Shown here: positions 1-64,000 of the stretch, piece after piece
Layout of the letters: each line of letters opens with the position of its first letter
How positions within the stretch are numbered: the stretch's first letter is position 1
Program-made: the position numbers and the translations under genes
NCBI GenBank assembly: GCA_000091205.1
Contig: AP006493.2
Direction: 5' to 3' (one strand)
Source: Cyanidioschyzon merolae
Lineage: Eukaryota
Length of the DNA stretch: 64,000 nucleotides
The notes under the pieces: model-generated
Seen by the model: only the letters and a program-made list of their open reading frames with translations
What the model was told of the DNA's origin: nothing
The model's database searches: none

Positions 1-1629
1 GGACAAGGGCAGACTAGTTGCGAGGCTTGCCCACCTGGTTTCTATACAAACCAAACAGGATCGACCTCGTGCAGTTCCTGCGCTCCAGGGCATTATCAGC
101 CCAGCACTGGCGCCGGCGGCTGCTTACCGTGTCCCGCTGGTACTCGGGCCGGCGCGTCCGGTGCTCCACGCTGCGATGCCTGCCCTTCGGGAACATTCTC
201 TAACGTGACAGGTGCTGCAGTCTGCATAGAATGCCCAGCAGGTTGGTACTCCCAGGGTAATAGTACAAAGTGTATCGCTTGCGACACAGGGAGTTACGCG
301 CAGTTCAATGCCAGCGGCTCATGCACAGAAGCGCCACCGGGGAGTTTTGTCAACAGTACTGGAGCGGCGTACTTCCAGTATTGTCCACCGGGAACATTTT
401 CAAACCGGAGCGGTGCATCCAAGTGCGAACCATGTGAAACAGGAACCTTCGTGACTTATCTGGGCGCGACATCGTGCACAGCGTGCCGTGCGGGCTACTC
501 CGCGCCTGCCAACGGCTCTGTGAACTGCACCGTTTGTCCGGCCGGTACATTTGCGTATACAGCCCCGGACGCTGCTGGGCTTGGGCGAGGGGCGTCCACA
601 TGCAAGCCCTGCCCAAAAGGGACTTTTAATCAATACGAGGCGCATACGAAGTGTGAGCCTGCTCCCAAGGGAGGCTACGTGAGCACTGACGGATCCACGA
701 AATATGAAGTGTGCTCGCCTGGGATGTATTCAGATTCCTCGGGTGCTTTTGTCTGCGAGCCGTGTCCGAACGGGTATATGAGCGCCAACAGCTCCGCAAC
801 TTCTTGCGTCAAATGCCCCGCAAACACGTATTCAGCGAACAGAACCGGTTCAACGGCGTGCAAACCGTGCCCAACTTTGGCGTACTTTGAGAGTGTCGTC
901 GTGCCTCAGTACCGCGTCTGCAGTCCGAATGCGGCATCCGTTTTCGCAATCATTGCCGTTATTCTTGCTGGAATCCTACTTGCCATGCTCGTTTGGTACC
1001 TTGCTCGCCGCTACAGAGCGTACAGAGGGACAAAGCCTAACAAACGGGAACAAGATGTTGCTTCATCTGCTCCGCGCTCCGCGGAGGTGACCCACCGCCG
1101 CAAGTCGCGATCAGTATTGCGCCGTGGTAGCGATGACGGAGAAGTGCACCCAATGGACACCGTTTCAACGTTTGCAGCAATTCCCGTGTCAAGAGACGAA
1201 TTGGAAAGCAAATTCAGGACGCATCGCTCCTTTTCCGAGGCGATAGAGCCGGTCACGCCGGATCAACCGCAGCGCCGAATATCAAGATACAGTCGCTCGG
1301 TTTCAGCTTCGAGATTCGGAATCCTTCTGGCATCCACTGCAGCATCTGGAGAGGGACGCTCCCAAAGTCTCACCCGGAAACGTCTATCATTCGCTACAGA
1401 GCAAGCGGCACGGGAGAGTGCCCACGGAGACGATGCAGCTTCCGACACGGACGATATTGTCCCGCTGCCGGGCAGCACACCCCAGCACCTGGCAGGAAAT
1501 ACTCCGCGAAAGCAGATTACGTTCGCAACTCCACAAAAAGAGCCAAAGTGGATTAGGGTCAGGACGGAGGAAGGTGCATATTACTTGCTGAATCGCCTGA
1601 ACGGAGAAATGTACGCGATCGGACCCTGA
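1..1629 (+). CDS. 5'-partial gene for a cysteine-rich repeat membrane protein (ephrin-receptor-like / TNFR-like Cys repeats, one TM helix, basic cytoplasmic tail)
   Basis: The frame is open from base 1, so the gene is truncated at the window edge. It contains >15 tandem repeats of the pattern C..C..G.[FY]....G...C..C ('CEACPPGFY', 'CIECPAGWY', 'CTVCPAGTF', 'CEPCPNGYM'). A hydrophobic stretch 'VFAIIAVILAGILLAMLVWYL' is followed by RRYRAYRG. Stop TGA at 1627-1629. Confidence 0.55.
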   Translation, partial: GQGQTSCEACPPGFYTNQTGSTSCSSCAPGHYQPSTGAGGCLPCPAGTRAGASGAPRCDACPSGTFSNVTGAAVCIECPAGWYSQGNSTKCIACDTGSYAQFNASGSCTEAPPGSFVNSTGAAYFQYCPPGTFSNRSGASKCEPCETGTFVTYLGATSCTACRAGYSAPANGSVNCTVCPAGTFAYTAPDAAGLGRGASTCKPCPKGTFNQYEAHTKCEPAPKGGYVSTDGSTKYEVCSPGMYSDSSGAFVCEPCPNGYMSANSSATSCVKCPANTYSANRTGSTACKPCPTLAYFESVVVPQYRVCSPNAASVFAIIAVILAGILLAMLVWYLARRYRAYRGTKPNKREQDVASSAPRSAEVTHRRKSRSVLRRGSDDGEVHPMDTVSTFAAIPVSRDELESKFRTHRSFSEAIEPVTPDQPQRRISRYSRSVSASRFGILLASTAASGEGRSQSLTRKRLSFATEQAARESAHGDDAASDTDDIVPLPGSTPQHLAGNTPRKQITFATPQKEPKWIRVRTEEGAYYLLNRLNGEMYAIGP

Positions 1630-1675
1630 TTCATGGAGCATGGCGCATCGCTTAAAGTCGGATGCCATTGGCAGA

Positions 1676-2869
1676 CTATCCCCCGGCAGGATTCGGGAAC
1701 GCCGCCCGCGGAGTGCCTTCATCTATGTCTGATTTCGGCGTGTACGCTTCTGTTGAGGCAGCACCGGAGCTCGTTCGCACGGCGTCGGCTGCAAAAGGGT
1801 GCATGCTCATGATGAGAAGGTCCAGCTCCGCCAAACCGTGTATCCTTTGAGCGTGGAATAGCAGATTAGCCTTTTGTGCGAAAGGACGGCCGCAATCCAA
1901 AACCGGGCAACGGAAGCGTATTTCCCTCAGATGCACGGCTCTGTAGTGCGTGTTTGCGTTTCCTTTCTGAGAGAATCTTCTACCACAGCCCGGATACGGG
2001 CAGCCGAATGGCTTTTCTCGCTCGTGAACTGTTCTTATGTGAACCTGCAAATTCCCACTCAGGGTAAAACGCCGCCCGCAGCCCGAAAAAGGACACACGT
2101 GCTTTCCAAACTGGCCCCGCTGCGCACCGGGTGGCAAATTCGAGCACCTTCGTTTGCGGCGAGGCTGCAGGGAAGTCCCCGAGTGATAACGCTGATCCAA
2201 TGTTATTAGACGTGCGGCTTCTGAATCGATCCTGCCGAGCCACGTTCCGGTCGGAGCTGACCGTGGCGTTGCCGGAAAGCGACTCAGTGGCGAGCTTTCG
2301 GAGATGCTTGACATTACATTTCCACTGGATTCATCGCACTCGAGAGCAAACAGCTCCGCTCCCGAGACGGCCAGCGCATCGGTCGTTCGACTTGTCGATG
2401 GCGCACTGTGGGGAATGCTATCTTGTGAAGGCGAGTCTAATGTCGATGCGCCAGGTGCGGTGCACACCGAACTGATGTCCTCTGACGCGCATCGACTTAG
2501 AGGTCGACTCGTTTCAAAGGAGGGCGACCACAAGTTCGCGACCGGAAAGGCTGGAGCCGAAAGCGGCGCGCACGGGATCCCCGTCTCGTGTAGCAGAGCT
2601 TGGGTCCCGCTGGTCACGGAGACCGACAGCTCTCTCCAGGGAGGCCTCCTAGTGCTCTTTCCGACATTCGCTTGCCTAACTGTACCTTTCGGGGGTACAT
2701 TCTGTTCATGATCCTCAAGGAGATCAGCTATGTGCACGCGTAGATCGTGTTCTGAGAAAGCCGCGCGAAAGGGTTCCGCTCCAATGCCGCTCGCACTCGG
2801 CTGTTCAGAAGACGTTCCTCGAGCGTCGCTGGGCGTCACCGCTTCCATCCCCTGAGCTGTGTCACTCAC
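1676..2869 (-). CDS. C2H2 zinc-finger protein (three tandem fingers in C-terminal half)
   Basis: Classical C-x2-4-C...H-x3-5-H spacing three times in a row: 'HVCPFSGCGRRFTLSGNLQVHIRTVH', 'FGCPYPGCGRRFSQKGNANTHYRAVH', 'FRCPVLDCGRPFAQKANLLFHAQRIH'. The true start may be an internal Met. Confidence 0.5.
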   Translation of the reverse strand: MSDTAQGMEAVTPSDARGTSSEQPSASGIGAEPFRAAFSEHDLRVHIADLLEDHEQNVPPKGTVRQANVGKSTRRPPWRELSVSVTSGTQALLHETGIPCAPLSAPAFPVANLWSPSFETSRPLSRCASEDISSVCTAPGASTLDSPSQDSIPHSAPSTSRTTDALAVSGAELFALECDESSGNVMSSISESSPLSRFPATPRSAPTGTWLGRIDSEAARLITLDQRYHSGTSLQPRRKRRCSNLPPGAQRGQFGKHVCPFSGCGRRFTLSGNLQVHIRTVHEREKPFGCPYPGCGRRFSQKGNANTHYRAVHLREIRFRCPVLDCGRPFAQKANLLFHAQRIHGLAELDLLIMSMHPFAADAVRTSSGAASTEAYTPKSDIDEGTPRAAFPNPAGG

Positions 2870-4417
2870 TGAACAGGTGGCCCACGAAACGTGGAAGCGT
2901 TAAAAAGCAAAGATATCAACTAAACCAATGATAAACACAGAAAAGTCAAAGAAGACGCTTACAGCCCCTTCAAGCGGGACTGCCTCCGCGATTCAGAGCA
3001 CAGCAAGTCTCAAACCTGCTACGTCCTTCGAACCTTCCTTCTCGGGGCACCTCGTGCTTCTACCAACCCTCAACGGTCTTTTAAGACGCACGAAGCGCAC
3101 CAGGAGCTCGAATCTCTAACGAACAGAGCCCGAAAATGGATCTTTATCGTGTGTCTCTTTCAGGCGCCGCCTGCATCTGTGCGGGTTGTCATGTCGACCA
3201 GGCCGATTTCATGGCGGATGGCAGGGGCGCGGCTGCGAATCGAACGGAGGGCTGTGCGAAGCGCAGGCCCCGACCTATTTCTACGGCTGCGCATATGGAC
3301 ACGTGTCAGGGAAAACGATCTCCGCGCGTGCACTCCAATTCTGGCAGGCTGGTGCGTCACGGTCACATTGCTGCTCCACGCTCATGTCGATCGCGCTGCG
3401 TTCGCTGCTGCTTGACGTGACGCGGTATCGGTCGTGAGGGACAGATGGAGACGCAGAAGTAGGCACTGTGCACGAGATGCTCCACAGGTGCGGGACACGT
3501 TTAGATGTAACTCGAGACCCTAATTGGGAAATATATCAAACAAGAGATTGTGTGTCCCAAGTGCAAAGGCGCCCAAGACTCTCACGTTCGAGTGCGAGAT
3601 TTTCTCGTCGCTGAGAAACACTAGGTTTGCACCCAGAGGAGACGAGTAAAACTGTGTGCTTTGAGACGTGTAGCTTGGTTCCTGTGGAAGCCTTGTCTAT
3701 AAGACTTTGACATACGCATGCGACCGCGCCATTTTTCCCGGTCGTTGACTGACGAAGCTCGACAGTTCGACTTCCTTACCTGTAGAAAATTAACGACTCA
3801 CTCTGCACCTGCGCACTGCTGTACGTCATGGTTGCGCAGGCTGTACCGCGCATGAATACCAATTAAGCAAATAGGTAAGCTCGCTTCAACTATTACTGTA
3901 GTTGGAGGATGGCAACGGTTTCGATGAAAAGCAGAGCACAGGCCTGTGGGCTATGCCCTCGGGAGCTGTAGGACTTCGATCTGCAGCCGTGGAAAAGTAA
4001 AGCGGGGCACTGTGCTGCATGCTTTTGTTCATGTCTACTGATATTCTTTCCGAATTGTTTTCAGAGTTACTGCGTCGACATTCAAAGTGCAGCCGCAAGA
4101 GCACACGGCTCTGTACGGAGGTTTGCGATGATCCGGCGTCGTTTCGAGTCGCTCATTCAACTCGCTGTCGTTGGAACTCGTTCCGCCACCGGAATCACGA
4201 TGCTTTGCGACGCTCTCGAACGAAGATTCGTAAAATAACCGATCTGGTTATCCTGTTTGTACGCACAAGCCGTATCTTCACAGTTCCTTAATTGGAGCAT
4301 GCTCATATTACACGTTCTTCAAATTTTCAATCTTTCTAGTTAAAGGCAACTCGTGGGCGCAGCAATGCGATCCTCTGAATATACGAGGAAAACTACCAAT
4401 CGTCTTTGACGACTTTT

Positions 4418-5003
4418 TTACAAACTCACGCCAAAATTGCACTGAACAGCACATGAGAGATAATCGATGCCGCTCGAAACGCAAGGCGTTCTCTCTTTGT
4501 GGATATCAAAGAAACGGGATTCTACAGCTGCATGATGTCCCGAAAGGGATGTGCTCCTAGAGGTTCCGGTCTCTTTTGTTTCCATACAAAATCGTTCTCG
4601 ACCCGGACTTGAGTCATCGCAGCGATCGCTTCCAGTGGAGAGGGCGTCATCGCTTTGCAACATGATAGTATAGACCGATCGAAATTTCTCGGTTTGCTCT
4701 CCAGCCCGAGGGCTCTTTCCGATGCTTGTTCGATCGTGGACGAAATCGCACCCCATAAATACCATTTTGAATGGAACAGCACGCGCTTGCGCGTGCCACA
4801 GACAGCGTACATGTCGAAGAAATTGCCCAGTGGGACCCCGTGGTCTTGAGAAACGGTACGGGGCGTTGAAACGGAGAATGGCACCAGTGATAGCGTCCTG
4901 TGCCCGTCAAGGGTATGTACTGAGTAACGCAGTAGGCGTTCACGCGGCACAAGTCAGCTCTGGTAGGCGGAGGTATGATTGACATGTAGTAACACACGAC
5001 CAC
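4418..5003 (+). pseudogene. degenerate fragment of a TnpB/Fanzor-like element (middle 'F.EWNS' block only)
   Basis: The + frame 4655..4849 gives 'KYHFEWNSTRLRVPQTAY', matching 'FIEWNSMHFRMLRTEY' of the 17.25-18.15 kb copy and 'AAWNSG...FRKFMEVRIAHWDALWEEY' of the 39.5-41.6 kb copy. The opposite-strand translations 'CCKAMTPSPLEAIAAMTQV' and 'LQSDDALSTGSDRC' match 'ACKAMTNSPTEANAAITQ' and 'LQSDDELSNGSERC' at 17651..18142. No intact RuvC-III follows. Confidence 0.3.
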
Positions 5004-5980
5004 AACCAGGTGTCACAGCCGCGAAGGACACACCTACGCTGTACATAAAGACGATGAACCTGGCAAGGGAAGTGTAGATCCTAGCCTCCCTCTGTGCATG
5101 AAATGCGGAGATAACAGCCGGCAGCAGCGAAATCAGGACTCTAACGCCGCCGTCAACATACCGTGACTGCTGACAACGGAACTGGACGGACAGGAGAGAC
5201 CGACTAATTTCAGGCCGGTGCTTTCAGAGAGCGAAAAAAATTTGTCAAAGAACAAGCCCACAAATGCTGGTGTTCTTAACTGTGGAAAAAGATCCAAACT
5301 TTAGCTTGTACGCTCGTGTTAGAGTAAATGTTCCATTTTATTCTGACGTAGGTGTCGATGATCGACGAGCATCCGCTGAAAGTTCCACGATAGTGCAGAG
5401 CCTCGATCCGGTTGTAGTCCAGGGCGAAAGCATGTGGGGGCTCGGAATCCAATCAAAGACTTTGTGTCGTTACCACTGATGCGTGTTCCCATGGTGCACT
5501 GTAGGTGCGTCTTATCGGACTCCCAGGGATAGCTACCAGCTGTCGATAAGCAGCGGTAATACCATCGTGTACCCACGCACGCTCTAGAGAATCCCGTGCG
5601 CCTCTGATCCACATGCCAACAAAATTGCGAGAAAAAAGTGAACAATTTTCTACTGGTGCCAATAGCACTCAGAGATACGCGTCCAGCCATTCACCAGGAT
5701 AAGGTGCACAACGCGTTGCAGGGCGCTGTCGCGTTCCAGTTCCACGCTTGGAGCAGCCTCGAAGCACTGCGCCGCATTTGATGGCGCTTCGCGCGCCGAC
5801 TGGACGGTGCCGTTCCAACGCGCAGACGTTAGGGAGGGTCGCTCTCCGCCTCGACAAGCCGTACCCAGTAAACCTCTCGGGAGAGTTCCTTGTGCGAGAC
5901 AAAAGCTTACCTTACTCGAGATCCTTCGATTCGTACGCGGTAACCCGAGACGCTTCATAAGTGAAGTCTTGCTTTTCTCC

Positions 5981-7360
5981 ATGAACGGGTCAGGACCTGG
6001 GGTGCTCTCGGCAGCAGCGCAGGGAGCACAAGGCATCCGTTCGAGCACTGTTCACGTCATCGCGGCAACTGTTGGCATTGCTCGACTTCGTGAGGATGTG
6101 GCTGCCTACCTCGCAACAGACGCTGAGTATCGGCTACGTGAAATTATCCAAGAAGCAGGCAAGTTTATGCGGCACTCCAAGCGCAGGCGTTTAAAAACGT
6201 CAGACATAGCAGCGGCGCTGCGACTGCGAAACCTAGAGCCTCTCTATGGATTCAGCTCCAACGAGTCTGCACCTTTCGTTGGTGTGACACTGCCAGGAGA
6301 AAGTTCCCTGGGTGGAAGCAACACAGTCTACTTTGTAGGTGACGAGGAAGTAGACTTGCGAGATATCCTTGACGGTGAACTGCCGCGTGTACCTCTCGAG
6401 ACCACACTAGCGCTTCACTGGCTCGCAATTGAGGGCATACAGCCTAGAATTCCACAAAACCCTGCAGATGTTTCGAGTACGGCGCGACAGTCTTTGACCT
6501 ATATCCTTCGAGACACCGTGCACGATGAGCCAGGTCGAAACGCGTCGGATACCCCAGACACCGACACTGGGATGGTATCTTTTCGACCCAAAGTAAGGCA
6601 CGTTGTGTCGCGTGAACTGCAGCTGTATTACGAACTGGCTATTGAAGCATTGACTAGGAGCGCGCAGGAAACAGATGAAACGCTGCGGAATGCTTGCCTT
6701 GCCTCCATCGCGAGGGATCCTGGCTTGCAACAACTCGTGCCCTATTTTGTTGCCTTCCTATTCCACCATGTCTCGAACCATTGTCGCGATTTGCCACAGC
6801 TGCAGGTTTCCATGAAGCTGGCTCGGGCGCTCCTTGAGAATCGCTATGTGGGACTGGAACCATATTTGCATCAGCTGATGCCCTCCATCATTACTTGTAT
6901 TGTGGGTCGTTATCTGTGTCGCACTGCGGACGAGGATCATTGGACCTTACGGGAGAATGCTGCCTCGCTTCTCGCAGATGTTCACAAAATGTACGGTGGT
7001 ACCTACGAGAATCTGTTGCCTCGTATTGCAGAGACGCTGCGTCTTGCGTTAGTGGGTGAAGACAAAGCTCTTACTACACAGTACGGTGCTATTGTAGCAT
7101 TTCAGGAACTAGGTCCAGCTCTGGTAGAGGCACACATTGTGCCGCTTGCACCTAACTTGCTCGAAAGATGGGAGCGCAAGATCGAGCACGAGCTCGGTGA
7201 AGCGCCAATAAAATCAGCTGAGCTAGAGCTGGCAACGTCACCCAAGTGGTCAGAATTACGTCGTGTATATGCTGCTCTGGCAAAAGCGTTAGGCGTCGGA
7301 GCAGAAACCCTTGAGGCGAAGTATGGCAGCAAATATGCGCACTTCGTCATCCCTTCGTGA
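5981..7360 (+). CDS. TAF6: TFIID subunit TAF6 (histone-fold N-terminus plus HEAT/ARM-like C-terminal domain)
   Basis: The 517-aa ORF starts at 5807; an ATG at 5981 is the likely start. The N-terminal histone-fold region 'VHVIAATVGIARLREDVAAYLATDAEYRLREIIQEAGKFMRHSKRRRLKTSDIAAALRLRNLEPLYGF' matches the TAF6 pattern, and the C-terminal region 'LHQLMPSIITCIVGRYLC...HWTLRENAASLLADV' matches the TAF6 conserved domain. Single exon. Confidence 0.65.
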   Translation: MNGSGPGVLSAAAQGAQGIRSSTVHVIAATVGIARLREDVAAYLATDAEYRLREIIQEAGKFMRHSKRRRLKTSDIAAALRLRNLEPLYGFSSNESAPFVGVTLPGESSLGGSNTVYFVGDEEVDLRDILDGELPRVPLETTLALHWLAIEGIQPRIPQNPADVSSTARQSLTYILRDTVHDEPGRNASDTPDTDTGMVSFRPKVRHVVSRELQLYYELAIEALTRSAQETDETLRNACLASIARDPGLQQLVPYFVAFLFHHVSNHCRDLPQLQVSMKLARALLENRYVGLEPYLHQLMPSIITCIVGRYLCRTADEDHWTLRENAASLLADVHKMYGGTYENLLPRIAETLRLALVGEDKALTTQYGAIVAFQELGPALVEAHIVPLAPNLLERWERKIEHELGEAPIKSAELELATSPKWSELRRVYAALAKALGVGAETLEAKYGSKYAHFVIPS

Positions 7361-8325
7361 GCACGCTCAGCGCTGGCATGAGTAGCCAGATACGCAACAT
7401 CGCCAATGCGGAACGCTCGCTCCGCAGCCGCTTGCCGACGCTAGTGCTCGCTGGGGCGTGCTGCGAACCATGCAGAACACGTCCAGAGCAGTTGATTAGA
7501 TTCGAAGAGCTCACACTCAGAGCCATCGGCGCGCGTCGACCCGAATGGATGGATACTTGCTCTCGAAGCGCACAGAGCATACGAACGACGGGAAAAAATG
7601 TCTCGCACACGCTAGAACGCGGAAACGAAAACATCCACATTGCTGCGAGGTGAAGTCATGATCGAGATGCCACACAGAGGTTTCGGGTTGATAGATCCTA
7701 GGCGACTGCCGACACTGAAGAGCACCAGATCATCGATGGAAGAATCGACATGGACCGATGTTGTTTTGTGAAAGAATCCTCGTGAACGCCATCTTGTCAG
7801 GTGAATCAGTTGATCATCGATGTTTACCAATCATGTACAGCTCGCAGCGCCACTGCCGTCATTTGCATCATTGCAGTGCCGCTTGTGCGGTCGAATTGCA
7901 CAGCTTCAAAGTGCTTCGTTGACGCTCACGGTACCGCAGCATCTACGCAGCTTGCAGCCTGCGTTCATCCACGAATCTTGTTTCCTTGTCATATTTTGAA
8001 TGGCGTCTCGCAAGGCATAAGGCTGACGCGAACGACATGCCCCAGCACTGCTTACATTGTCGAGCCGAGGGGTCTCCCTGCCACCCTAGTCAGCGGGCAA
8101 TTCATGGCCCTGGGCTGCCGTGCGGCGCCCGTGGAAATCTCTCAAAGCATGACGCTGTTGACGTTTGTGCCTAAGATGCTTGTTCTAGTGTCCGTCCACG
8201 GGGGCAGATTAATCCAACTGCCTGCAACCGGCAGCGTGCGGGCATCGCCTGCAGGCCTTCCACGCCGGGCACTCTGCGCCTGCAACCGCACGCAGAGTAA
8301 TCTTCAGGGCAGTACAAGCAGCTGC

Positions 8326-9015
8326 TCACGAATATTGGGGAGAATAAAGCAACCTGCGCCCTGTACGATCCTCAAACGCGTACAGCACTCGCTCTACCGG
8401 ATCGGATGCGTCATGACCGGAATCCATGAGCACCGGCTCCGAGTAACGTCCGCTATCGGCCCGGCTCTGGAGCGCCGCCTCCAATAGCTCACATAAATGC
8501 AGCGCGAGAACTGCACCCTCAGCAGCATCCGCGTACGTGTCCCGAACCTCCAGATTGATGACATGCATGAGCTCGAAGTCTACAGGCTCTCGCTGCTGGC
8601 AGTCTTCGAGAATCGCTTCGAAGACGCGCTCTTCGAAGGACACCACCACATCAAAGTGCTGCCTCGACGCTTCCCGGTCCTGCCAACGCTCGGGGGCCGG
8701 CTTGACCGCCATATTCCGCTCAAGCATGGGTAGTACGGAGGCATTTCGAAAGTATTCCTCGTTCTGCGCACGGAGTTCCTCATATATTTCACGATATGGG
8801 ACACGAAAGTTGTACACAATCGGTTTGTCCGGCGCTGTTCCGGGAAGCTTCACGTTTGCACCAGTGCCGAAAGACCAAACATTAAAACCTCGCTTTTGAA
8901 GCAAGGCATGTGATTCCATTGACCTATTCATATTTGATGCGCATACCATCGCAAAACGCAGCGAAGGCCGCACCTCTCGATCCATGTTACAGAAAGCGCT
9001 GTCTCGCCGCTCCAA
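8326..9015 (-). CDS. SSU72: RNA polymerase II CTD phosphatase SSU72
   Basis: 'PSLRFAMVCASNMNRSMESHALLQKRGFNVWSFGTG' contains the SSU72 active-site signature C-x-S-N-x-N-R-S-M-E-[AS]-H. The length is right (about 200 aa from the internal Met at about 8985). Confidence 0.65.
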   Translation of the reverse strand: MERRDSAFCNMDREVRPSLRFAMVCASNMNRSMESHALLQKRGFNVWSFGTGANVKLPGTAPDKPIVYNFRVPYREIYEELRAQNEEYFRNASVLPMLERNMAVKPAPERWQDREASRQHFDVVVSFEERVFEAILEDCQQREPVDFELMHVINLEVRDTYADAAEGAVLALHLCELLEAALQSRADSGRYSEPVLMDSGHDASDPVERVLYAFEDRTGRRLLYSPQYS

Positions 9016-9611
9016 GCGGCACTGTCATTGACTCGAAACCTCCTGCACCAAAGCCCTGTCTGAACCTCGACGCCAGTGACCGCTGCGTGCCCTCTCAGCG
9101 TTTCACCGTTGCAAGAAGGCACAGCGTTACGAACTCGCGGATCAGCGAACACAGACGCGCTGCCCTGTTCTGTCTTATAATATCGAGTCGATGCCCCACA
9201 AAGGAGCCTCCTTTCAATGGCGGCACAAAGAACTGATGACCACGAAGAGAGCACCGATTCCCTAGACACGCCCTGGACTTACGCGAGCTCAAGACAAGCC
9301 CTGTACGTTCTTTTGCGGTACCGGCGCTTCGTCGGCAGGCGCTAACCCCCAGCAACCTCGCCTTCGAATTCGCCTCACTGAACGCGTGCCCGCCGTGCCA
9401 CGCGTGCGACGGGCAACGCCCGGTGCAGCGTTTACTTGAACCTCGTGAGGCTCTTGAGAAGCGCTGCGAGTGCCATTTTGACGTTATTGTCGATTGCTGC
9501 TTAGCTGAGGATCGGGTCATACGTCAGGAGCAGCAAGGATTGGAGACCGTTGTCCCTACGACAGCATAGCGGCTGATAGTATCGAACAGCCACGGCAGAC
9601 AATCGTGAAGG

Positions 9612-11078
9612 GTGGCCTCAATTTGTGTGGAGCCCCGGGGTTACTCGGGGAAACGTTTGAACGACAAACGCGGGACGGTGAACCCGGGCCAACGCGAGGT
9701 CGTGCTCGCTTTCCGTATGCCAGAGGAAACGAAGCCGGTGGAGAACCAGGTAGCGCCGACCACCGGCGAGTCTAGTTTTGCAGCTTTAGGTGTCTGTGCT
9801 GTGCTATGCGATGCCTGCCGTTTGTTGAACTATCGAGAGCCGACGCCTATCCAGCGAGAAGCGATTCCAGCTGCGCTCGCCGGGAAGGATATTGTTGGCC
9901 TCGCGCAAACCGGCTCTGGAAAGACGGCAGCGTTCGCAATACCTATCCTGCAGTTTCTGCTCGAGGATCCCCGTCCATACTTCGCTCTTGTCCTTTCACC
10001 TACGCGCGAGTTGGCGTTCCAAATTAGCGAACAGTTCCTCGCGCTCGGCAGCGAGATAGGGGTCCGAGTTGCGACCCTGGTAGGCGGCATGGACATGGTT
10101 GGTCAAGCAGTCACGTTGGCGAAGCGGCCTCATGTGGTTGTCGGTACCCCGGGTCGGGTAGTTGATCACTTGACTGCAACGAAAGGTTTCACATTGAAAC
10201 ATGTTCGAATTTTGGTGCTCGATGAGGCGGATCGACTCTTGAACATGGACTTTGAAGAGGAACTGGATCAGATCCTCGCCGCTGTGCCCCGCAGCGATGC
10301 TGACCCCTCCAAAGGCGAAACTTTTGCGCGCAAGACGTACCTTTTCTCAGCAACGATGACATCCCAGGTAGCAAAGCTGCAGCGAGCTTCCTTGCGATCG
10401 AAGGAAACCGTGCGGATCGAGGTATCGGCAAAGTACTCCACGGTTGAGACGCTTGTGCAACATTATCTCTTTATACCAGAAAAATACAAAGATTGTTATT
10501 TGACGTACCTATTCGAAGAACTTGTCGCAAGGCATAGTTGCATTGTATTTACGGACACGCAGAGCAGTGCACAGCGCCTGGCGCTGATGCTACGGAATCT
10601 GGGATACGGTGCGGTCTGCATCCACGGTGGTATGAGTCAGCCTAACCGCTTGGGCGCTCTGAATCAGTTCAAGTCCGGCGAAAAGCACATTCTTGTCGCA
10701 ACTGATGTTGCGTCTCGTGGTCTAGACATTCCGCTGGTAGACTTTGTGATTAATTACGATATCCCGCCACACGGCAAGGACTATATTCATCGCGTGGGGC
10801 GCACCGCACGCGCCGGGCGAACCGGCCGAGCGATCAGCCTTGTTTCTCAGTACGATGTAGAATTGTTTCAAAAGGTTGAGAAGCTGCTCGGTCGCCAGCT
10901 GGAAGCGCTCGCCGGCGTTCAACAGGAGCATGTGCTGCTGCTTCTGGATCGAGTGAGTGAGGCAGCACGGCTCGCAGTGCAAGAGATACGGGAAGAGAAA
11001 CTTGTTTTGCACGCTGCTGCTCGAAAGCGACGAATCCCTGCAGGTGCATCGGTTTCTCGACGACGTAGGCGCAGCTAA
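9612..11078 (+). CDS. DEAD-box ATP-dependent RNA helicase (DDX47/Rrp3-like)
   Basis: Helicase motifs are present: Q 'TPIQREAIP', I '[11 protein letters not shown]', Ia 'PTRELA', II 'VLDEADRLL', III 'SATM', V '[14 protein letters not shown]' and VI '[13 protein letters not shown]'. The likely start is the ATG at about 9717 ('MPEETKP'). Confidence 0.75.
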
Positions 11079-14000
11079 AACATACCGACAGATATCGTTG
11101 GGCTTCAGCAAGCCCGCGGATTGGCGGCTCGATGGCACCGAACGCAGCCTCGTAAGAAATGTGCCAGGCTGATTGGCCACCAGGGCACTGATCGTGTTCT
11201 TGATTCCTGATCGTTGTCGAGGATAGATTATAGAGGAACTCCAGATGCTTTTTATGTTCATACAGCGGTCTTGAGTGCCCTTTCAGTCTAGTCCGTGCAA
11301 GCGGATACTTGAGCTTTCGAAGCACCGCCACAAGCGCTAACTGACACACGCGCTACCCGCGGCACATGCCTTACCTCTCGCGGAACTTGATACGATTACT
11401 CCAATGGACTGCTTTGGCAGTGTTCACGAGAACTTTGGATTGGCTTTGAATTGGGTTAGAGCACGGCAGCGTGGAGAGCGCACGCGGAATCCCCGAAACT
11501 CACGGATGTCAATGTCCTGGCTAGTCGTTTATATGTACGTCGCATTCGCCCCGAGATACGGATTCGCGCGCCACTGATGCTTGCTGGTCACGTCGTTCTT
11601 TCGACGGATATTAACCTTGTTCCAATGAAATGCGCCTGCGCGAATCGGCGAGATCCAGGTTGCCACCAACGATTACGGAACGCAATGTGCTGATATCCCA
11701 GCTCTGGAATGCCAGGCATGGTTCGGCTTGTATGTAGAATCTACGGGAGATTAAGAAAGTTTTGGTAAAGCCCACGAAAGTGCTGCTGGAATCAAGCTCG
11801 CTGTCGCTCCTCCTTCCGAAAGTCATTCGCACTGGGTCCCGTTCTACGCAGCCTCACTGCAGTAGCTTCAGGTACCTCCTCACCCTAGGATCATTTGCGA
11901 ACCTTCTGTATTTATCTAGTACACGCTCTGCGGGTGAGTCACCTGAATCCAGATGCATTTCTGCATGGGAGTCGCCGTAGTCTGGCGACGCAACGAAGCG
12001 ACATCAGAATCCGACAGTGCATCTTGAGGCCACACATGCTCCAGTTGTCTGCGCACTGCGGTTCGTTCAATCGCTCAATGCCTTCCAGGTGTTGATAATA
12101 AACCGTCCGGATGACGCAGAGGAGACCGCACACATATCACTGAACAAAAGACCCCAATGTCTGAGTCTTCGCGTTGTGCTGAGTTGACGTGAGTGGCATA
12201 CGTTTTCGTGGGGTGAGTCGTCCTTTCTCTTTGCGCATTGCGCGCGTTTCGCAAAAACAGGACTAGTTCGCCTCTGTGTACACGGATTCCTTCACTTAAA
12301 CCCTTTCCAATCCATACATATTGTGAGAAATACTGGTGAGGAAGCGATACATCGAAGAGGTTCCGAACAGCTGATAATGACGGCGATAGACCCGGATGAA
12401 CAAAGAAACAAGCACGTTTCTTCGAGAGATCGTCACTCGTTCAACAGAACACGTCCAATCTCGTACTGATATCCAAAACTTGTTGCGACACAGACTTGTG
12501 TTTTTGTCTCTTGATCAAATTTCGTTCCCATCAAACTGTATCCCTGTATATTGGCACTCGAACACAAAAACACTACTGTTCCTAAAGAAGAGACAAGGGA
12601 CCAAAACGACTGCAATTGCCCTGCAGGCCATTCAGTAGTGCGTTCGCCTACGATTTGCAATACGAACTAAATGTAAATATACATCGTGCTTCGTAGAAGC
12701 ACTTCGTGGCTTCTGATTTCCACATTCTTCTGACCTGCACGTAGACCGTGCCACTTTCCGTCACTCTCAAGCGGGCAAGGAGCGCGCTGCAGCGATTGGC
12801 GTTGAGCGGCTCTTGGTGCCAGGCTACTACCCCTGGTTCCGTCGACTCAAATGCGTCTTCTCGCGAGTGAAAGGAAACATCGAAGCGCATGGATCCATCG
12901 AAGGGTCGTTTGAATCCACGACACCCAAAGATGCACGACGCCATGAAGAATCGCGTAGCGTCTTTCTCATGGAAGGCGCATATGGCTTATCTCTCCCCAG
13001 CGTGCATCAGTATGCAACAGTTCGTTGGAGAGTTCCGGACGCTGGGATGCTATCTGTCTCAATTCGTCTGGAATTTTTCGACGAAGCATTTTTGCTAAAA
13101 TATGACGGGTGCTCGGGACGGAAGATACAATACGGGCCGAGCAGAGGATCAGATATTCGCTTCAAACGCTCACCAGGGGGTTGCGACGCGTCGCCGTGCC
13201 GTGTTGGCGATCGGGGTATCGAAAGCGCAGGCCCCGGAAACTCTCATACCAACATTTTTGACCAAAAGCATACGTGGGTCAATGCCGAGTGCTTCATGGA
13301 ACGTACCCATGGGCGTCCTTTGCGTATCCTGCTGAGCGTGATCAGGGAGAACTGATGACTGGGATTTCCGGCTGTCTCGATGGACGCAAATGACAAGCTG
13401 GTGGCGGCAGTGATCGATGCGGTAGCACGTGCGGAAGCGACATCGCAAAGACAGCAAGAGTCTCCCGAGGTATTCCATGCGTATTGTCTGGAGCTCGGCC
13501 TCGGACCGACGGACGTCGTATCCAGGGGATTGTTGGGAGGCCATGCTGCGTTCTTTACGCCTTGCGCCATTTTGTGTGCCTTGACGGAGACCGGCATAGC
13601 ATAGCAGACTCGTTGCTCGAACGCAAGCGCCCAAGCCTTGTCACGCGTCTATCGATATATAGTTCCCATGTATCAAACCGAGGCCCGTTGGATCATAGGA
13701 GGCATGTGTATGGTGTAGGTACTCCCCACTGAGGCTCGATTGGTCTTTGCGAGCGAGCACAAAGCTTTCGTGCAACATCGCGGAGACCATTAGCTGAGCT
13801 CATGCACAGTTTCTCGCTTCCGCGGACGAAATGGAAAGAACTTGACGAGGGCCATGGAGACCGACGGAATACGAGTCTGCGCGTACTTCGTGAGATTCGG
13901 TAAATCTAGTCCAGATGCGAGCAACGAGACTCGTCCTCAACTGCGCAATGTCGACGAAGAGAAGGACTTTATGTAGAGCGTGGATCCCATGCTCAGGGGG

Positions 14001-15394
14001 GTCGTGGCTCTCGCCATGACTGTTAAGCAAGCGGAGGATGCCGAATACCTGAAAGAAAAGGTAACGAAGCTGTTTTCGTTCCCCAGGGATCGATACGGTC
14101 TTGCGTCAACCCTGACAGACACCTGGATGCATACCAATACATGAAACGACGGAATCAAGAGCAATCTCGACGTTCCGGGCATCGTATCGAGCTGAAGCAG
14201 ACCCTCCGTGCGCTTCTTTCAGAGAGTACGCCATACCAAAAACGGCTCGCACGCATGTTCTTTTAGTAGAAGTACGTGAGACTCTGTTGGGGTTACTTAA
14301 CGTCTTGGTTGTACGAAGGCAAGAAGTGTATATTCGCAAACTTGCTCAAAGAGCTGGAAGAGGAAATGATCGGTTCATTGCGTTATCTGTTGGTCGCCTT
14401 TGGCGCTAGAGGTGCTGTAGCGTGCACGGGTCGGGTTCCTGCTTTTATAGAGAAGGTCGTCGAACGAGTGCAGGAATCGATTCTGTGCCATTCTCGTGGA
14501 TGCCTCTAGGACGATGTACGCGGATCACGAGCGGAAACTTGCGATGGAAATTGGTACAGGAGCAAGTGCGAAACAGAGACGGATGGACGAGACGGCGTGC
14601 GTGACGCTCTCCGTACGCCAGATGGCGATGCAATCCAATGGAGGCGGCTTGCTGTGACGTGACTCCACTAGCACTGACGCGCATGTGCACGCCTTGCATC
14701 GAGGCCTGACCGCAGTCATCGAATTCCCGGCAATAATTCGTGCCTCAGGAGCGTCCATCAGCTTTTTCTCTAGCAAACTTTCGAGATAATCGTTTAGCAC
14801 TTCGTGCGGGCAGTGAAATGAAACATTACAGGTTTTTGATGGAAAACCAGTGACCCTGAGAGAGCGATCTGATTCTTGCCTGGAGCAAAGCACTGGTATG
14901 GTACTGGTCAGCAATCTGGCAAGGCTGGAACGCAGTATACATACACAGAGAACTGTTTTTCTGTGCAAATGTCGATCGTTAACAGTTTCCCGTTATTCAA
15001 TATCACTAGGTATATTCGATAAAAAAGGGATCACCGTTCAAAAAAGCGAGGATTTCCCGCAAACATTCCTCGGCTGCAAATTGCATGGGCAGCACATGAA
15101 CTGCATCCGATACATGCAGACCGGCCATCTGAGCGATGTACACGTTGTCTATGCGGGCGTATCGAAGATCGAGCGCACGCATCAACCATTTGAGCAAGTT
15201 TACCACCAGGACGCCGTGATCTCGTTCATGCAAACAAGACGGACCAGACGCACGCCGACCGGCCTCCTCCGCGATCCCCTCGTTCATGCGTCTGCACGTC
15301 GCGGCTGAGAAGATCTCATAGACTACGACCGAGCAAAACCCCGTGTCACCTGAGATCAACAGTCGCGCGTCTGGACGTCCCGGTTGATGCGACC

Positions 15395-16741
15395 TCACCG
15401 GGTACGATCGAAAGAGTCCAAGAGGGTGCCGCGACGTGGGTCCAGCGCGTTGAGCGCGGCCTCGTGACAAACGTCACCGGTGCCTGCGCTCCGCGGCGGC
15501 GTGAAGGATGCCTCCGATTGATGCTTGCCGCCACCAAACTCCGATGCGGTACCGTTCGGCACCTCCGATCCTACATGCTTGCCATCAGATACAATTTCGT
15601 ACGTGAAGAGGGAACCCCACTCCATCCGACACGCATCGATCACCTCGCGTTGATCGCGGATGCGCACGCGACGTCCAGCGCGAGCAATGCGTGCGGCGAC
15701 GGCGAGTTTCTGGCTCTCCTCGATAATCGGGACAGCGCATGGATGCTTGTAGGTGACGCCTTCAAACGTATATTCTGGAAGGTTCTTCGCTAACAACGCC
15801 TCAGCCATATAGGTAGCATGCTTTTCATTGTAGGTATCTGTTGCACGACTCATCATGGGATCAATACCAACAGAAGCAGCGTAGCCGCCAAATGCTCGAT
15901 TATCGCGCGGGAAACAGGGTCCACCGAAGCCGTAGCCAGGCAGCAGGCACTTGGACCCGACACGTGAGTCCGCGCCGACGCTCGCCAAGATTGCGTATTT
16001 GTCTGCATTTGGTGTGCGATCCGCGACGTCGCCAATAAAATTCGCAAAGCTGATTTTCATGGTGATGAAACAGTTCAGAGCGAGCTTCGCAATTTCCGCG
16101 GATTCCGGTGACATCCTGTGCACGGTGATCTGGTCTGGGTTCCGCACAAAGGATCGCCAAAGACGCTCGAGCAGGTCTCCGCCATACGTACTGCTTTCAC
16201 CAATGAGAACCGTATCGGGCAGCTCGAGACCTTCGATGATGTTGCCTTGTTGAATAAACTCAGGATTGTATTGTAGTTGGACGTTTTCGCAGTCCCCTAA
16301 CAGTGCACGCCCAATATTTGCTATGTATCCCGGCATCACCGTGCAACATATGGTGATGATTTTATTGCGCGGCCGGCGAGTATTGATGTGCATCAAAACA
16401 CGCGAGAGCTGCGTGACGTCGTAGTGCCGGTCGCCGCCGGTGCTGGGCGTCGCAACCAGTACCAACAGATGATCGCTGAACTCTATCGCTTCATCCAACT
16501 CAGTCGTGGCTCGAAAGTTTCTAGCTGCCTTTAAGTACTCCATAACTTTGGGCTCGTTCGACTTGAGCGAACGCTCGTTGAGTGCCTCCACATACTGCGG
16601 CAAGACGTCGACCCCCAAGACGTGATAGCCGGCCCGTTCCGCGACAAGTGCCAAACAAAGACCAAGACGCCCGACTCCTATTAACGAAATATTCTTCTCT
16701 CGTGTGCTCGGACCGGACATATCTGCAGCAAACGGGTGCAC
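15395..16741 (-). CDS. nucleotide-sugar dehydrogenase, most likely UDP-glucose 6-dehydrogenase
   Basis: N-terminal Rossmann motif 'ISLIGVGRLGLCLALVAERAGYHVLGVDV' and catalytic Cys context 'GYGFGGPCFPRD' typical of the UDP-glucose/GDP-mannose dehydrogenase family. 448 aa, single exon. Confidence 0.7.
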   Translation of the reverse strand: MHPFAADMSGPSTREKNISLIGVGRLGLCLALVAERAGYHVLGVDVLPQYVEALNERSLKSNEPKVMEYLKAARNFRATTELDEAIEFSDHLLVLVATPSTGGDRHYDVTQLSRVLMHINTRRPRNKIITICCTVMPGYIANIGRALLGDCENVQLQYNPEFIQQGNIIEGLELPDTVLIGESSTYGGDLLERLWRSFVRNPDQITVHRMSPESAEIAKLALNCFITMKISFANFIGDVADRTPNADKYAILASVGADSRVGSKCLLPGYGFGGPCFPRDNRAFGGYAASVGIDPMMSRATDTYNEKHATYMAEALLAKNLPEYTFEGVTYKHPCAVPIIEESQKLAVAARIARAGRRVRIRDQREVIDACRMEWGSLFTYEIVSDGKHVGSEVPNGTASEFGGGKHQSEASFTPPRSAGTGDVCHEAALNALDPRRGTLLDSFDRTR

Positions 16742-17250
16742 CGCAAAACGTGCACGTTAAAATGATTAGTAGCGATTGCGACGTACAACCGTGGCCCATA
16801 CGAACTGTGAAAGCGCGCGCATCGATGCCTGCTACGCGCCGCGTTTGTTCACCGCATGGCCCTGGAGGCAAAGGTGTCATGCGGGCTGGATTGGATACCC
16901 GATGGCGAATTCGGCACCCGAACGTTCATAGGAACGATGCACTACCTCCAAAGGCAAGTCGGGGAGATGGATAATGAGACTCGCGGAATTTCCGCCATTC
17001 GTGGCGCCCTCATTAGATGCCAGACACAGTCGCACACGTTGAGGTCTCTGGATAGCCTCGACGATCCGACACGATGGAAAAAACGAGTCGCACATGGGGC
17101 GCTGGCGGCACCCTGGTGCCCTGGGCGGGAAACAGAGTGAAAGGGAGTCATGCTGGAGCGGCCCAGGTGAGAGGTATCAATGTGTCGTCCGCCATACCAC
17201 GGTATTTGTCGTGATTTTGACTTATTTACGCACAAGCACGTCACCATAAA

Positions 17251-18142
17251 TTAGAACAGGCCCACTAAACCAGGCGTGCGTGCTAACGTTTTTGTTCCTT
17301 TTGCGGGGTTATCAACAACGTGCTTTGTGGGAACGTTTTGCGACCGCTTCCTGTTCCCCCTCTCAAGGCCGGCTTTGTCTGCGGAAGCCGGTTTCTCCTT
17401 TCCCCCCAGTACCGTTGCTAGCAGTCTAATGATGTTGATTGGAGCGTTAAAGTCCCGATTTCGAGGGTTCCAGATCTTGCCTACGCGTCTGATGCACATG
17501 CGGAAGTTGCGATCTACACTTCGCTTGCCTTTTGCATCTGCTTTGAGCATGGACTCGGCGCGCACTGTGCAGCGCTGACGCTTGGCTGTGGTCCGGTGTT
17601 TTCATATATGCAATACACCATGTCCCTAGCCTCCTTCCTCAAGGGTCGCCTTGCAGCGCGTAAACCATTGCTTCATCCCTCGGTACATACCCTTGACTGG
17701 CACAGAAGGTTCGTGTGGATGCCTTGCACCGTTTCGTACCAGGCTCTGTTTCGTGTGTGATCACGCGCTTTCTCTGGGCGATATCTTCGGCGAGTACTCT
17801 GTCCGCAGCATGCGGAAGTGCATGCTGTTCCACTCGATAAAGGGCTTGAGGAAACCGATCTTGTCCATGACGAAACAAGGACCCGGAAAGAAAGTCCAGG
17901 CTCCAGAAAAAGTAGAGAAGATTCGATCCACCTTTACGCTCTTTGCTTGCAAAGCGATGACGAACTCTCCAACGGAAGCGAACGCTGCGATTACACAAGG
18001 CGGAGTCCAAGACCTTTCTGCACACAAACGGATGACACAGAAGCCACTGGAAGCATACCTGCGAGGCGCATCATGCTGCTGTCGGGTGCTGCTTTGTCGA
18101 TGCCTTGAAACAGGGAACGATTTGTCTTCCAAATGGCGTTGA
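17251..18142 (-). pseudogene. degenerate TnpB/Fanzor-like gene copy (F.EWNS block, RuvC-II-like and RuvC-III-like blocks in three different frames)
   Basis: Minus-strand ORFs, 5' to 3': 17761..18132 'FIEWNSMHFRMLRTEY'; 17639..18025 'ADRVLAEDIAQRKRVITHETEPG' (RuvC-II-like); 17251..17565 'CIRRVGKIWNPRNRDFNAPINIIRL' (RuvC-III RD.NA..NI). The frame changes between blocks indicate decay. Confidence 0.45.
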
Positions 18143-19059
18143 TTGTTTGACTTGCCAAATTAAGTGTGGTTGCGGCATGGGTTTGTGAACATCTCGTCAA
18201 GAGACGACGTCAATTTTATTTGCCCCGCCAATCCAGGGGCTCGAATTGCTGCGCCCGCGAGTTACAGTGAATTACAAACATGGGTAACTTGAAGAATGCG
18301 TTATTTGAGCGCGCGAGACGCGAGGAAAGGAGTAACGCGAAGGCTTGTACGTGTGAATCGGATACTGGTATTGGTCACCGTATGAAATCTTGTTCGAGGA
18401 CGTCGAAAATCGCCTCGATGCGGATGACGTACAGAATTCCATCGGGCGCGCGTCGAACGAACCGTTCCGAGCGGACGACCAAGCATCCGAACCCGACACG
18501 TGCATCCCTATGCACTCATTGCTTCAGTTGGCATGTAGAGGCTCCAAATTTATAAAAAAAAATTCCGAAAGATCGACTGCTAGGAACTGAGCGAGTAGCT
18601 GAGCGTTCCATTTGCGTCTCTCAGAAGACTGAAAGCATTGACAGCGCTCTGGATCCGTGGATAACCGTCATCGCCTGCGAGATGAAAGCAATGCATTCCT
18701 CCTTGCTGTGAGGTCGGACGCTCACAACGTCACTGGAGCGCCCCCTGAGCGGCCATGCGTGAGTTGCACGCATTTTTTCAGCTTTATTTGTGTCAGCGGA
18801 GTCGGCAGATACGCCCTCTGCAGGGACCTACACGGTTCGCCTTGTTTCCAGAGAAGAACTTTTACGATCTATACTGACTTGTAACGTTCGATAGCGCACA
18901 GAAAAGAGACTGGAATCATCGCGCAGCAGCTCCAGCGCAAACCTACGCTGTACCCGATGACGACCCAGGCAGATAGGCAAAGCACGTCACACACAAACGC
19001 AGCGGCAATCTAGAGCATGCCATCGCTGGCGCGCGTGTGGAGATTCTTCACGATCACTG

Positions 19060-19060
<1 letters not shown>

Positions 19061-19092
<32 letters not shown>
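19061..19092. repeat. (GGC)n trinucleotide microsatellite
   Basis: About 10 uninterrupted cggcgg units, visible directly, just upstream of the CCHC-protein gene. Confidence 0.9.
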
Positions 19093-19093
<1 letters not shown>

Positions 19094-19261
19094 AATTCCA
19101 GCGCAGGCGCAGCTGCAGCGCACCACGTTGCGACGCTAAATCATCCGTAGGATACCCGCGCCTACGGGGACACTGGCACCTCATCGAAGCGGATTCGCTC
19201 GATAATCTTCCTCTGTATAGGAGGGAGTTCTGATACGTGCAATGAGCTCAAACTCGCTTTT

Positions 19262-20641
19262 GTGTGGCGGCCTAAACCGCGATGTACAGAAGAAAGCCTC
19301 AACCAGCTGTTTGGCTCGTTCGGCGTTTGTCGGATCAACCTCTTTCCGACGTACGCGTTCATCGACTATGAAAGCCCGCAAGACGCGGAGGAGGCTTTTA
19401 ACCAAATAAATAGCGGTGGACCGCTTTCAAATTTAAACGGTTTACAGCTTCGTGTAGAATGGAGCAGACGCTCTCGCAAGGGATATGCCTCGACGGAGCA
19501 ACGCGCTGGTGAGGCGTCATCTGGCGCTGGCGCATCGGGTGGCTGCTTCGAGTGCGGATCTATGGACCATCGCGTGCGAGACTGCCCTGTACGTCAGGAG
19601 AAAGAGCGTTTGGGTGGTGGCGGTGCAGGCCGCGGAGCCGCTCGGTACGGCTCCGAAGGCAGGCGTCCACTAGAGGGCGGGCCCGGTCGGGCCGGCAGCG
19701 GTGGCGCTCGCGTTTGCTACAACTGTGGCGGCGTTGGACATACGTCGCGTGAGTGCCCCTCTGAGAGGGGTGTTCGCGGCAACATGGGAGATCGCGGGCC
19801 TGGCAGCTCTGGCCCGCGCGGGTATCCAAGTACTGGGCGCGGCGCGGAGACGCGCTCCTGCTTCAAGTGCGGTGAGAGCGGCCACCTTGCGCGCTTTTGC
19901 CCAACAACATCTGCTGCGGGGCCCGATGGAAACGCGTATGGCAGCAGAGGACGCCGTGAGAACTCGAGGCCTGATCGTCGCGATTGGGGCTCTGGTCATT
20001 ATCAAGAGCCGTACAGCCGTGACAGGGATTCTGACAGAGCGCAAAACGTGTCCGAGGGTGGCGCAGGCTTTGGAAACCGCAGAGGGCGCGAAGACGATCG
20101 TTACGACTTTGGCAATGAGCTAAATGAAGAGCAACAGACGTACGAGAATCGCAGGGAGCGACCGTTCCATTCCGAGGGCGTTGAAGAAGACGAGCACTAC
20201 AGTGAGCATTCGCATGACGAAGGCTACGGAGATTACGATGACGACAACGCGGGCTCGTCTGTAGGGCAAAAACGACGTCTCGCGGGCGATGCATATGACT
20301 CGGGACACCACGACGGAGGTTCTGATGCTTCGCATGGCGATGGTAACAGTGATGATGACGGCGATGATGGTTATCAGCGAGATAGTCCAGGCAGCTCTTA
20401 CGGTGCAGACGAAGACCATGACGGGCGCGCTCAAGTGAACGGCTCGTACAAGCGCTCTCGGCATGGAAACGAAGGGCGAGGCTCGGAGCGTCGTGAGGCG
20501 CCTTCTGACTATGCGCACAGCGACTGGAATTCGTTGACGCTGAAGGATCTCAAGGCAGAGGCCGAGAAACGGGGTATTGATACAACCGGAATGCGACTTA
20601 AAAAGGATTACGTAGAGGCGCTCGAAAACGCGGCAGCGTGA
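19262..20641 (+). CDS. RNA-binding protein with partial RRM, four CCHC zinc knuckles, acidic/RS-like low-complexity region and C-terminal SAP motif
   Basis: RNP1-like 'TYAFIDYE'. Knuckles 'CFECGSMDHRVRDC', 'CYNCGGVGHTSREC', 'CFKCGESGHLARFC'. C-terminal 'NSLTLKDLKAEAEKRGIDTTGMRLKKDYVEALE' fits SAP (LxxLKVxELRxELxxRGL). The RRM's N-terminal half (RNP2) is not in this ORF, so an upstream exon or alternative start is possible. Confidence 0.5.
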   Translation: MWRPKPRCTEESLNQLFGSFGVCRINLFPTYAFIDYESPQDAEEAFNQINSGGPLSNLNGLQLRVEWSRRSRKGYASTEQRAGEASSGAGASGGCFECGSMDHRVRDCPVRQEKERLGGGGAGRGAARYGSEGRRPLEGGPGRAGSGGARVCYNCGGVGHTSRECPSERGVRGNMGDRGPGSSGPRGYPSTGRGAETRSCFKCGESGHLARFCPTTSAAGPDGNAYGSRGRRENSRPDRRDWGSGHYQEPYSRDRDSDRAQNVSEGGAGFGNRRGREDDRYDFGNELNEEQQTYENRRERPFHSEGVEEDEHYSEHSHDEGYGDYDDDNAGSSVGQKRRLAGDAYDSGHHDGGSDASHGDGNSDDDGDDGYQRDSPGSSYGADEDHDGRAQVNGSYKRSRHGNEGRGSERREAPSDYAHSDWNSLTLKDLKAEAEKRGIDTTGMRLKKDYVEALENAAA

Positions 20642-20698
20642 TCGGGCTACGGAGCAGAGGCGTCTTACTTGACGAGTTCCTGCGAGAGATGGTAACCA

Positions 20699-20738
20699 GC
20701 TGCTGCTGCTGCTGCTGCTGCTGCTTCTGCTGCTGATG
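20699..20738. repeat. (GCT)n microsatellite in 3' flank of the CCHC gene
   Basis: gctgctgct... about 13 units, seen directly. Confidence 0.9.
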
Positions 20739-22675
20739 ATGGTAGCATTGTCCAATACGACAGTTGATATGCTCAGAATGTATGGACCGAATGGATGAAC
20801 CTTTATGATGAAGCGTTAGTGGCAAAGTTTAGAGTTTCTTTCAAGACTGCAAAGATTACTGAATGAGATTTCCGTGTTTCGCGACTTGCGTTTCAAACAA
20901 TATTCCATGTTCGTTCCAGCCTTGCGGTGGTGTCAGAGGCATTCACGTGCAATATAGAGTGAAAGCGGCACATTCCAGTCGGGGCGGCGATTTACGCGGC
21001 GGAGACTGTTAGGGCTCGGTACCGCAAAGAACGACCGCTTCACTGGCCTGTACGAAGACGCGACGTCTCTTGTGTTGTTCGCGGGAGCCGGGCATCGGCC
21101 CCGCACACGAATGGCCATCTGTCCAAGAGATCCCTCGGGAACCGTAACACGAACGCGTGCGACAGCGCAGAAACCTGGACCACGCTATCGAATGCTGCGT
21201 CTTGACGAAATGATCACTCAACCGAGCACACCGATCGATCCGTGGTTCTTCGTATGCAAAACCTTTGAATACTGCTCGATTTGCAATATGCCCCGCGGAA
21301 ACTGGTTGTGTTGAACGAATGATCTCAGCGATTTGGATGAGCATGCCCGCGGCCTCGGCTTCAATGGCGTGCCCGGTTCCCGATAAACTTAGCTTTACGG
21401 AATACCGTGACTGTTTCTTGGGAACTGGAAAAGATACATAGATGCACGGGGCGTTATCGTGTTGTGCTGGACGCTGACATGCATGCGAACTGGCGGTGGC
21501 ATCTCGCGGGCGCAGTGGATGGGTGGACCGACGGACGTCGGCCACACGATGCGGAACCGTTCATCAGCATCGATGCATCCGACGCACGGGACCTATCAAT
21601 GTGAGACGCCGTGTTTCATCCGTTTCGATTGGCGTTTCGTACGGAACAGAACTTTTACAGTTTCAGAAGTGAGAAGGCGCCGTATTCGCAGATCCGATGG
21701 ACTTGACGTGCGTTGCTCCAAGGTATCGGCGCGACTGCAGCTGCGCCTATACCTCATTTTTCATGCACAACAACCGAGCAACTGCAGCTCGCACGAGCGA
21801 TGGTCACGCTTTGCCCTTCGGAGGCAGTCGTCTGGAACGGCAACAGAGATTCGAGGTCTCCTGCCTTGACCATACTCTGTACTCGAACATGCCCCTGTCG
21901 ATGCCGTGTTCATCATGGCCCTGGGCGATCAGTTCGCGTTCCTGCGCTCGTGTCGATCAAGTTTTGTAAAGATTTGATCACGGTATTGACGGCGACATGG
22001 CGCCACACATCGAAACCAAACACTCTGTTTACACCAGCGCAAACACCATTCCCAAGCGTGATCGGATACGAACGTTCGAGGAGCTGCGAGACGACCTCCG
22101 CCCCATGTTAAGAATCATGAGCTTCTACTTCCTGGCACCTATACAACGAAATCCTCCGGCATTGAACTCAAGAAGCGTGCTCGGGTTTCCCGCGCATTTC
22201 GCACGCACGCTTGCAATCGAGCATACGTGTCCGATGCGTGTACGCGCATGCACGCATCGACCGGCGTTGCAGCGGGCGGAACGCATTGAGCGGTGCTCTA
22301 CCTGGCGTTATCCCGCTTCATCCGCAAATGACGGGGCTCGGATTCGCTTGCTCGGCATTCCAGCGGAGAGGATTCGATTTCGAACATGAATCGAGTTTCT
22401 TGGACGCCAATATGCATGCTCGCGGGACCAGGGTCGCCTGTTGACCACTCCATGCAACCATACGATGGAATGTATCGCCGCAGGACAAGCTGGAACGGCC
22501 TGCAAGCTCCGCATGCGCAACCTCGACAGCAACGGGGATCTGAACGGCACCAAGAGTTCGCTTGGATGTAGCTGAGCAGCTGTTCCATAGGCACTGAGCG
22601 TTCTGACGCGTGGTTTCACATAAAACCGGGCCTATAGGCTCGTAGAGGGATAATCAGCCACTGGTTCCATTGACG

Positions 22676-25024
22676 CTAGACTGGCATCGTCTCCTGCGAA
22701 TCCTGCGGCACCTTGGGCGCGTCGATCTGGTCGATTCGTTCTTCATGTGCCGCAACCCGTGATATGCCAAGGTCCGCTAACTGTCTCTCGTCGACGTCGC
22801 TCGGTGCCGCGGTCATCAATTCGCTGGCGCTCGTTGTTTTCGGAAAGGCAATCACATCGCGCAAACTCTTCGCCTGAGCGCACGTCATGAGAATACATCG
22901 ATCGAGTCCGAAAGCGAAGCCACCGTGCGGTGGTGCTCCGTACCGGAGCGCCTGCAACAAGAACCCAAACTTGGCCTGCTGCTCCTCATCGCTGATCGCT
23001 AACACGCTCAGAACAGCGCTTTGAATCGCCGGATCATAAATGCGGATGCTGCCTCCTCCGATTTCCGTCCCGTTGCATACCAGATCATAGGCCTCCGCTC
23101 GAAGCTTCAAAAGTTCCTGCGTCAGGGTAGCGTCTTTGGACAATGAATCGGGTTTTTCTCGTATACGTTGAACGAGCGTCAACAGCAGATCACGCTGGTC
23201 TTCCCGCGGCGAGGTGAATGGATGATGCACGCTAGTCAGTCGATTGTACTCATCGTCCCAGGCGAAGAGCGGAAAGCCGACTACCCAGCAAAATCGATAA
23301 TCTGTTTCATCCACGAATCCTCTTTCCTTGGCAATTTTGACACGAAGTCGACCCAAGGAGCCGAGAACGACGGGTCGCGAGCCAGCCGCCACCAGGAGGA
23401 GACTGTCAGGGCGCGCTCCCAGCTGCTCCACAAGCTGCCCTGCAACCGTTGGCTCCAGTTTGTTGAGCGGTCCGCTGTTTATAGTAGGCCGCCCGTCCGA
23501 TGATCCAATTTTGCCCCAGAGTAACCCAGATAAACCCAGTTGTTTCACAAACTGAGTATAATCGTCGATGACTTTTCTGGAGGTGTGTGGCGCGGCTCCC
23601 GGTACCACGAGAGCCCGAATGGTTTCTGCGCCTCGAAACGGCGCAACAGCGCAGAGGGCCTCAAAGAAATGCCAGTGTTGCGCTGTGTTGGATTCTCCCT
23701 GATTCGCAGACCAGATAGGCTGCAACTCGAGACCAAAACGCAAATCTGGCGCATCGGTTCCGTAACGCTCCATACAGTCATCATACGTCATCACCGGGAA
23801 CCGCAAACCTTGTCGTGCAGTGTTGCGAACCAACACTTCATCGTTCTTGAGCTCCTGCTCTGATAATACATTAGAAAAAAGCGCTTCGGCAACGCGCTCA
23901 ACAGTATGCATCACATCAGCTGCGCCCACAAAACTCATCTCCAAATCGACTTGCGTAAACTCCGGTTGACGATCCTGCCGCAGGTCTTCATCGCGAAAGC
24001 AGCGCGCAACTTGAAAATACCGATCCATACCACCAATCATGAGCAACTGTTTGTAAAGTTGCGGGGATTGTGGCAACGCATACCATTTTCCACGATGCAC
24101 GCGGCTAGGGACGAGGTAATCTCGCGCGCCCTCTGGAGTAGCTCGCGTCAGTATCGGTGTCTCTATTTCGACGAATCCGAGGCTATCGAGAACACGCCGC
24201 ACAGCCATGGTGGCCTCGTGACGGCGGATCAGAGCAGACTGCAGGGACGCTCGGCGCAAATCCAGGTACCGATATCGCAGTCGGGTTTCCTCCGAGGCAC
24301 CCGTGGTCGCCAGCTGACCAGAACCCGGACGGCCCGTTGTCGTATTGCCTGTCTCGGGGCGTTCCATGTCTAAAACTAGGGGCAAAGGGTCTGCCCTGTT
24401 CAGGACTTCGATGACATGGGCTGCAATCTCGACACTGCCGGTCGGCATCGAAGCGTTGACGTTCGCGGGATCTCGAGCACGTACCGTTCCACGAACGCGT
24501 ACCACAGACTCTCGTCGGATCGTTTTCACCTGAGTCCGAAGCGCTTCCGGGCTTGCAGCGTCAATCGTGACCTGGACGATGCCATGTCGGTCACGCAAAA
24601 GCAGAAAAGTGACGCCACCCCGGTCTCGTATGGTATGCGCCCAGCCGCAGACGGTGACGGTGCATCCAACGTGCTCGGAGCGGAGCGCACCGCACACATG
24701 TGTGCGGAGACTGGTTTGCGTCTCAGAAGCCGCAGAACAAGCGAGCAGTTTCACTGAGCGTGGTTGCTTTCGCTGTGGGCGACTCGCTCCGACCGGATGT
24801 GTGGCGACTTCGAAGCGCCGCGCGAGGAAACTTCGCTCACCCGAATTTCCCGTCAGAAAGTGCAACCAGCAACGCGAAAACGATAAACGCCCAAACGCCC
24901 ACGGCTGATATCGAAGCGGGCAGTTTCGCACGTCTCTCGCGACTCCTGACGCACCCAGCGGTTTCGCCAAGAAAGCAAAGCCGCACGTTGTTCGGAGAAG
25001 CTTCATCTTCCAGTTCCTAGGCAC
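22676..25024 (-). CDS. aspartyl-tRNA synthetase, bacterial/organellar type, with about 100-aa N-terminal presequence
   Basis: Anticodon-binding start 'LRTHVCGALRSEHVGCTVTVCGWAHTIRDRGGVTFLLLRDRHGIVQV'. Class II motif 2 'FQVARCFRDEDLRQDRQPEFTQVDLEMSF'. The bacterial-type insertion (GAD) domain is present. Motif 3 'GGFAFGLDRCILMTCAQAKSLRDVIAFPK'. Ends with TAG, so TAG is a genuine stop in this genome. Confidence 0.8.
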   Translation of the reverse strand: MPRNWKMKLLRTTCGFAFLAKPLGASGVARDVRNCPLRYQPWAFGRLSFSRCWLHFLTGNSGERSFLARRFEVATHPVGASRPQRKQPRSVKLLACSAASETQTSLRTHVCGALRSEHVGCTVTVCGWAHTIRDRGGVTFLLLRDRHGIVQVTIDAASPEALRTQVKTIRRESVVRVRGTVRARDPANVNASMPTGSVEIAAHVIEVLNRADPLPLVLDMERPETGNTTTGRPGSGQLATTGASEETRLRYRYLDLRRASLQSALIRRHEATMAVRRVLDSLGFVEIETPILTRATPEGARDYLVPSRVHRGKWYALPQSPQLYKQLLMIGGMDRYFQVARCFRDEDLRQDRQPEFTQVDLEMSFVGAADVMHTVERVAEALFSNVLSEQELKNDEVLVRNTARQGLRFPVMTYDDCMERYGTDAPDLRFGLELQPIWSANQGESNTAQHWHFFEALCAVAPFRGAETIRALVVPGAAPHTSRKVIDDYTQFVKQLGLSGLLWGKIGSSDGRPTINSGPLNKLEPTVAGQLVEQLGARPDSLLLVAAGSRPVVLGSLGRLRVKIAKERGFVDETDYRFCWVVGFPLFAWDDEYNRLTSVHHPFTSPREDQRDLLLTLVQRIREKPDSLSKDATLTQELLKLRAEAYDLVCNGTEIGGGSIRIYDPAIQSAVLSVLAISDEEQQAKFGFLLQALRYGAPPHGGFAFGLDRCILMTCAQAKSLRDVIAFPKTTSASELMTAAPSDVDERQLADLGISRVAAHEERIDQIDAPKVPQDSQETMPV

Positions 25025-25420
25025 ACTCCTGCTACGCGCAAGCGAACAGTAAGAGAACCGACGGAAACACCCGCTGTGTACTTGAACCTGCTGCGGTGCG
25101 CGCCCAGGGGCTACGCTCGCCCGCTAGCGGAGGGCAAGCACCCGTCGCTTCTCGCACCGCGCTGTTGCGTTGTGTGCAGGGCGCCAGAGCCAGCCTCTCC
25201 TGAGCTATAACTGCCAAAAATCGTCCAGTTCTAATGTGCAGGCCGCCACACACACACACACAAATGCGTCAGCCAGCACAAAATCCTCACAAAAAGGGTC
25301 AATGAACCCAAGAGAAACACCCAATGCTGCCCGTGCTACTTGTAGTTGCGCTTCGCAGCAGCGCTAGCGACCGCGGTAGCTATGAGCACGCCTCCCCCGC
25401 CGACGGATGCGTATTTGCCG

Positions 25421-25449
25421 CAGCCGCAGCAGCAGCAGCAGCAGCGCAG
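25421..25449. repeat. (CAG)n microsatellite
   Basis: gcagcagcagcagcagcagc seen directly. Confidence 0.85.
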
Positions 25450-25599
25450 GCGAGACTGCGCGGCTCGGGGCGATGCGCCGGCGATCGATCGTCCCTGCGA
25501 AAGCGATGCACTGTGGGTGAAAGGCCCCTCATTGCGTAGCGAGTAATCGATCTATAAATTCCTGGTTATTGTAGCTCGTGCTTCCGTCTTGTTCCACAG

Positions 25600-26298
25600 G
25601 TGCTTTTGGGGTTTATGGATACCCACAAGTGCAAGTTATGCTCGAGTTCAGCGAGGCTGGGGTTCATCCTGACGTTGCCCTGTTCGCAAACGTCGGCGTT
25701 CTGCATCAGTTACGTCACGAGCGTGGACGAGCACAGACCACCGGGGCTCCTGACGCGCCTTGCCGGCACTCGGCGGCGCCTACGTGCAGGGACACTGCGA
25801 GCTGAGGGTGGCTCAGAAGACTCGAGAACAGCAGAGGAGTCGAACTCAAAGGTCGATGGCTCTAGTCACAGCTCGGGCAGTGTGCACGGGTACGGGGAGC
25901 CGGTGCCGTCGATACCGACCCGGCCGTTTGACGCCTCAGTAGTGCATCCGTCCTGGTATATAAACATGCGGCCCGACAATCCTTGCGTGGTTTGTTTAGG
26001 AGAAGGCTACATACGTTGCATGCATTGCTACGGGGCAGGGTACGTGGTCGTGGGGCCCGAGCCCGAAGATTTTCCCGAACGAGACCGTGAAGTCTGCACT
26101 GTTTGTTACGGAGAAGGCCGGCATCAATGTCGCCGGTGTGAAGGCACGGGCAAGCGTCCCATGTGGATCATCGACCCGGCAACTCGAGAGCGACGTTCGA
26201 TATCGCTGGAGCGGGACCTGCCTTGGAAAAAAGCGCTGATGGATCTCGCAGAAACAGAGTTGCGACGACAGGAATCGGAAAAGTCGAAAGATGCATAG
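25600..26298 (+). CDS. DnaJ-type zinc-finger domain protein (four CxxCxGxG repeats), BSD2/HSP40-Zn-finger-like
   Basis: 'CVVCLGEGYIRCMHCYGAGYV' and 'CTVCYGEGRHQCRRCEGTGK' give four CxxCxGxG units. The N-terminal 100 aa of the ORF may be 5' region, and the true start is probably internal. Confidence 0.4.
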   Translation: MLLGFMDTHKCKLCSSSARLGFILTLPCSQTSAFCISYVTSVDEHRPPGLLTRLAGTRRRLRAGTLRAEGGSEDSRTAEESNSKVDGSSHSSGSVHGYGEPVPSIPTRPFDASVVHPSWYINMRPDNPCVVCLGEGYIRCMHCYGAGYVVVGPEPEDFPERDREVCTVCYGEGRHQCRRCEGTGKRPMWIIDPATRERRSISLERDLPWKKALMDLAETELRRQESEKSKDA

Positions 26299-27323
26299 TG
26301 TGAGCAGGGAGTATCGTGCGCTTTTATGGACTCAGGGGTGTTTGATTTTGTTCGAGAAGCAGGACCCGACTCTTGTGCTTCGTGGCAAGGGCTCTTGGCC
26401 GGCCGCGACCCTCTACAGAGCCAAAGCGTTGTGCACGAACGGCTTCATCCAGAACAAAGCTGGTGACCACGACACCGTGAATGTTCGCTTCGCCTCGGAA
26501 ATTCCTGCAAGAATTTCTGCGAGAGCACACGGATTGTGCGTTCGTCTACGTTGGTCGTGCCCGATACTGGAGACTCGAATCGCAGCCGCGCACGCCTTTA
26601 TCGTATGCGATTGCGAGACGCGGATCGCTCATCAGGGAAAAGCGCTCGCGACGCATCCCGCGAGTCGACCTGGAGCACGCTTTGTCAAAAATCCCCCATG
26701 TTCACGAACCACGAAACACAACTAGGCATGCGCGGCGAGATCTGGTGTTCGCAGAGCGCGGTGGCCTGGTTTCTAGTCACCAGAGTTTACCGGCTTTTTC
26801 AAATCGAACTGAATCGAAAGCATTGTGTTGGGAACTAGAGGTCTAGGTGGTGCTGGTGATTTCACTGGCGGTGCGATGGTGCGCAAGTACGATGTTTCCG
26901 AGACCGCGTCGGGGCGATCCCGTCGCGGTGCGCTAGCACTGCCACGTGATGACGCGGCATGAATGCTGCTGTTCACACGAATTGGGAATGATCCCTAACT
27001 ACCCTACACCGTTCGTACACAGCATTCAACGAATCATAAATTTGTTGCTTTTCAAAATCCGAACATAACTGTTGTGCGTTTAAAAACACGTGATCTCTGC
27101 ACGGACCAGAGTTCGCATAAGCGCAACGGGCATGATTGCGTGATGAGAGGTCATGCGGCATGCGTTCGCGGCACAGCGACATGCGAGGTGCCTATGAAGT
27201 ACCGCGCAGCGTATCTTGTTCTGTCTGTAACCAATACATGGGAATCGTGACGTGAGATGCAACGCAAACTCGTGCGCGTCAAAAGTATCGTTCTTTCATT
27301 GGGCGTGACGAAGTGAGCGGCAG

Positions 27324-28348
27324 TTATTTCATAAACAGCATATGCATGACAGTGGAGCGCAAAAATATCCGCGAACATGTAAGGTACTTATTTACCCGCG
27401 CACAGACGCCTCCCAGCCTCTTTTGACAGGCCAATTGCTGTCGTTTCAGCTCCTTTTTGTACAATTTGAGTCTGAGAAGCTGGTCGAAAAGGCTGGACCG
27501 CATCAGATCCGCGAGTCTCGGCATCAGCATCGCACATCGTCTGATATCGATGGCGGCGTTCAAGTCTCGGTTCAGAGACTCCATGATTTTATTGACGCTG
27601 GTTGAACTCACCAATGCAATGATTGCTGCGGCCTGTGCACTTTGCGAGACTGCAGTCACGTTATCGGCTCGTCGGGCAGATTCCTTTCCCAGACGATAGC
27701 CACTGTTCGATTGCATCCTCTTCGTCACTCGCGATTTATCGCTGGATGGTCGGCGACGAGAGAATTTTTTGTCGAAATCCGAGATACCGGGCCTCCAGGA
27801 CCCTCAACTTCGATGCCCATAGGCGTCCACTGGATTTTTTATTTCTTCAAAATGAACGCATTTGTTGATTCCCTCAGGTGCGGAGCTTCGCGGAGCAAGA
27901 AGGACCCTCTGAAGAGAGATGCAATGTGCCCTGGTCTGTCAAAGAGTGCTCAAAGCTTCAGCGATTCGCTCAGTTGAACGATCAGTATGTTTTACGATAG
28001 AAAACACTCTTTCGATACGGTTGAATCACGGTGGGCATGTAGGAATGAAAAGCAGCTCTATCCCTAGAGAATGAGCAAACGCACGAGCGCAATCGGACTG
28101 GTCGAGTGCCACATAGTCCAGTTGAAGGATGTCTCCAGATTTCACGTGAAAAGTTCTCAATGATTCGTCAAAGTGGTTTGTGCTGCTGTACGAGCGCTCT
28201 CTACGAGCGAAACTGAGTCCGTTACTTGAATCCAGTGCAGCTCGAACAGAGGACGATGTCGTCGTCCTTTTCGAGTTCGCTCATACACACAACGGGCGCC
28301 CAGCTCCGCGAGTGCCCATATGCGCTCCGACCGTTTCATCCGGAGCAT
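27324..28348 (-). pseudogene. degenerate TnpB/Fanzor-like copy (RuvC-II-like block at about 28.2 kb, RuvC-III block at about 27.5 kb)
   Basis: 28157..28348(-) 'ERIWALAELGARCVYERTRKG' aligns with 'ADRLLAEAINRTKTLVVEFGNG' and 'ADRVLAEDIAQRKRVITHETE' of other copies. 27324..27728(-) 'SVNKIMESLNRDLNAAIDIRRCAML' closely matches the RuvC-III 'HRDLHAAINIRKCAVL' of the 39.5-41.6 kb copy. Confidence 0.4.
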
Positions 28349-29049
28349 GTATCATCGAGTAGGACGAATGCGCTGTCGTCCTGCAAGAAGGATGTGCACT
28401 TCAGTGCGAAATCGACAGTGTGTTGTTCAGTGCGGGATTTTCTCTGTTAGAAGCGTGCTTTTTGTTTGTTCCTCCGTTTCTCTTCATTAACGGTCGTATC
28501 AACGGTACGCAATCTTCAGATCCTGTCGCATATTTGGTAATATTTTGTAGACAAGGCGTGGAGTGGAATGGATTGACAAGAAGAAAAATTTTTCGGCTGC
28601 GTCGAGTACATTCGGATTTGGTTGCGCGGCGTTCACGATTCGGCGTACGAGAAGCGTAAATCACTTGCCAGCTGACCGTCGCATATCCGTTTTGGACAAG
28701 TAAGACGATTTCCGCAAGGCAGCTGTGGTATCATAAAGTTTTTCTGTGACCTTTATCGAAGCTCTCGTCTACGTTGGGTTTGTTGAACGCCTGCTAGAGA
28801 AACGAAGGAAAATCGAGAATGGCTCGGTGATACATGTAGTCCAGAAATCACTTTTCTGTGTATTACTGCCCAGCATTGGCCATGCGTTGCCAAGGCGCTC
28901 CGTCGAAATCCTTTCGTATCAGCATGGAATTGAACGGGTTTACCTGGCGAACCCGGGCGAATACTCTAAAATGATGGTGACTTCCCAGAGTCACGAACGA
29001 CAGTCCTCACGCGCCTTTTCTACGATTGCTTCCTGTTCCTCTCGCTTAT

Positions 29050-29577
29050 TTACCGCTTGAAATACACCAGAATCTCTTTCCCCTCAGGTCCCGTGGTCAG
29101 CGGTAGAAGGATCTTGATAAGAGTATAAAAGTCCCGATTTCGCAGTTTCCGGCCTTTGACGACGCATGTCGTGCACTGGCAGAAGTCGCGGTCTAAGCCT
29201 CGCTCCAATTTCAATTTCTTTCCGGACAGCATTGGCGAGCCCTTCACAGCGATGGCACCTGAATCTAGTCAGGTATTCTCGTGTGCCGACCATGCATCTT
29301 CCGTCTGGCGCCGCCCTGAGACAAGTGAACGCTTGCTTCATCGCACCGTTCATGCGGTTTCGGGGTAAAGGGGGTTCCCCTCGATGCCGTATTCTCCGTG
29401 TCCGCTTCCGTTGCCAAACTCTACAACGAGGGTCTTGGTCCGGTTGATCGCTTCGGCGAGTAGCCTGTCCGCAGCACACACAAGCGCACGGCGTTCAATT
29501 TGATGGGGAATATGTGGAATTCGATAATTTTTCACGATGAAACATGTACCGGAAGGAGTGCCCAGGCTGGAGATCAA
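29050..29577 (-). pseudogene. degenerate TnpB/Fanzor-like copy (RuvC-II-like, CxxC, RuvC-III-like blocks; frameshifted, stop inside)
   Basis: 29350..29577(-) 'ADRLLAEAINRTKTLVVEFGNGSGHG'. 29084..29479(-) 'TREYLTRFRCHRCEG' (zinc-finger remnant). 29050..29247(-) 'CQCTTCVVKGRKLRNRDFYTLIKIL' (degenerate RD.NA..NI). Confidence 0.35.
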
Positions 29578-30754
29578 GTCGAGAGATTCGGATCCGTCGA
29601 CGCTGCTTCCGTGCTAGACTGTTACGCATTCTCGATGGGAACCAGTAGCCGAGGTGGCTCAAGTCCGACTCCAAGACCGTTTTTTATGGATGCAGAAGAG
29701 ACTGGAGTTTTTGGGAGCAGAACCCGGAAGACGTATCTTGCTGGTGTCGAATTCTGTTTCTTTGGCGCCCACAAAAATAAAAGGATCTGCGTTTCAAACG
29801 GGATCGATTATTTTGCGTGAGCTGTTCAGTGCAGTTTCGGCATGAGCTTCTAAACAATTCGTCGAAAGATAACGTCGTGTGGTTTGTCTCGCCAATGCAC
29901 CTGCGCGAATAGCGGTGCCTACGAGTTGCTTTGGAGCAGAAAGATCGAAAAATCGTCGAATGCGTTTTTCGAGCATGCTGTGCCTGAGGCATCGAGAAAA
30001 TTGCAGGCGCATACCTATGCATTGGATTCTGAAATCTGTTATTTTAAGAACCATTGTTCGATGGCGTCGTTAGTCAACTTGCTTCCGATGACCTATCGCT
30101 TTCCAGCTTCAACGAGAGGAACGAACCACTCCGAAGTGGCCACCCAGACTCCCGTGACCAGCTATGAATACGTAAGCCCTTATTGATTCACGTCAAATGT
30201 CAAGGCTGTATATCAAAAACAACTTCGGAAAACTACCAAGGCAGAAATAGTTCGAGCTCTGGTATGATCCATGTTCTTGGGACGCAGGTGTAGGTCACGG
30301 CACACCCGGTGCCGCGCAGGCGCCATGGATCCGAAAGCGATGCGGCTGCGTGCGTGCACGCGCGACTCGACAGGCGTTTCCCGCTTTGTAGATGCGCGAG
30401 GCGGCCGCGCATCGGATTTTCAACTGCCAGCCGCGGCGTCGAGCGATCAACGTTCGTATGAGCGCCTGCGTTTTCTTGCGACTGCATTTCCCAGCGTTCG
30501 GGTTCGGGGTATCCGCGCTGCACGATAGGCAGTTCGGTTTTATAGGAGGCGTTGAATGGAGCCGCAGCCTCGATCCTGAACCTGAGTTGCGGTAACGCCG
30601 GAATATTGGTTTGACGGTCCCGCTGTGCAACTGCTTTCCAGAGAACGTGGCTCTAAACGTGTACCCACAGGTTGCGGCTTGCGCGCCAGGCGTTTCCGGT
30701 GACAAGTCAGGCGGGTTCTTGAGTTGATAGCCTTCGGTTTTGGCAGCGGTAGCA

Positions 30755-30785
30755 GCAGCAGCAGCTGCTGCTGCAGTACTAGTCG
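30755..30785. repeat. (AGC)n/(GCT)n compound microsatellite
   Basis: agcagcagcagcagctgctgctgc seen directly. Confidence 0.85.
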
Positions 30786-30876
30786 TTGACTGGGACGACA
30801 CCAGCAAGCTGTTGGCAAAGTATCTGTTCCCTTGTATTGCAGGGCTGCTTTCAACATCACGATTTATTGGTGCCTC

Positions 30877-31377
30877 ATGCCAAGCTCGTCAACCTTTCTC
30901 GCAGTCCAGTGCAGTACGTGCGAGCAGATTCAAATTCAAGCATCGCGCCGTGATGGGCGTTTTCGTTGTAAGGTCTGCGGCGAGTGGCAGAGTACTCAGA
31001 AGGTCCTCGCCAAGTCAGCTCGTCCTCAAGAATTACGACCCTTTGTGCAAACTGCAAACCGTGCTCGAGGCGAGCAGTCCTGTCGTTCGTCTAGAACGAT
31101 ATCGGTGCCCTATGTGGAAACTCCGGAGCGGCACTTGCATGTGAGCGAGCGTCCGCAGGGCCGCCAGCACAATTGTACCTCGATTCGACGCTCGCACGGG
31201 CCCAACGAAGCCTTCGTGTCGTCATCCCGCAACTGCAATGCGTTCGGGATCCCGGGTGTCGCTGGTTCTAGCACGAACGATCATTACCTGGATGCGGAGA
31301 TTCTCGACGAGCTCAATGAGCAACGTCATGATTCTTTCGACGACGCAATAGAGGACGCCCTGGAAGAGGCCAGGTAA
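30877..31377 (+). CDS. MRN-complex-interacting protein (MRNIP)-like zinc-ribbon protein; ORF may continue past a candidate intron
   Basis: 'FLAVQCSTCEQIQIQASRRDGRFRCKVCGEWQSTQKVLAKS' follows the MRNIP N-terminal pattern (F.V.QC..C..FQ.......W.C..CG..QS). The ORF ends at ...EEAR directly at a canonical donor 'gccag|gtaagc' (about 31369), with a 'tttcgttgcag' acceptor at about 31463. Confidence 0.35.
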   Translation: MPSSSTFLAVQCSTCEQIQIQASRRDGRFRCKVCGEWQSTQKVLAKSARPQELRPFVQTANRARGEQSCRSSRTISVPYVETPERHLHVSERPQGRQHNCTSIRRSHGPNEAFVSSSRNCNAFGIPGVAGSSTNDHYLDAEILDELNEQRHDSFDDAIEDALEEAR

Positions 31378-33150
31378 GCGCCTGCTTCGGAACGACGTCA
31401 ACTTTCACTGGGCCCGGCTGTACTCTCTGTTCTCGCTGAACCTGAACCCTGCTTTCGTTGCAGCGCCGTCCTTCTGTATCGTTGCAAACCAAGACATCAA
31501 CAATAGTCACGAGGCAGGCGGCTCAGTTTCGGTTGTGCCTCTCCCGTTTCCTACAAAGTCCTGGAGGGACTGGCCACGGCGGCGGTAACGAAGTCTACCA
31601 GCTTCACAAGCAGGACACGGCCGATAGGCTTTGATTGGCCACCAGTGAAAGCCGCGCACGGCTGCGAGCCCACCCTGAAGACGTCCGCTGCCACCGCAGA
31701 GCTTACAGGGCGCAGCAGCGGAGGCAGAGGTTTCCGCTGCCTCCTCACGTGCTCGGAGAGCGCTCGAACCTCGCTTGGGTCGTCTCTCCGACCAGAGCGC
31801 ATGCTGACCACCCGGAGACGCTCCAGTTCGACTTGTAGAAAGCGGTGCAACGAAAAGTAACACCATGATCCGGAACAGTCTAAGAATTCAAAAAAGGATT
31901 TACCGTTTTCGTCGTGAACGGCTACCACGTAGCGCAAAGCACACCCTTGAACGCGTGCGCCGCGGCGCGCTGAAAACCCTGCATCTTTGAGGTCACGTTT
32001 CTTGCTGGTACTCCGACGACACCCCGCTCAGGCACCGGAGTTAATGCGTTGTTCTAGATTTTGGATACTGGCGAAAGATTTCCAGTTGGGCCTGTTTACT
32101 GCCACTAATGCACACATAGCTTGTAAAAGTGATATGTAAGCATGCAGGCAGGTATCCCGAGCCGGTCGTGTTGCAGTGGTTCCCGGATTTTCAGCACCAG
32201 GTTTTCCACGTTTACCATGAACGTCTGCGAGTTGACTTGCAGCGTGATGCCCCCAGAGAGATGGGCATGCCAAGAGACTTTTTTCTTGACCCTACGGGAG
32301 CTTTTCCCTGGGCTCGGCACAAGGGCCCGGCGTTATCGAGCATGAAATCGCGAAGGTACCTGCGGCGATTTCTGTCGAATGCGTCGATTGGGCGGGAGGC
32401 TTCGCGCTGCGCCTCTTTCCAGCGCGCACGCAGGAGAACTAGCGCAGCTGCTGTCACCGCAGCCTGAGATGATGATGACAGCAATACCCGTAATCACGAC
32501 GAAGCTGAGTCTGCTGGAGACAAAGCTGTTCCTCCGGTCGTTCGAGCGCTGGGTCCGTCCGCTTGATGCTGAAAGCGCAGGCATGCGAGCGATGAGGTAC
32601 GGCTCAGTGCATCATAACCCTTGATAAGTCTATTGTTTTTAAGAATCAACTGGTGCAAGCAAAGCCTCATTGCAAGTAGCGAGAGGTAAAAGATACAGTT
32701 ACTCGAACTGCCGCGACGGAACGAAGCACCATTGCGTGCGGTCTGTGCATTTTTCATGAAAACCAAGAACATCCTCTAGCGCAGTACTGACCCAAACTTG
32801 TCCTGACCACCCCAACAAGTCAAATGATTGGCGGCATCGCTCAGGGCCAAACTGCGTGGCCTGCAGGTGCACCCGCGTATCCGACGTCCATCGCTAGACT
32901 CGAGTCGATTAACGCCTAGGGCGCGTATCGTAGATGTGTCCAAGGCCCGCACAATGACTCGTGAACATGAACGCCACTAGGTCGACAAGGCGATATGCTC
33001 CAACTGAGACGAGAAAACTGCTGCCAAGGATAAGCTACGACTGGTTTTCTCGACCCGACACTAGTGACAGTCACAAACTGCGAGCGCGGGCCATCCAACG
33101 GTGTCGCCCAGAGGCTCCACGTCCGCGAAAGCGACACCTGACCTGTAAGC

Positions 33151-33190
33151 GCCATGCGATGCCATGCGATGCCATGCGATGCCATGCGAT
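33151..33190. repeat. 10-bp minisatellite (gccatgcgat)x4
   Basis: Four perfect tandem copies read directly. Confidence 0.9.
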
Positions 33191-34003
33191 GAAATTGCCA
33201 CGTCGCGCGCTGGGATATGACGATCGCCACGGAGCAGTGCCCCGGAGGCCAACTGAGAATTGAGACATTTCACCCTTCGATGGATGGGCGTCAGCCGCGC
33301 GCGCACCCGCCGTCGAGTCCAAATGGATCGCGCACCGGCAGCGTATCGATTCCGCATACGCTGGACGCGGTGATGCCCAGCAACTGGATTTCAAATCCAG
33401 GATCTTGCGACAAGGTGCTGTAGCCGCCGCCGCCTCCACTTTGTTTCAGGTTTGTGCTCGCCATTGCGGCGCGACAAGGTCTGTACGCACAGAGCAACGA
33501 CAGCGTCTCATCGGACACGCGCAACTGCTTTCGGGTGCTTGACACAGACAGAGACAGACTTTGGTTTGATCGAGCTGGTGAACTGCTCGATACGGGAGAG
33601 CCTGCCGGCACAAGACGCTTTCTTCTCGTCACGTGCTCGATAGGATAGCGCTCCTTCAAACAGGTTGAAGCGGTATAGACGCAGCAACAAGCGCGCCAAA
33701 GATCGAAAAGATCCGTTCCAGAAGAAAAGCCCTTGTGCACAAAACACTTACTGCACGTTCCTGAACGCGCCACAAAATTCACCGAACAACTCGCGTGTGA
33801 AATGAAAAAGGGCCCCAGTGCAATCTACACGGAAACTCGCAGGAGGTTGGTTGAGGAGCTTGAACAGGAGGTTTTCAGTACCGTCGATAACGCCAAACGC
33901 CTCCGACGAAGTCTCGAGGTCCTCGTCGAAATGCATGTTTCCTTGGTACAAGTCGCGCGTAGCTGTGCGTTGCTTGCTCGGCCGCAGTCGCCGCTGCCAC
34001 ATT

Positions 34004-34037
34004 CATCATCATCGTCGTCGTCGTCGTCATCGTCGTG
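34004..34037. repeat. (CAT)n(CGT)n microsatellite
   Basis: catcatcatcgtcgtcgtcgtcgtcatcgtcgtg, coding as poly-Ser in the + frame and poly-Asp in the - frame. Confidence 0.85.
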
Positions 34038-34124
34038 CAAGACGCCTTCCCCAGCTCGTGTCGCAGCGTCGGAAGCGAGCAGCCTATCAGCAACCCGCAG
34101 CATTTAAGCCGTGTACAACCTTCC

Positions 34125-34754
34125 TCAAAGCTCCCGCTCTGCGTCTTGTCGCATCATGTCTAGCGAAATTTCCAGGTTCCGAAGGAGATCCTCTCTTCGC
34201 ATACCAAACTGCGCAAGCCATGCATCCAACTGCTTCAGGTAAAGCTGTGCCTGAAAGTCAGTACTGAGTTCAAAACGTTTCAGAAATACTTTCCAGCGAT
34301 CGAAGACGGACTCCATCTGCGCGATATACGCCAGCTTCCCTTCCCGGTCAAAAAGCTTATATTTCTGTCCAAGCCGCAGTAGCTCTGCGTGGTCACGCAT
34401 GAGCCGGTTGCCTTCTTCGAGCACCACGGGTGAGCCGAAAATCCCGTCTCCACCGGGGCCCGCGCTGCGCCCACTCGCGAACGCATCGCCGCCTCTACCC
34501 AAAAAACCTCCGTCCGAGTCGTTACCGGAACCGTCATCGTCACGCTTACCACGCGAGCGCGGCGACCGGTACTGCCCACGAACGTGTGATAAAGCGGCCG
34601 GCAGGCGGTGCGAATTCTTACTTCGATGCCAGCAGTGGCGGCGGTGCCTGCGCAGCCAAGTCGTTGCTCCAGTACTCTCAGGTGCCACAGCAGCCCGAAC
34701 TGACGAGTTGGAAACAGGAAAAATCGACCAAGCCAGAGTCTCAGCCATAAGCAC
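34125..34754 (-). CDS. hypothetical protein (Gly/Asp-rich linker then a helical, conserved-looking C-terminal domain)
   Basis: 209-aa ORF. The C-terminal part 'LMRDHAELLRLGQKYKLFDREGKLAYIAQMESVFDRWKVFLKRFELSTDFQAQLYLKQLDAWLAQFGM' has non-repetitive, protein-like composition. No family recognised. Confidence 0.2.
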   Translation of the reverse strand: MLMAETLAWSIFPVSNSSVRAAVAPESTGATTWLRRHRRHCWHRSKNSHRLPAALSHVRGQYRSPRSRGKRDDDGSGNDSDGGFLGRGGDAFASGRSAGPGGDGIFGSPVVLEEGNRLMRDHAELLRLGQKYKLFDREGKLAYIAQMESVFDRWKVFLKRFELSTDFQAQLYLKQLDAWLAQFGMRREDLLRNLEISLDMMRQDAEREL

Positions 34755-35029
34755 TAGCCTGATACAATGCCTGACAAAAGCACACGGTGGCTACACTCCA
34801 AGTCGACAACGGTGAACGGACGGAGAACTCCGTCTCCAGCGTTCAGATGCATGATCCATGCACGATCCGACGACGGCGCTGACGGGATTGTGCGCTCGGC
34901 GTATCGCGCTGTACGGCGGCTGCGGAAGCGTCGCGCGCCTGACGCCGCCGCCAGCGCGATACGCCGATTGTTTTTCATTACGAGATGTTTACTTAGGCCA
35001 GCGTTCTCCGATTGAGCGCATTGTTCTTT

Positions 35030-38000
35030 TCTTACTTTTTTGTGTTATTTTTTCAGTGCGCGATAAGGCATCTATAAAACCCCCTCCCTCCAAGTTACAT
35101 ACCCTTTACTGATTCCAGGATATTCTGGTCGTTTCATACGTCCTATCGAGTGTGCCTAGTACCTGCAGTTCCGTATTCGCCTTTGCACCGTACATGCTAG
35201 AGCAGATAGTTCATCGAGCTAGAACGGCGTTGCAGTGCCACACAGAGGACGTCGGCTCGAGGTGTGCTTCACCCGGCGTAGAATCGGGTCTCATTGTCTG
35301 TCTGTGCTCGGACAGTCTGCGGATGCAGGCTTGCCTTCGCTGCCCGACACGCTGGAGAAACTTGGTTGTTAGGATAAATCCTGGGAGCCGCCTCTCTCCT
35401 TCGTGATCTTGCATGGAATGCGTTGTTGTCGGTCGGCAATGCGGGTTTGTGCTTGACACCCACCATAGTGGGTAGGCGCAGAGAGCGCACTGAGCCCGTG
35501 TGCGCATCCGATTCGTTGGACCTTACGCCTAGAAGGTAGCATGTGAGTTTGTTCGCCACTAATGAGCGCTGAGGCTCGGTTAGCGGACCACCAGTTGCCA
35601 GTGCTACACTCAGAGTGAGTGTCCGGCCTTGGACTATCACGGTGATGCCAAGCTGCTGCTGTCCTTCAAGGAGCTCGCTGCGCGGCTGTTTCCAGCGCGG
35701 GCACTGTAAGCCTAAATATGTCAGCGTCTCGGGGGTCTCGTCTCCACAGCAGGGACAGTGTGATTCCCAGTGCGATTCCAGTGTTCCTATACGGCTTAGA
35801 GCCGGTGATGGTCGCCAGAAGCCACCAACGCGGATTTTCGCGAGCCACTGGGTACCTCGAGCAAGTCCCGGGAACTCCAGCGCCTCCCACCAGTACTTGC
35901 GTGTGTATGCTAGGTTGTAGTTCCGATATAGAGTCAAGCTGGCGTTACGGGCCCGACTGGTTCCGTGTCTACGTTCCCATATTGTTGTTTGGACGGTTCG
36001 CTTGAGGCGGCGGGAGCCTTGTACATTCCTGGGGAACGACTGGAGCGTGTTGTCTCCTAAGAGGCGCTTCAGCCAAATCTGCGTCGATTTCATCCAAGTG
36101 TTCTTGCGGCGCGTTGGGGTCTGCATGAAACTCCGACTCAAAGAGGTGCGCATGGTGGGCCCTTTTGGCCCACACACGTGCCTGGCAGCCTGCTGCTATC
36201 GCCTCTATCGAGGGTATTTCGAGTTCAAGTCCGAGTGCCAGGCAGGTTGGTCGCTCTGCTTTGCATTGAGCATCCAACAACAACGAGTCGCATTGCCCTG
36301 TTGGCGGCTGTCTGCAGACGTGAGGCGTTTGTGTGCTTCATGCCGCACCATTCAGCACCACAGGTCGCAGGCTGGATGATACACATCCTTGGTGCGCTGG
36401 TACGGATTGCTAAGCGGATAGAGGGGTCGGATAGGACTGGGCGTGCGATCGCTGTACGTCTGTGCATCTTGGCGATCATCTCGTCGATGTGTGCCTTTTC
36501 GTCGAGCGTCGGCGTGCGACAGACCCTCCAGGTAGCGATATTTTTCCACGATCGGAACTTCCTGATTCTGCAACCGCGACGAGCGATTGCGAATGCTCTG
36601 CGAGTCTCCATGGATGACCGCGACGCCGCACTTCGATGCTGCAATGCTCATCTCCCAGCAATCGGCCCAGGCGCTGACTTGTTCCATGCTAGCCGCAAGC
36701 GTTTCCGGGGCGGGTGCCAACAGCACGACATCGTCCGCAACTAGACGGCCTGCGAGGCGGTTTCTATGTGAGGGCTCCTCATCGGGCATCTCCACAGTTT
36801 ATCCGCGGCACCTCAAGCCCGTATTGTCTGCAGTTGTTCAGCAGATCGTTGATGAAGATGTTGAAAAGGAGCGAGGATGCGCGGTCGCCCTGTCGCAGTC
36901 CACGGCGCATTCTTATCGAAGGGGTTCTTGAGCCGTCGCCCAGTCGGATGCGCATCCATGAGTCTGCATAGAGCGCACGGAAGAACGCCAAGCACTTTTC
37001 GGAGACTCCGCCGCGTTCCATCTTGAGAAATGGAGCCTCGTGCGGGACCGTATCAAAGGCCTTTTGAAAGTCGATGAAGCATACGTAAGTTGGTTGTTGG
37101 CCGCTAATGGAGCGACGTTGCACCACTTCAGTTAGGGTCAGGGCATGGCTCATGCACTCCTCGCGGCTCCGGAATCCATCCTGTTCTGGGGCGAAGAACT
37201 TGCGTTCCTCGAGGCCCCTCTGGATCCAGTTCGTGAGGCTGGCGCAAAGTAGCTTCATGATTGACGGGATGAGGCGCATAGTCCGGTAGTTGCTCACGTC
37301 TGTGTCTGTGGGTTTGGGAGTCCTTTTTTAGGATCGGTACGACCTCGACAGTCCTCGGTACATCCGGGATGTACGCCTCTTCGAACATGCGTTGGATGAG
37401 CTCCAGAAGGCGTTTGCTTAAGATTGTGTCAGGTTCATCTGGTATCGATATTGTCCCTGTTGTCCCGTCTTTTGGGGTCGCCAGTCTCATCCACTCCGCA
37501 GGGATACCGTCGATGCCAGGTGTTTTGCGGTTGCTTGAGCATAGCAGGGTCCGAACAGATTCAGGCCAGAAGATTGGGTCGTTCCATTCCGGTACCGGTT
37601 CGAGGCGCCGTAGTTCCGCAGCATATTGGTGCCGATAGATTCGGTTTTGGCAGTGCCCAGTTGCGTCTTCATGCAGCTCTGGCCCGTGGTCCGTCCAGGC
37701 CTCATTCACTGAGGCACGCTCCGTCCTCAGCGCTTCCTCATAAACGATTGGTGTGAGTCCCAGGCACTTTTTTGGTGGGTCAAGTCTCGATCGAATATAG
37801 CGCCATGTCTCATCTTCGTTGGTGCTCTCTAGCATAGATTTCGCCAGGGAGGCGATTCTGCGGTTTCGATCCTCTCGTTTGTCTTCTCTGGAAAGTTTCT
37901 TCTTTCTTTTGATAGCTTCTTCATGTTGCGCCTGTGGCGCCGGTAGCGCTGCCTTCGCTTCCATGTCTCCGGCGTTTGCGCGTATGGCGGTGCGGTTGAC

Positions 38001-38150
38001 GATCTTGTTAAGTCGGTGGCATTCATCAATTCGAGTTTTGGTACGTCGTTTCAGGTACTGAGGTTTGCAACTGTTGTGTTCTGGTGCAAGCAGTCCCAGC
38101 TCTCCGGCAATCTTCTGATTCCCATCTACAAAATTGCTTCCCAATGGGTT
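35030..38150 (-). mobile_element. non-LTR retrotransposon (LINE), 5'-truncated, no endonuclease domain seen, ORF2 broken by frameshifts; A-rich 3' end on the minus strand at about 35030-35060
   Basis: Minus-strand ORFs in order: 37128..38144 ('KTPGIDGIPAEWMRL', RT domain 0/1), 36779..37297 ('FIDFQKAFDTVPH', 'GLRQGDRASSLLFNIFINDL', RT 2-4), 36352..36795 ('LVADDVVLL', RT 5 / xADD box), 35269..36177 (C-terminal 'HCPCCGDETPETLTYLGLQCPRW', a CCHC-like motif typical of L1/CR1-type ORF2 tails). The plus strand at 35021-35060 is T-rich, i.e. a poly(A)-like tail on the element strand. Confidence 0.7.
36352..38144 (-). pseudogene. LINE reverse-transcriptase coding region, split into three overlapping frames
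   Basis: See the mobile-element entry. RT motifs 0-5 are distributed over ORFs 37128..38144, 36779..37297 and 36352..36795 in different frames. Confidence 0.6.
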
Positions 38151-39495
38151 TAAAGATTTGTATGCACGGCTTTTCGGATCTACAGCGCTGTGAGTAGGTG
38201 ACTGGGTTTGGTGGCAGCTTTCTTGAGTTCCCGCTGGGGGTGCCCTTTCGGGGGATGACTTGTGATGGGCTCGTTTGGGAGTTCTTCTTTCTATTCTTCT
38301 GTTATTTTTTCTTCTTCTTCTTCGGGCTCTTTCCTGAGCTACTTTCTCTGGTTACTCTTCTGGCATGTGGATCATGATGCCATTGTGTCTTTTCTTCTGT
38401 ATCCCGTTGGGCCTTTTTCGCTAATATAGATTCCTCGACTTGTATCAGTTTTTCATTACTGTACTGGTAATTCGATATCTCGTCGTCTAGTATCGAGGCT
38501 ATCCCACAAATATTCCATGATGCGAAACCTATCGAGTCGTAGCGCGTAAGGGAATAAGAATAGCGCTGCGGTACTCCAGAGATACGTTGTCGATTTAGAT
38601 GCACCCTCCACGGGGTGTGTGAACGCACATGCCACCAGCGCCTCCTGCATTCCAGTCGTTCACTGAGTGTCTGCTGCAGCGCTAGCGTAGAATCAGATGT
38701 ACATTAGTCAAGGTCGATTCAAATGCGACCTTTATCTTGCCGGACGTGTGAAGCTACCCGCAACCACAGGGGATACTCTATGAACCACCCTTTCAGCGGC
38801 TTCGTATCCGCTCCCCAAATACACAGGCGGGCAAGTCGCTTACTCCACTTTCGACAGCGAACATGCTGCCAGCCGTCTTCAAAAGTAGCCGCCGAAATTG
38901 TTTCCAAAGTTGAGGTAGCTACCCAAGGTAGGAGGTAAAACTGAGCCCGAGTTCGAGGATGGATCCAGGATTTGCGCCCGAACCTGCAGCGTTGTTTCGG
39001 GAGTGGCGGATGACTACCCAGAACTCTCGTCATCATTCTCTGCTGCTATTGCCGCCGCCATCCGTTCGATGCGGTCAAGGTCCCTGGAGAGGGCTTCCTT
39101 CCTCGTCGCCCGAGCACCCCGCGTTAACCCACTTTCAGAGTTTCTCCGCAAAAACCGGACTTCTTAGGCGCGCATACTGTATGGGGCTTTTAAGATAGTT
39201 GTTCTTTAATAAATAATTTGTTACTAGTTTGCATCACGCTCGGTGAGCGCACCTCGGAGATCCGGCAGGCATGAGACGCTACGCGTATGTCGCCGTTGAA
39301 GGGGAACGCGATCCTGATCTCTAGTATGTAGATCTAATGTAAAAGTTGTATTTTCGTTAACTTCATAGCCAAGTACAGTTTTTCAGTTCGTTTTTGTTTC
39401 AAACTTCATACAAGTCTAGTCAAGTGTTTTTTTGCAGTATATAACAGAAGCGTTCACAGAGCGTTGTTTTCCAAAAAAACTAAAAAAGGAAAGTT

Positions 39496-41570
39496 ATGAA
39501 AACGCAAGTCGACGATCCTGGAGGCCCAGGGTCGCCGGCTGCCAGAAAAAAACAAAAAACAGTACCGAGTCCAGAAGAAAAGAAAGAGAAGAAGAACCGA
39601 AACGGGGACCCAACGTCGAAGGCGACAAGAAAGACGACTTTACGACGAGATGGTGGTGAAAACCTTTCTTCTTGGACATATCAAGGATCCGTACAGGGAA
39701 AAGTTGCGAGACGTTATCGAAATACGTGTCGACTCGTACTCCAAGAGTATTGTCAAGGCGTCGTCAGGACTGATGCATTTGGCGAGGGAGATGTATCGCG
39801 ACGTGACGGACATGGAAACGGTCGAGATTCCAGGCGAGTTCTTCGACAAGGCCTTTATTCGTCACGTGATGCATGGCACAGAGGAAGCGCGGAAGGAAAA
39901 ATGAGCTAGTGCATGCCCACCACGAAAACTTCGCGGAATTCTGCTTCGAGAGTAATCGATACAGCGGTGACGGAAATATTTACACATACGGGGTAATGAA
40001 GTACATTACGAACCTGAAGAACCATTTGACAGAGAACCTCGAACGTTTTATGATACGCGCCGTAGTTGCACTCTACCCGGGCCTCTCTCGCAACGGAAAA
40101 TGGGCGATTATCAATGGCATCAAGAACGATCGATAGTATGAAGATGAGGTCGAATTCGTCGACAAGAAGGCGTCACGCAGGAGCACGAATGAGGATTCCG
40201 TCATCCGCGCGGTTATACAAGAGCACCGTGCGGTACTGGGGTTGGCAAATCCAACAGACAAGATATCAGAGTTGAAAAAAGATAAGGAAAAATACTATCG
40301 CCTCGTCCTGCGCTATTTCGTGTTTCTGGATCGAGAGCTCGAACGCAAGGCGGAAATGAAGCTGAATGTAGAGACAAATGAAGAGTGGGAGAGACGGAAG
40401 GCTTTCCTAATGAGTAAGTGCCTCAGCGTCGTTCCGTTATGCAATATCCAGTCACATTTCGTGATTATCGACTCCACAGTCCTTCATGGCATAATGAGGG
40501 ACATCAGTCCGGTGTTCAATGTTAGCAGGGAGGACTTCACCGGCGAAAATCGGGAGACGTACTAGATGAGTATCTTCGATTTCAAACGTATCAAAGTCAG
40601 CAGGCAAAAGTTGTTCACTAGGATGATCGAAACCGATGGAGTAGCCATGTGTGTACACGATCGGCGGTTGAAGAAAGATCGTCCAGTTCCGCCCTCGGCT
40701 GCGCCCATCACGAAGGATGAAGAAAAGGAACAGGCGGATCCTGTGACGCAGGAGGTGCAGGACAACGACTTTGTTGTTTGCGCGGACCCTGGGAATACGA
40801 ATATCATAACCATTGCAGCACCGAAGCGTGCAGAAGATGGTACTGACGGCAACTTGCGTCAGAAAGACATGCGTCTTTTGAGGTTCTCGAGAGCGAGATA
40901 CTATCGAGAATCCGGTATAATGAATGCGAGGAAGAGAATTGCTGCATGGAATTCAGGAATGAAGGATCACCTGGAAGCTTTGAGCGAGGTGACGAGCCGA
41001 GGAGCGGACTTTGAAGCTTTTCGGAAATTCATGGAAGTTCGCATTGCGCATTGGGATGCGCTATGGGAGGAGTATACCAAGCCCCGGTGGGCTCGTTTGC
41101 GAATGAATCTATACGGTGGGAAGCAGCGGGCGTTCGCGAATTTTTTCAATGAGTTGAGTGCCCTCAAGGAGGATGAAAGTCAGAGGCCCGTAGTAGCATA
41201 CGGAGCAGGGCGCTGGAAGACCCAAAAAGGGACTACTCCAGCTCCAAAGACGAGGGTGTACAAGGAGTGTGCACGGCGTTTTGTTACATTACCTGTAGAT
41301 GAGTTCCGAACGTCCCATACACACCACGAGCTGGATTGTACACTTCAGAGGGTCGAAATGGAAAAGTGCCAGAGGAGCACTGAGGAAATACCAAAGTACG
41401 GTGCGCTGACGGAGGAGCAAATGTAAAGGAGGGCGAAAGTTCGTGGACTACTCGCACTGGTGAGTACAACTCCCAACGGCACGAAACGTATGGAGTTTGT
41501 GCATCGTGACTTACATGCCGCTATCAATATCAGGAAATGTGCGGTGCTGGAGAAAAGACCTCCAGAGTAG
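39496..41570 (+). pseudogene. Fanzor-type (eukaryotic TnpB-like) RuvC nuclease gene, most complete copy; reading frame interrupted by 2 frameshifts and 3 in-frame stops (or unrecognised introns)
   Basis: 39496.. 'MKTQVDDPGGPGSPAARKKQKTVPSPEEKKEKKNRNG' (NLS-like). From 39650 the frame changes twice. The final frame then carries '[18 protein letters not shown]' (RuvC-I, GxDxG-like), 'QRPVVAYGAGRWKTQKG' (RuvC-II region), 'VDEFRTSHTHHELDC...EKCQR' (degenerate Zn finger) and 'MEFVHRDLHAAINIRKCAVL' (RuvC-III). In-frame stops lie at TAG 40134-40136, TAG 40563-40565 and TAA 41424-41426. The last is supported by the ORF track (40242..40565 and 40566..41426 are contiguous, same frame). Confidence 0.65.
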
Positions 41571-41781
41571 ACACGAGAGAGTTTTGTGGGACACCCTCTC
41601 AAAGTGGAACTATATGAGAAGAAGTTGAAACCAGTAGTAGGTGGCCGGTCCAAAACGACGGGGAGGCCTCTGCACGTCAATTGGAGACTTCTTGTCCAGG
41701 GCGCGGTTGCTGCCACTACTGGACACCGCTGGCGTCGTTCGACTTTCGATCGGTGCGCAATCGCGGCAGCGTCTCGACAGT

Positions 41782-41795
41782 CGCGATGCATCGCG
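41782..41795. repeat. 14-bp perfect palindrome (cgcgatgcatcgcg) within GC-rich structured tail downstream of the Fanzor ORF
   Basis: Self-complementary when read directly. Embedded in 'cgcaatcgcggcagcgtctcgacagtcgcgatgcatcgcgtgctttcgattcgagg'. Confidence 0.8.
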
Positions 41796-41925
41796 TGCTT
41801 TCGATTCGAGGATGCCCGGTACCTGACCGGAGAGCACCATAGCAAAACGTTTCGACTGTTTATTCACCTTCCAGGCGTCTGGGTTTGTTCGTGTTTGCGA
41901 TAAATCTAGTGCGAAAAAAATAAAC

Positions 41926-42729
41926 ATGTCACCACAGGATACTTGCTGTCCGCCTGATAGCTGGCCCGCGCTCAAGGTCGACTACAAACCAAAGGGTAAG
42001 CTAGAGGATATCGGGAAAGGCCTGAAGGCGTACGTCGTTGGCAACGGGCCGCGAGCGGTTATCGCACTGAACGATGTATTCGGGATTGAAAGTGGACATT
42101 CAAAGGAAATTTGTGATGCAATTGCGGACAAGGGTTTCACTGTGGTCTTCCCGGACGTATTTCGGGGGAAACCGCTGCAAGTCAGCGATATGAGCAAGCT
42201 ATTCGACGAGCTCCCTGGCTGGGCGAAGCAGTTCGACTACGAGCCGGCTTTGCGTAAGGATGTGGTCGAGGTTATCTTGCCTTATCTCCACGATAAGCTT
42301 GGGTTCAAGAGCAACGACCAGATCGCGCTCGCAGGGTTTTGCTGGGGCGCGTTCATGTTATTCCACCTGGCAGGCGATACGAAGCTTCCCGGTGGGCCGT
42401 TTGCCTGCGGTGTCTCGTTCCATCCCAGTGTCCAGATTGAGGGCGTCTTTCAGCGGGATCCGCTGCAATTGATCGATCGGGCAACTTGCCCGCAGCTTCT
42501 GCTTCCCTCTGCAGGCGAGCCAGATTATATGAAGGAGGAAGGGGACGCGATCAAGAAGCTTCGAGCGAAGCCTTTCGGAGCTAGCTGCGGGGTGAAGACT
42601 TTCCCGAGCATGCAGCACGGCTGGGTGAACCGTGGAGACCGGAATGATCCGCAGGTTGTGAAGGAGGCTCAGGAAGCCCTTCAACTTGCAGTTGATTTCA
42701 TGATGCGACACACGAAGCCGAAAGCATGA
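41926..42729 (+). CDS. dienelactone hydrolase family protein (carboxymethylenebutenolidase-like alpha/beta hydrolase)
   Basis: 'AVIALNDVFGIESGHSKEICDAIADKGFTVVFPDVFRG' and nucleophile elbow 'LAGFCWGAFM' (G-x-C-x-G, DLH-type Cys nucleophile), with a downstream His in 'MQHGW'. 267 aa. Confidence 0.65.
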   Translation: MSPQDTCCPPDSWPALKVDYKPKGKLEDIGKGLKAYVVGNGPRAVIALNDVFGIESGHSKEICDAIADKGFTVVFPDVFRGKPLQVSDMSKLFDELPGWAKQFDYEPALRKDVVEVILPYLHDKLGFKSNDQIALAGFCWGAFMLFHLAGDTKLPGGPFACGVSFHPSVQIEGVFQRDPLQLIDRATCPQLLLPSAGEPDYMKEEGDAIKKLRAKPFGASCGVKTFPSMQHGWVNRGDRNDPQVVKEAQEALQLAVDFMMRHTKPKA

Positions 42730-43456
42730 GCTAGAAACACACGACGTATGAGCGGCTTCGTCGTGGGCCAACTGCATGAGCTGGATGACGACTTTGCAGA
42801 TGCAAATTGAGTCTCTCTCTCTATAGGACCTGTATTTGCCACGGTGTAAAGGACAGTTGCATGAAATCTCGAGTCGCACCGATAAGCACATCGCAAATCC
42901 ATTCGGTTTCTTGGGATGTAGCGTTGTTCAGACGGTCCAGGGAGCCTCGGAAGCGCGACGGAACTCGCTATCCTGGCGAGCATCCATCATGCCGCATCGG
43001 ATTCTCCGAGTTCCACGAGGCCCAGCCCAGACTTCCCTTCGGAGATAATGGTCCGTTCATGCGATTCACAGGCTGCAGAGCCTGTCGTGAGCGCCCGAAA
43101 CGACGCCCGTTGCGTCAATATGATCGTTGTACGGATAGAGAGTGACTTTGCCGTACCCTGGTGGGCGTCGGCTCGATGAATCCACCTGTTGCGGATGCAC
43201 TGTCGATCGATAGGCACTTGGCCAGTCATTCGATCTGGAGCGTCCCGTAGGCGTTGCATACAGGCTTCGTACTCGCGTGCAGTGCACTTGATCCGCAACC
43301 GTCTCCATCCGAGTGCAGGGGCCTGCACATGTGGTCTGGTACCGAATTGCAGAGCGCCTTCAAGAACGCATATTATAAAAGGCGCTGGTAGAGGCGCAGG
43401 CTCTTCGCTTTCTGCGATAAAACATAAGCACTCTACTGGTCTACTAGAGACAGCGT

Positions 43457-44737
43457 TTGAACGTCTACGCACTCGGAAGAGGCGCAACGTTGCTGGATAC
43501 GAGCGTATACGTGATGGTCCACCTTTACAGTGTGGTGCGGGACACGCTGCCTTTGAAGGCGTTCGACGAAAGTAGCAAAGGTGTTGCCTTCGCTCTGGCT
43601 CTGCTGGGTTTCGCTATCGTCGCGTGCTCTTTGCTCTACTGGATCTGGTTTTGGCGGTTACAGCGGTACTATGAGGACGCTGCTCGTGCATACTTGATTC
43701 GAGCCAACGCCGAGGGCAAGCTGGGAGCAACGCACCTGCGCCGCCAGAGCCTGCGGCTCCTCAGCTACAACGTTTTCGTGCGACCCCCCGGCATATCGGC
43801 TCGAGGTAACGATTTCAAGGATGAGCGTCTCGCCCGCTTGCTTGCGCAGCTTGTTCGCCTCGACGTGGATGTCGTTGCGCTGCAGGAGCTCTTCCGCTTT
43901 GGTTCGCCTCGACAGCGAGCGTTCGTCTGGGCGGCGTGTCGTCTCGGCGGCTACCGGTACAGCGCAGCCCTGCCGTATCCACCACGAGGCTGGCACTGGC
44001 CTCCGCGAATACTGGACGGAGGCGTGACTGTCCTCAGCCGGCTGCCAGTGGAACGAGTCGCGTTCACGACGTATCGCTCGGCCCACTGGCATTATATCGA
44101 TTGTCTGGTAGCAAAGGGCGTGCTTTGTGTCCATCTTCGAATGCCGTTTCATGAACCTAGTACCGGGGCAGTGCATCCCGGAAAAGTAGCACTATTCGCG
44201 ACGCACGCACAAGCAGGAAACGCATCATATCCAGGCATCCGTGTGATTCGGCGGAAACAACTCCAACAACTCGCAAGGTTCGTTCAGGAGGAGGCCGGAG
44301 AAGGCATATTACCCGCGATCATCTGCGGTGATTTGAACCTGAACGGCATGGATGGTGATCTAGCGGATCGAGACTCGTCGGAGTACACCGAGATGATGTC
44401 CATCCTGAATGGCGATGCCGATGCGTCAGCGAAACCGGTACGTGTTTTTCGATTTCGCGACCTGGTAAAAGAGGCCAATGATCATCGCCATCCTGTGACT
44501 GTAGATGCGGTTACCGCAGAGGGAACACCTCGAGAGCCTCTTCTGATACCAGCAAAAGCGCGGAAACAGCCGAAACGACTTGATTATATTCTGTGTGACC
44601 CAGGGCCGAGAGTGAGCTGTCGCGTGCTGGCGGCCCGAGTCGAGCCGTTTATCCTGGATTCCTGGGATACAGCGCCGTTTCGACAATTGTCCGATCATGA
44701 TGCGATTTTCGTGGAAATGGAATTCACCGAATCGTAG
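43457..44737 (+). CDS. neutral (Mg2+-dependent) sphingomyelinase-like phosphodiesterase, EEP superfamily, with N-terminal transmembrane segment
   Basis: TM 'FALALLGFAIVACSLLYWIWFW'. Catalytic blocks 'LRLLSYNVFV', 'VDVVALQELF', 'ICGDLNLNGMD', 'LDYILCD', 'SDHDAIFVEMEF' match the nSMase/ISC1 arrangement of the endonuclease-exonuclease-phosphatase fold. Confidence 0.6.
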   Translation: MNVYALGRGATLLDTSVYVMVHLYSVVRDTLPLKAFDESSKGVAFALALLGFAIVACSLLYWIWFWRLQRYYEDAARAYLIRANAEGKLGATHLRRQSLRLLSYNVFVRPPGISARGNDFKDERLARLLAQLVRLDVDVVALQELFRFGSPRQRAFVWAACRLGGYRYSAALPYPPRGWHWPPRILDGGVTVLSRLPVERVAFTTYRSAHWHYIDCLVAKGVLCVHLRMPFHEPSTGAVHPGKVALFATHAQAGNASYPGIRVIRRKQLQQLARFVQEEAGEGILPAIICGDLNLNGMDGDLADRDSSEYTEMMSILNGDADASAKPVRVFRFRDLVKEANDHRHPVTVDAVTAEGTPREPLLIPAKARKQPKRLDYILCDPGPRVSCRVLAARVEPFILDSWDTAPFRQLSDHDAIFVEMEFTES

Positions 44738-47700
44738 AAGCGTCTGGTTGAAAGCAGCGCCTCTGTCGTGCGGCGTCTGGCCGGTCGGTACGAACTTGTT
44801 TCGTTACATGCCACCGGCCTCTGAAAGAAACGCTAATGCATGTCGTGAATGCTCCGAGCCCGACTATATTTGTTGCGTTTCGCATGAGGTTGCATGATTC
44901 TTCCCTGCGGGCCGGCTTCGGTGGCATCATTTCCTTTTGCGGAACGCAGACCTGCGGTGATCTGAACAGCAATCTCGGGACGAACTGTACCATTGCTTGC
45001 ATTCATTTTTTCTCACAGGTATTGGACGACTGGAGTATATCGTGTAGATAGGAGAAAGGTTGCAGAATGGATTTATGCTTGAAGCGCTAGCCCGCGAACA
45101 ACGGTCTACTTGACCACTTCAGGTTTTCTACAGTCCACAGTTAGATGGACTGTCATTCTCGAGGTCGGTATTCTGAACGTCGCGCTCCCGAAACACAACA
45201 TGACAAATGCTGTCTGCACCTACGACTGGCTCCTCGCTGATCACTTCCATGCCACATGTCCTCTAAGAAATACTGCCGAATAAGCTAAAGGATGTGTTGG
45301 GCGCGTGCCACTCTTACGAACAGTGATGAAGAGACGCGGATGGACAACTGAACAAGCATGCTTGTATGGCAGACTGTCGCGCATTGCGCAACACACTACC
45401 GAATCGAAGTGAAGCACGAAAGCGTATGATAGTTGGGGCAAAAGTTCGTCTCATTGTATGAGACTTGATTCGGTCAACATGCTCGCCCTGTATATATGTG
45501 CCCAAAGGGGCAAACCGCTGTTCTTACAGAAGAAACATGCGAGGATGACCACAACATCAGCGCTAGCGGCGATGCTGTCGATTAATCGCCTACTTACCGG
45601 CAAACGCACAGGATCGTTCAACATTTCATCCGTCACCGCAGCATACCTTGGTTTCTTTTTCGTGCTTTCCTGAATACTGCTCGTAGGAAACGCCGCTGTC
45701 CATCATGGAACACAAGTCAAGTCGTACGCGACTGAGATTATTGACGTTGTGCTACTCGTCGTGACAGTCTATTTTCGCTCGTTCAATCGCGTCGAAGTTG
45801 TATATTTGGTCGTCAAAAACCATTTTTTACCCTGTAAGTTCAAGAATAGAGTCGTTTCCATCCCCACGGCACCAAATTTCTGTGCCATATCCTCCACTGA
45901 CGTCTCGCTGCCTACCGTAACCAGCTCCGAACTGCGGTCGTGCTTCTCTGCTAGTGCGCTGGACAGATCAAAGACGCTCGCTTCGGTCTATGGGCGTGCT
46001 CGGGACGGAGCAGTTGAATACAAGGTCCCTGATGAGCAGTAGATACATTCATCGAGAATGCGAGCTTCCGAGCCACCGTCCACCCCATGCTTCTGAATCT
46101 CAAGAAAAAATTGTCTGTAGCGTGTAGCGACCAAACTTATGCCACGCTACCAAGAAAACGAGAATGGAAAGATTCCAACAGACAACGAAGTGCAATATGC
46201 TTTCGAAAAGGGACGGCAACGTACATGAAGAAAAGCCTGTTGGGGCGGAAGGATTTGCCGCAAGCAGTTGCCACGAAATTCGTTCTATCACACATCTGCC
46301 AGGAGAATCTACGAAAAATTGAGGCACGTGACACCATGAAGAATCGCCAGGCTGCTCACTCGTACAAAGCTCGTCTGGCTTTTCTAGCTCTAACGCACCA
46401 CGTAAAGCAAGTATACATAGGAGTTCTGGGCGCAAGGCTACTACTTAGCCGCATTTCTCCGGAATTATTTGAGAAAACGTTCATGCGATGATACAGCAGA
46501 TGCATGGAACAGAGGATGCAAGACAACCTGATCGTAAGATACGAAATGTGCACACCTAAGCTTCCCAGCATACCGTGACACGTTGCCAGGCAGCGTCGGC
46601 GATCGCTGCGATGCCTGCCATCCGAGTCCAGGACTCTATTCCGTGTAAAGAGCAGAGACGTGAGCGTCGAGCAGCATATCGTATGAGAAATATATCATGC
46701 TGCCGTCGAATGCCGTTTCGCTGATAGCCGGAGCGATCGGTGGTGGAAACGTCTTTCGAACGGAATCCATCATTGAATGGTAGAAGTTCTGGGAACTTTC
46801 CTAATGGGTTCGCGAGCAAGTCCTCAAGAGACGACGTTGGGCATTTTTCCTCGTCAGTCCAGCGGTCTGCGTCGCTTCGCCCACAACTTGCGACCGAAAG
46901 ACCGAAAAATGAAGCATGCGAGGTTTGAGCATGCTACCTGTAAGGGAACGAGAAGATTCCAGACTCGTGCGTATGCAGTGGATAATAGTATCGGTGCAAT
47001 GACCAACCCGTGTTCGAAGGCGTCGCGAATCATCTTGATGACGATGACGCAGCAAAGTCCAGCGGTACAGTGTCGAACGAGCCACTCCCTAGAGACTTCG
47101 GAGATTCCTGAAATCCGCATATACATTCGTAAGCTCTTGTTGCTGTGCTTCGCATACCCATGCCGCACAGCTATACAAGTTCGGAGACTATCGAAAAGCA
47201 GGAACATATCGGGTAATTGAGCGTTCCACTCTAATCCGACACACTTGCAGCGCACCTAGCTACAGGAACGCTTTTCCACCACAACAGCGGCGATGTTTGT
47301 ACGAAACCTGCACTCGTCTGCGATCCAGGAGCGACACCGAAATCGTGCGCTCGGAGCAAGGCCTCGGAGGAGAATCATCCCTGCCAGAGATCCGTGACGC
47401 TGCTCCCTACCGAACAAGACGTAGCAGTTCGCGTCATGTCCGGAATGCTGTAGCAAGTATCGCGATGATCGCTTCCTACGGTTTGTTGCAGTGCATTCAG
47501 GTTCAAGGAGGCTCAGCACGCATCCTCAAGGTTCACTTCAAGCGTGCATGTTCCATGTCATCGTATGTGAGGCAACGCTCAGTACGCAGCCGAAAGCTCA
47601 AGAACAGCCATCCAAGCAGGCATTGCTCAACGGGCGACAACAGACTCCAATGCATTTCACGGGGTTCCGTTCTTGGACGCTTCGGTGCAGGGATATGGAC

Positions 47701-48181
47701 GCAGTCAAGGCTAACGCAACACCTGTCATCTGTCGGACTCGATGCCGTCACCGTAGAGCTCACAGCCTCTGTTCTCATGGCGCAACCAATGAGCGCGACC
47801 GCTCTGGGCCAGTAGACGTGAAAACGCTCCTGAGAAGCGCAGGATCTGCGGATGAAGTCATTGATGAATCATACACGCCGTATCAACCATGGTTTGCGAT
47901 AGTGTCGTTTGCCGTGAGGTCACCATGACATGAAGTGTCTTCTCACTGCGTTTATGTGAGCGAACAAACTGTTCGAGTGCTTCATCCTTGCGGTAGTCGC
48001 AGCCGGCTCCAAGATACCTGCAGAGCGACCTCCATCCGTTACGTGCTTGTGCGCGCTGTGATTCTCAGCGCAAAAACACCATCGACAAGAAAGCCACCTC
48101 AGTCAGTTCGAAGGAAACGATACGGAACGCTCGGCGACGCAGAACTCGTTCCGTGCCCGGCATGCGGAACGCATCCGCTGA

Positions 48182-49822
48182 TCAACGTGTTGGCTGGGCT
48201 CCAGCCGGTTCTGTGATGCGGGATGGAGTGTGCCGTTCGGGCGGCACTTGAATGCGCTCCAATCCAGCGAGAAACGGTCGAAGCACTTGCGGAATCGTAA
48301 CCGAACCGTCTTTTTCCTGAAAGTTTTCCAGAATAGACACAATCATCCGAGGCACTGCGCAGGCAGTCGCGTTGAGTGTATGCACGAAGCGCAGTTTTTC
48401 CGAAACCTGCTCTCTGTATCGGATATTCAGACGCCGGGCCTGGTAGTCGGTGCAGTTGCTTGCACTGCTGATTTCGCCAAAGGCGTTGCGACCCGGCATC
48501 CAGGCCTCAATATCAAATTTGCGATAGGCCGGGTTTCCCAGTTCCCGAGTCGGCATGTCGAGCACCCGATAATGGAGACCAAGTGCATCGAAAAGCTCCT
48601 CCTCGATAGATCGAAGCTCCTGATGAACTCGATCGCTTTCCTCTGGTCTTGAAAGCACGAACATTTCCACTTTGGTGAATTGATGGACTCGATACAGACC
48701 GCGCGTCTCGGTGCCGGCAGCACCGGCTTCACGACGGAAACAGTGACTGACGGCTGCCATCTTGATCGGAAGCTGCGTCTCGTCGAGTATCTCGTTCGCA
48801 TAATATCCCCCAAGCGGTATTTCCGCTGTGCCCGCCAGGCATAACGAGGTATCTGCCACCGAATATACTTGAGACGCTTCGCCGCGGGGCTGGAATCCGC
48901 AACCCCAAACCGTTTCCTCGCGCACAAGGTCGGGTGCGATCAGAGGTATGAAACCGTGCTTACCGGTAAGGTGCTGCATTGCCCAGTTCACCAACGCCAG
49001 CTCGAGCATTGCCCCTGCATTGCGAAGAAAATAGAAGCGCGCCCCAGCTACTTTGGCGGCGGCCTCGAAATCCACTATATCAAGTCGCTGCGCCAACTCC
49101 ACATGGTCTTTCGGCGAAAAGTCTGTAAAATCACGAGGCTTGCCCGCCATTCTCAAGAGTCGGGCTTGATCCTCGCCGCCTACAGGAGCATCAGGATGGG
49201 TCCGGTTGGGTATCCGTACTGCTTCTGCATAGAGTTGTTGCTCGGTCTCGGCAAGTTCAGCCTCAAGCGCAGTCACTCGCTCTTTCAACTGCTTACCAAG
49301 TGCGATACACTCGGAGCGCTCCTCAGGCGAGAGCTTCTGCATATTCTTCATGCGGGCTGCCACCTCGTTGCGCTGTTTTCGGACTAGATCCACCTCCGCC
49401 GTAAGCGCGCAGAAACGCTCATACAGCTGCACTACAAGGGTGGCGTTGACGTCGACTCCGCGCCGCTGGATATTCTCCTGGACCTGCGCCAAGTGATCTC
49501 GTACGTACCGAAGGTCGACCGGTGGCGGCGTGCCAGACACTCGCGTCAGCATCATGTTTGTTGGAGTAGCGCAACGGCTATCAGAATGTCGACAACGAAA
49601 CGCACTGGGTCGGAAACTGGTGCCGTCACCGAGCCAGCCTCGCATTCGGTACGGACGCGTTGCCCGTGCCTCCGCAATGGACCCGGCAACTGCTGGATAG
49701 CCAGTACGAAGCACTCGCAACCAGTTCCCTGCTGATTGGATCCATCGCATTCTCTTTCTTAAACCTATCGAATGTACGAAGGAGGTGAGCGATCTTTCCT
49801 CGCCTCCACGAGCAGGTTCCAT
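48182..49822 (-). CDS. seryl-tRNA synthetase (class II); ORF carries about 90-aa N-terminal extension, probable true start at about 49555
   Basis: N-terminal coiled-coil arm 'VDLRYVRDHLAQVQENIQRRGVD...'. Class II motifs 'FRREAGAAGTETRGLYRVHQFTKVEMF' (motif 2) and 'GRNAFGEISSASNCTDYQARRL...TLNATACAVPRMIVSILEN' (motif 3). Confidence 0.8.
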   Translation of the reverse strand: MEPARGGEERSLTSFVHSIGLRKRMRWIQSAGNWLRVLRTGYPAVAGSIAEARATRPYRMRGWLGDGTSFRPSAFRCRHSDSRCATPTNMMLTRVSGTPPPVDLRYVRDHLAQVQENIQRRGVDVNATLVVQLYERFCALTAEVDLVRKQRNEVAARMKNMQKLSPEERSECIALGKQLKERVTALEAELAETEQQLYAEAVRIPNRTHPDAPVGGEDQARLLRMAGKPRDFTDFSPKDHVELAQRLDIVDFEAAAKVAGARFYFLRNAGAMLELALVNWAMQHLTGKHGFIPLIAPDLVREETVWGCGFQPRGEASQVYSVADTSLCLAGTAEIPLGGYYANEILDETQLPIKMAAVSHCFRREAGAAGTETRGLYRVHQFTKVEMFVLSRPEESDRVHQELRSIEEELFDALGLHYRVLDMPTRELGNPAYRKFDIEAWMPGRNAFGEISSASNCTDYQARRLNIRYREQVSEKLRFVHTLNATACAVPRMIVSILENFQEKDGSVTIPQVLRPFLAGLERIQVPPERHTPSRITEPAGAQPTR

Positions 49823-49825
49823 GGC

Positions 49826-51297
49826 TCACCACCCAGCGCTACAGCTTCTGGTGCACTGCAACAGCTTCTGGTGCACTGCAACAGCTTCTGGTGCACTGCA
49901 ACAGCTTCTGGTGCACTTCAACAGCTTCTGGTGCACTTCAACAGCTTCTGGTGCGAAGCGCAAGCACGAAGGGCGCTTGTACTGAGCGTTCGCCGGCGAT
50001 GATCCGGGGCGCCGGCACGCCGCATGAAGAGGTGCTCGGGTGGATCGCGGGATACTGCACCTATGGCTGGAGTGGGGATCTGACGCCCGTGAAAGAAATT
50101 GGACCTGCATAACCACCCAGACGTTATAGATGAGGACAACGATACATGTTTGATGGCCATGGAGGGTGAATATGTATGTATTTACGCGCAGAGGCCTCGC
50201 AGCCTTTTTTGACTGGCCGCCTTCGATCAGTTTCAGCTTCTCGTTGTATCCGATGAGCCTGAGAGGCTGCCCAACCAAGTCACATCGCGTCAGCTCTTGG
50301 GGTATCGTTTTCAGCACCGCACATAGCCTGATATTGAGTACAGCGTTAAAATCCCGGTTCACGAACATCTCGCGTTTATAGCCTCTGTTAGAACGCGCCA
50401 TTGCAAAGAAAGCTGGAACTCGTGCCCTCATTGCCATTTGGTGCTCAGTCAGCTCTCTGTCATTTTCTATCGCACAAGCGATCCACTGGCGTGTCTCTAT
50501 GCCGGCCGTCTGAAGTGCATATGCCCGCTCGTCCCAGAGATTTTTTAATCTTTGAAAGCGGCCGCACTTGTACACACCCATAGGTGAGGAACTTCTCGGA
50601 AAGACAAGGATTTACGCAGGATAGACGAAAGATGCTTCGGTGCTACCGTGGTGGAAGCTTTTGCGATTCGCCCATCGGAGCTATTATGATATGTGTCATG
50701 ATAGAAAACGCTCCTTCTATAGATATGGACCTCGGAGCCTAAGGAGGAATGAAAAGCAGCTCTGTCCCCGATAGAATCAGCAAAAGCTCGAAAGAGAATG
50801 TTGAAAGGCCACGGTGTCCAATAGATGCACGTCGCAAGAAGTCAGAGAACAATCTTCCATGATTCGACGAGTTGGGAGCTAATGTATACGCCCTCTCTAC
50901 GAGAGAAACTGAGGCCGACAAATGCATCTACCAAAGTTCGAACAGATGATGATGTCGGTGCTCTCTTCGAGTTCGTTGTACGTACAAAGAACTCCGTCTC
51001 TGCGAATACCCGTATACGCTTCGACCGTCTCATCCGAGGAAAGTATGATCGACTGAAAAAAAACAACCGACGTTCCTGTGCTTCATGCAGATCGCAACGT
51101 TCCAGGAACACTAGAGTTGCGATTTCGATGGACCATGACCGGGTGTGAACCAGGACTCTTTTTATGCGACTGTATCCGAGTGCTTTCAGGGCTGCACGAA
51201 CAAGATCTTGAGAATCAGAAATGCCACTGCTGGCTATGATCATCGCTTTCGCTTTTCTTACGATGATCAACGGGTCGTTTTCTACCATTGACCGCAA
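49826..51297 (-). pseudogene. degenerate TnpB/Fanzor-like copy (RuvC-II-like block at about 51.1 kb, zinc-finger remnant and RuvC-III block at about 50.3 kb)
   Basis: 50842..51297(-) 'VRAALKALGYSRIKRVLVHTRSWS' (RuvC-II-like). 49826..50581(-) 'GVYKCGRF...REMFVNRDFNAVLNIRLCAVLK' (RuvC-III). The antisense-frame signature 'STAHSLILSTALKSRFTNI' (50166..50381+) matches the antisense of the 39.5-41.6 kb copy ('STAHFLILIAACKSRCTN'). Confidence 0.4.
49841..49953. repeat. 20-bp minisatellite (acagcttctggtgcactgca) x about 5.5
   Basis: Units align exactly with the 10-base print groups, with the last copies c->t variants. Lies between the SerRS ORF and the TnpB-like remnant. Confidence 0.9.
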
Positions 51298-52283
51298 GCA
51301 CCTTCAAGAATATCAGAGTTTGTCCCAGAGAGCATATCCTTCCTTCTTTCAGTGTCCCTGTATCGTCAGAATACAATGGTATGCCTGACATGAAAGATGA
51401 ATGCAGTCCTGCGCTGCACTGCTCAGTAAAGAATATATATGTATCATACAGGCAATTCGACTAGGATCTAAACCGATACATCGCATTTTTTGTTTTCGAT
51501 CTCCTGCGACACACCAAATCGGGGATGAAACACTTTTGACTTGAAAGACGCTACGAGGCCTTGAGTTTTAAACTAGCGTGTTCTGCATACACATCAAAGA
51601 GCATTTCCCGATTTCTCATTTCTTGACGAAGGTTATCGCGCCATGCATTCGTAGTATTCGACCCGCACTTGAAGTACCTACCGGTCAGGTTTGAAGTCCA
51701 ACGGATGCGACATACTGCGTCCCGACTTTGCTCTAGGCAAGCCTGAATGGGACCGGACTCGCTTCAGCGGCTCCCTTAAACAGCCTCTCGCATTCCAAAG
51801 GCCGGACTTGTTCCTTCGCTGAGGCGCTGGAACACATCTCCCGTACCGTGCAAACTTTAAAATGGAAAAAATGCTACGCTCCACGTCTTGCGACCCGAAA
51901 CTGCGTCGTCTCCGCAGTGCGTTGGGCAGGCGTTGCGCCCAGAGAGATGCACTGACTTTCGTTAAACTCCAGCCGCATCTCGAAAATACAAGAATCGATA
52001 CTCGCTGTGTCTGTCACTTGGTGGCAGTTTATGCGCCCAAGTAACGAGGAACCGACAACGATGCGGTTCACTGAGGTCTAACCTGCAAGCACCAACGCAC
52101 AGATCGAAAGCCGCATGTGCGGCAGTGCAAGGCCGGAGGCGCTTCAACCCTGCCCCAGCTGATACTTTTTGACGCCTTCATCACAGCGCATGAAACGCTG
52201 AGCTTGCCTTTATCGCACCTGGACGCTAAGAATGTCCTATTCCTCGAACAACTTCAAACAGCGCAGCGCTGGACCAGGAACGC

Positions 52284-54665
52284 TCATGATAGGAAACTCT
52301 GGATGACGGCGTCGACAGCACTCGGGTCCGCAAGGGTGCTCAGGTCGCCGAGAACACTGCGGTCCAAGTCCCGACCCTGTTCGGAGATTTTTCGCAGAAT
52401 TCGCCTCATGATCTTTCCACTGCGAGTTTTGGGCAGTGCTGGCGTCCAGATGATGCGCTCTGGTGCGGCAAAGGCGCCAATCTCTTTGCGACACGTCTGC
52501 ACAAGTTCGTTGCGCAGTGTATCGCTCGGTGTATAGCCATCAGCCAAGATAACGAAGCACGCAATACATTCGCCCTTGATCTCGTGCGGCATACCAACAA
52601 CTGCTGCCTCAGCAACTGCGGGATGCCGTACCAGTGCGCTTTCCACCTCTGCGGTGCCGATTCGATGTCCGCTCACATTAATGACATCGTCGACTCGTCC
52701 AGTGATCCAGATATATCCATCACCGTCGCGGCGGCAGCCATCGCCAGTCATGTAATAGCCGGGGAACGGTTTGAAGTAGCCGTTCTCGAAGCGCGCTTGG
52801 GCTCCGAATATCGTGCGCAGGCACGAGGGCCACGGATCACGGATGCAGAGATATCCCTCACTTTCTTGGCCGGGTACAAAGGGGATCTCCTTGCCCCGGT
52901 CATCAAGCACCGCCAATCGAATACCGAAAAACGGTACACCTGCTGATCCAGGTTTTTGTTGAAAGCCACGAACTGGAGGCGAGATCACAACGTGTGCGCC
53001 AGTCTCTGTCTGCCAGTAGGTGTCGACAACATTGCAACGACTGTCGCCGACCACCTGATGGTACCACTCCCAGACCTGCGGGTTAATGGGTTCCCCAACG
53101 GTGGCCAGGATCTTGAGGGACGTCCGTTTGTATCTTTTGACGTACTCGTCGCCGGCCTTTTTCAGGGAACGTATCGCAGTTGGCGCCGTGTACAAGTGCG
53201 TCACCTGATATTTGTCGACAATGGCCCAGAGTCGCCCGGGATCCGGCCATGTCGGGACACCCTCGAAAAGCACCTGGGTCGCAGCATTGAGCATGGGTCC
53301 GTACACTACGTAACTGTGGCCCGTGATCCACCCGCAATCAGCGGTGCAAAAGTACACATCACCGGGCTGGTAATTGAACGAGTACTTGAATGTGAGCGCG
53401 GCATTAACCATGTAGCCGCCCGTGGTATGCAGGACACCCTTGGGTGTCCCAGTGCTGCCCGAGGTGTACAGAAGAAAGAGCGGATCTTCGGCTTTCATCC
53501 ACTCAATGGCATCATCAGGTCCAGAGACAGCCTCTTCCATGGCAACGCGAAGGTCAACATCGCGTCCGGCCTGCATCGTCAAGTTTGGTAGCATCGATTC
53601 ACCCAAACGCCGCAGCACCAACTGGCAAGAAACGTGGAAACTGGGATCCCTCGTTTGGCATATTTCGATCGCTTCATCGACCGTCGCTTTCAGTTCGATT
53701 CGTTTCGGGCCACGTCTGATGCCATCACAAGAGAGGATCACCGCCGATCTGGCATCGAGAAGCCGCCCTGCAAGCGCCTCAGCGGAGAAGCCCCCAAACA
53801 CTACATTGTGAACGGCTCCAATACGCGCACATGCCAACATCGCGGCTGGTAGCTCGGGCACCATTGGCATGTAGATCGTAACGGTATCCCCGCGCCGCAC
53901 ACCCTGTCGACGCAGCACTCGAGCGATCCGTTTCACCATATCTAGCAGCTCGGCATAGGTTATCGCACGATGTGTATCCATGTCGTCCATATCGTTTGCC
54001 TCACAGTAGAGCGCAACCCTATTGCCTAGCCCTTGTTCAACATGGCGGTCAAGCGCGTTGTAGCAGATATTAGTCTCTGCTCGGAAAAACCATTCGACTT
54101 GAATGGGTCCTTGGCGCACGTCAAAGTTATAGCGGTAGACGCTGTCTGGTGTGATTGCATTAGGGTCCCGCCAATAGAAGTTATTCCTCGCCATTTCTAA
54201 CCAAAACCCAGTAGGGTCACGTAAGGAACGCGTGTACATTTCGCAGTAAGTCTCATAGTCAGGAATATGGAACGCAGAATTGCGCAGGTACTCTGGCGAC
54301 GCCGAAACGCCGCTAGCACGCAGCGTCGACGCCAACGCAGCGTCAACTTCCTGGGGCGGCATCAGCGACGTTGTGGCTCGCGACCTCTCCACCCTGTGTG
54401 CACACGCCCGTAGTTCTCGAATTATGCCCCGCTGCCGATGCACAGTTCTGAATCTGAGCACTCGCTGGTTGCAGGGGAAGCAACGCCGCTGCTTCCCAGG
54501 AACGTCAAAGCCCCGAGCGCGAACTTGAACTGGGAGCTGGACAAGGCCAACGAATGCTGCCTGAATGAGTCCGGTACTAGGCATGCAGTTGCTCGCAGAG
54601 GGTATGCTCTCGGCACGGGTTGCTTTGAAAACCAGCGCTCGCTGTCGTGCGATAAGGGTACGCAC
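52284..54665 (-). CDS. acetyl-CoA synthetase (AMP-forming); about 100-aa N-terminal extension in ORF, likely start at about 54362
   Basis: 'FWLEMARNNFYWRDP' N-terminal ACS block, AMP-binding signature 'LLYTSGSTGTPKGVLHTTGGY', 'TYWQTETGAHVV', 'GYYMTGDGCRRDGDGYIWITGRVDDVINVSGHRIGTAEVESAL', C-terminal 'LPKTRSGKIMRRILRKI'. Confidence 0.8.
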   Translation of the reverse strand: MRTLIARQRALVFKATRAESIPSASNCMPSTGLIQAAFVGLVQLPVQVRARGFDVPGKQRRCFPCNQRVLRFRTVHRQRGIIRELRACAHRVERSRATTSLMPPQEVDAALASTLRASGVSASPEYLRNSAFHIPDYETYCEMYTRSLRDPTGFWLEMARNNFYWRDPNAITPDSVYRYNFDVRQGPIQVEWFFRAETNICYNALDRHVEQGLGNRVALYCEANDMDDMDTHRAITYAELLDMVKRIARVLRRQGVRRGDTVTIYMPMVPELPAAMLACARIGAVHNVVFGGFSAEALAGRLLDARSAVILSCDGIRRGPKRIELKATVDEAIEICQTRDPSFHVSCQLVLRRLGESMLPNLTMQAGRDVDLRVAMEEAVSGPDDAIEWMKAEDPLFLLYTSGSTGTPKGVLHTTGGYMVNAALTFKYSFNYQPGDVYFCTADCGWITGHSYVVYGPMLNAATQVLFEGVPTWPDPGRLWAIVDKYQVTHLYTAPTAIRSLKKAGDEYVKRYKRTSLKILATVGEPINPQVWEWYHQVVGDSRCNVVDTYWQTETGAHVVISPPVRGFQQKPGSAGVPFFGIRLAVLDDRGKEIPFVPGQESEGYLCIRDPWPSCLRTIFGAQARFENGYFKPFPGYYMTGDGCRRDGDGYIWITGRVDDVINVSGHRIGTAEVESALVRHPAVAEAAVVGMPHEIKGECIACFVILADGYTPSDTLRNELVQTCRKEIGAFAAPERIIWTPALPKTRSGKIMRRILRKISEQGRDLDRSVLGDLSTLADPSAVDAVIQSFLS

Positions 54666-55442
54666 CGGAGAGTAAACGCTTGGAATGGGTAAATTTAGAA
54701 TGGAGACGCTTTCGCGACGAAGGCGCAGGTGCGTTATCAGGTCGCCGGCGTATGCGCAGGGCTGCTACGGACAGCGCGTGGTCGCTTCGCGGCGTCGGGG
54801 TACCGAGATCGATGTCCTTAAAGTGCAGTTATGTACAGAAACATCCGTTGGGCTATAATTATACAACTATATCCTATTTGTTTCCGTTCGTGTTCGCACA
54901 GGCACTCAGTGCCCGGCACGCACCGCGAGCGACTGGAGCACTGTCGCGCACAGCTCTGATGCTGGCAAAGATAGCTCGCGATACGCCGCATTATTTCTAC
55001 AAAGCAGTCATTCTGTGGACACTACGACAATACACCGCCTGTATCGTTATCGGTATCCTGAACATCGTGCGCCCGCACCAAAACACGTTCAACAATCTCT
55101 ACGCAACTGCCTACTCGCCAAGCCATTCCAGCTTATGCCTTCTCGAAGGAATGCCGCGCAACAGGCGCCAGCATCTGAGGTTCGCGTACCGTTGCATCGC
55201 ACGACGACAACGAGACATTGAGGGTCAGCGCAGAAGGCAGGTTTCTGTGCGAGACCGTCGCGCTGCGCACATGACGCCGTCAATGGCGTCCCTCAAGGAG
55301 CATACATATCCCAGAAGCGACAGGAGTTCACCTCGCTCGATTCCAGTCCACGACGGGAGCACTGCTTGGCCTGTATGCAGGCAACCAAAACGTGGCAATC
55401 CGCTGTTCGCAAGGAAGCGACATGCGCGTACGACAAAAAGAA

Positions 55443-55480
55443 CAGCACCAACAACAACAGCGGCAGCAGCAGCAGCAGCC
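55443..55480. repeat. (CAA)n(CAG)n microsatellite inside repeat copy 1 (also present in copy 2 at about 61894-61931)
   Basis: caacaacaacagcggcagcagcagcagcagc. Confidence 0.85.
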
Positions 55481-56916
55481 CAGGAGCCGATGCTGGCGAG
55501 CGGTCGCCTACAAACCGCCACACAGACGGCGTCGTTCCTCACCTCATCCTGCGTTGAAACATTTCGAGGCTTCTCCATCGCGCTTGCTGATGCCCTGTCC
55601 TTGGACAGCGCCGCCTAGCACAGCACGGGAGAAGCACCGGCGTACGCATCTGGGATTCGTGTTCAGCTGCTCTTTGTAGCAGTTTGTTTTCCGCGGCCTC
55701 ATCCAGCGGCATGCGGCCTGTCTCTGCGTCGCCAACAACCGTTTCTACGCCCACGGACACGTTTCGAAAACACGACTCGCTCGCGTCCCCGGCACCGAGA
55801 CAAGCCGGACGCCGTGAGCGATAGCGTAGCACCGTCCCCGAGAGACTCTCGCCTCCTTGATGGACGTCGCGTCCGAATGGTCGCTGAACCGTGATGCCTG
55901 GCTTCCCGGCATCTCGCGCTACTCCGTTTCCGTAAATAGCGCTGGGCAGCGCATACCAGACTGCCTCCGGGAACGTGAGCGCCCCCCGCTCCCTCAACAG
56001 TCTAGTGGATATGGTCCATGGTTACGAGACCAGGACCCATGAGGGTACCCGCTGAGACACTCTTTGTCGCGTGTGGCCTTCCTGGTGCGCGATGCCCGGT
56101 CTATCTACGCAGCAACCAGGACACATTCGTACTGCTCCGCAGCGGGCATCGGCCGAGCTCGTCCAAGCTCTTTCGCCTACGCGCTCGGAGCCCAAAGACG
56201 TTTACAGCGACCACGGACACTGACCGAATATCACTTTGGATGTGCTCTGTGAGACCCAGGCCTGCGTCTCGAAACAGGACTCGATTTACGCCCATAGAGA
56301 TAGATGAAGAGCAAGTATTCAGGGCGGGCGTGGATCCCGAGTTCGAGTGCGTCACGACTGCCGCCGTGCCTCCAGCCCAGCGGGGCAGAACCGGCGATCA
56401 GCACCGCGAGCAGGTGTCGCTGCTCAGCCTGCTCCACGACTCGGTACCAGCGGGCGTCGTGCACCACACACACACCAGGAGGCGTACCAGCAGGTGCAGT
56501 GACTACCTCAGGGGCTATCTCGGCAATCAAAGCATCCTATCGAGCAGCGGCGGATGCTTCGTGCAGTGCACTCAGAGCGCCTATACGAGCGTCCGAATGC
56601 AGCACGCGGACGCTTTTCGACACAGGTACATGACACCGTGCTGCTGTCGCCAATGGCATCGATTGTGCGGAGCCAAGGAGCGTACATCCACACCGCCTAG
56701 TTCGGTGCGTCGGAAACGGGAATCATCGACGAGGCGCGCGGTATGCCTGAAACCTCTGGTACGGGGTGTGCTTTTGGAGCACACGGGCTGCACTCGTGCT
56801 CCTTCGATGCGAGCGTGCGACAGGCACAAGAATCGATTCCGTACAGATCCCGTCGACGAATGCACGACAACATACAAGTATCACGAACTGGGGTTCAGCC
56901 TAATCCAGTTCGAGAA

Positions 56917-57100
56917 GAAAAAGAGCATGAAACAGAGATCAATGCACGGGATGGTGTACGGGACGCCGAACGAACGTCAGATGGCGACAGCGTCAAAGTT
57001 CGGTGACCTCGTAGAGCCTGAAACAGAGACCAATGCACCAGGTGGTGTACGGGACGCCGAACGAACGTCAGATGGCGACAGCGTCAAAGTTCGGTGACCT
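56917..57100. repeat. 87-bp tandem duplication (2 units) inside repeat copy 1
   Basis: 'atgcac..ggtgtacgggacgccgaacgaacgtcagatggcgacagcgtcaaagttcggtgacctcgt' occurs twice consecutively, giving duplicated ORF text 'GVRDAERTSDGDSVKVR'. Confidence 0.8.
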
Positions 57101-58053
57101 CGTTTGGTGCGAATGTGCCAGCACCTAGGCGCCCAGGCTCTTTCCATACTACGACTTGAGCCGCTCGATCAACACGCGGAAGCGAGTCTTGGTTTGAGTC
57201 GAGCGAGCTTTCGACGCAGTCGTTCAGTACTCAGTATCGGTGCGCTGCTGAAACGCTGATGACGCTCGATGGAAAACTCAGTGGTCAGCAGAGAGGGAGT
57301 TGGATTCCAGACTGGAGCAAGGCACTGGTATGGTGCGGTTGGGAAATCCCGCAATGCGAGAGCGGCTTGGGTATGCTCTGAAGACGATGTTCTTTGCCAA
57401 CAAGCGAGCGATAATGATGCTCCGTTATTCGATGTTCGTTCGCATCAGTACACCATGATTCGCGAGACAGACTCGCACCACCAGCGCATCCAGTCCGCCC
57501 AGCACCTGACCATGGGCAGCAAGTTACGTCATGTGGACTCACATTCACAAGAAAAATGAGGATGCTGTCATGTCAACCGCGGGCGATCGCGTTGCCAGTG
57601 AACTTGGGCTAAACTCTCCCATTATGAAGATTGCGGTTCGAAGCAAGCGTTTCGGGGATGGGATACCGGCGTGATGCCACGCCTAGGCGCGATACGGTTG
57701 CGATGTGACGAACCGATGCTCGCATACACAGCAACGGCACCAGTCAAAGGCAATACCTTTTCGACAGCCTCCGTCCGATCGCTCGTCGCACAGAGAACCT
57801 AGACGCTCTGATGTACGCTAAAACGAATGCGCATATCTACAGCAATGCATGGTGTACGCTCCCAAAGCCTGTTGCAGCTCGGCAGGTATAGCCTGCCTGA
57901 CATGTATGTAGCGGAATCGATACTCCACGAGCTTGTCCACATGTCATGCTTGCCCGGACAGCTGGACGAGCTGAACAGGCGTGGAAATGAGCGCTTTATC
58001 CATGAACCTGCATCACTACCGTTCCAACTTCCGCATTAGATGATGCGCATGGA

Positions 58054-59367
58054 ATGCTCTTTCAACATATGCGTGGAGGAAAACGTGTGGAGTCACTGCT
58101 CCGCCGCCTCGCTCGCTATCTATCCAGGGGCGCTGCTATTGCTGGCTTGCTTCTCTGTTGCCTCTGGGTGACTTCGTACCTGGTGCGCTCGCCTAGCACC
58201 GGGCTGCGTGTTCCCGACGCGAATGACGGTCGCGCAGGTGCTGGAGCAGCTGCGCTCTCAGAGCCCCTGGTCAGCACAACAACAACAACAACTGGGGACA
58301 CGGCGCGACGCCAGGTCGCCGACGATGCTGTGACCTTTGCACTCGTTGTCATCAACCACGGCAGCGTACCTTTCTTTCTGAACTGGGTTTGTCACTACCG
58401 TTGCGTGCTTCAGTCGCAGTTCCTCGCGGGCACCGTGCGGCTTCCGGTGACCGTCCGGGCAAGAGCCACCGACGGTAAAGTCCTCGACTGGTTACGGCAG
58501 CGGAGCCTGGACACTCCATGGCTCCGGATACGAGCAGCCCGTGCCCCTCTTGCTAGGGCAGTCGCTTCCTATCAAGCTATGAAAGCGTCAAACAGTCTCT
58601 TTTATGAAATTGAAAGACAAAAATTCTCGGCAGTGCATGCAATGTTTGCGCGGACGACGCACCTTCCATCTCGATTCTATCTGCTCGTCTGCGATGTCGA
58701 TGTAGTGTTTCTGCACGAGCCAGTTAGAGCCATACTTAGATACGGCGACGCTGACCTCTACATGCAGTGCGATGGATGCAACACCGAGCTGTACGGGGCG
58801 CAGCAGGTGCAGTGCCCCTATGAGTACAACACAGGTTTCATGCTCTTTGCCGTTGATCAGCGAACCCGCAGCGGCAGATTACGATTTCAGGCGATACGAC
58901 AACTGATTGCAGAGGTTGTTCACGAGTCCATTAAGACAGAGCGCGCACGTCAACTACAACCTGAACGAAAGTCTGTACACGATCAATTCATTTTCAACAA
59001 GGTTCTGAAGAAATGGACTCATAACCATATGGTACAGTTACGTTCACCGTATGAGAACATGACGTCTATCGCAGGAATAGAGTATGTGCGCCCACGCATC
59101 ATGTATCTCCCGTATGAGGTGTTCCCGAACGGATGTGTGTTGTTTGGATACCGGCATCGCGAGCCGTCTCCAGCTGTTCGTGCCCTGCTCGAGAGAGGCC
59201 TCGTCGTGGCTGTACATGCAAACTATCGAAATGGCGCCTCTGAAAAATGGAGGGCGCTTCGCAGTGTGAATCTAACGATCGCATCGACACAGGAAGAGTC
59301 GCTCAACGCTCAGTTATGTCCTCCGTGCGATGAAATCCAAGCTACAGCATCAACGGGGCACATGTAG
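58054..59367 (+). CDS. type II membrane protein with nucleotide-diphospho-sugar transferase-like domain (putative DxD glycosyltransferase)
   Basis: N-terminal signal anchor 'AAIAGLLLCCLWVTSYLV'. 'FALVVINHGSVPFFLNWVCHY' and 'YLLVCDVDVVFLHEP' resemble GT-A fold nucleotide-sugar transferase blocks (DxD). The family assignment is tentative. Confidence 0.4.
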   Translation: MLFQHMRGGKRVESLLRRLARYLSRGAAIAGLLLCCLWVTSYLVRSPSTGLRVPDANDGRAGAGAAALSEPLVSTTTTTTGDTARRQVADDAVTFALVVINHGSVPFFLNWVCHYRCVLQSQFLAGTVRLPVTVRARATDGKVLDWLRQRSLDTPWLRIRAARAPLARAVASYQAMKASNSLFYEIERQKFSAVHAMFARTTHLPSRFYLLVCDVDVVFLHEPVRAILRYGDADLYMQCDGCNTELYGAQQVQCPYEYNTGFMLFAVDQRTRSGRLRFQAIRQLIAEVVHESIKTERARQLQPERKSVHDQFIFNKVLKKWTHNHMVQLRSPYENMTSIAGIEYVRPRIMYLPYEVFPNGCVLFGYRHREPSPAVRALLERGLVVAVHANYRNGASEKWRALRSVNLTIASTQEESLNAQLCPPCDEIQATASTGHM

Positions 59368-60186
59368 ATTCGCGAAAGCCACAGAACGCCGGGCAACGTG
59401 TCTACATGCTTGCTGCTAAGGCGCTCTATCCACTGGTGTCCGCAACGATGGTGCATTTCGCGCTCGTGGCATGCTTTTGCGCGTTCCTGACAACGCTAAC
59501 AGCTTGCCGGCTGTCGCTTGGGTAAAGTCGCTTCTGTGCCGGAAATCCCTGCACAATGTCCGTGACAATTTCCTAAAGCGTTCATGAAAGCTCTGATCGG
59601 GGATTAACAGTTGAGCGAATGGCATCGAGCGGCCAGCGTCGGTGTGCATCCTAGCTATCGCGTTTTGTCCACTTCATACGGGATTGGCATCTGCGGCTCC
59701 CTCCGCTGCGCTCTCCATTCATCCATGACCGATGCTTGAGCAACTTCATTTCGTGAAGTTTCAACGGAGTAAGCGCTAGCGCCGCAAATGCTCGCTCGTG
59801 CTCACCTACGTGGCAGATCTCAGAGAGGCACCACGCGATTGACTTCTCCTGACGTGACATTCTGCGCCAAGTCGGCAAGCGTGCCGCGCTCCAGCCTCCA
59901 TGACGGAAGTTGGGCGTCTTCCCGTCTCTGCTTTCTGCTATGCTTCCATACAGGTCGACAAGAGTCACTGAGAAAATGCGATTAGCACGGATCTACCCCC
60001 TGATGCGCCAGCAGCGGTGCTTGCTGCTTTCAGACATCTCTCGACGAGGCCACACAAATGCTGTCATCCGCTCCGTCTTGATGATTTCGGCACTAATAGG
60101 TGATCCTGCAAGGGTCCAACGCCCACTTATACAGCGTAGATGCTACCTATGAATGCCAGGTTCTCTAAGCTGTCACTTACAGACGC

Positions 60187-61176
60187 CTACACCGAATCGC
60201 GAAGAAGCTTACGGTCCTTAGCGGCAGCTTCGCGTTCTCGTCGCTCGAGATGCCGTTTCCAACCTCGATGCTTTTTCATTGACGCGTCGCGCTCCTTCTG
60301 CAACTGGTCTCGAATCATGCTGCGTTTCCAAAAGAAGGGACGCGTCTTCCTACCGGCAGCAAGCTGCTCAGTCTCTTCTCGTTTGTGGCGTCTAAGTAGC
60401 GCTTGGAAGCTCTCGGTAACTTCGTCTCGTCGAACTTGATTCTGACGTCGGTCGACTTCGGAGCGCAACTCCTTGTGCAGCGAGCGCAGCGTATCGCGTT
60501 CGGATTCATGGGCAATTTTCAACCGCTTCTCTAGAGCGGCTAGCTTAATTTTTGCTTCATCCAAAGCTTTTCGACGAAGGTCTCGGAGAAAACTGTATCG
60601 CTGCTCGAAGACGTTCTCATCGAATCGGCCGCAGAGCGGGTCAAACCGAGGATCAACCGGTTTCGCAACCCGCTGGCTTACAACTTGGCGCGCGTTTCGC
60701 GTAGAGAGCTTACCTCCTGCATCCATAACAGCTGGTGCGTTCTTATGAGGTCTGCGCAAGCCGTTGTCCGCCGAGCTTTCAGTGGTTCGCACGCTGCCTT
60801 CCTCCTGCTTCTTCTGGCGCAGTTGGCGCACGTGTTCGGCTAAAGTGCGTACTGCTTCACTGGACTGTTCCTCTGATTTGAAGGGTTTCGTAGGGCCCGC
60901 CCCCTCACGCGCTCCGCGCTGAAACTTTTGCGATACGAGTGCGGGAATGGCGCTCATCGCGCTCGAGACTTCTGCAGCGAGCGGGCCGGAGCTCGTGCTT
61001 CGACCAGTTCGCTGCAGCACCTGAGGTCGCGACTGTGCTGCCTTCTCGGACGGTTGCACAGTAGCTGGCGCACCACCGGTCCTTGAGCGCTTGTTCTCCA
61101 TCCAAGAGTTACAAGGGCGCACGTTGCTGCTTGACGTGCACCAGTACTTGACACCGTACGGTGGCTTGAATTGCAA
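60187..61176 (-). CDS. rRNA biogenesis protein RRP36-like
   Basis: C-terminal domain 'DPRFDPLCGRFDENVFEQRYSFLRDLRRKALDEAKIKLAALEKRLK...RPFFWKRSMIRDQLQKERDASMKKHRGWKRHLERRERE' follows the RRP36 pattern (DPRF...G.F....F...Y.FL; KPFYLKKSE...LKK). Basic/Ser-rich N-terminus. Confidence 0.5.
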   Translation of the reverse strand: MQFKPPYGVKYWCTSSSNVRPCNSWMENKRSRTGGAPATVQPSEKAAQSRPQVLQRTGRSTSSGPLAAEVSSAMSAIPALVSQKFQRGAREGAGPTKPFKSEEQSSEAVRTLAEHVRQLRQKKQEEGSVRTTESSADNGLRRPHKNAPAVMDAGGKLSTRNARQVVSQRVAKPVDPRFDPLCGRFDENVFEQRYSFLRDLRRKALDEAKIKLAALEKRLKIAHESERDTLRSLHKELRSEVDRRQNQVRRDEVTESFQALLRRHKREETEQLAAGRKTRPFFWKRSMIRDQLQKERDASMKKHRGWKRHLERREREAAAKDRKLLRDSV

Positions 61177-61289
61177 TAGTTTTCGGGTAGCTGCTCAGGC
61201 GCCATACTGGCAGCAGCACAGCAGTCGATGAGGAATATGCATATTTATACAGCGATGTCTAGTAATGTCGCGGACGCTTCCTTGCAAGG

Positions 61290-63895
61290 AGTTGTGCATC
61301 TGGATATAATTATACAACTATATCCTATTTGTTTCCGTTCGTGTTCGCACAGGCACTCAATGCCCGGCACGCACCGCGAACGACTGGAGCACTGTCGCGC
61401 ACAGCTCTGATGCTGGCAAAGATAGCTCGCGATACGCCGCATTATTTCTACAAAGCAGTCATTCTATGGTCACTACGACAATACACCGCCTGTATCGTTA
61501 TCGGTATCCTGAACATCGTGCGCCCGCACCAAAACACGTTCAACAATCTCTACGCAACTGCCTACTCGCCAAGCCATTCCAGCTTATGCCTTCTCGAAGG
61601 AATGCCGCGCAACAGGCGCCAGCATCTGAGGTTCGCGTACCGTTGCATCGCACGACGACAACGAGACATTGAGGGTCAGCGCAGAAGGCAGGTTTCTGTG
61701 CGAGACCGTCGCGCTGCGCACATGACGCCGTCAATGGCGTCCCTCAAGGAGCATACATATCCCAGAAGCGACAGGAGTTCACCTCGCTCGATTCCAGTCC
61801 ACGACGGGAGCACTGCTTGGCCTGTATGCAGGCAACCAAAACGTGGCAATCCGCTATTCGCAAGGAAGCGACATGCGCGTACGACAAAAAGAACAGCACC
61901 AACAACAACAGCGGCAGCAGCAGCAGCAGCCCAGGAGCCGATGCTGGCGAGCGGTCGCCTGCAAACCGCCACACAGACGGCGTCGTTCCTCACCTCATCC
62001 TGCGTTGAAACATTTCGAGGCTTCTCCATCGCGCTTGCTGATGCCCTGTCCTTGGACAGCGCCGCCTAGCATAGCACGGGAGAAGCACCGGCGTAGGCAT
62101 CTGGGATTCGTGTTCAGCTGCTCTTTGTAGCAGTTTGTTTTCCGCGGCCTCATCCAGCCGCATGCGGCCTGTCTCTGCGTCGCCAACAACCGTTTCTACG
62201 CCCACGGACACGTTTCGAAAACACGACTCGCTCGCGTCCCCGGCACCGAGACAAGCCGGACGCCGTGAGCCAGAGCGTAGCACCGTCCCCGAGAGACTCT
62301 CGCCTCCTTGATGGACGTCGCGTCCGAATGGTCGCTGAACCGTGATGCCTGGCTTCCCGGCATCTCGCGCTACTCCGTTTCCGTGAATAGCGCTGGGCAG
62401 CGCATACCAGACTGCCTCCGGGAACGTGAGCGCCCCCCGCTCCCTCAACAGTCTAGTGGATATGGTCCATGGTTACGAGACCAGGACCCATGAGGGTACC
62501 CGCTGAGACACTCTTTCTCGCGTGTGGCCTTCCTGGTGCGCGATGCCCGGTCTCTGTACGCAGCAACCAGGACACATTCGTACTGCTCCGCAGCGGGCAT
62601 CGGCCGAGCTCGTCCAAGCTCTTTCGCCTACGCGCTCGGAGCCCAAAGACGTTTACAGCGACCACGGACACTGACCGAATATCACTTTGGATGCGCTTTG
62701 TGAGACACAGGCCTGCGTCTCGAACCAGGACTCGATTTACGCCCATAGAGATAGATGAAGAGCAAGTATTCAGGGCGGGCGTGGATCCCGAGTTCGAGTG
62801 CGTCACGACCGCCGCCGTGCCTCCAGCCCAGTAGGGCAGAGCCAGCGATCAGCACCGCGAGCAGGTGTCGCTGCTCAGCTTGCTCCACGACTCGGTACCA
62901 GCGGGCGTCGTGCACCACACACACCAGGAGGCGTACCAGCAGGTGCAGTGACTACCTCAGGGGCTATCTCGGCAATCAAAGCATCCTATCGAGCAGCGGC
63001 GGATGCTTCGTGCAGTGCACTCAGAGCGCCTATACGAGCGTCCGAATGCAGCACGCGGACGCTTTTCGACACAGGTACATGACACCGTGCTGCTGTCGCC
63101 AATGGCATCGATTGTGCGGAGCCAAGGAGCGTACATCCACACCGCCTAGTTCGGTGCGTCGGAAAAGGGAATCATCGACGAGGCGCGCGGTATGCCTGAA
63201 ACCTCTGGTACGGGGTGTGCTTTTGGAGCACACGGGCTGCACTCGTGCTCCTTCGATGCGAGCGTGCGACAGGCACAAGAATCGATTCCGTACAGATCCC
63301 GTCGACGAATGCACGACAACATACAAGTATCACGAACTGGGGTTCAGCCTAATCTAGTTCGAGAAGAAAAAGAGCATGAAACAGAGATCAATGCACGGGA
63401 TGGTGTACGGGACGCCGAACGAACGTCAGATGGCGACAGCGTCAAAGTTCGGTGACCTCGTAGAGCCTGAAACAGAGACCAATGCACCAGGTGGTGTACG
63501 GGACGCCAAACGAACGTCAGATGGCGACAGCGTGTAAGGTCGGTGACCTCGTTTGGTGCGAATGTGCCAGCACCTAGGCGCCCAGGCTCTTTCCATACTG
63601 CGACTTGAGCCGCTCGATCAACACTCGAAAGCGAGTCTTGGTTTGAGTCGAGCGAGCTTTCGACGCAGTCGTTCAGTACTCAGTATCGGTGCGCTGCTGA
63701 AACGCTGATGACGCTCGATGGAAAACTCAGTGGTCAGCAGAGAGGGAGTTGGATTCCAGACTGGAGCAAGGCACTGGTATGGTGCGGTTGGGAAATCCCG
63801 CAATGCGAGAGCGGCTTGGGTATGCTCTGAAGACGATGTTCTTTGCCAACAAGCGAACGATAATGATGCTCCTTTATTTGATGTTCGGTTGTCTA
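61290..63895. repeat. 2.6-kb dispersed direct repeat, copy 2 (includes 87-bp tandem at about 63368-63550)
   Basis: Collinear with 54840..57450. Similarity begins at 'ataattatacaactatatcctatttgtttccg' and ends at 'taatgatgctcc(g/t)ttatt(c/t)gatgttcg', and flanks on both sides are unrelated. Confidence 0.85.
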
Positions 63896-64000
63896 GTTCG
63901 ACACAGCTTTCGTGCTCGTTCGCTTCGGATGCCGGTCGCGCTAGAGTCTCGAGTGCATACCTGCGCATGTAAATTGGTTCTGCATAGCTTGACGTGCTCT

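Follow-up and report, generated by a model that had tools for sequence, protein, structure and literature searches.

Two near-identical, directly oriented copies of a 2.6-kb repeat (R1 and R2) bracketed two single-copy host genes in a 64,000-nucleotide stretch of the C. merolae genome, hereafter the window, which the genes CMK101C and CMK102C assigned to chromosome 11 of strain 10D. The chances are slightly better than even that the pair represents sister copies of a discrete repeat element, non-coding and specific to the C. merolae lineage, and that it arose via local, recombination-driven copying. In such a process, a resident element would have been the template from which a second copy was made at a distance of 3.8 kb; alternatively, it might have overwritten an older family copy by ectopic gene conversion.

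The R1/R2 pair and the enclosed genes

When the window was compared with itself by BLAST, R1 (54851..57438, + strand) and R2 (61302..63887, + strand) were joined in a single gapped alignment of 2,588 columns with 98.45% identity (E = 0). The differences consisted of 38 mismatches and one 2-bp indel, positions 56465-66 of R1 being missing in R2, and the start-to-start distance was 6,451 bp to the left of this indel and 6,449 bp to its right. A preliminary description of this DNA had claimed two near-identical direct copies ~6.45 kb apart, which the alignment confirmed; its copy edges (54840/57450 and 61290/63895) were correct in location but ~10 bp too wide on each side. With a length of 2,588 bp and only two copies, the pair also fell within the definition of segmental duplications or low-copy repeats (≥1 kb, ≥90% identity, few loci). 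The limits of both copies were set with the self-BLAST, the junction sequences and independent contigs, and those of the unique spacer S between them (57439..61301; 3,863 bp) with the first two.

R1 was located in a divergent intergenic region, with the acetyl-CoA synthetase (ACS) gene on one side and a GT-like gene on the other. ACS, the left neighbor (52284..54584, - strand), was identified by Pfam and was identical to BAM80486.1; its ATG was 267 bp from the left edge of R1. The spacer contained CMK101C (58054..59367, + strand), which encodes a nucleotide-diphospho-sugar transferase-like protein of 437 aa (PF03407 Nucleotid_trans, E = 8.6e-14; identical to BAM80487.1), and CMK102C (60187..61101, - strand), which encodes the rRNA biogenesis protein RRP36 of 304 aa (PF06102, E = 2e-28; identical to BAM80488.1). 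RRP36 is essential in yeast. Homologs of CMK101C formed only three clusters among 5.8 billion proteins. A search for an RRP36 paralog found none, and RRP36 and the GT-like gene were both single-copy. Moreover, both were next to ACS in two outgroup genomes, which is their ancestral syntenic position. The claim that the 3.8 kb of unique DNA carries two genes, and that these are genuine host genes, was thus upheld. The accessions of ACS, CMK101C and CMK102C are consecutive; therefore, no protein gene is annotated within R1 or R2.

R2 was located between the 5' end of RRP36 and the 3' end of Dus, where the left breakpoint of an inverted block of three genes lies. Comparison with the outgroups revealed that this block (Dus-Prefoldin-OST48) was flanked by R2 and by R3, an inverted full-length copy of the same repeat family just outside the window, and that the inversion was lineage-specific, with family copies at both breakpoints. 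Two long contigs ended just inside R3. The sites orthologous to R1 and R2 in the outgroups were intergenic regions of 510-700 bp, both without R and without any hit to its family, and no R homolog was found at the outgroup loci by blastn, tblastx or nhmmer. Each R copy has been inserted cleanly into intergenic DNA that is otherwise of normal size.

The three flanking and enclosed proteins matched the finished 10D genome without any difference. In addition, contigs of independent short-read assemblies crossed the whole of R1 with both junctions (L005, L006, L015, L043, L045, and L046), the left junction of R2 (L007, L008, L009, L011, L015, and L029) and the right junction of R2 (L015, L016, and L019). 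Because the junctions were reproduced in contigs of at least six independent samples, the structure is not an assembly error, a possibility that the preliminary description had raised. R was found at identical junctions in 10D, which is from Italy, and in Yellowstone-type strains. The spacers of 10D and the Yellowstone-type contig L015 differed by 0.54%. The SNPs numbered 38 between R1 and R2 and 35-47 between 10D and Yellowstone-type R copies. The difference between R1 and R2 was therefore similar to that between strains, which places the copying, or the last homogenization, at about the split of 10D from the Yellowstone lineage. The proposal of a real and recent duplication was upheld.

The two R copies of L015 differed at four positions, and they may be one collapsed assembly node used twice. 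The R1/R2 differences showed an even spread over the length of R (max-gap P = 0.07). Gene conversion had been suggested by a surplus of alleles unique to copy 1 (15 vs. 4, P = 0.019), which vanished after nine more contigs were included. Polarizing the R1/R2 differences with the old copies gave a weak result (10/14/10). Finally, family homology 19-31 bp to the left of R1, and not of R2, was considered as a sign that R1 is the parent copy and was rejected as non-significant (P ~ 0.1).

Content, termini and family of R

Both copies contained a CAA/CAG microsatellite (55449..55479 in R1 and ~61900-61930 in R2, + strand), as had been described. The internal tandem duplication described earlier was also present; its unit, however, was 91 bp rather than 87 bp. 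Two units were found in R1 (56922..57103, + strand) and in R2 (63371..63552, + strand), and three in the Yellowstone-type contigs L016, L018 and L029. Overlapping nhmmer hits suggest that an older family copy at 12-15 kb of the window carries a single unit.

No Pfam domain was matched by the 13 ORFs of R, in agreement with the earlier observation that the repeat holds no recognizable protein domain. A codon-usage scan recovered the GT and RRP36 frames and nothing sustained within R. The ORF of 359 aa was disrupted in R2 by the 2-bp indel, and a word-indexed search with it returned only clusters of at least 96% identity. In the ORF of 152 aa, all six of the six R1/R2 differences were non-synonymous. 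A full HMMER search of 1.84 billion representatives with the ORF of 288 aa returned only itself and P0070, which was rejected as a relative since it is an unrelated tandem-repeat protein. Neither of two minus-strand ORFs was on record by exact look-up, and in tblastx between the diverged family copies the six frames scored alike, so that no conserved reading frame was detectable. A coding gene in R was ruled out by the codon usage, ORF breakage, non-synonymous differences, Pfam and protein searches. Likewise, an RNA gene was ruled out, as Rfam (E ≤ 1) and tRNA searches of R gave no match. The literature on locus tags CMK097-104 did not mention non-protein features numbered inside R. Overall, R has no coding capacity.

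R was found to belong to an old, modular and decayed repeat family that made up about 17 of the 64 kb of the window and most of the intergenic DNA of this region. The nhmmer matches within the window had E-values from 3e-75 to 2e-16 and covered positions 29-2584 of the 2588 of R, and the identities between the older copies and R were ~53-61% (~40-47% diverged). Module A (R ~1-950; 54851..55800, + strand) was common to 44977-45875 (+), 12234-12969 (+) and 28238-28842 (-), with E-values of 6e-46, 1.5e-23 and 2e-16 among these older copies. Module C (R ~1008-2588; 55858..57438, + strand) was common to 13507-15005 (E = 3e-75) and was also matched by R3 (E = 6e-50). An older, near full-length copy with modules A, B and C that was ~53% identical to R was located at 12234..15005 (+ strand; nhmmer and alignment). 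By nhmmer, another copy at 44977..46608 (+ strand) contained modules A and B, followed by part of module Y (to 47254), and a fragment of module A at 28238..28842 (- strand) sat between modules X (27351-28369) and Y (28918-30298).

The full-length A+B+C members were ~3.0 kb (window ~12.0-15.0 kb) and ~3.4 kb long (R3; L037, 7584-10997). Compared with them, R is a 2.6-kb derivative without module B that gained the 91-bp internal tandem duplication. Family copies were found in intergenic DNA and in both orientations. Module-A-bearing copies numbered five in the window and repeat segments (modules A, B, C, X, and Y) about nine, R3 being additional and outside. The right terminus of R was common to the family copies and both ends of R coincided with family ends, from which the R1/R2 boundaries deviated by at most ~5 bp on the right and ≤30 bp on the left.

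R started with GG(C/A)TATAATT and ended with GATGTTCG. Typical LTRs start with TG and end with CA. As the termini of R do not follow this pattern, no gag/pol was found inside and the spacer genes are conserved beside ACS in outgroups that have no R, R1 and R2 were rejected as an LTR pair. The earlier statement that no LTR-retrotransposon coding content lies between the copies was correct, the spacer holding the GT-like gene and RRP36. No terminal inverted repeats were detected when the first 300 nt were compared with the reverse complement of the last 300 (score 13; shuffles 12.5 ± 2.3), and a separate repeat search gave no inverted repeats either. No exact flank match of at least 3 bp was found for R1 or R2 with offsets of 0-3 allowed, and TSDs were thus also missing at the junctions where the preliminary description had suggested looking for them. 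The left ends of the older copies were too decayed to define TSDs. A TIR transposon of the Mutator or CACTA type was rejected because R has neither TIRs nor per-copy TSDs of 3 bp or 9-11 bp. Helitrons typically start with 5'-TC and end with 3'-CTRR, have a hairpin close to the 3' end and insert between A and T. A canonical Helitron was rejected, as the termini misfit on either strand, the flanking bases were G/T and T/G, and only weak hairpins were found (-9 kcal/mol). There are 26 non-LTR elements in C. merolae. A non-LTR retrotransposon or SINE was rejected as well, since R ends without a poly-A or other tail and has no TSD.

Origin of the pair

The preliminary description had offered a non-autonomous element family and a segmental duplication as alternatives, and both apply: R is a complete member of a family whose termini match the duplication boundaries, and R1 and R2 were the only near-identical pair in the data searched. 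A third young copy was found neither among the contexts of a right-edge 30-mer scan, all of them already known, nor with an ORF probe, the metagenome scan evidently covering few samples or omitting short contigs, as the pattern-bearing L005 was not returned. The idea that the unit is present only here did not hold in the sense intended, as diverged relatives were common in the window.

It is possible, if rather unlikely, that R is a recently active non-autonomous mobile element and that R1 and R2 are separate "local hopping" insertions of one young subfamily. The match of the duplication boundaries to the family termini at both ends fits this reading, as do the scatter of the family over intergenic DNA in both orientations and its absence from the outgroup sites. 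Moreover, the interspersed repeats and TE fragments reported for C. merolae are numerous, and the contig breaks just inside R3 could mean that near-identical R3 copies exist elsewhere. However, the TSDs, TIRs, Helitron termini or poly-A tail of known mobile elements are missing, a coding partner was not found within the window, and all other family copies seen are ~40-47% diverged, showing no sign of ongoing activity. R1 and R2 also have the same orientation and are just 3.8 kb apart. Given that the data searched contained no other young copy, that TSDs are missing and that HR is exceptionally efficient in C. merolae, a transposition burst is thought unlikely. The origin step of local copying is one that we only infer, and boundaries at element termini are also predicted by a transposition-type insertion. 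As for ectopic gene conversion, the older copies, at ~53-61% identity, are too diverged from R unless the R2 site held an R1-like copy.

A segmental duplication of the plain kind, made by non-homologous repair or by template switching in replication, with the repeat element included by chance, is improbable. In its favor, the copies number only two, are close together and direct and lack TSDs, and R2 lies at an inversion breakpoint, which is a setting for repair-associated duplications. Both ends of the duplication, however, are near family termini, which is unlikely for arbitrary breakpoints. Moreover, duplications that accompany inversions are normally found inverted and at each of the two breakpoints, unlike R1, which is direct and 3.8 kb away from the breakpoint.

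Under local recombination-driven copying, the directly repeated R1 and R2 would still be a crossover substrate, as the preliminary description had proposed, and this role is plausible; pop-out between direct repeats serves as an experimental tool in C. merolae (PMC13353863). Pop-out at this locus would remove the single-copy RRP36, the yeast counterpart of which is essential, and its product would therefore be expected to be purged in a haploid. Contigs of the deletion type, reading ACS-R-Dus with a hybrid R, were found (L017, 24.6 kb; L018, 8.1 kb), and the length of the circle-type contig L030 was precisely that of a single period (6,451 bp) and an overlap of 141 bp. They could be taken to mean that the locus is actively rearranging in nature, with R1/R2 crossover producing a real deletion and a 6.45-kb R+S circle or tandem amplification, and a diploid stage of C. 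merolae could shelter a lethal deletion (PMC13353863). We nevertheless regard this as quite improbable. Both forms are expected when R is collapsed in a de Bruijn graph and the graph is walked in alternative ways, and the overlap of L030 equals the assembler k of 141. In addition, ACS-R-GT was found in six samples vs. ACS-R-Dus in two, partly from the same sample series, RRP36 is single-copy, and the hybrid R of L017 has several allele switches instead of one crossover point. Thus, contigs of both types are indistinguishable from collapsed-repeat walks, and the structural variation suggested for the interval is only putative. Equally doubtful is a wider proposal in which the R family would be an unrecognized kind of non-coding mobile DNA without TIRs, TSDs or poly-A, spreading for example by HR-dependent copying and still shaping chromosomes; R2 and R3 would have made the Dus-Prefoldin-OST48 inversion, and R1 and R2 would yield real deletions and circular R+S with an essential gene in Yellowstone populations.

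Finally, an assembly artifact (a duplicated contig join) or an LTR-type element with captured host genes, suggested by the superficial LTR-internal-LTR look and the 4-bp GTTG shared by the outermost flanks of R1 and R2, where an LTR element would have a TSD of 4-6 bp and where, with so many flank pairs compared, such a match is compatible with chance, is effectively refuted already by the finished state of the genome, the junctions reproduced in at least six independent samples, the termini without TG...CA, the ancestral syntenic position of the internal genes beside ACS in two outgroups and the absence of LTR elements from C. merolae (PMC1955436).

Comparison with known systems

The genome of C. 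merolae is valued as the "simplest" among eukaryotes, and the alga as a model for HR-based engineering. A natural 2.6-kb direct repeat around a single-copy, probably essential gene is a locus at which the rates of crossover and gene conversion could be compared and selection against pop-out could be measured. Intergenic DNA built of repeats, together with family copies at inversion breakpoints, also bears on how very compact genomes rearrange. Current understanding is not overturned, because dispersed repeats of C. merolae have been known from a report of 2007 and a new annotation of 2022.

In C. merolae 10D, the "novel interspersed repetitive element" (WSV repeat) has 253 copies with an average of 3.2 kb, which is ~5% of the genome; its copies are dispersed on all chromosomes, and it is defined by a truncated ORF that resembles WSSV WSV486 weakly in BLASTX (Nozaki et al., 2007; PMC1955436). 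Published statements on transcription or H3K27me3 marking are general ones. Similar to the WSV repeat, the R family is from the same organism, is intergenic and on both strands, has full-length copies of 3.0-3.4 kb that agree with the WSV-repeat size of ~3.2 kb (~3.0 and ~3.4 kb for the A+B+C copies) and has no functional ORF. Different from the WSV repeat, however, five module-A copies per 64 kb exceed 253 per 16.5 Mb, R is shorter and without module B, and no conserved reading frame was detectable between the family copies.

The class II TE fragments annotated in C. merolae with EDTA number 1,755, of which 34% are Mutator, 24% Helitron, 2.5% CACTA and 40% unknown (Hisanaga et al., 2022; 10.1101/2022.10.24.513474). 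At about one fragment per 9 kb, their density agrees with the nine or so repeat segments of the window. R differs from Mutator and CACTA in having no TIRs and TSDs and from Helitron in having no 5'-TC/3'-CTRR, and it would fit the "unknown" class most naturally.

Similar to low-copy repeats that mediate NAHR, R1 and R2 are two direct copies of >1 kb and >95% identity around unique genes, for which crossover predicts deletion or duplication of the interval, and the inverted family pair R2/R3 flanks an inverted block. In contrast to such repeats, what is repeated here is an entire dispersed-repeat element and not an arbitrary stretch of the genome, and the recombinant allele is only hypothetical here. 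The pair also resembles the pop-out cassettes engineered in Cyanidiophyceae, in which a DNA segment lies between direct repeats, HR being very efficient in the genome, and from which excision by intrachromosomal recombination was shown experimentally (PMC13353863). Different from these cassettes, R1 and R2 are natural, much longer (2.6 kb) and enclose an interval with a probably essential gene; thus, excision is expected to be counter-selected.

Structure of the duplication and content of the repeat

The window has a GC content of about 54% and carries long, intron-free ORFs on both strands. Its self-BLAST returned one long off-diagonal alignment between the left copy (R1, 54851–57438) and the right copy (R2, 61302–63887) of a 2.6-kb repeat element, R. 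The two copies were in direct orientation and 98.45% identical over 2,588 columns, with 38 mismatches and one 2-bp indel, which confirmed the two direct copies of about 98% identity claimed in the preliminary description; their location was also right, but the boundaries given were off by ~10 bp. In a global alignment including the flanks, identity began and ended abruptly between unrelated flanking sequences, with GG(C/A)TATAATTATAC at the left end of both copies and GATGTTCG at their right end. The spacer between them was 3,863 bp long. R contained the CAA/CAG microsatellite described previously, and its internal tandem duplication consisted of two copies of a 91-bp unit, not an 87-bp unit (56922–57103 in R1 and 63371–63552 in R2).

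By Pfam, the ORFs flanking or enclosed by R1 and R2 encoded an acetyl-CoA synthetase (ACS), a PF03407 nucleotide-diphospho-sugar transferase (GT-like) and a PF06102 RRP36. They matched exactly BAM80486.1, BAM80487.1 (CMK101C) and BAM80488.1 (CMK102C) of C. merolae 10D, respectively, all carried on its 852,849-bp chromosome; for RRP36, the 10D record was the only exact match. These accessions are consecutive, and the reference annotation thus has no protein gene within R1 or R2. OST48, three genes beyond RRP36, is BAM80491.1. When 5.8 billion proteins were searched with CMK101C (58054–59367) at E ≤ 1e-5, its homologs formed only three clusters, those of C. merolae, Cyanidiococcus and one other relative; it looks like a gene confined to this lineage. 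Elsewhere in the window, a tandem array of about three ~40-bp units (94–97% identity) was found at 49838–49954, directly upstream of the seryl-tRNA synthetase (SerRS) ORF start.

Trained on the genes of the window, a scan of codon log-likelihoods recovered the frames of the GT-like gene and RRP36 and found no sustained coding frame in R. The longest ORF of R (359 aa) was disrupted in R2 by the 2-bp indel. Only a 152-aa ORF was intact in both copies with a brief positive codon signal, and all six of its R1/R2 differences were non-synonymous. In agreement with the earlier statement that the repeat holds no protein domain, none of 13 ORFs of R matched Pfam; no Rfam or tRNA match was found in R either. 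When the two largest ORFs were searched against sets of 5.8 billion proteins and 1.84 billion representatives, all hits were near-identical copies belonging to the same lineage.

A dispersed modular family and the origin of the pair

Besides R1 and R2, nhmmer identified four further matches to R in the window: 13507–15002 (+, R positions 1008–2584, E = 3e-75), 44994–45873 (+, 29–946, E = 6e-46), 12234–12969 (+, 211–990, E = 1.5e-23) and 28809–28238 (−, 34–628, E = 2e-16). These older copies were only ~53–61% identical to R, and the family homology covered positions ~29–2584 of 2588. In terminal alignments, four copies, each next to a different flank, shared the right end (…TTATTYRAT…), and the left start was similar in three copies. 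Thus, the boundaries of the duplication are the element's own termini.

We defined R 1–950 as module A and R 1008–2588 as module C. An extra module B, absent from R, was found at 12911–13506 and 46304–46608, and full-length A+B+C copies were 3.0–3.4 kb long. Modules X and Y formed mosaics with these family modules. The copies of module Y (~1.35 kb; 4001–5355 on the minus strand; 17232–18616, 28918–30298 and 46582–47254 on the plus strand) were ~61–63% identical, with nhmmer E values down to 1e-131; its sequence was unrelated to R and adjoined R-family modules in two mosaics. Copies of module X (E down to 1e-85) were at 27351–28369 (+), 50168–51058 (+) and 41326–41692 (−), of which one overlapped a 251-aa ORF upstream of the SerRS gene and another the end of the ORF at 40566–41426. 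Together, the five modules occupied ~17 kb of the 64-kb window, entirely in intergenic regions. All six frames of the diverged family copies scored alike in tblastx and the ORFs of the older copies had no Pfam match, which places the conservation at the DNA level.

Cyanidiococcus yangmingshanensis and another relative both had the gene order SerRS-ACS-GT-RRP36-OST48(−)-Prefoldin(−)-Dus(+)-large gene. Their ACS-GT and RRP36-OST48 intergenic regions were only 510–700 bp long and contained no R-family modules; R1 and R2 are thus lineage-specific insertions into ordinary intergenic regions. Without R, the two sites would retain 883 bp and ~635 bp, near the outgroup sizes.

R1 and R2 both lacked module B and both had the 91-bp duplication, and are thus sister copies. 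The number of 91-bp units differed between strains: two in 10D and three in the Yellowstone-type contigs L016, L018 and L029 from other samples. The R1/R2 differences in 10D (38 sites) were similar to those between 10D and Yellowstone-type copies (35–47 sites). Thus, the duplication, or its last homogenization, is of roughly the same age as the strain split, which agrees with the presence of R in both lineages. Compared with these 35–47 sites, the mostly coding spacer diverged by just 0.54% between 10D and the Yellowstone type; R thus evolves neutrally. In a gene conversion test, an early excess of copy-1-specific alleles disappeared once more contigs were added. The two R copies of the 33-kb contig L015 were near-identical, possibly by assembly collapse, and a post hoc excess of differences persisted at the outermost right end (P = 0.011). 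Recombination-based copying or conversion is favored as the origin of the pair over a transposition-like insertion.

An inversion and possible crossover products around the repeat

Relative to both outgroups, the OST48-Prefoldin-Dus block was inverted in C. merolae, across window positions 61302–64000, L015 10171–17785 and L037 1–11325. R2 lay at the left breakpoint, and an inverted, full-length but diverged family copy (R3; A+B+C, 3.4 kb; L037 7584–10997) at the right one, beyond which L037 carried the same large gene as the outgroups. Mutually inverted copies at the two breakpoints are the layout expected after inversion by recombination between inverted repeats; coincidence is also possible, since most of the long intergenic regions here are taken up by R-family elements. 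L015 (~17610–17785) and L017, from different samples, both ended ~170 bp inside R3, which L037 read through. In some strains, then, further near-identical copies of R3 may exist at other sites.

The repeat had also been proposed as a substrate for unequal recombination. L017 and L018 led from ACS through one hybrid R straight to Dus (ACS-R-Dus), lacking the GT-like gene and RRP36, and L030 (ENA ERZ27247235 k141_1006889; megahit) spanned exactly one period (6,451 bp) and looked circular. These are exactly the deletion and circle products predicted for a crossover between R1 and R2, which is mechanistically plausible because direct-repeat pop-out serves for marker removal in C. merolae (PMC13353863). 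However, both forms are also exact alternative walks of an assembly graph in which R is collapsed, the closure of L030 was a 141-bp terminal overlap equal to the assembler k, the full structure was found in six samples and the short-cut in two, and RRP36 and the GT-like gene were each single-copy. The three contigs are thus probably assembly artifacts, and a real crossover behind them is very improbable; such a crossover should be counter-selected. The observation in the preliminary description stood, and its interpretation was supported in part.

The duplication itself is genuine, as an assembly artifact is excluded by the finished, telomere-to-telomere 10D genome (PMC1955436) and by the same R1/R2 junctions in short-read assemblies made independently from closely related strains. 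The divergence of these strains, 0.5–1.1%, is in line with the 0.57% reported for 10D versus MS1, a strain from Yellowstone (PMC13353863). L015 matched 53721–64000 end to end at 98.98%. The path from ACS through R to the GT-like gene was read through in L005, L006, L043, L045 and L046, the RRP36/R2 junction was crossed by L007, L008, L009, L011 and L029, and the R2/Dus junction by L016 and L019. Many other contigs ended just within the repeat edges, as expected of a true repeat.

Comparison with known repeat elements

R fell outside every recognized element class. It was not an LTR element (no TG…CA termini, and host genes as the interior), a Helitron (termini do not match) or a non-LTR element/SINE (no tail). 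It was not a TIR transposon either, as it lacked TIRs, and no TSDs were found at the R1/R2 junctions where the preliminary description had suggested looking for them. That description had left a choice between an element family and a segmental duplication; R falls under the operational definition of the latter and also belongs to an old dispersed family. The 10D genome is reported to have no LTR elements and to contain a "novel interspersed repetitive element", 3.2 kb long on average, in 253 copies (PMC1955436). This average fits the 3.0–3.4 kb of the full-length A+B+C copies, a likeness in size to an element defined by its similarity to WSV486. A later EDTA annotation of C. merolae listed 1,755 TE fragments, 40% of which were unclassified (10.1101/2022.10.24.513474). 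R1 and R2 are best regarded as a young pair in the known but poorly characterized dispersed-repeat fraction of C. merolae.
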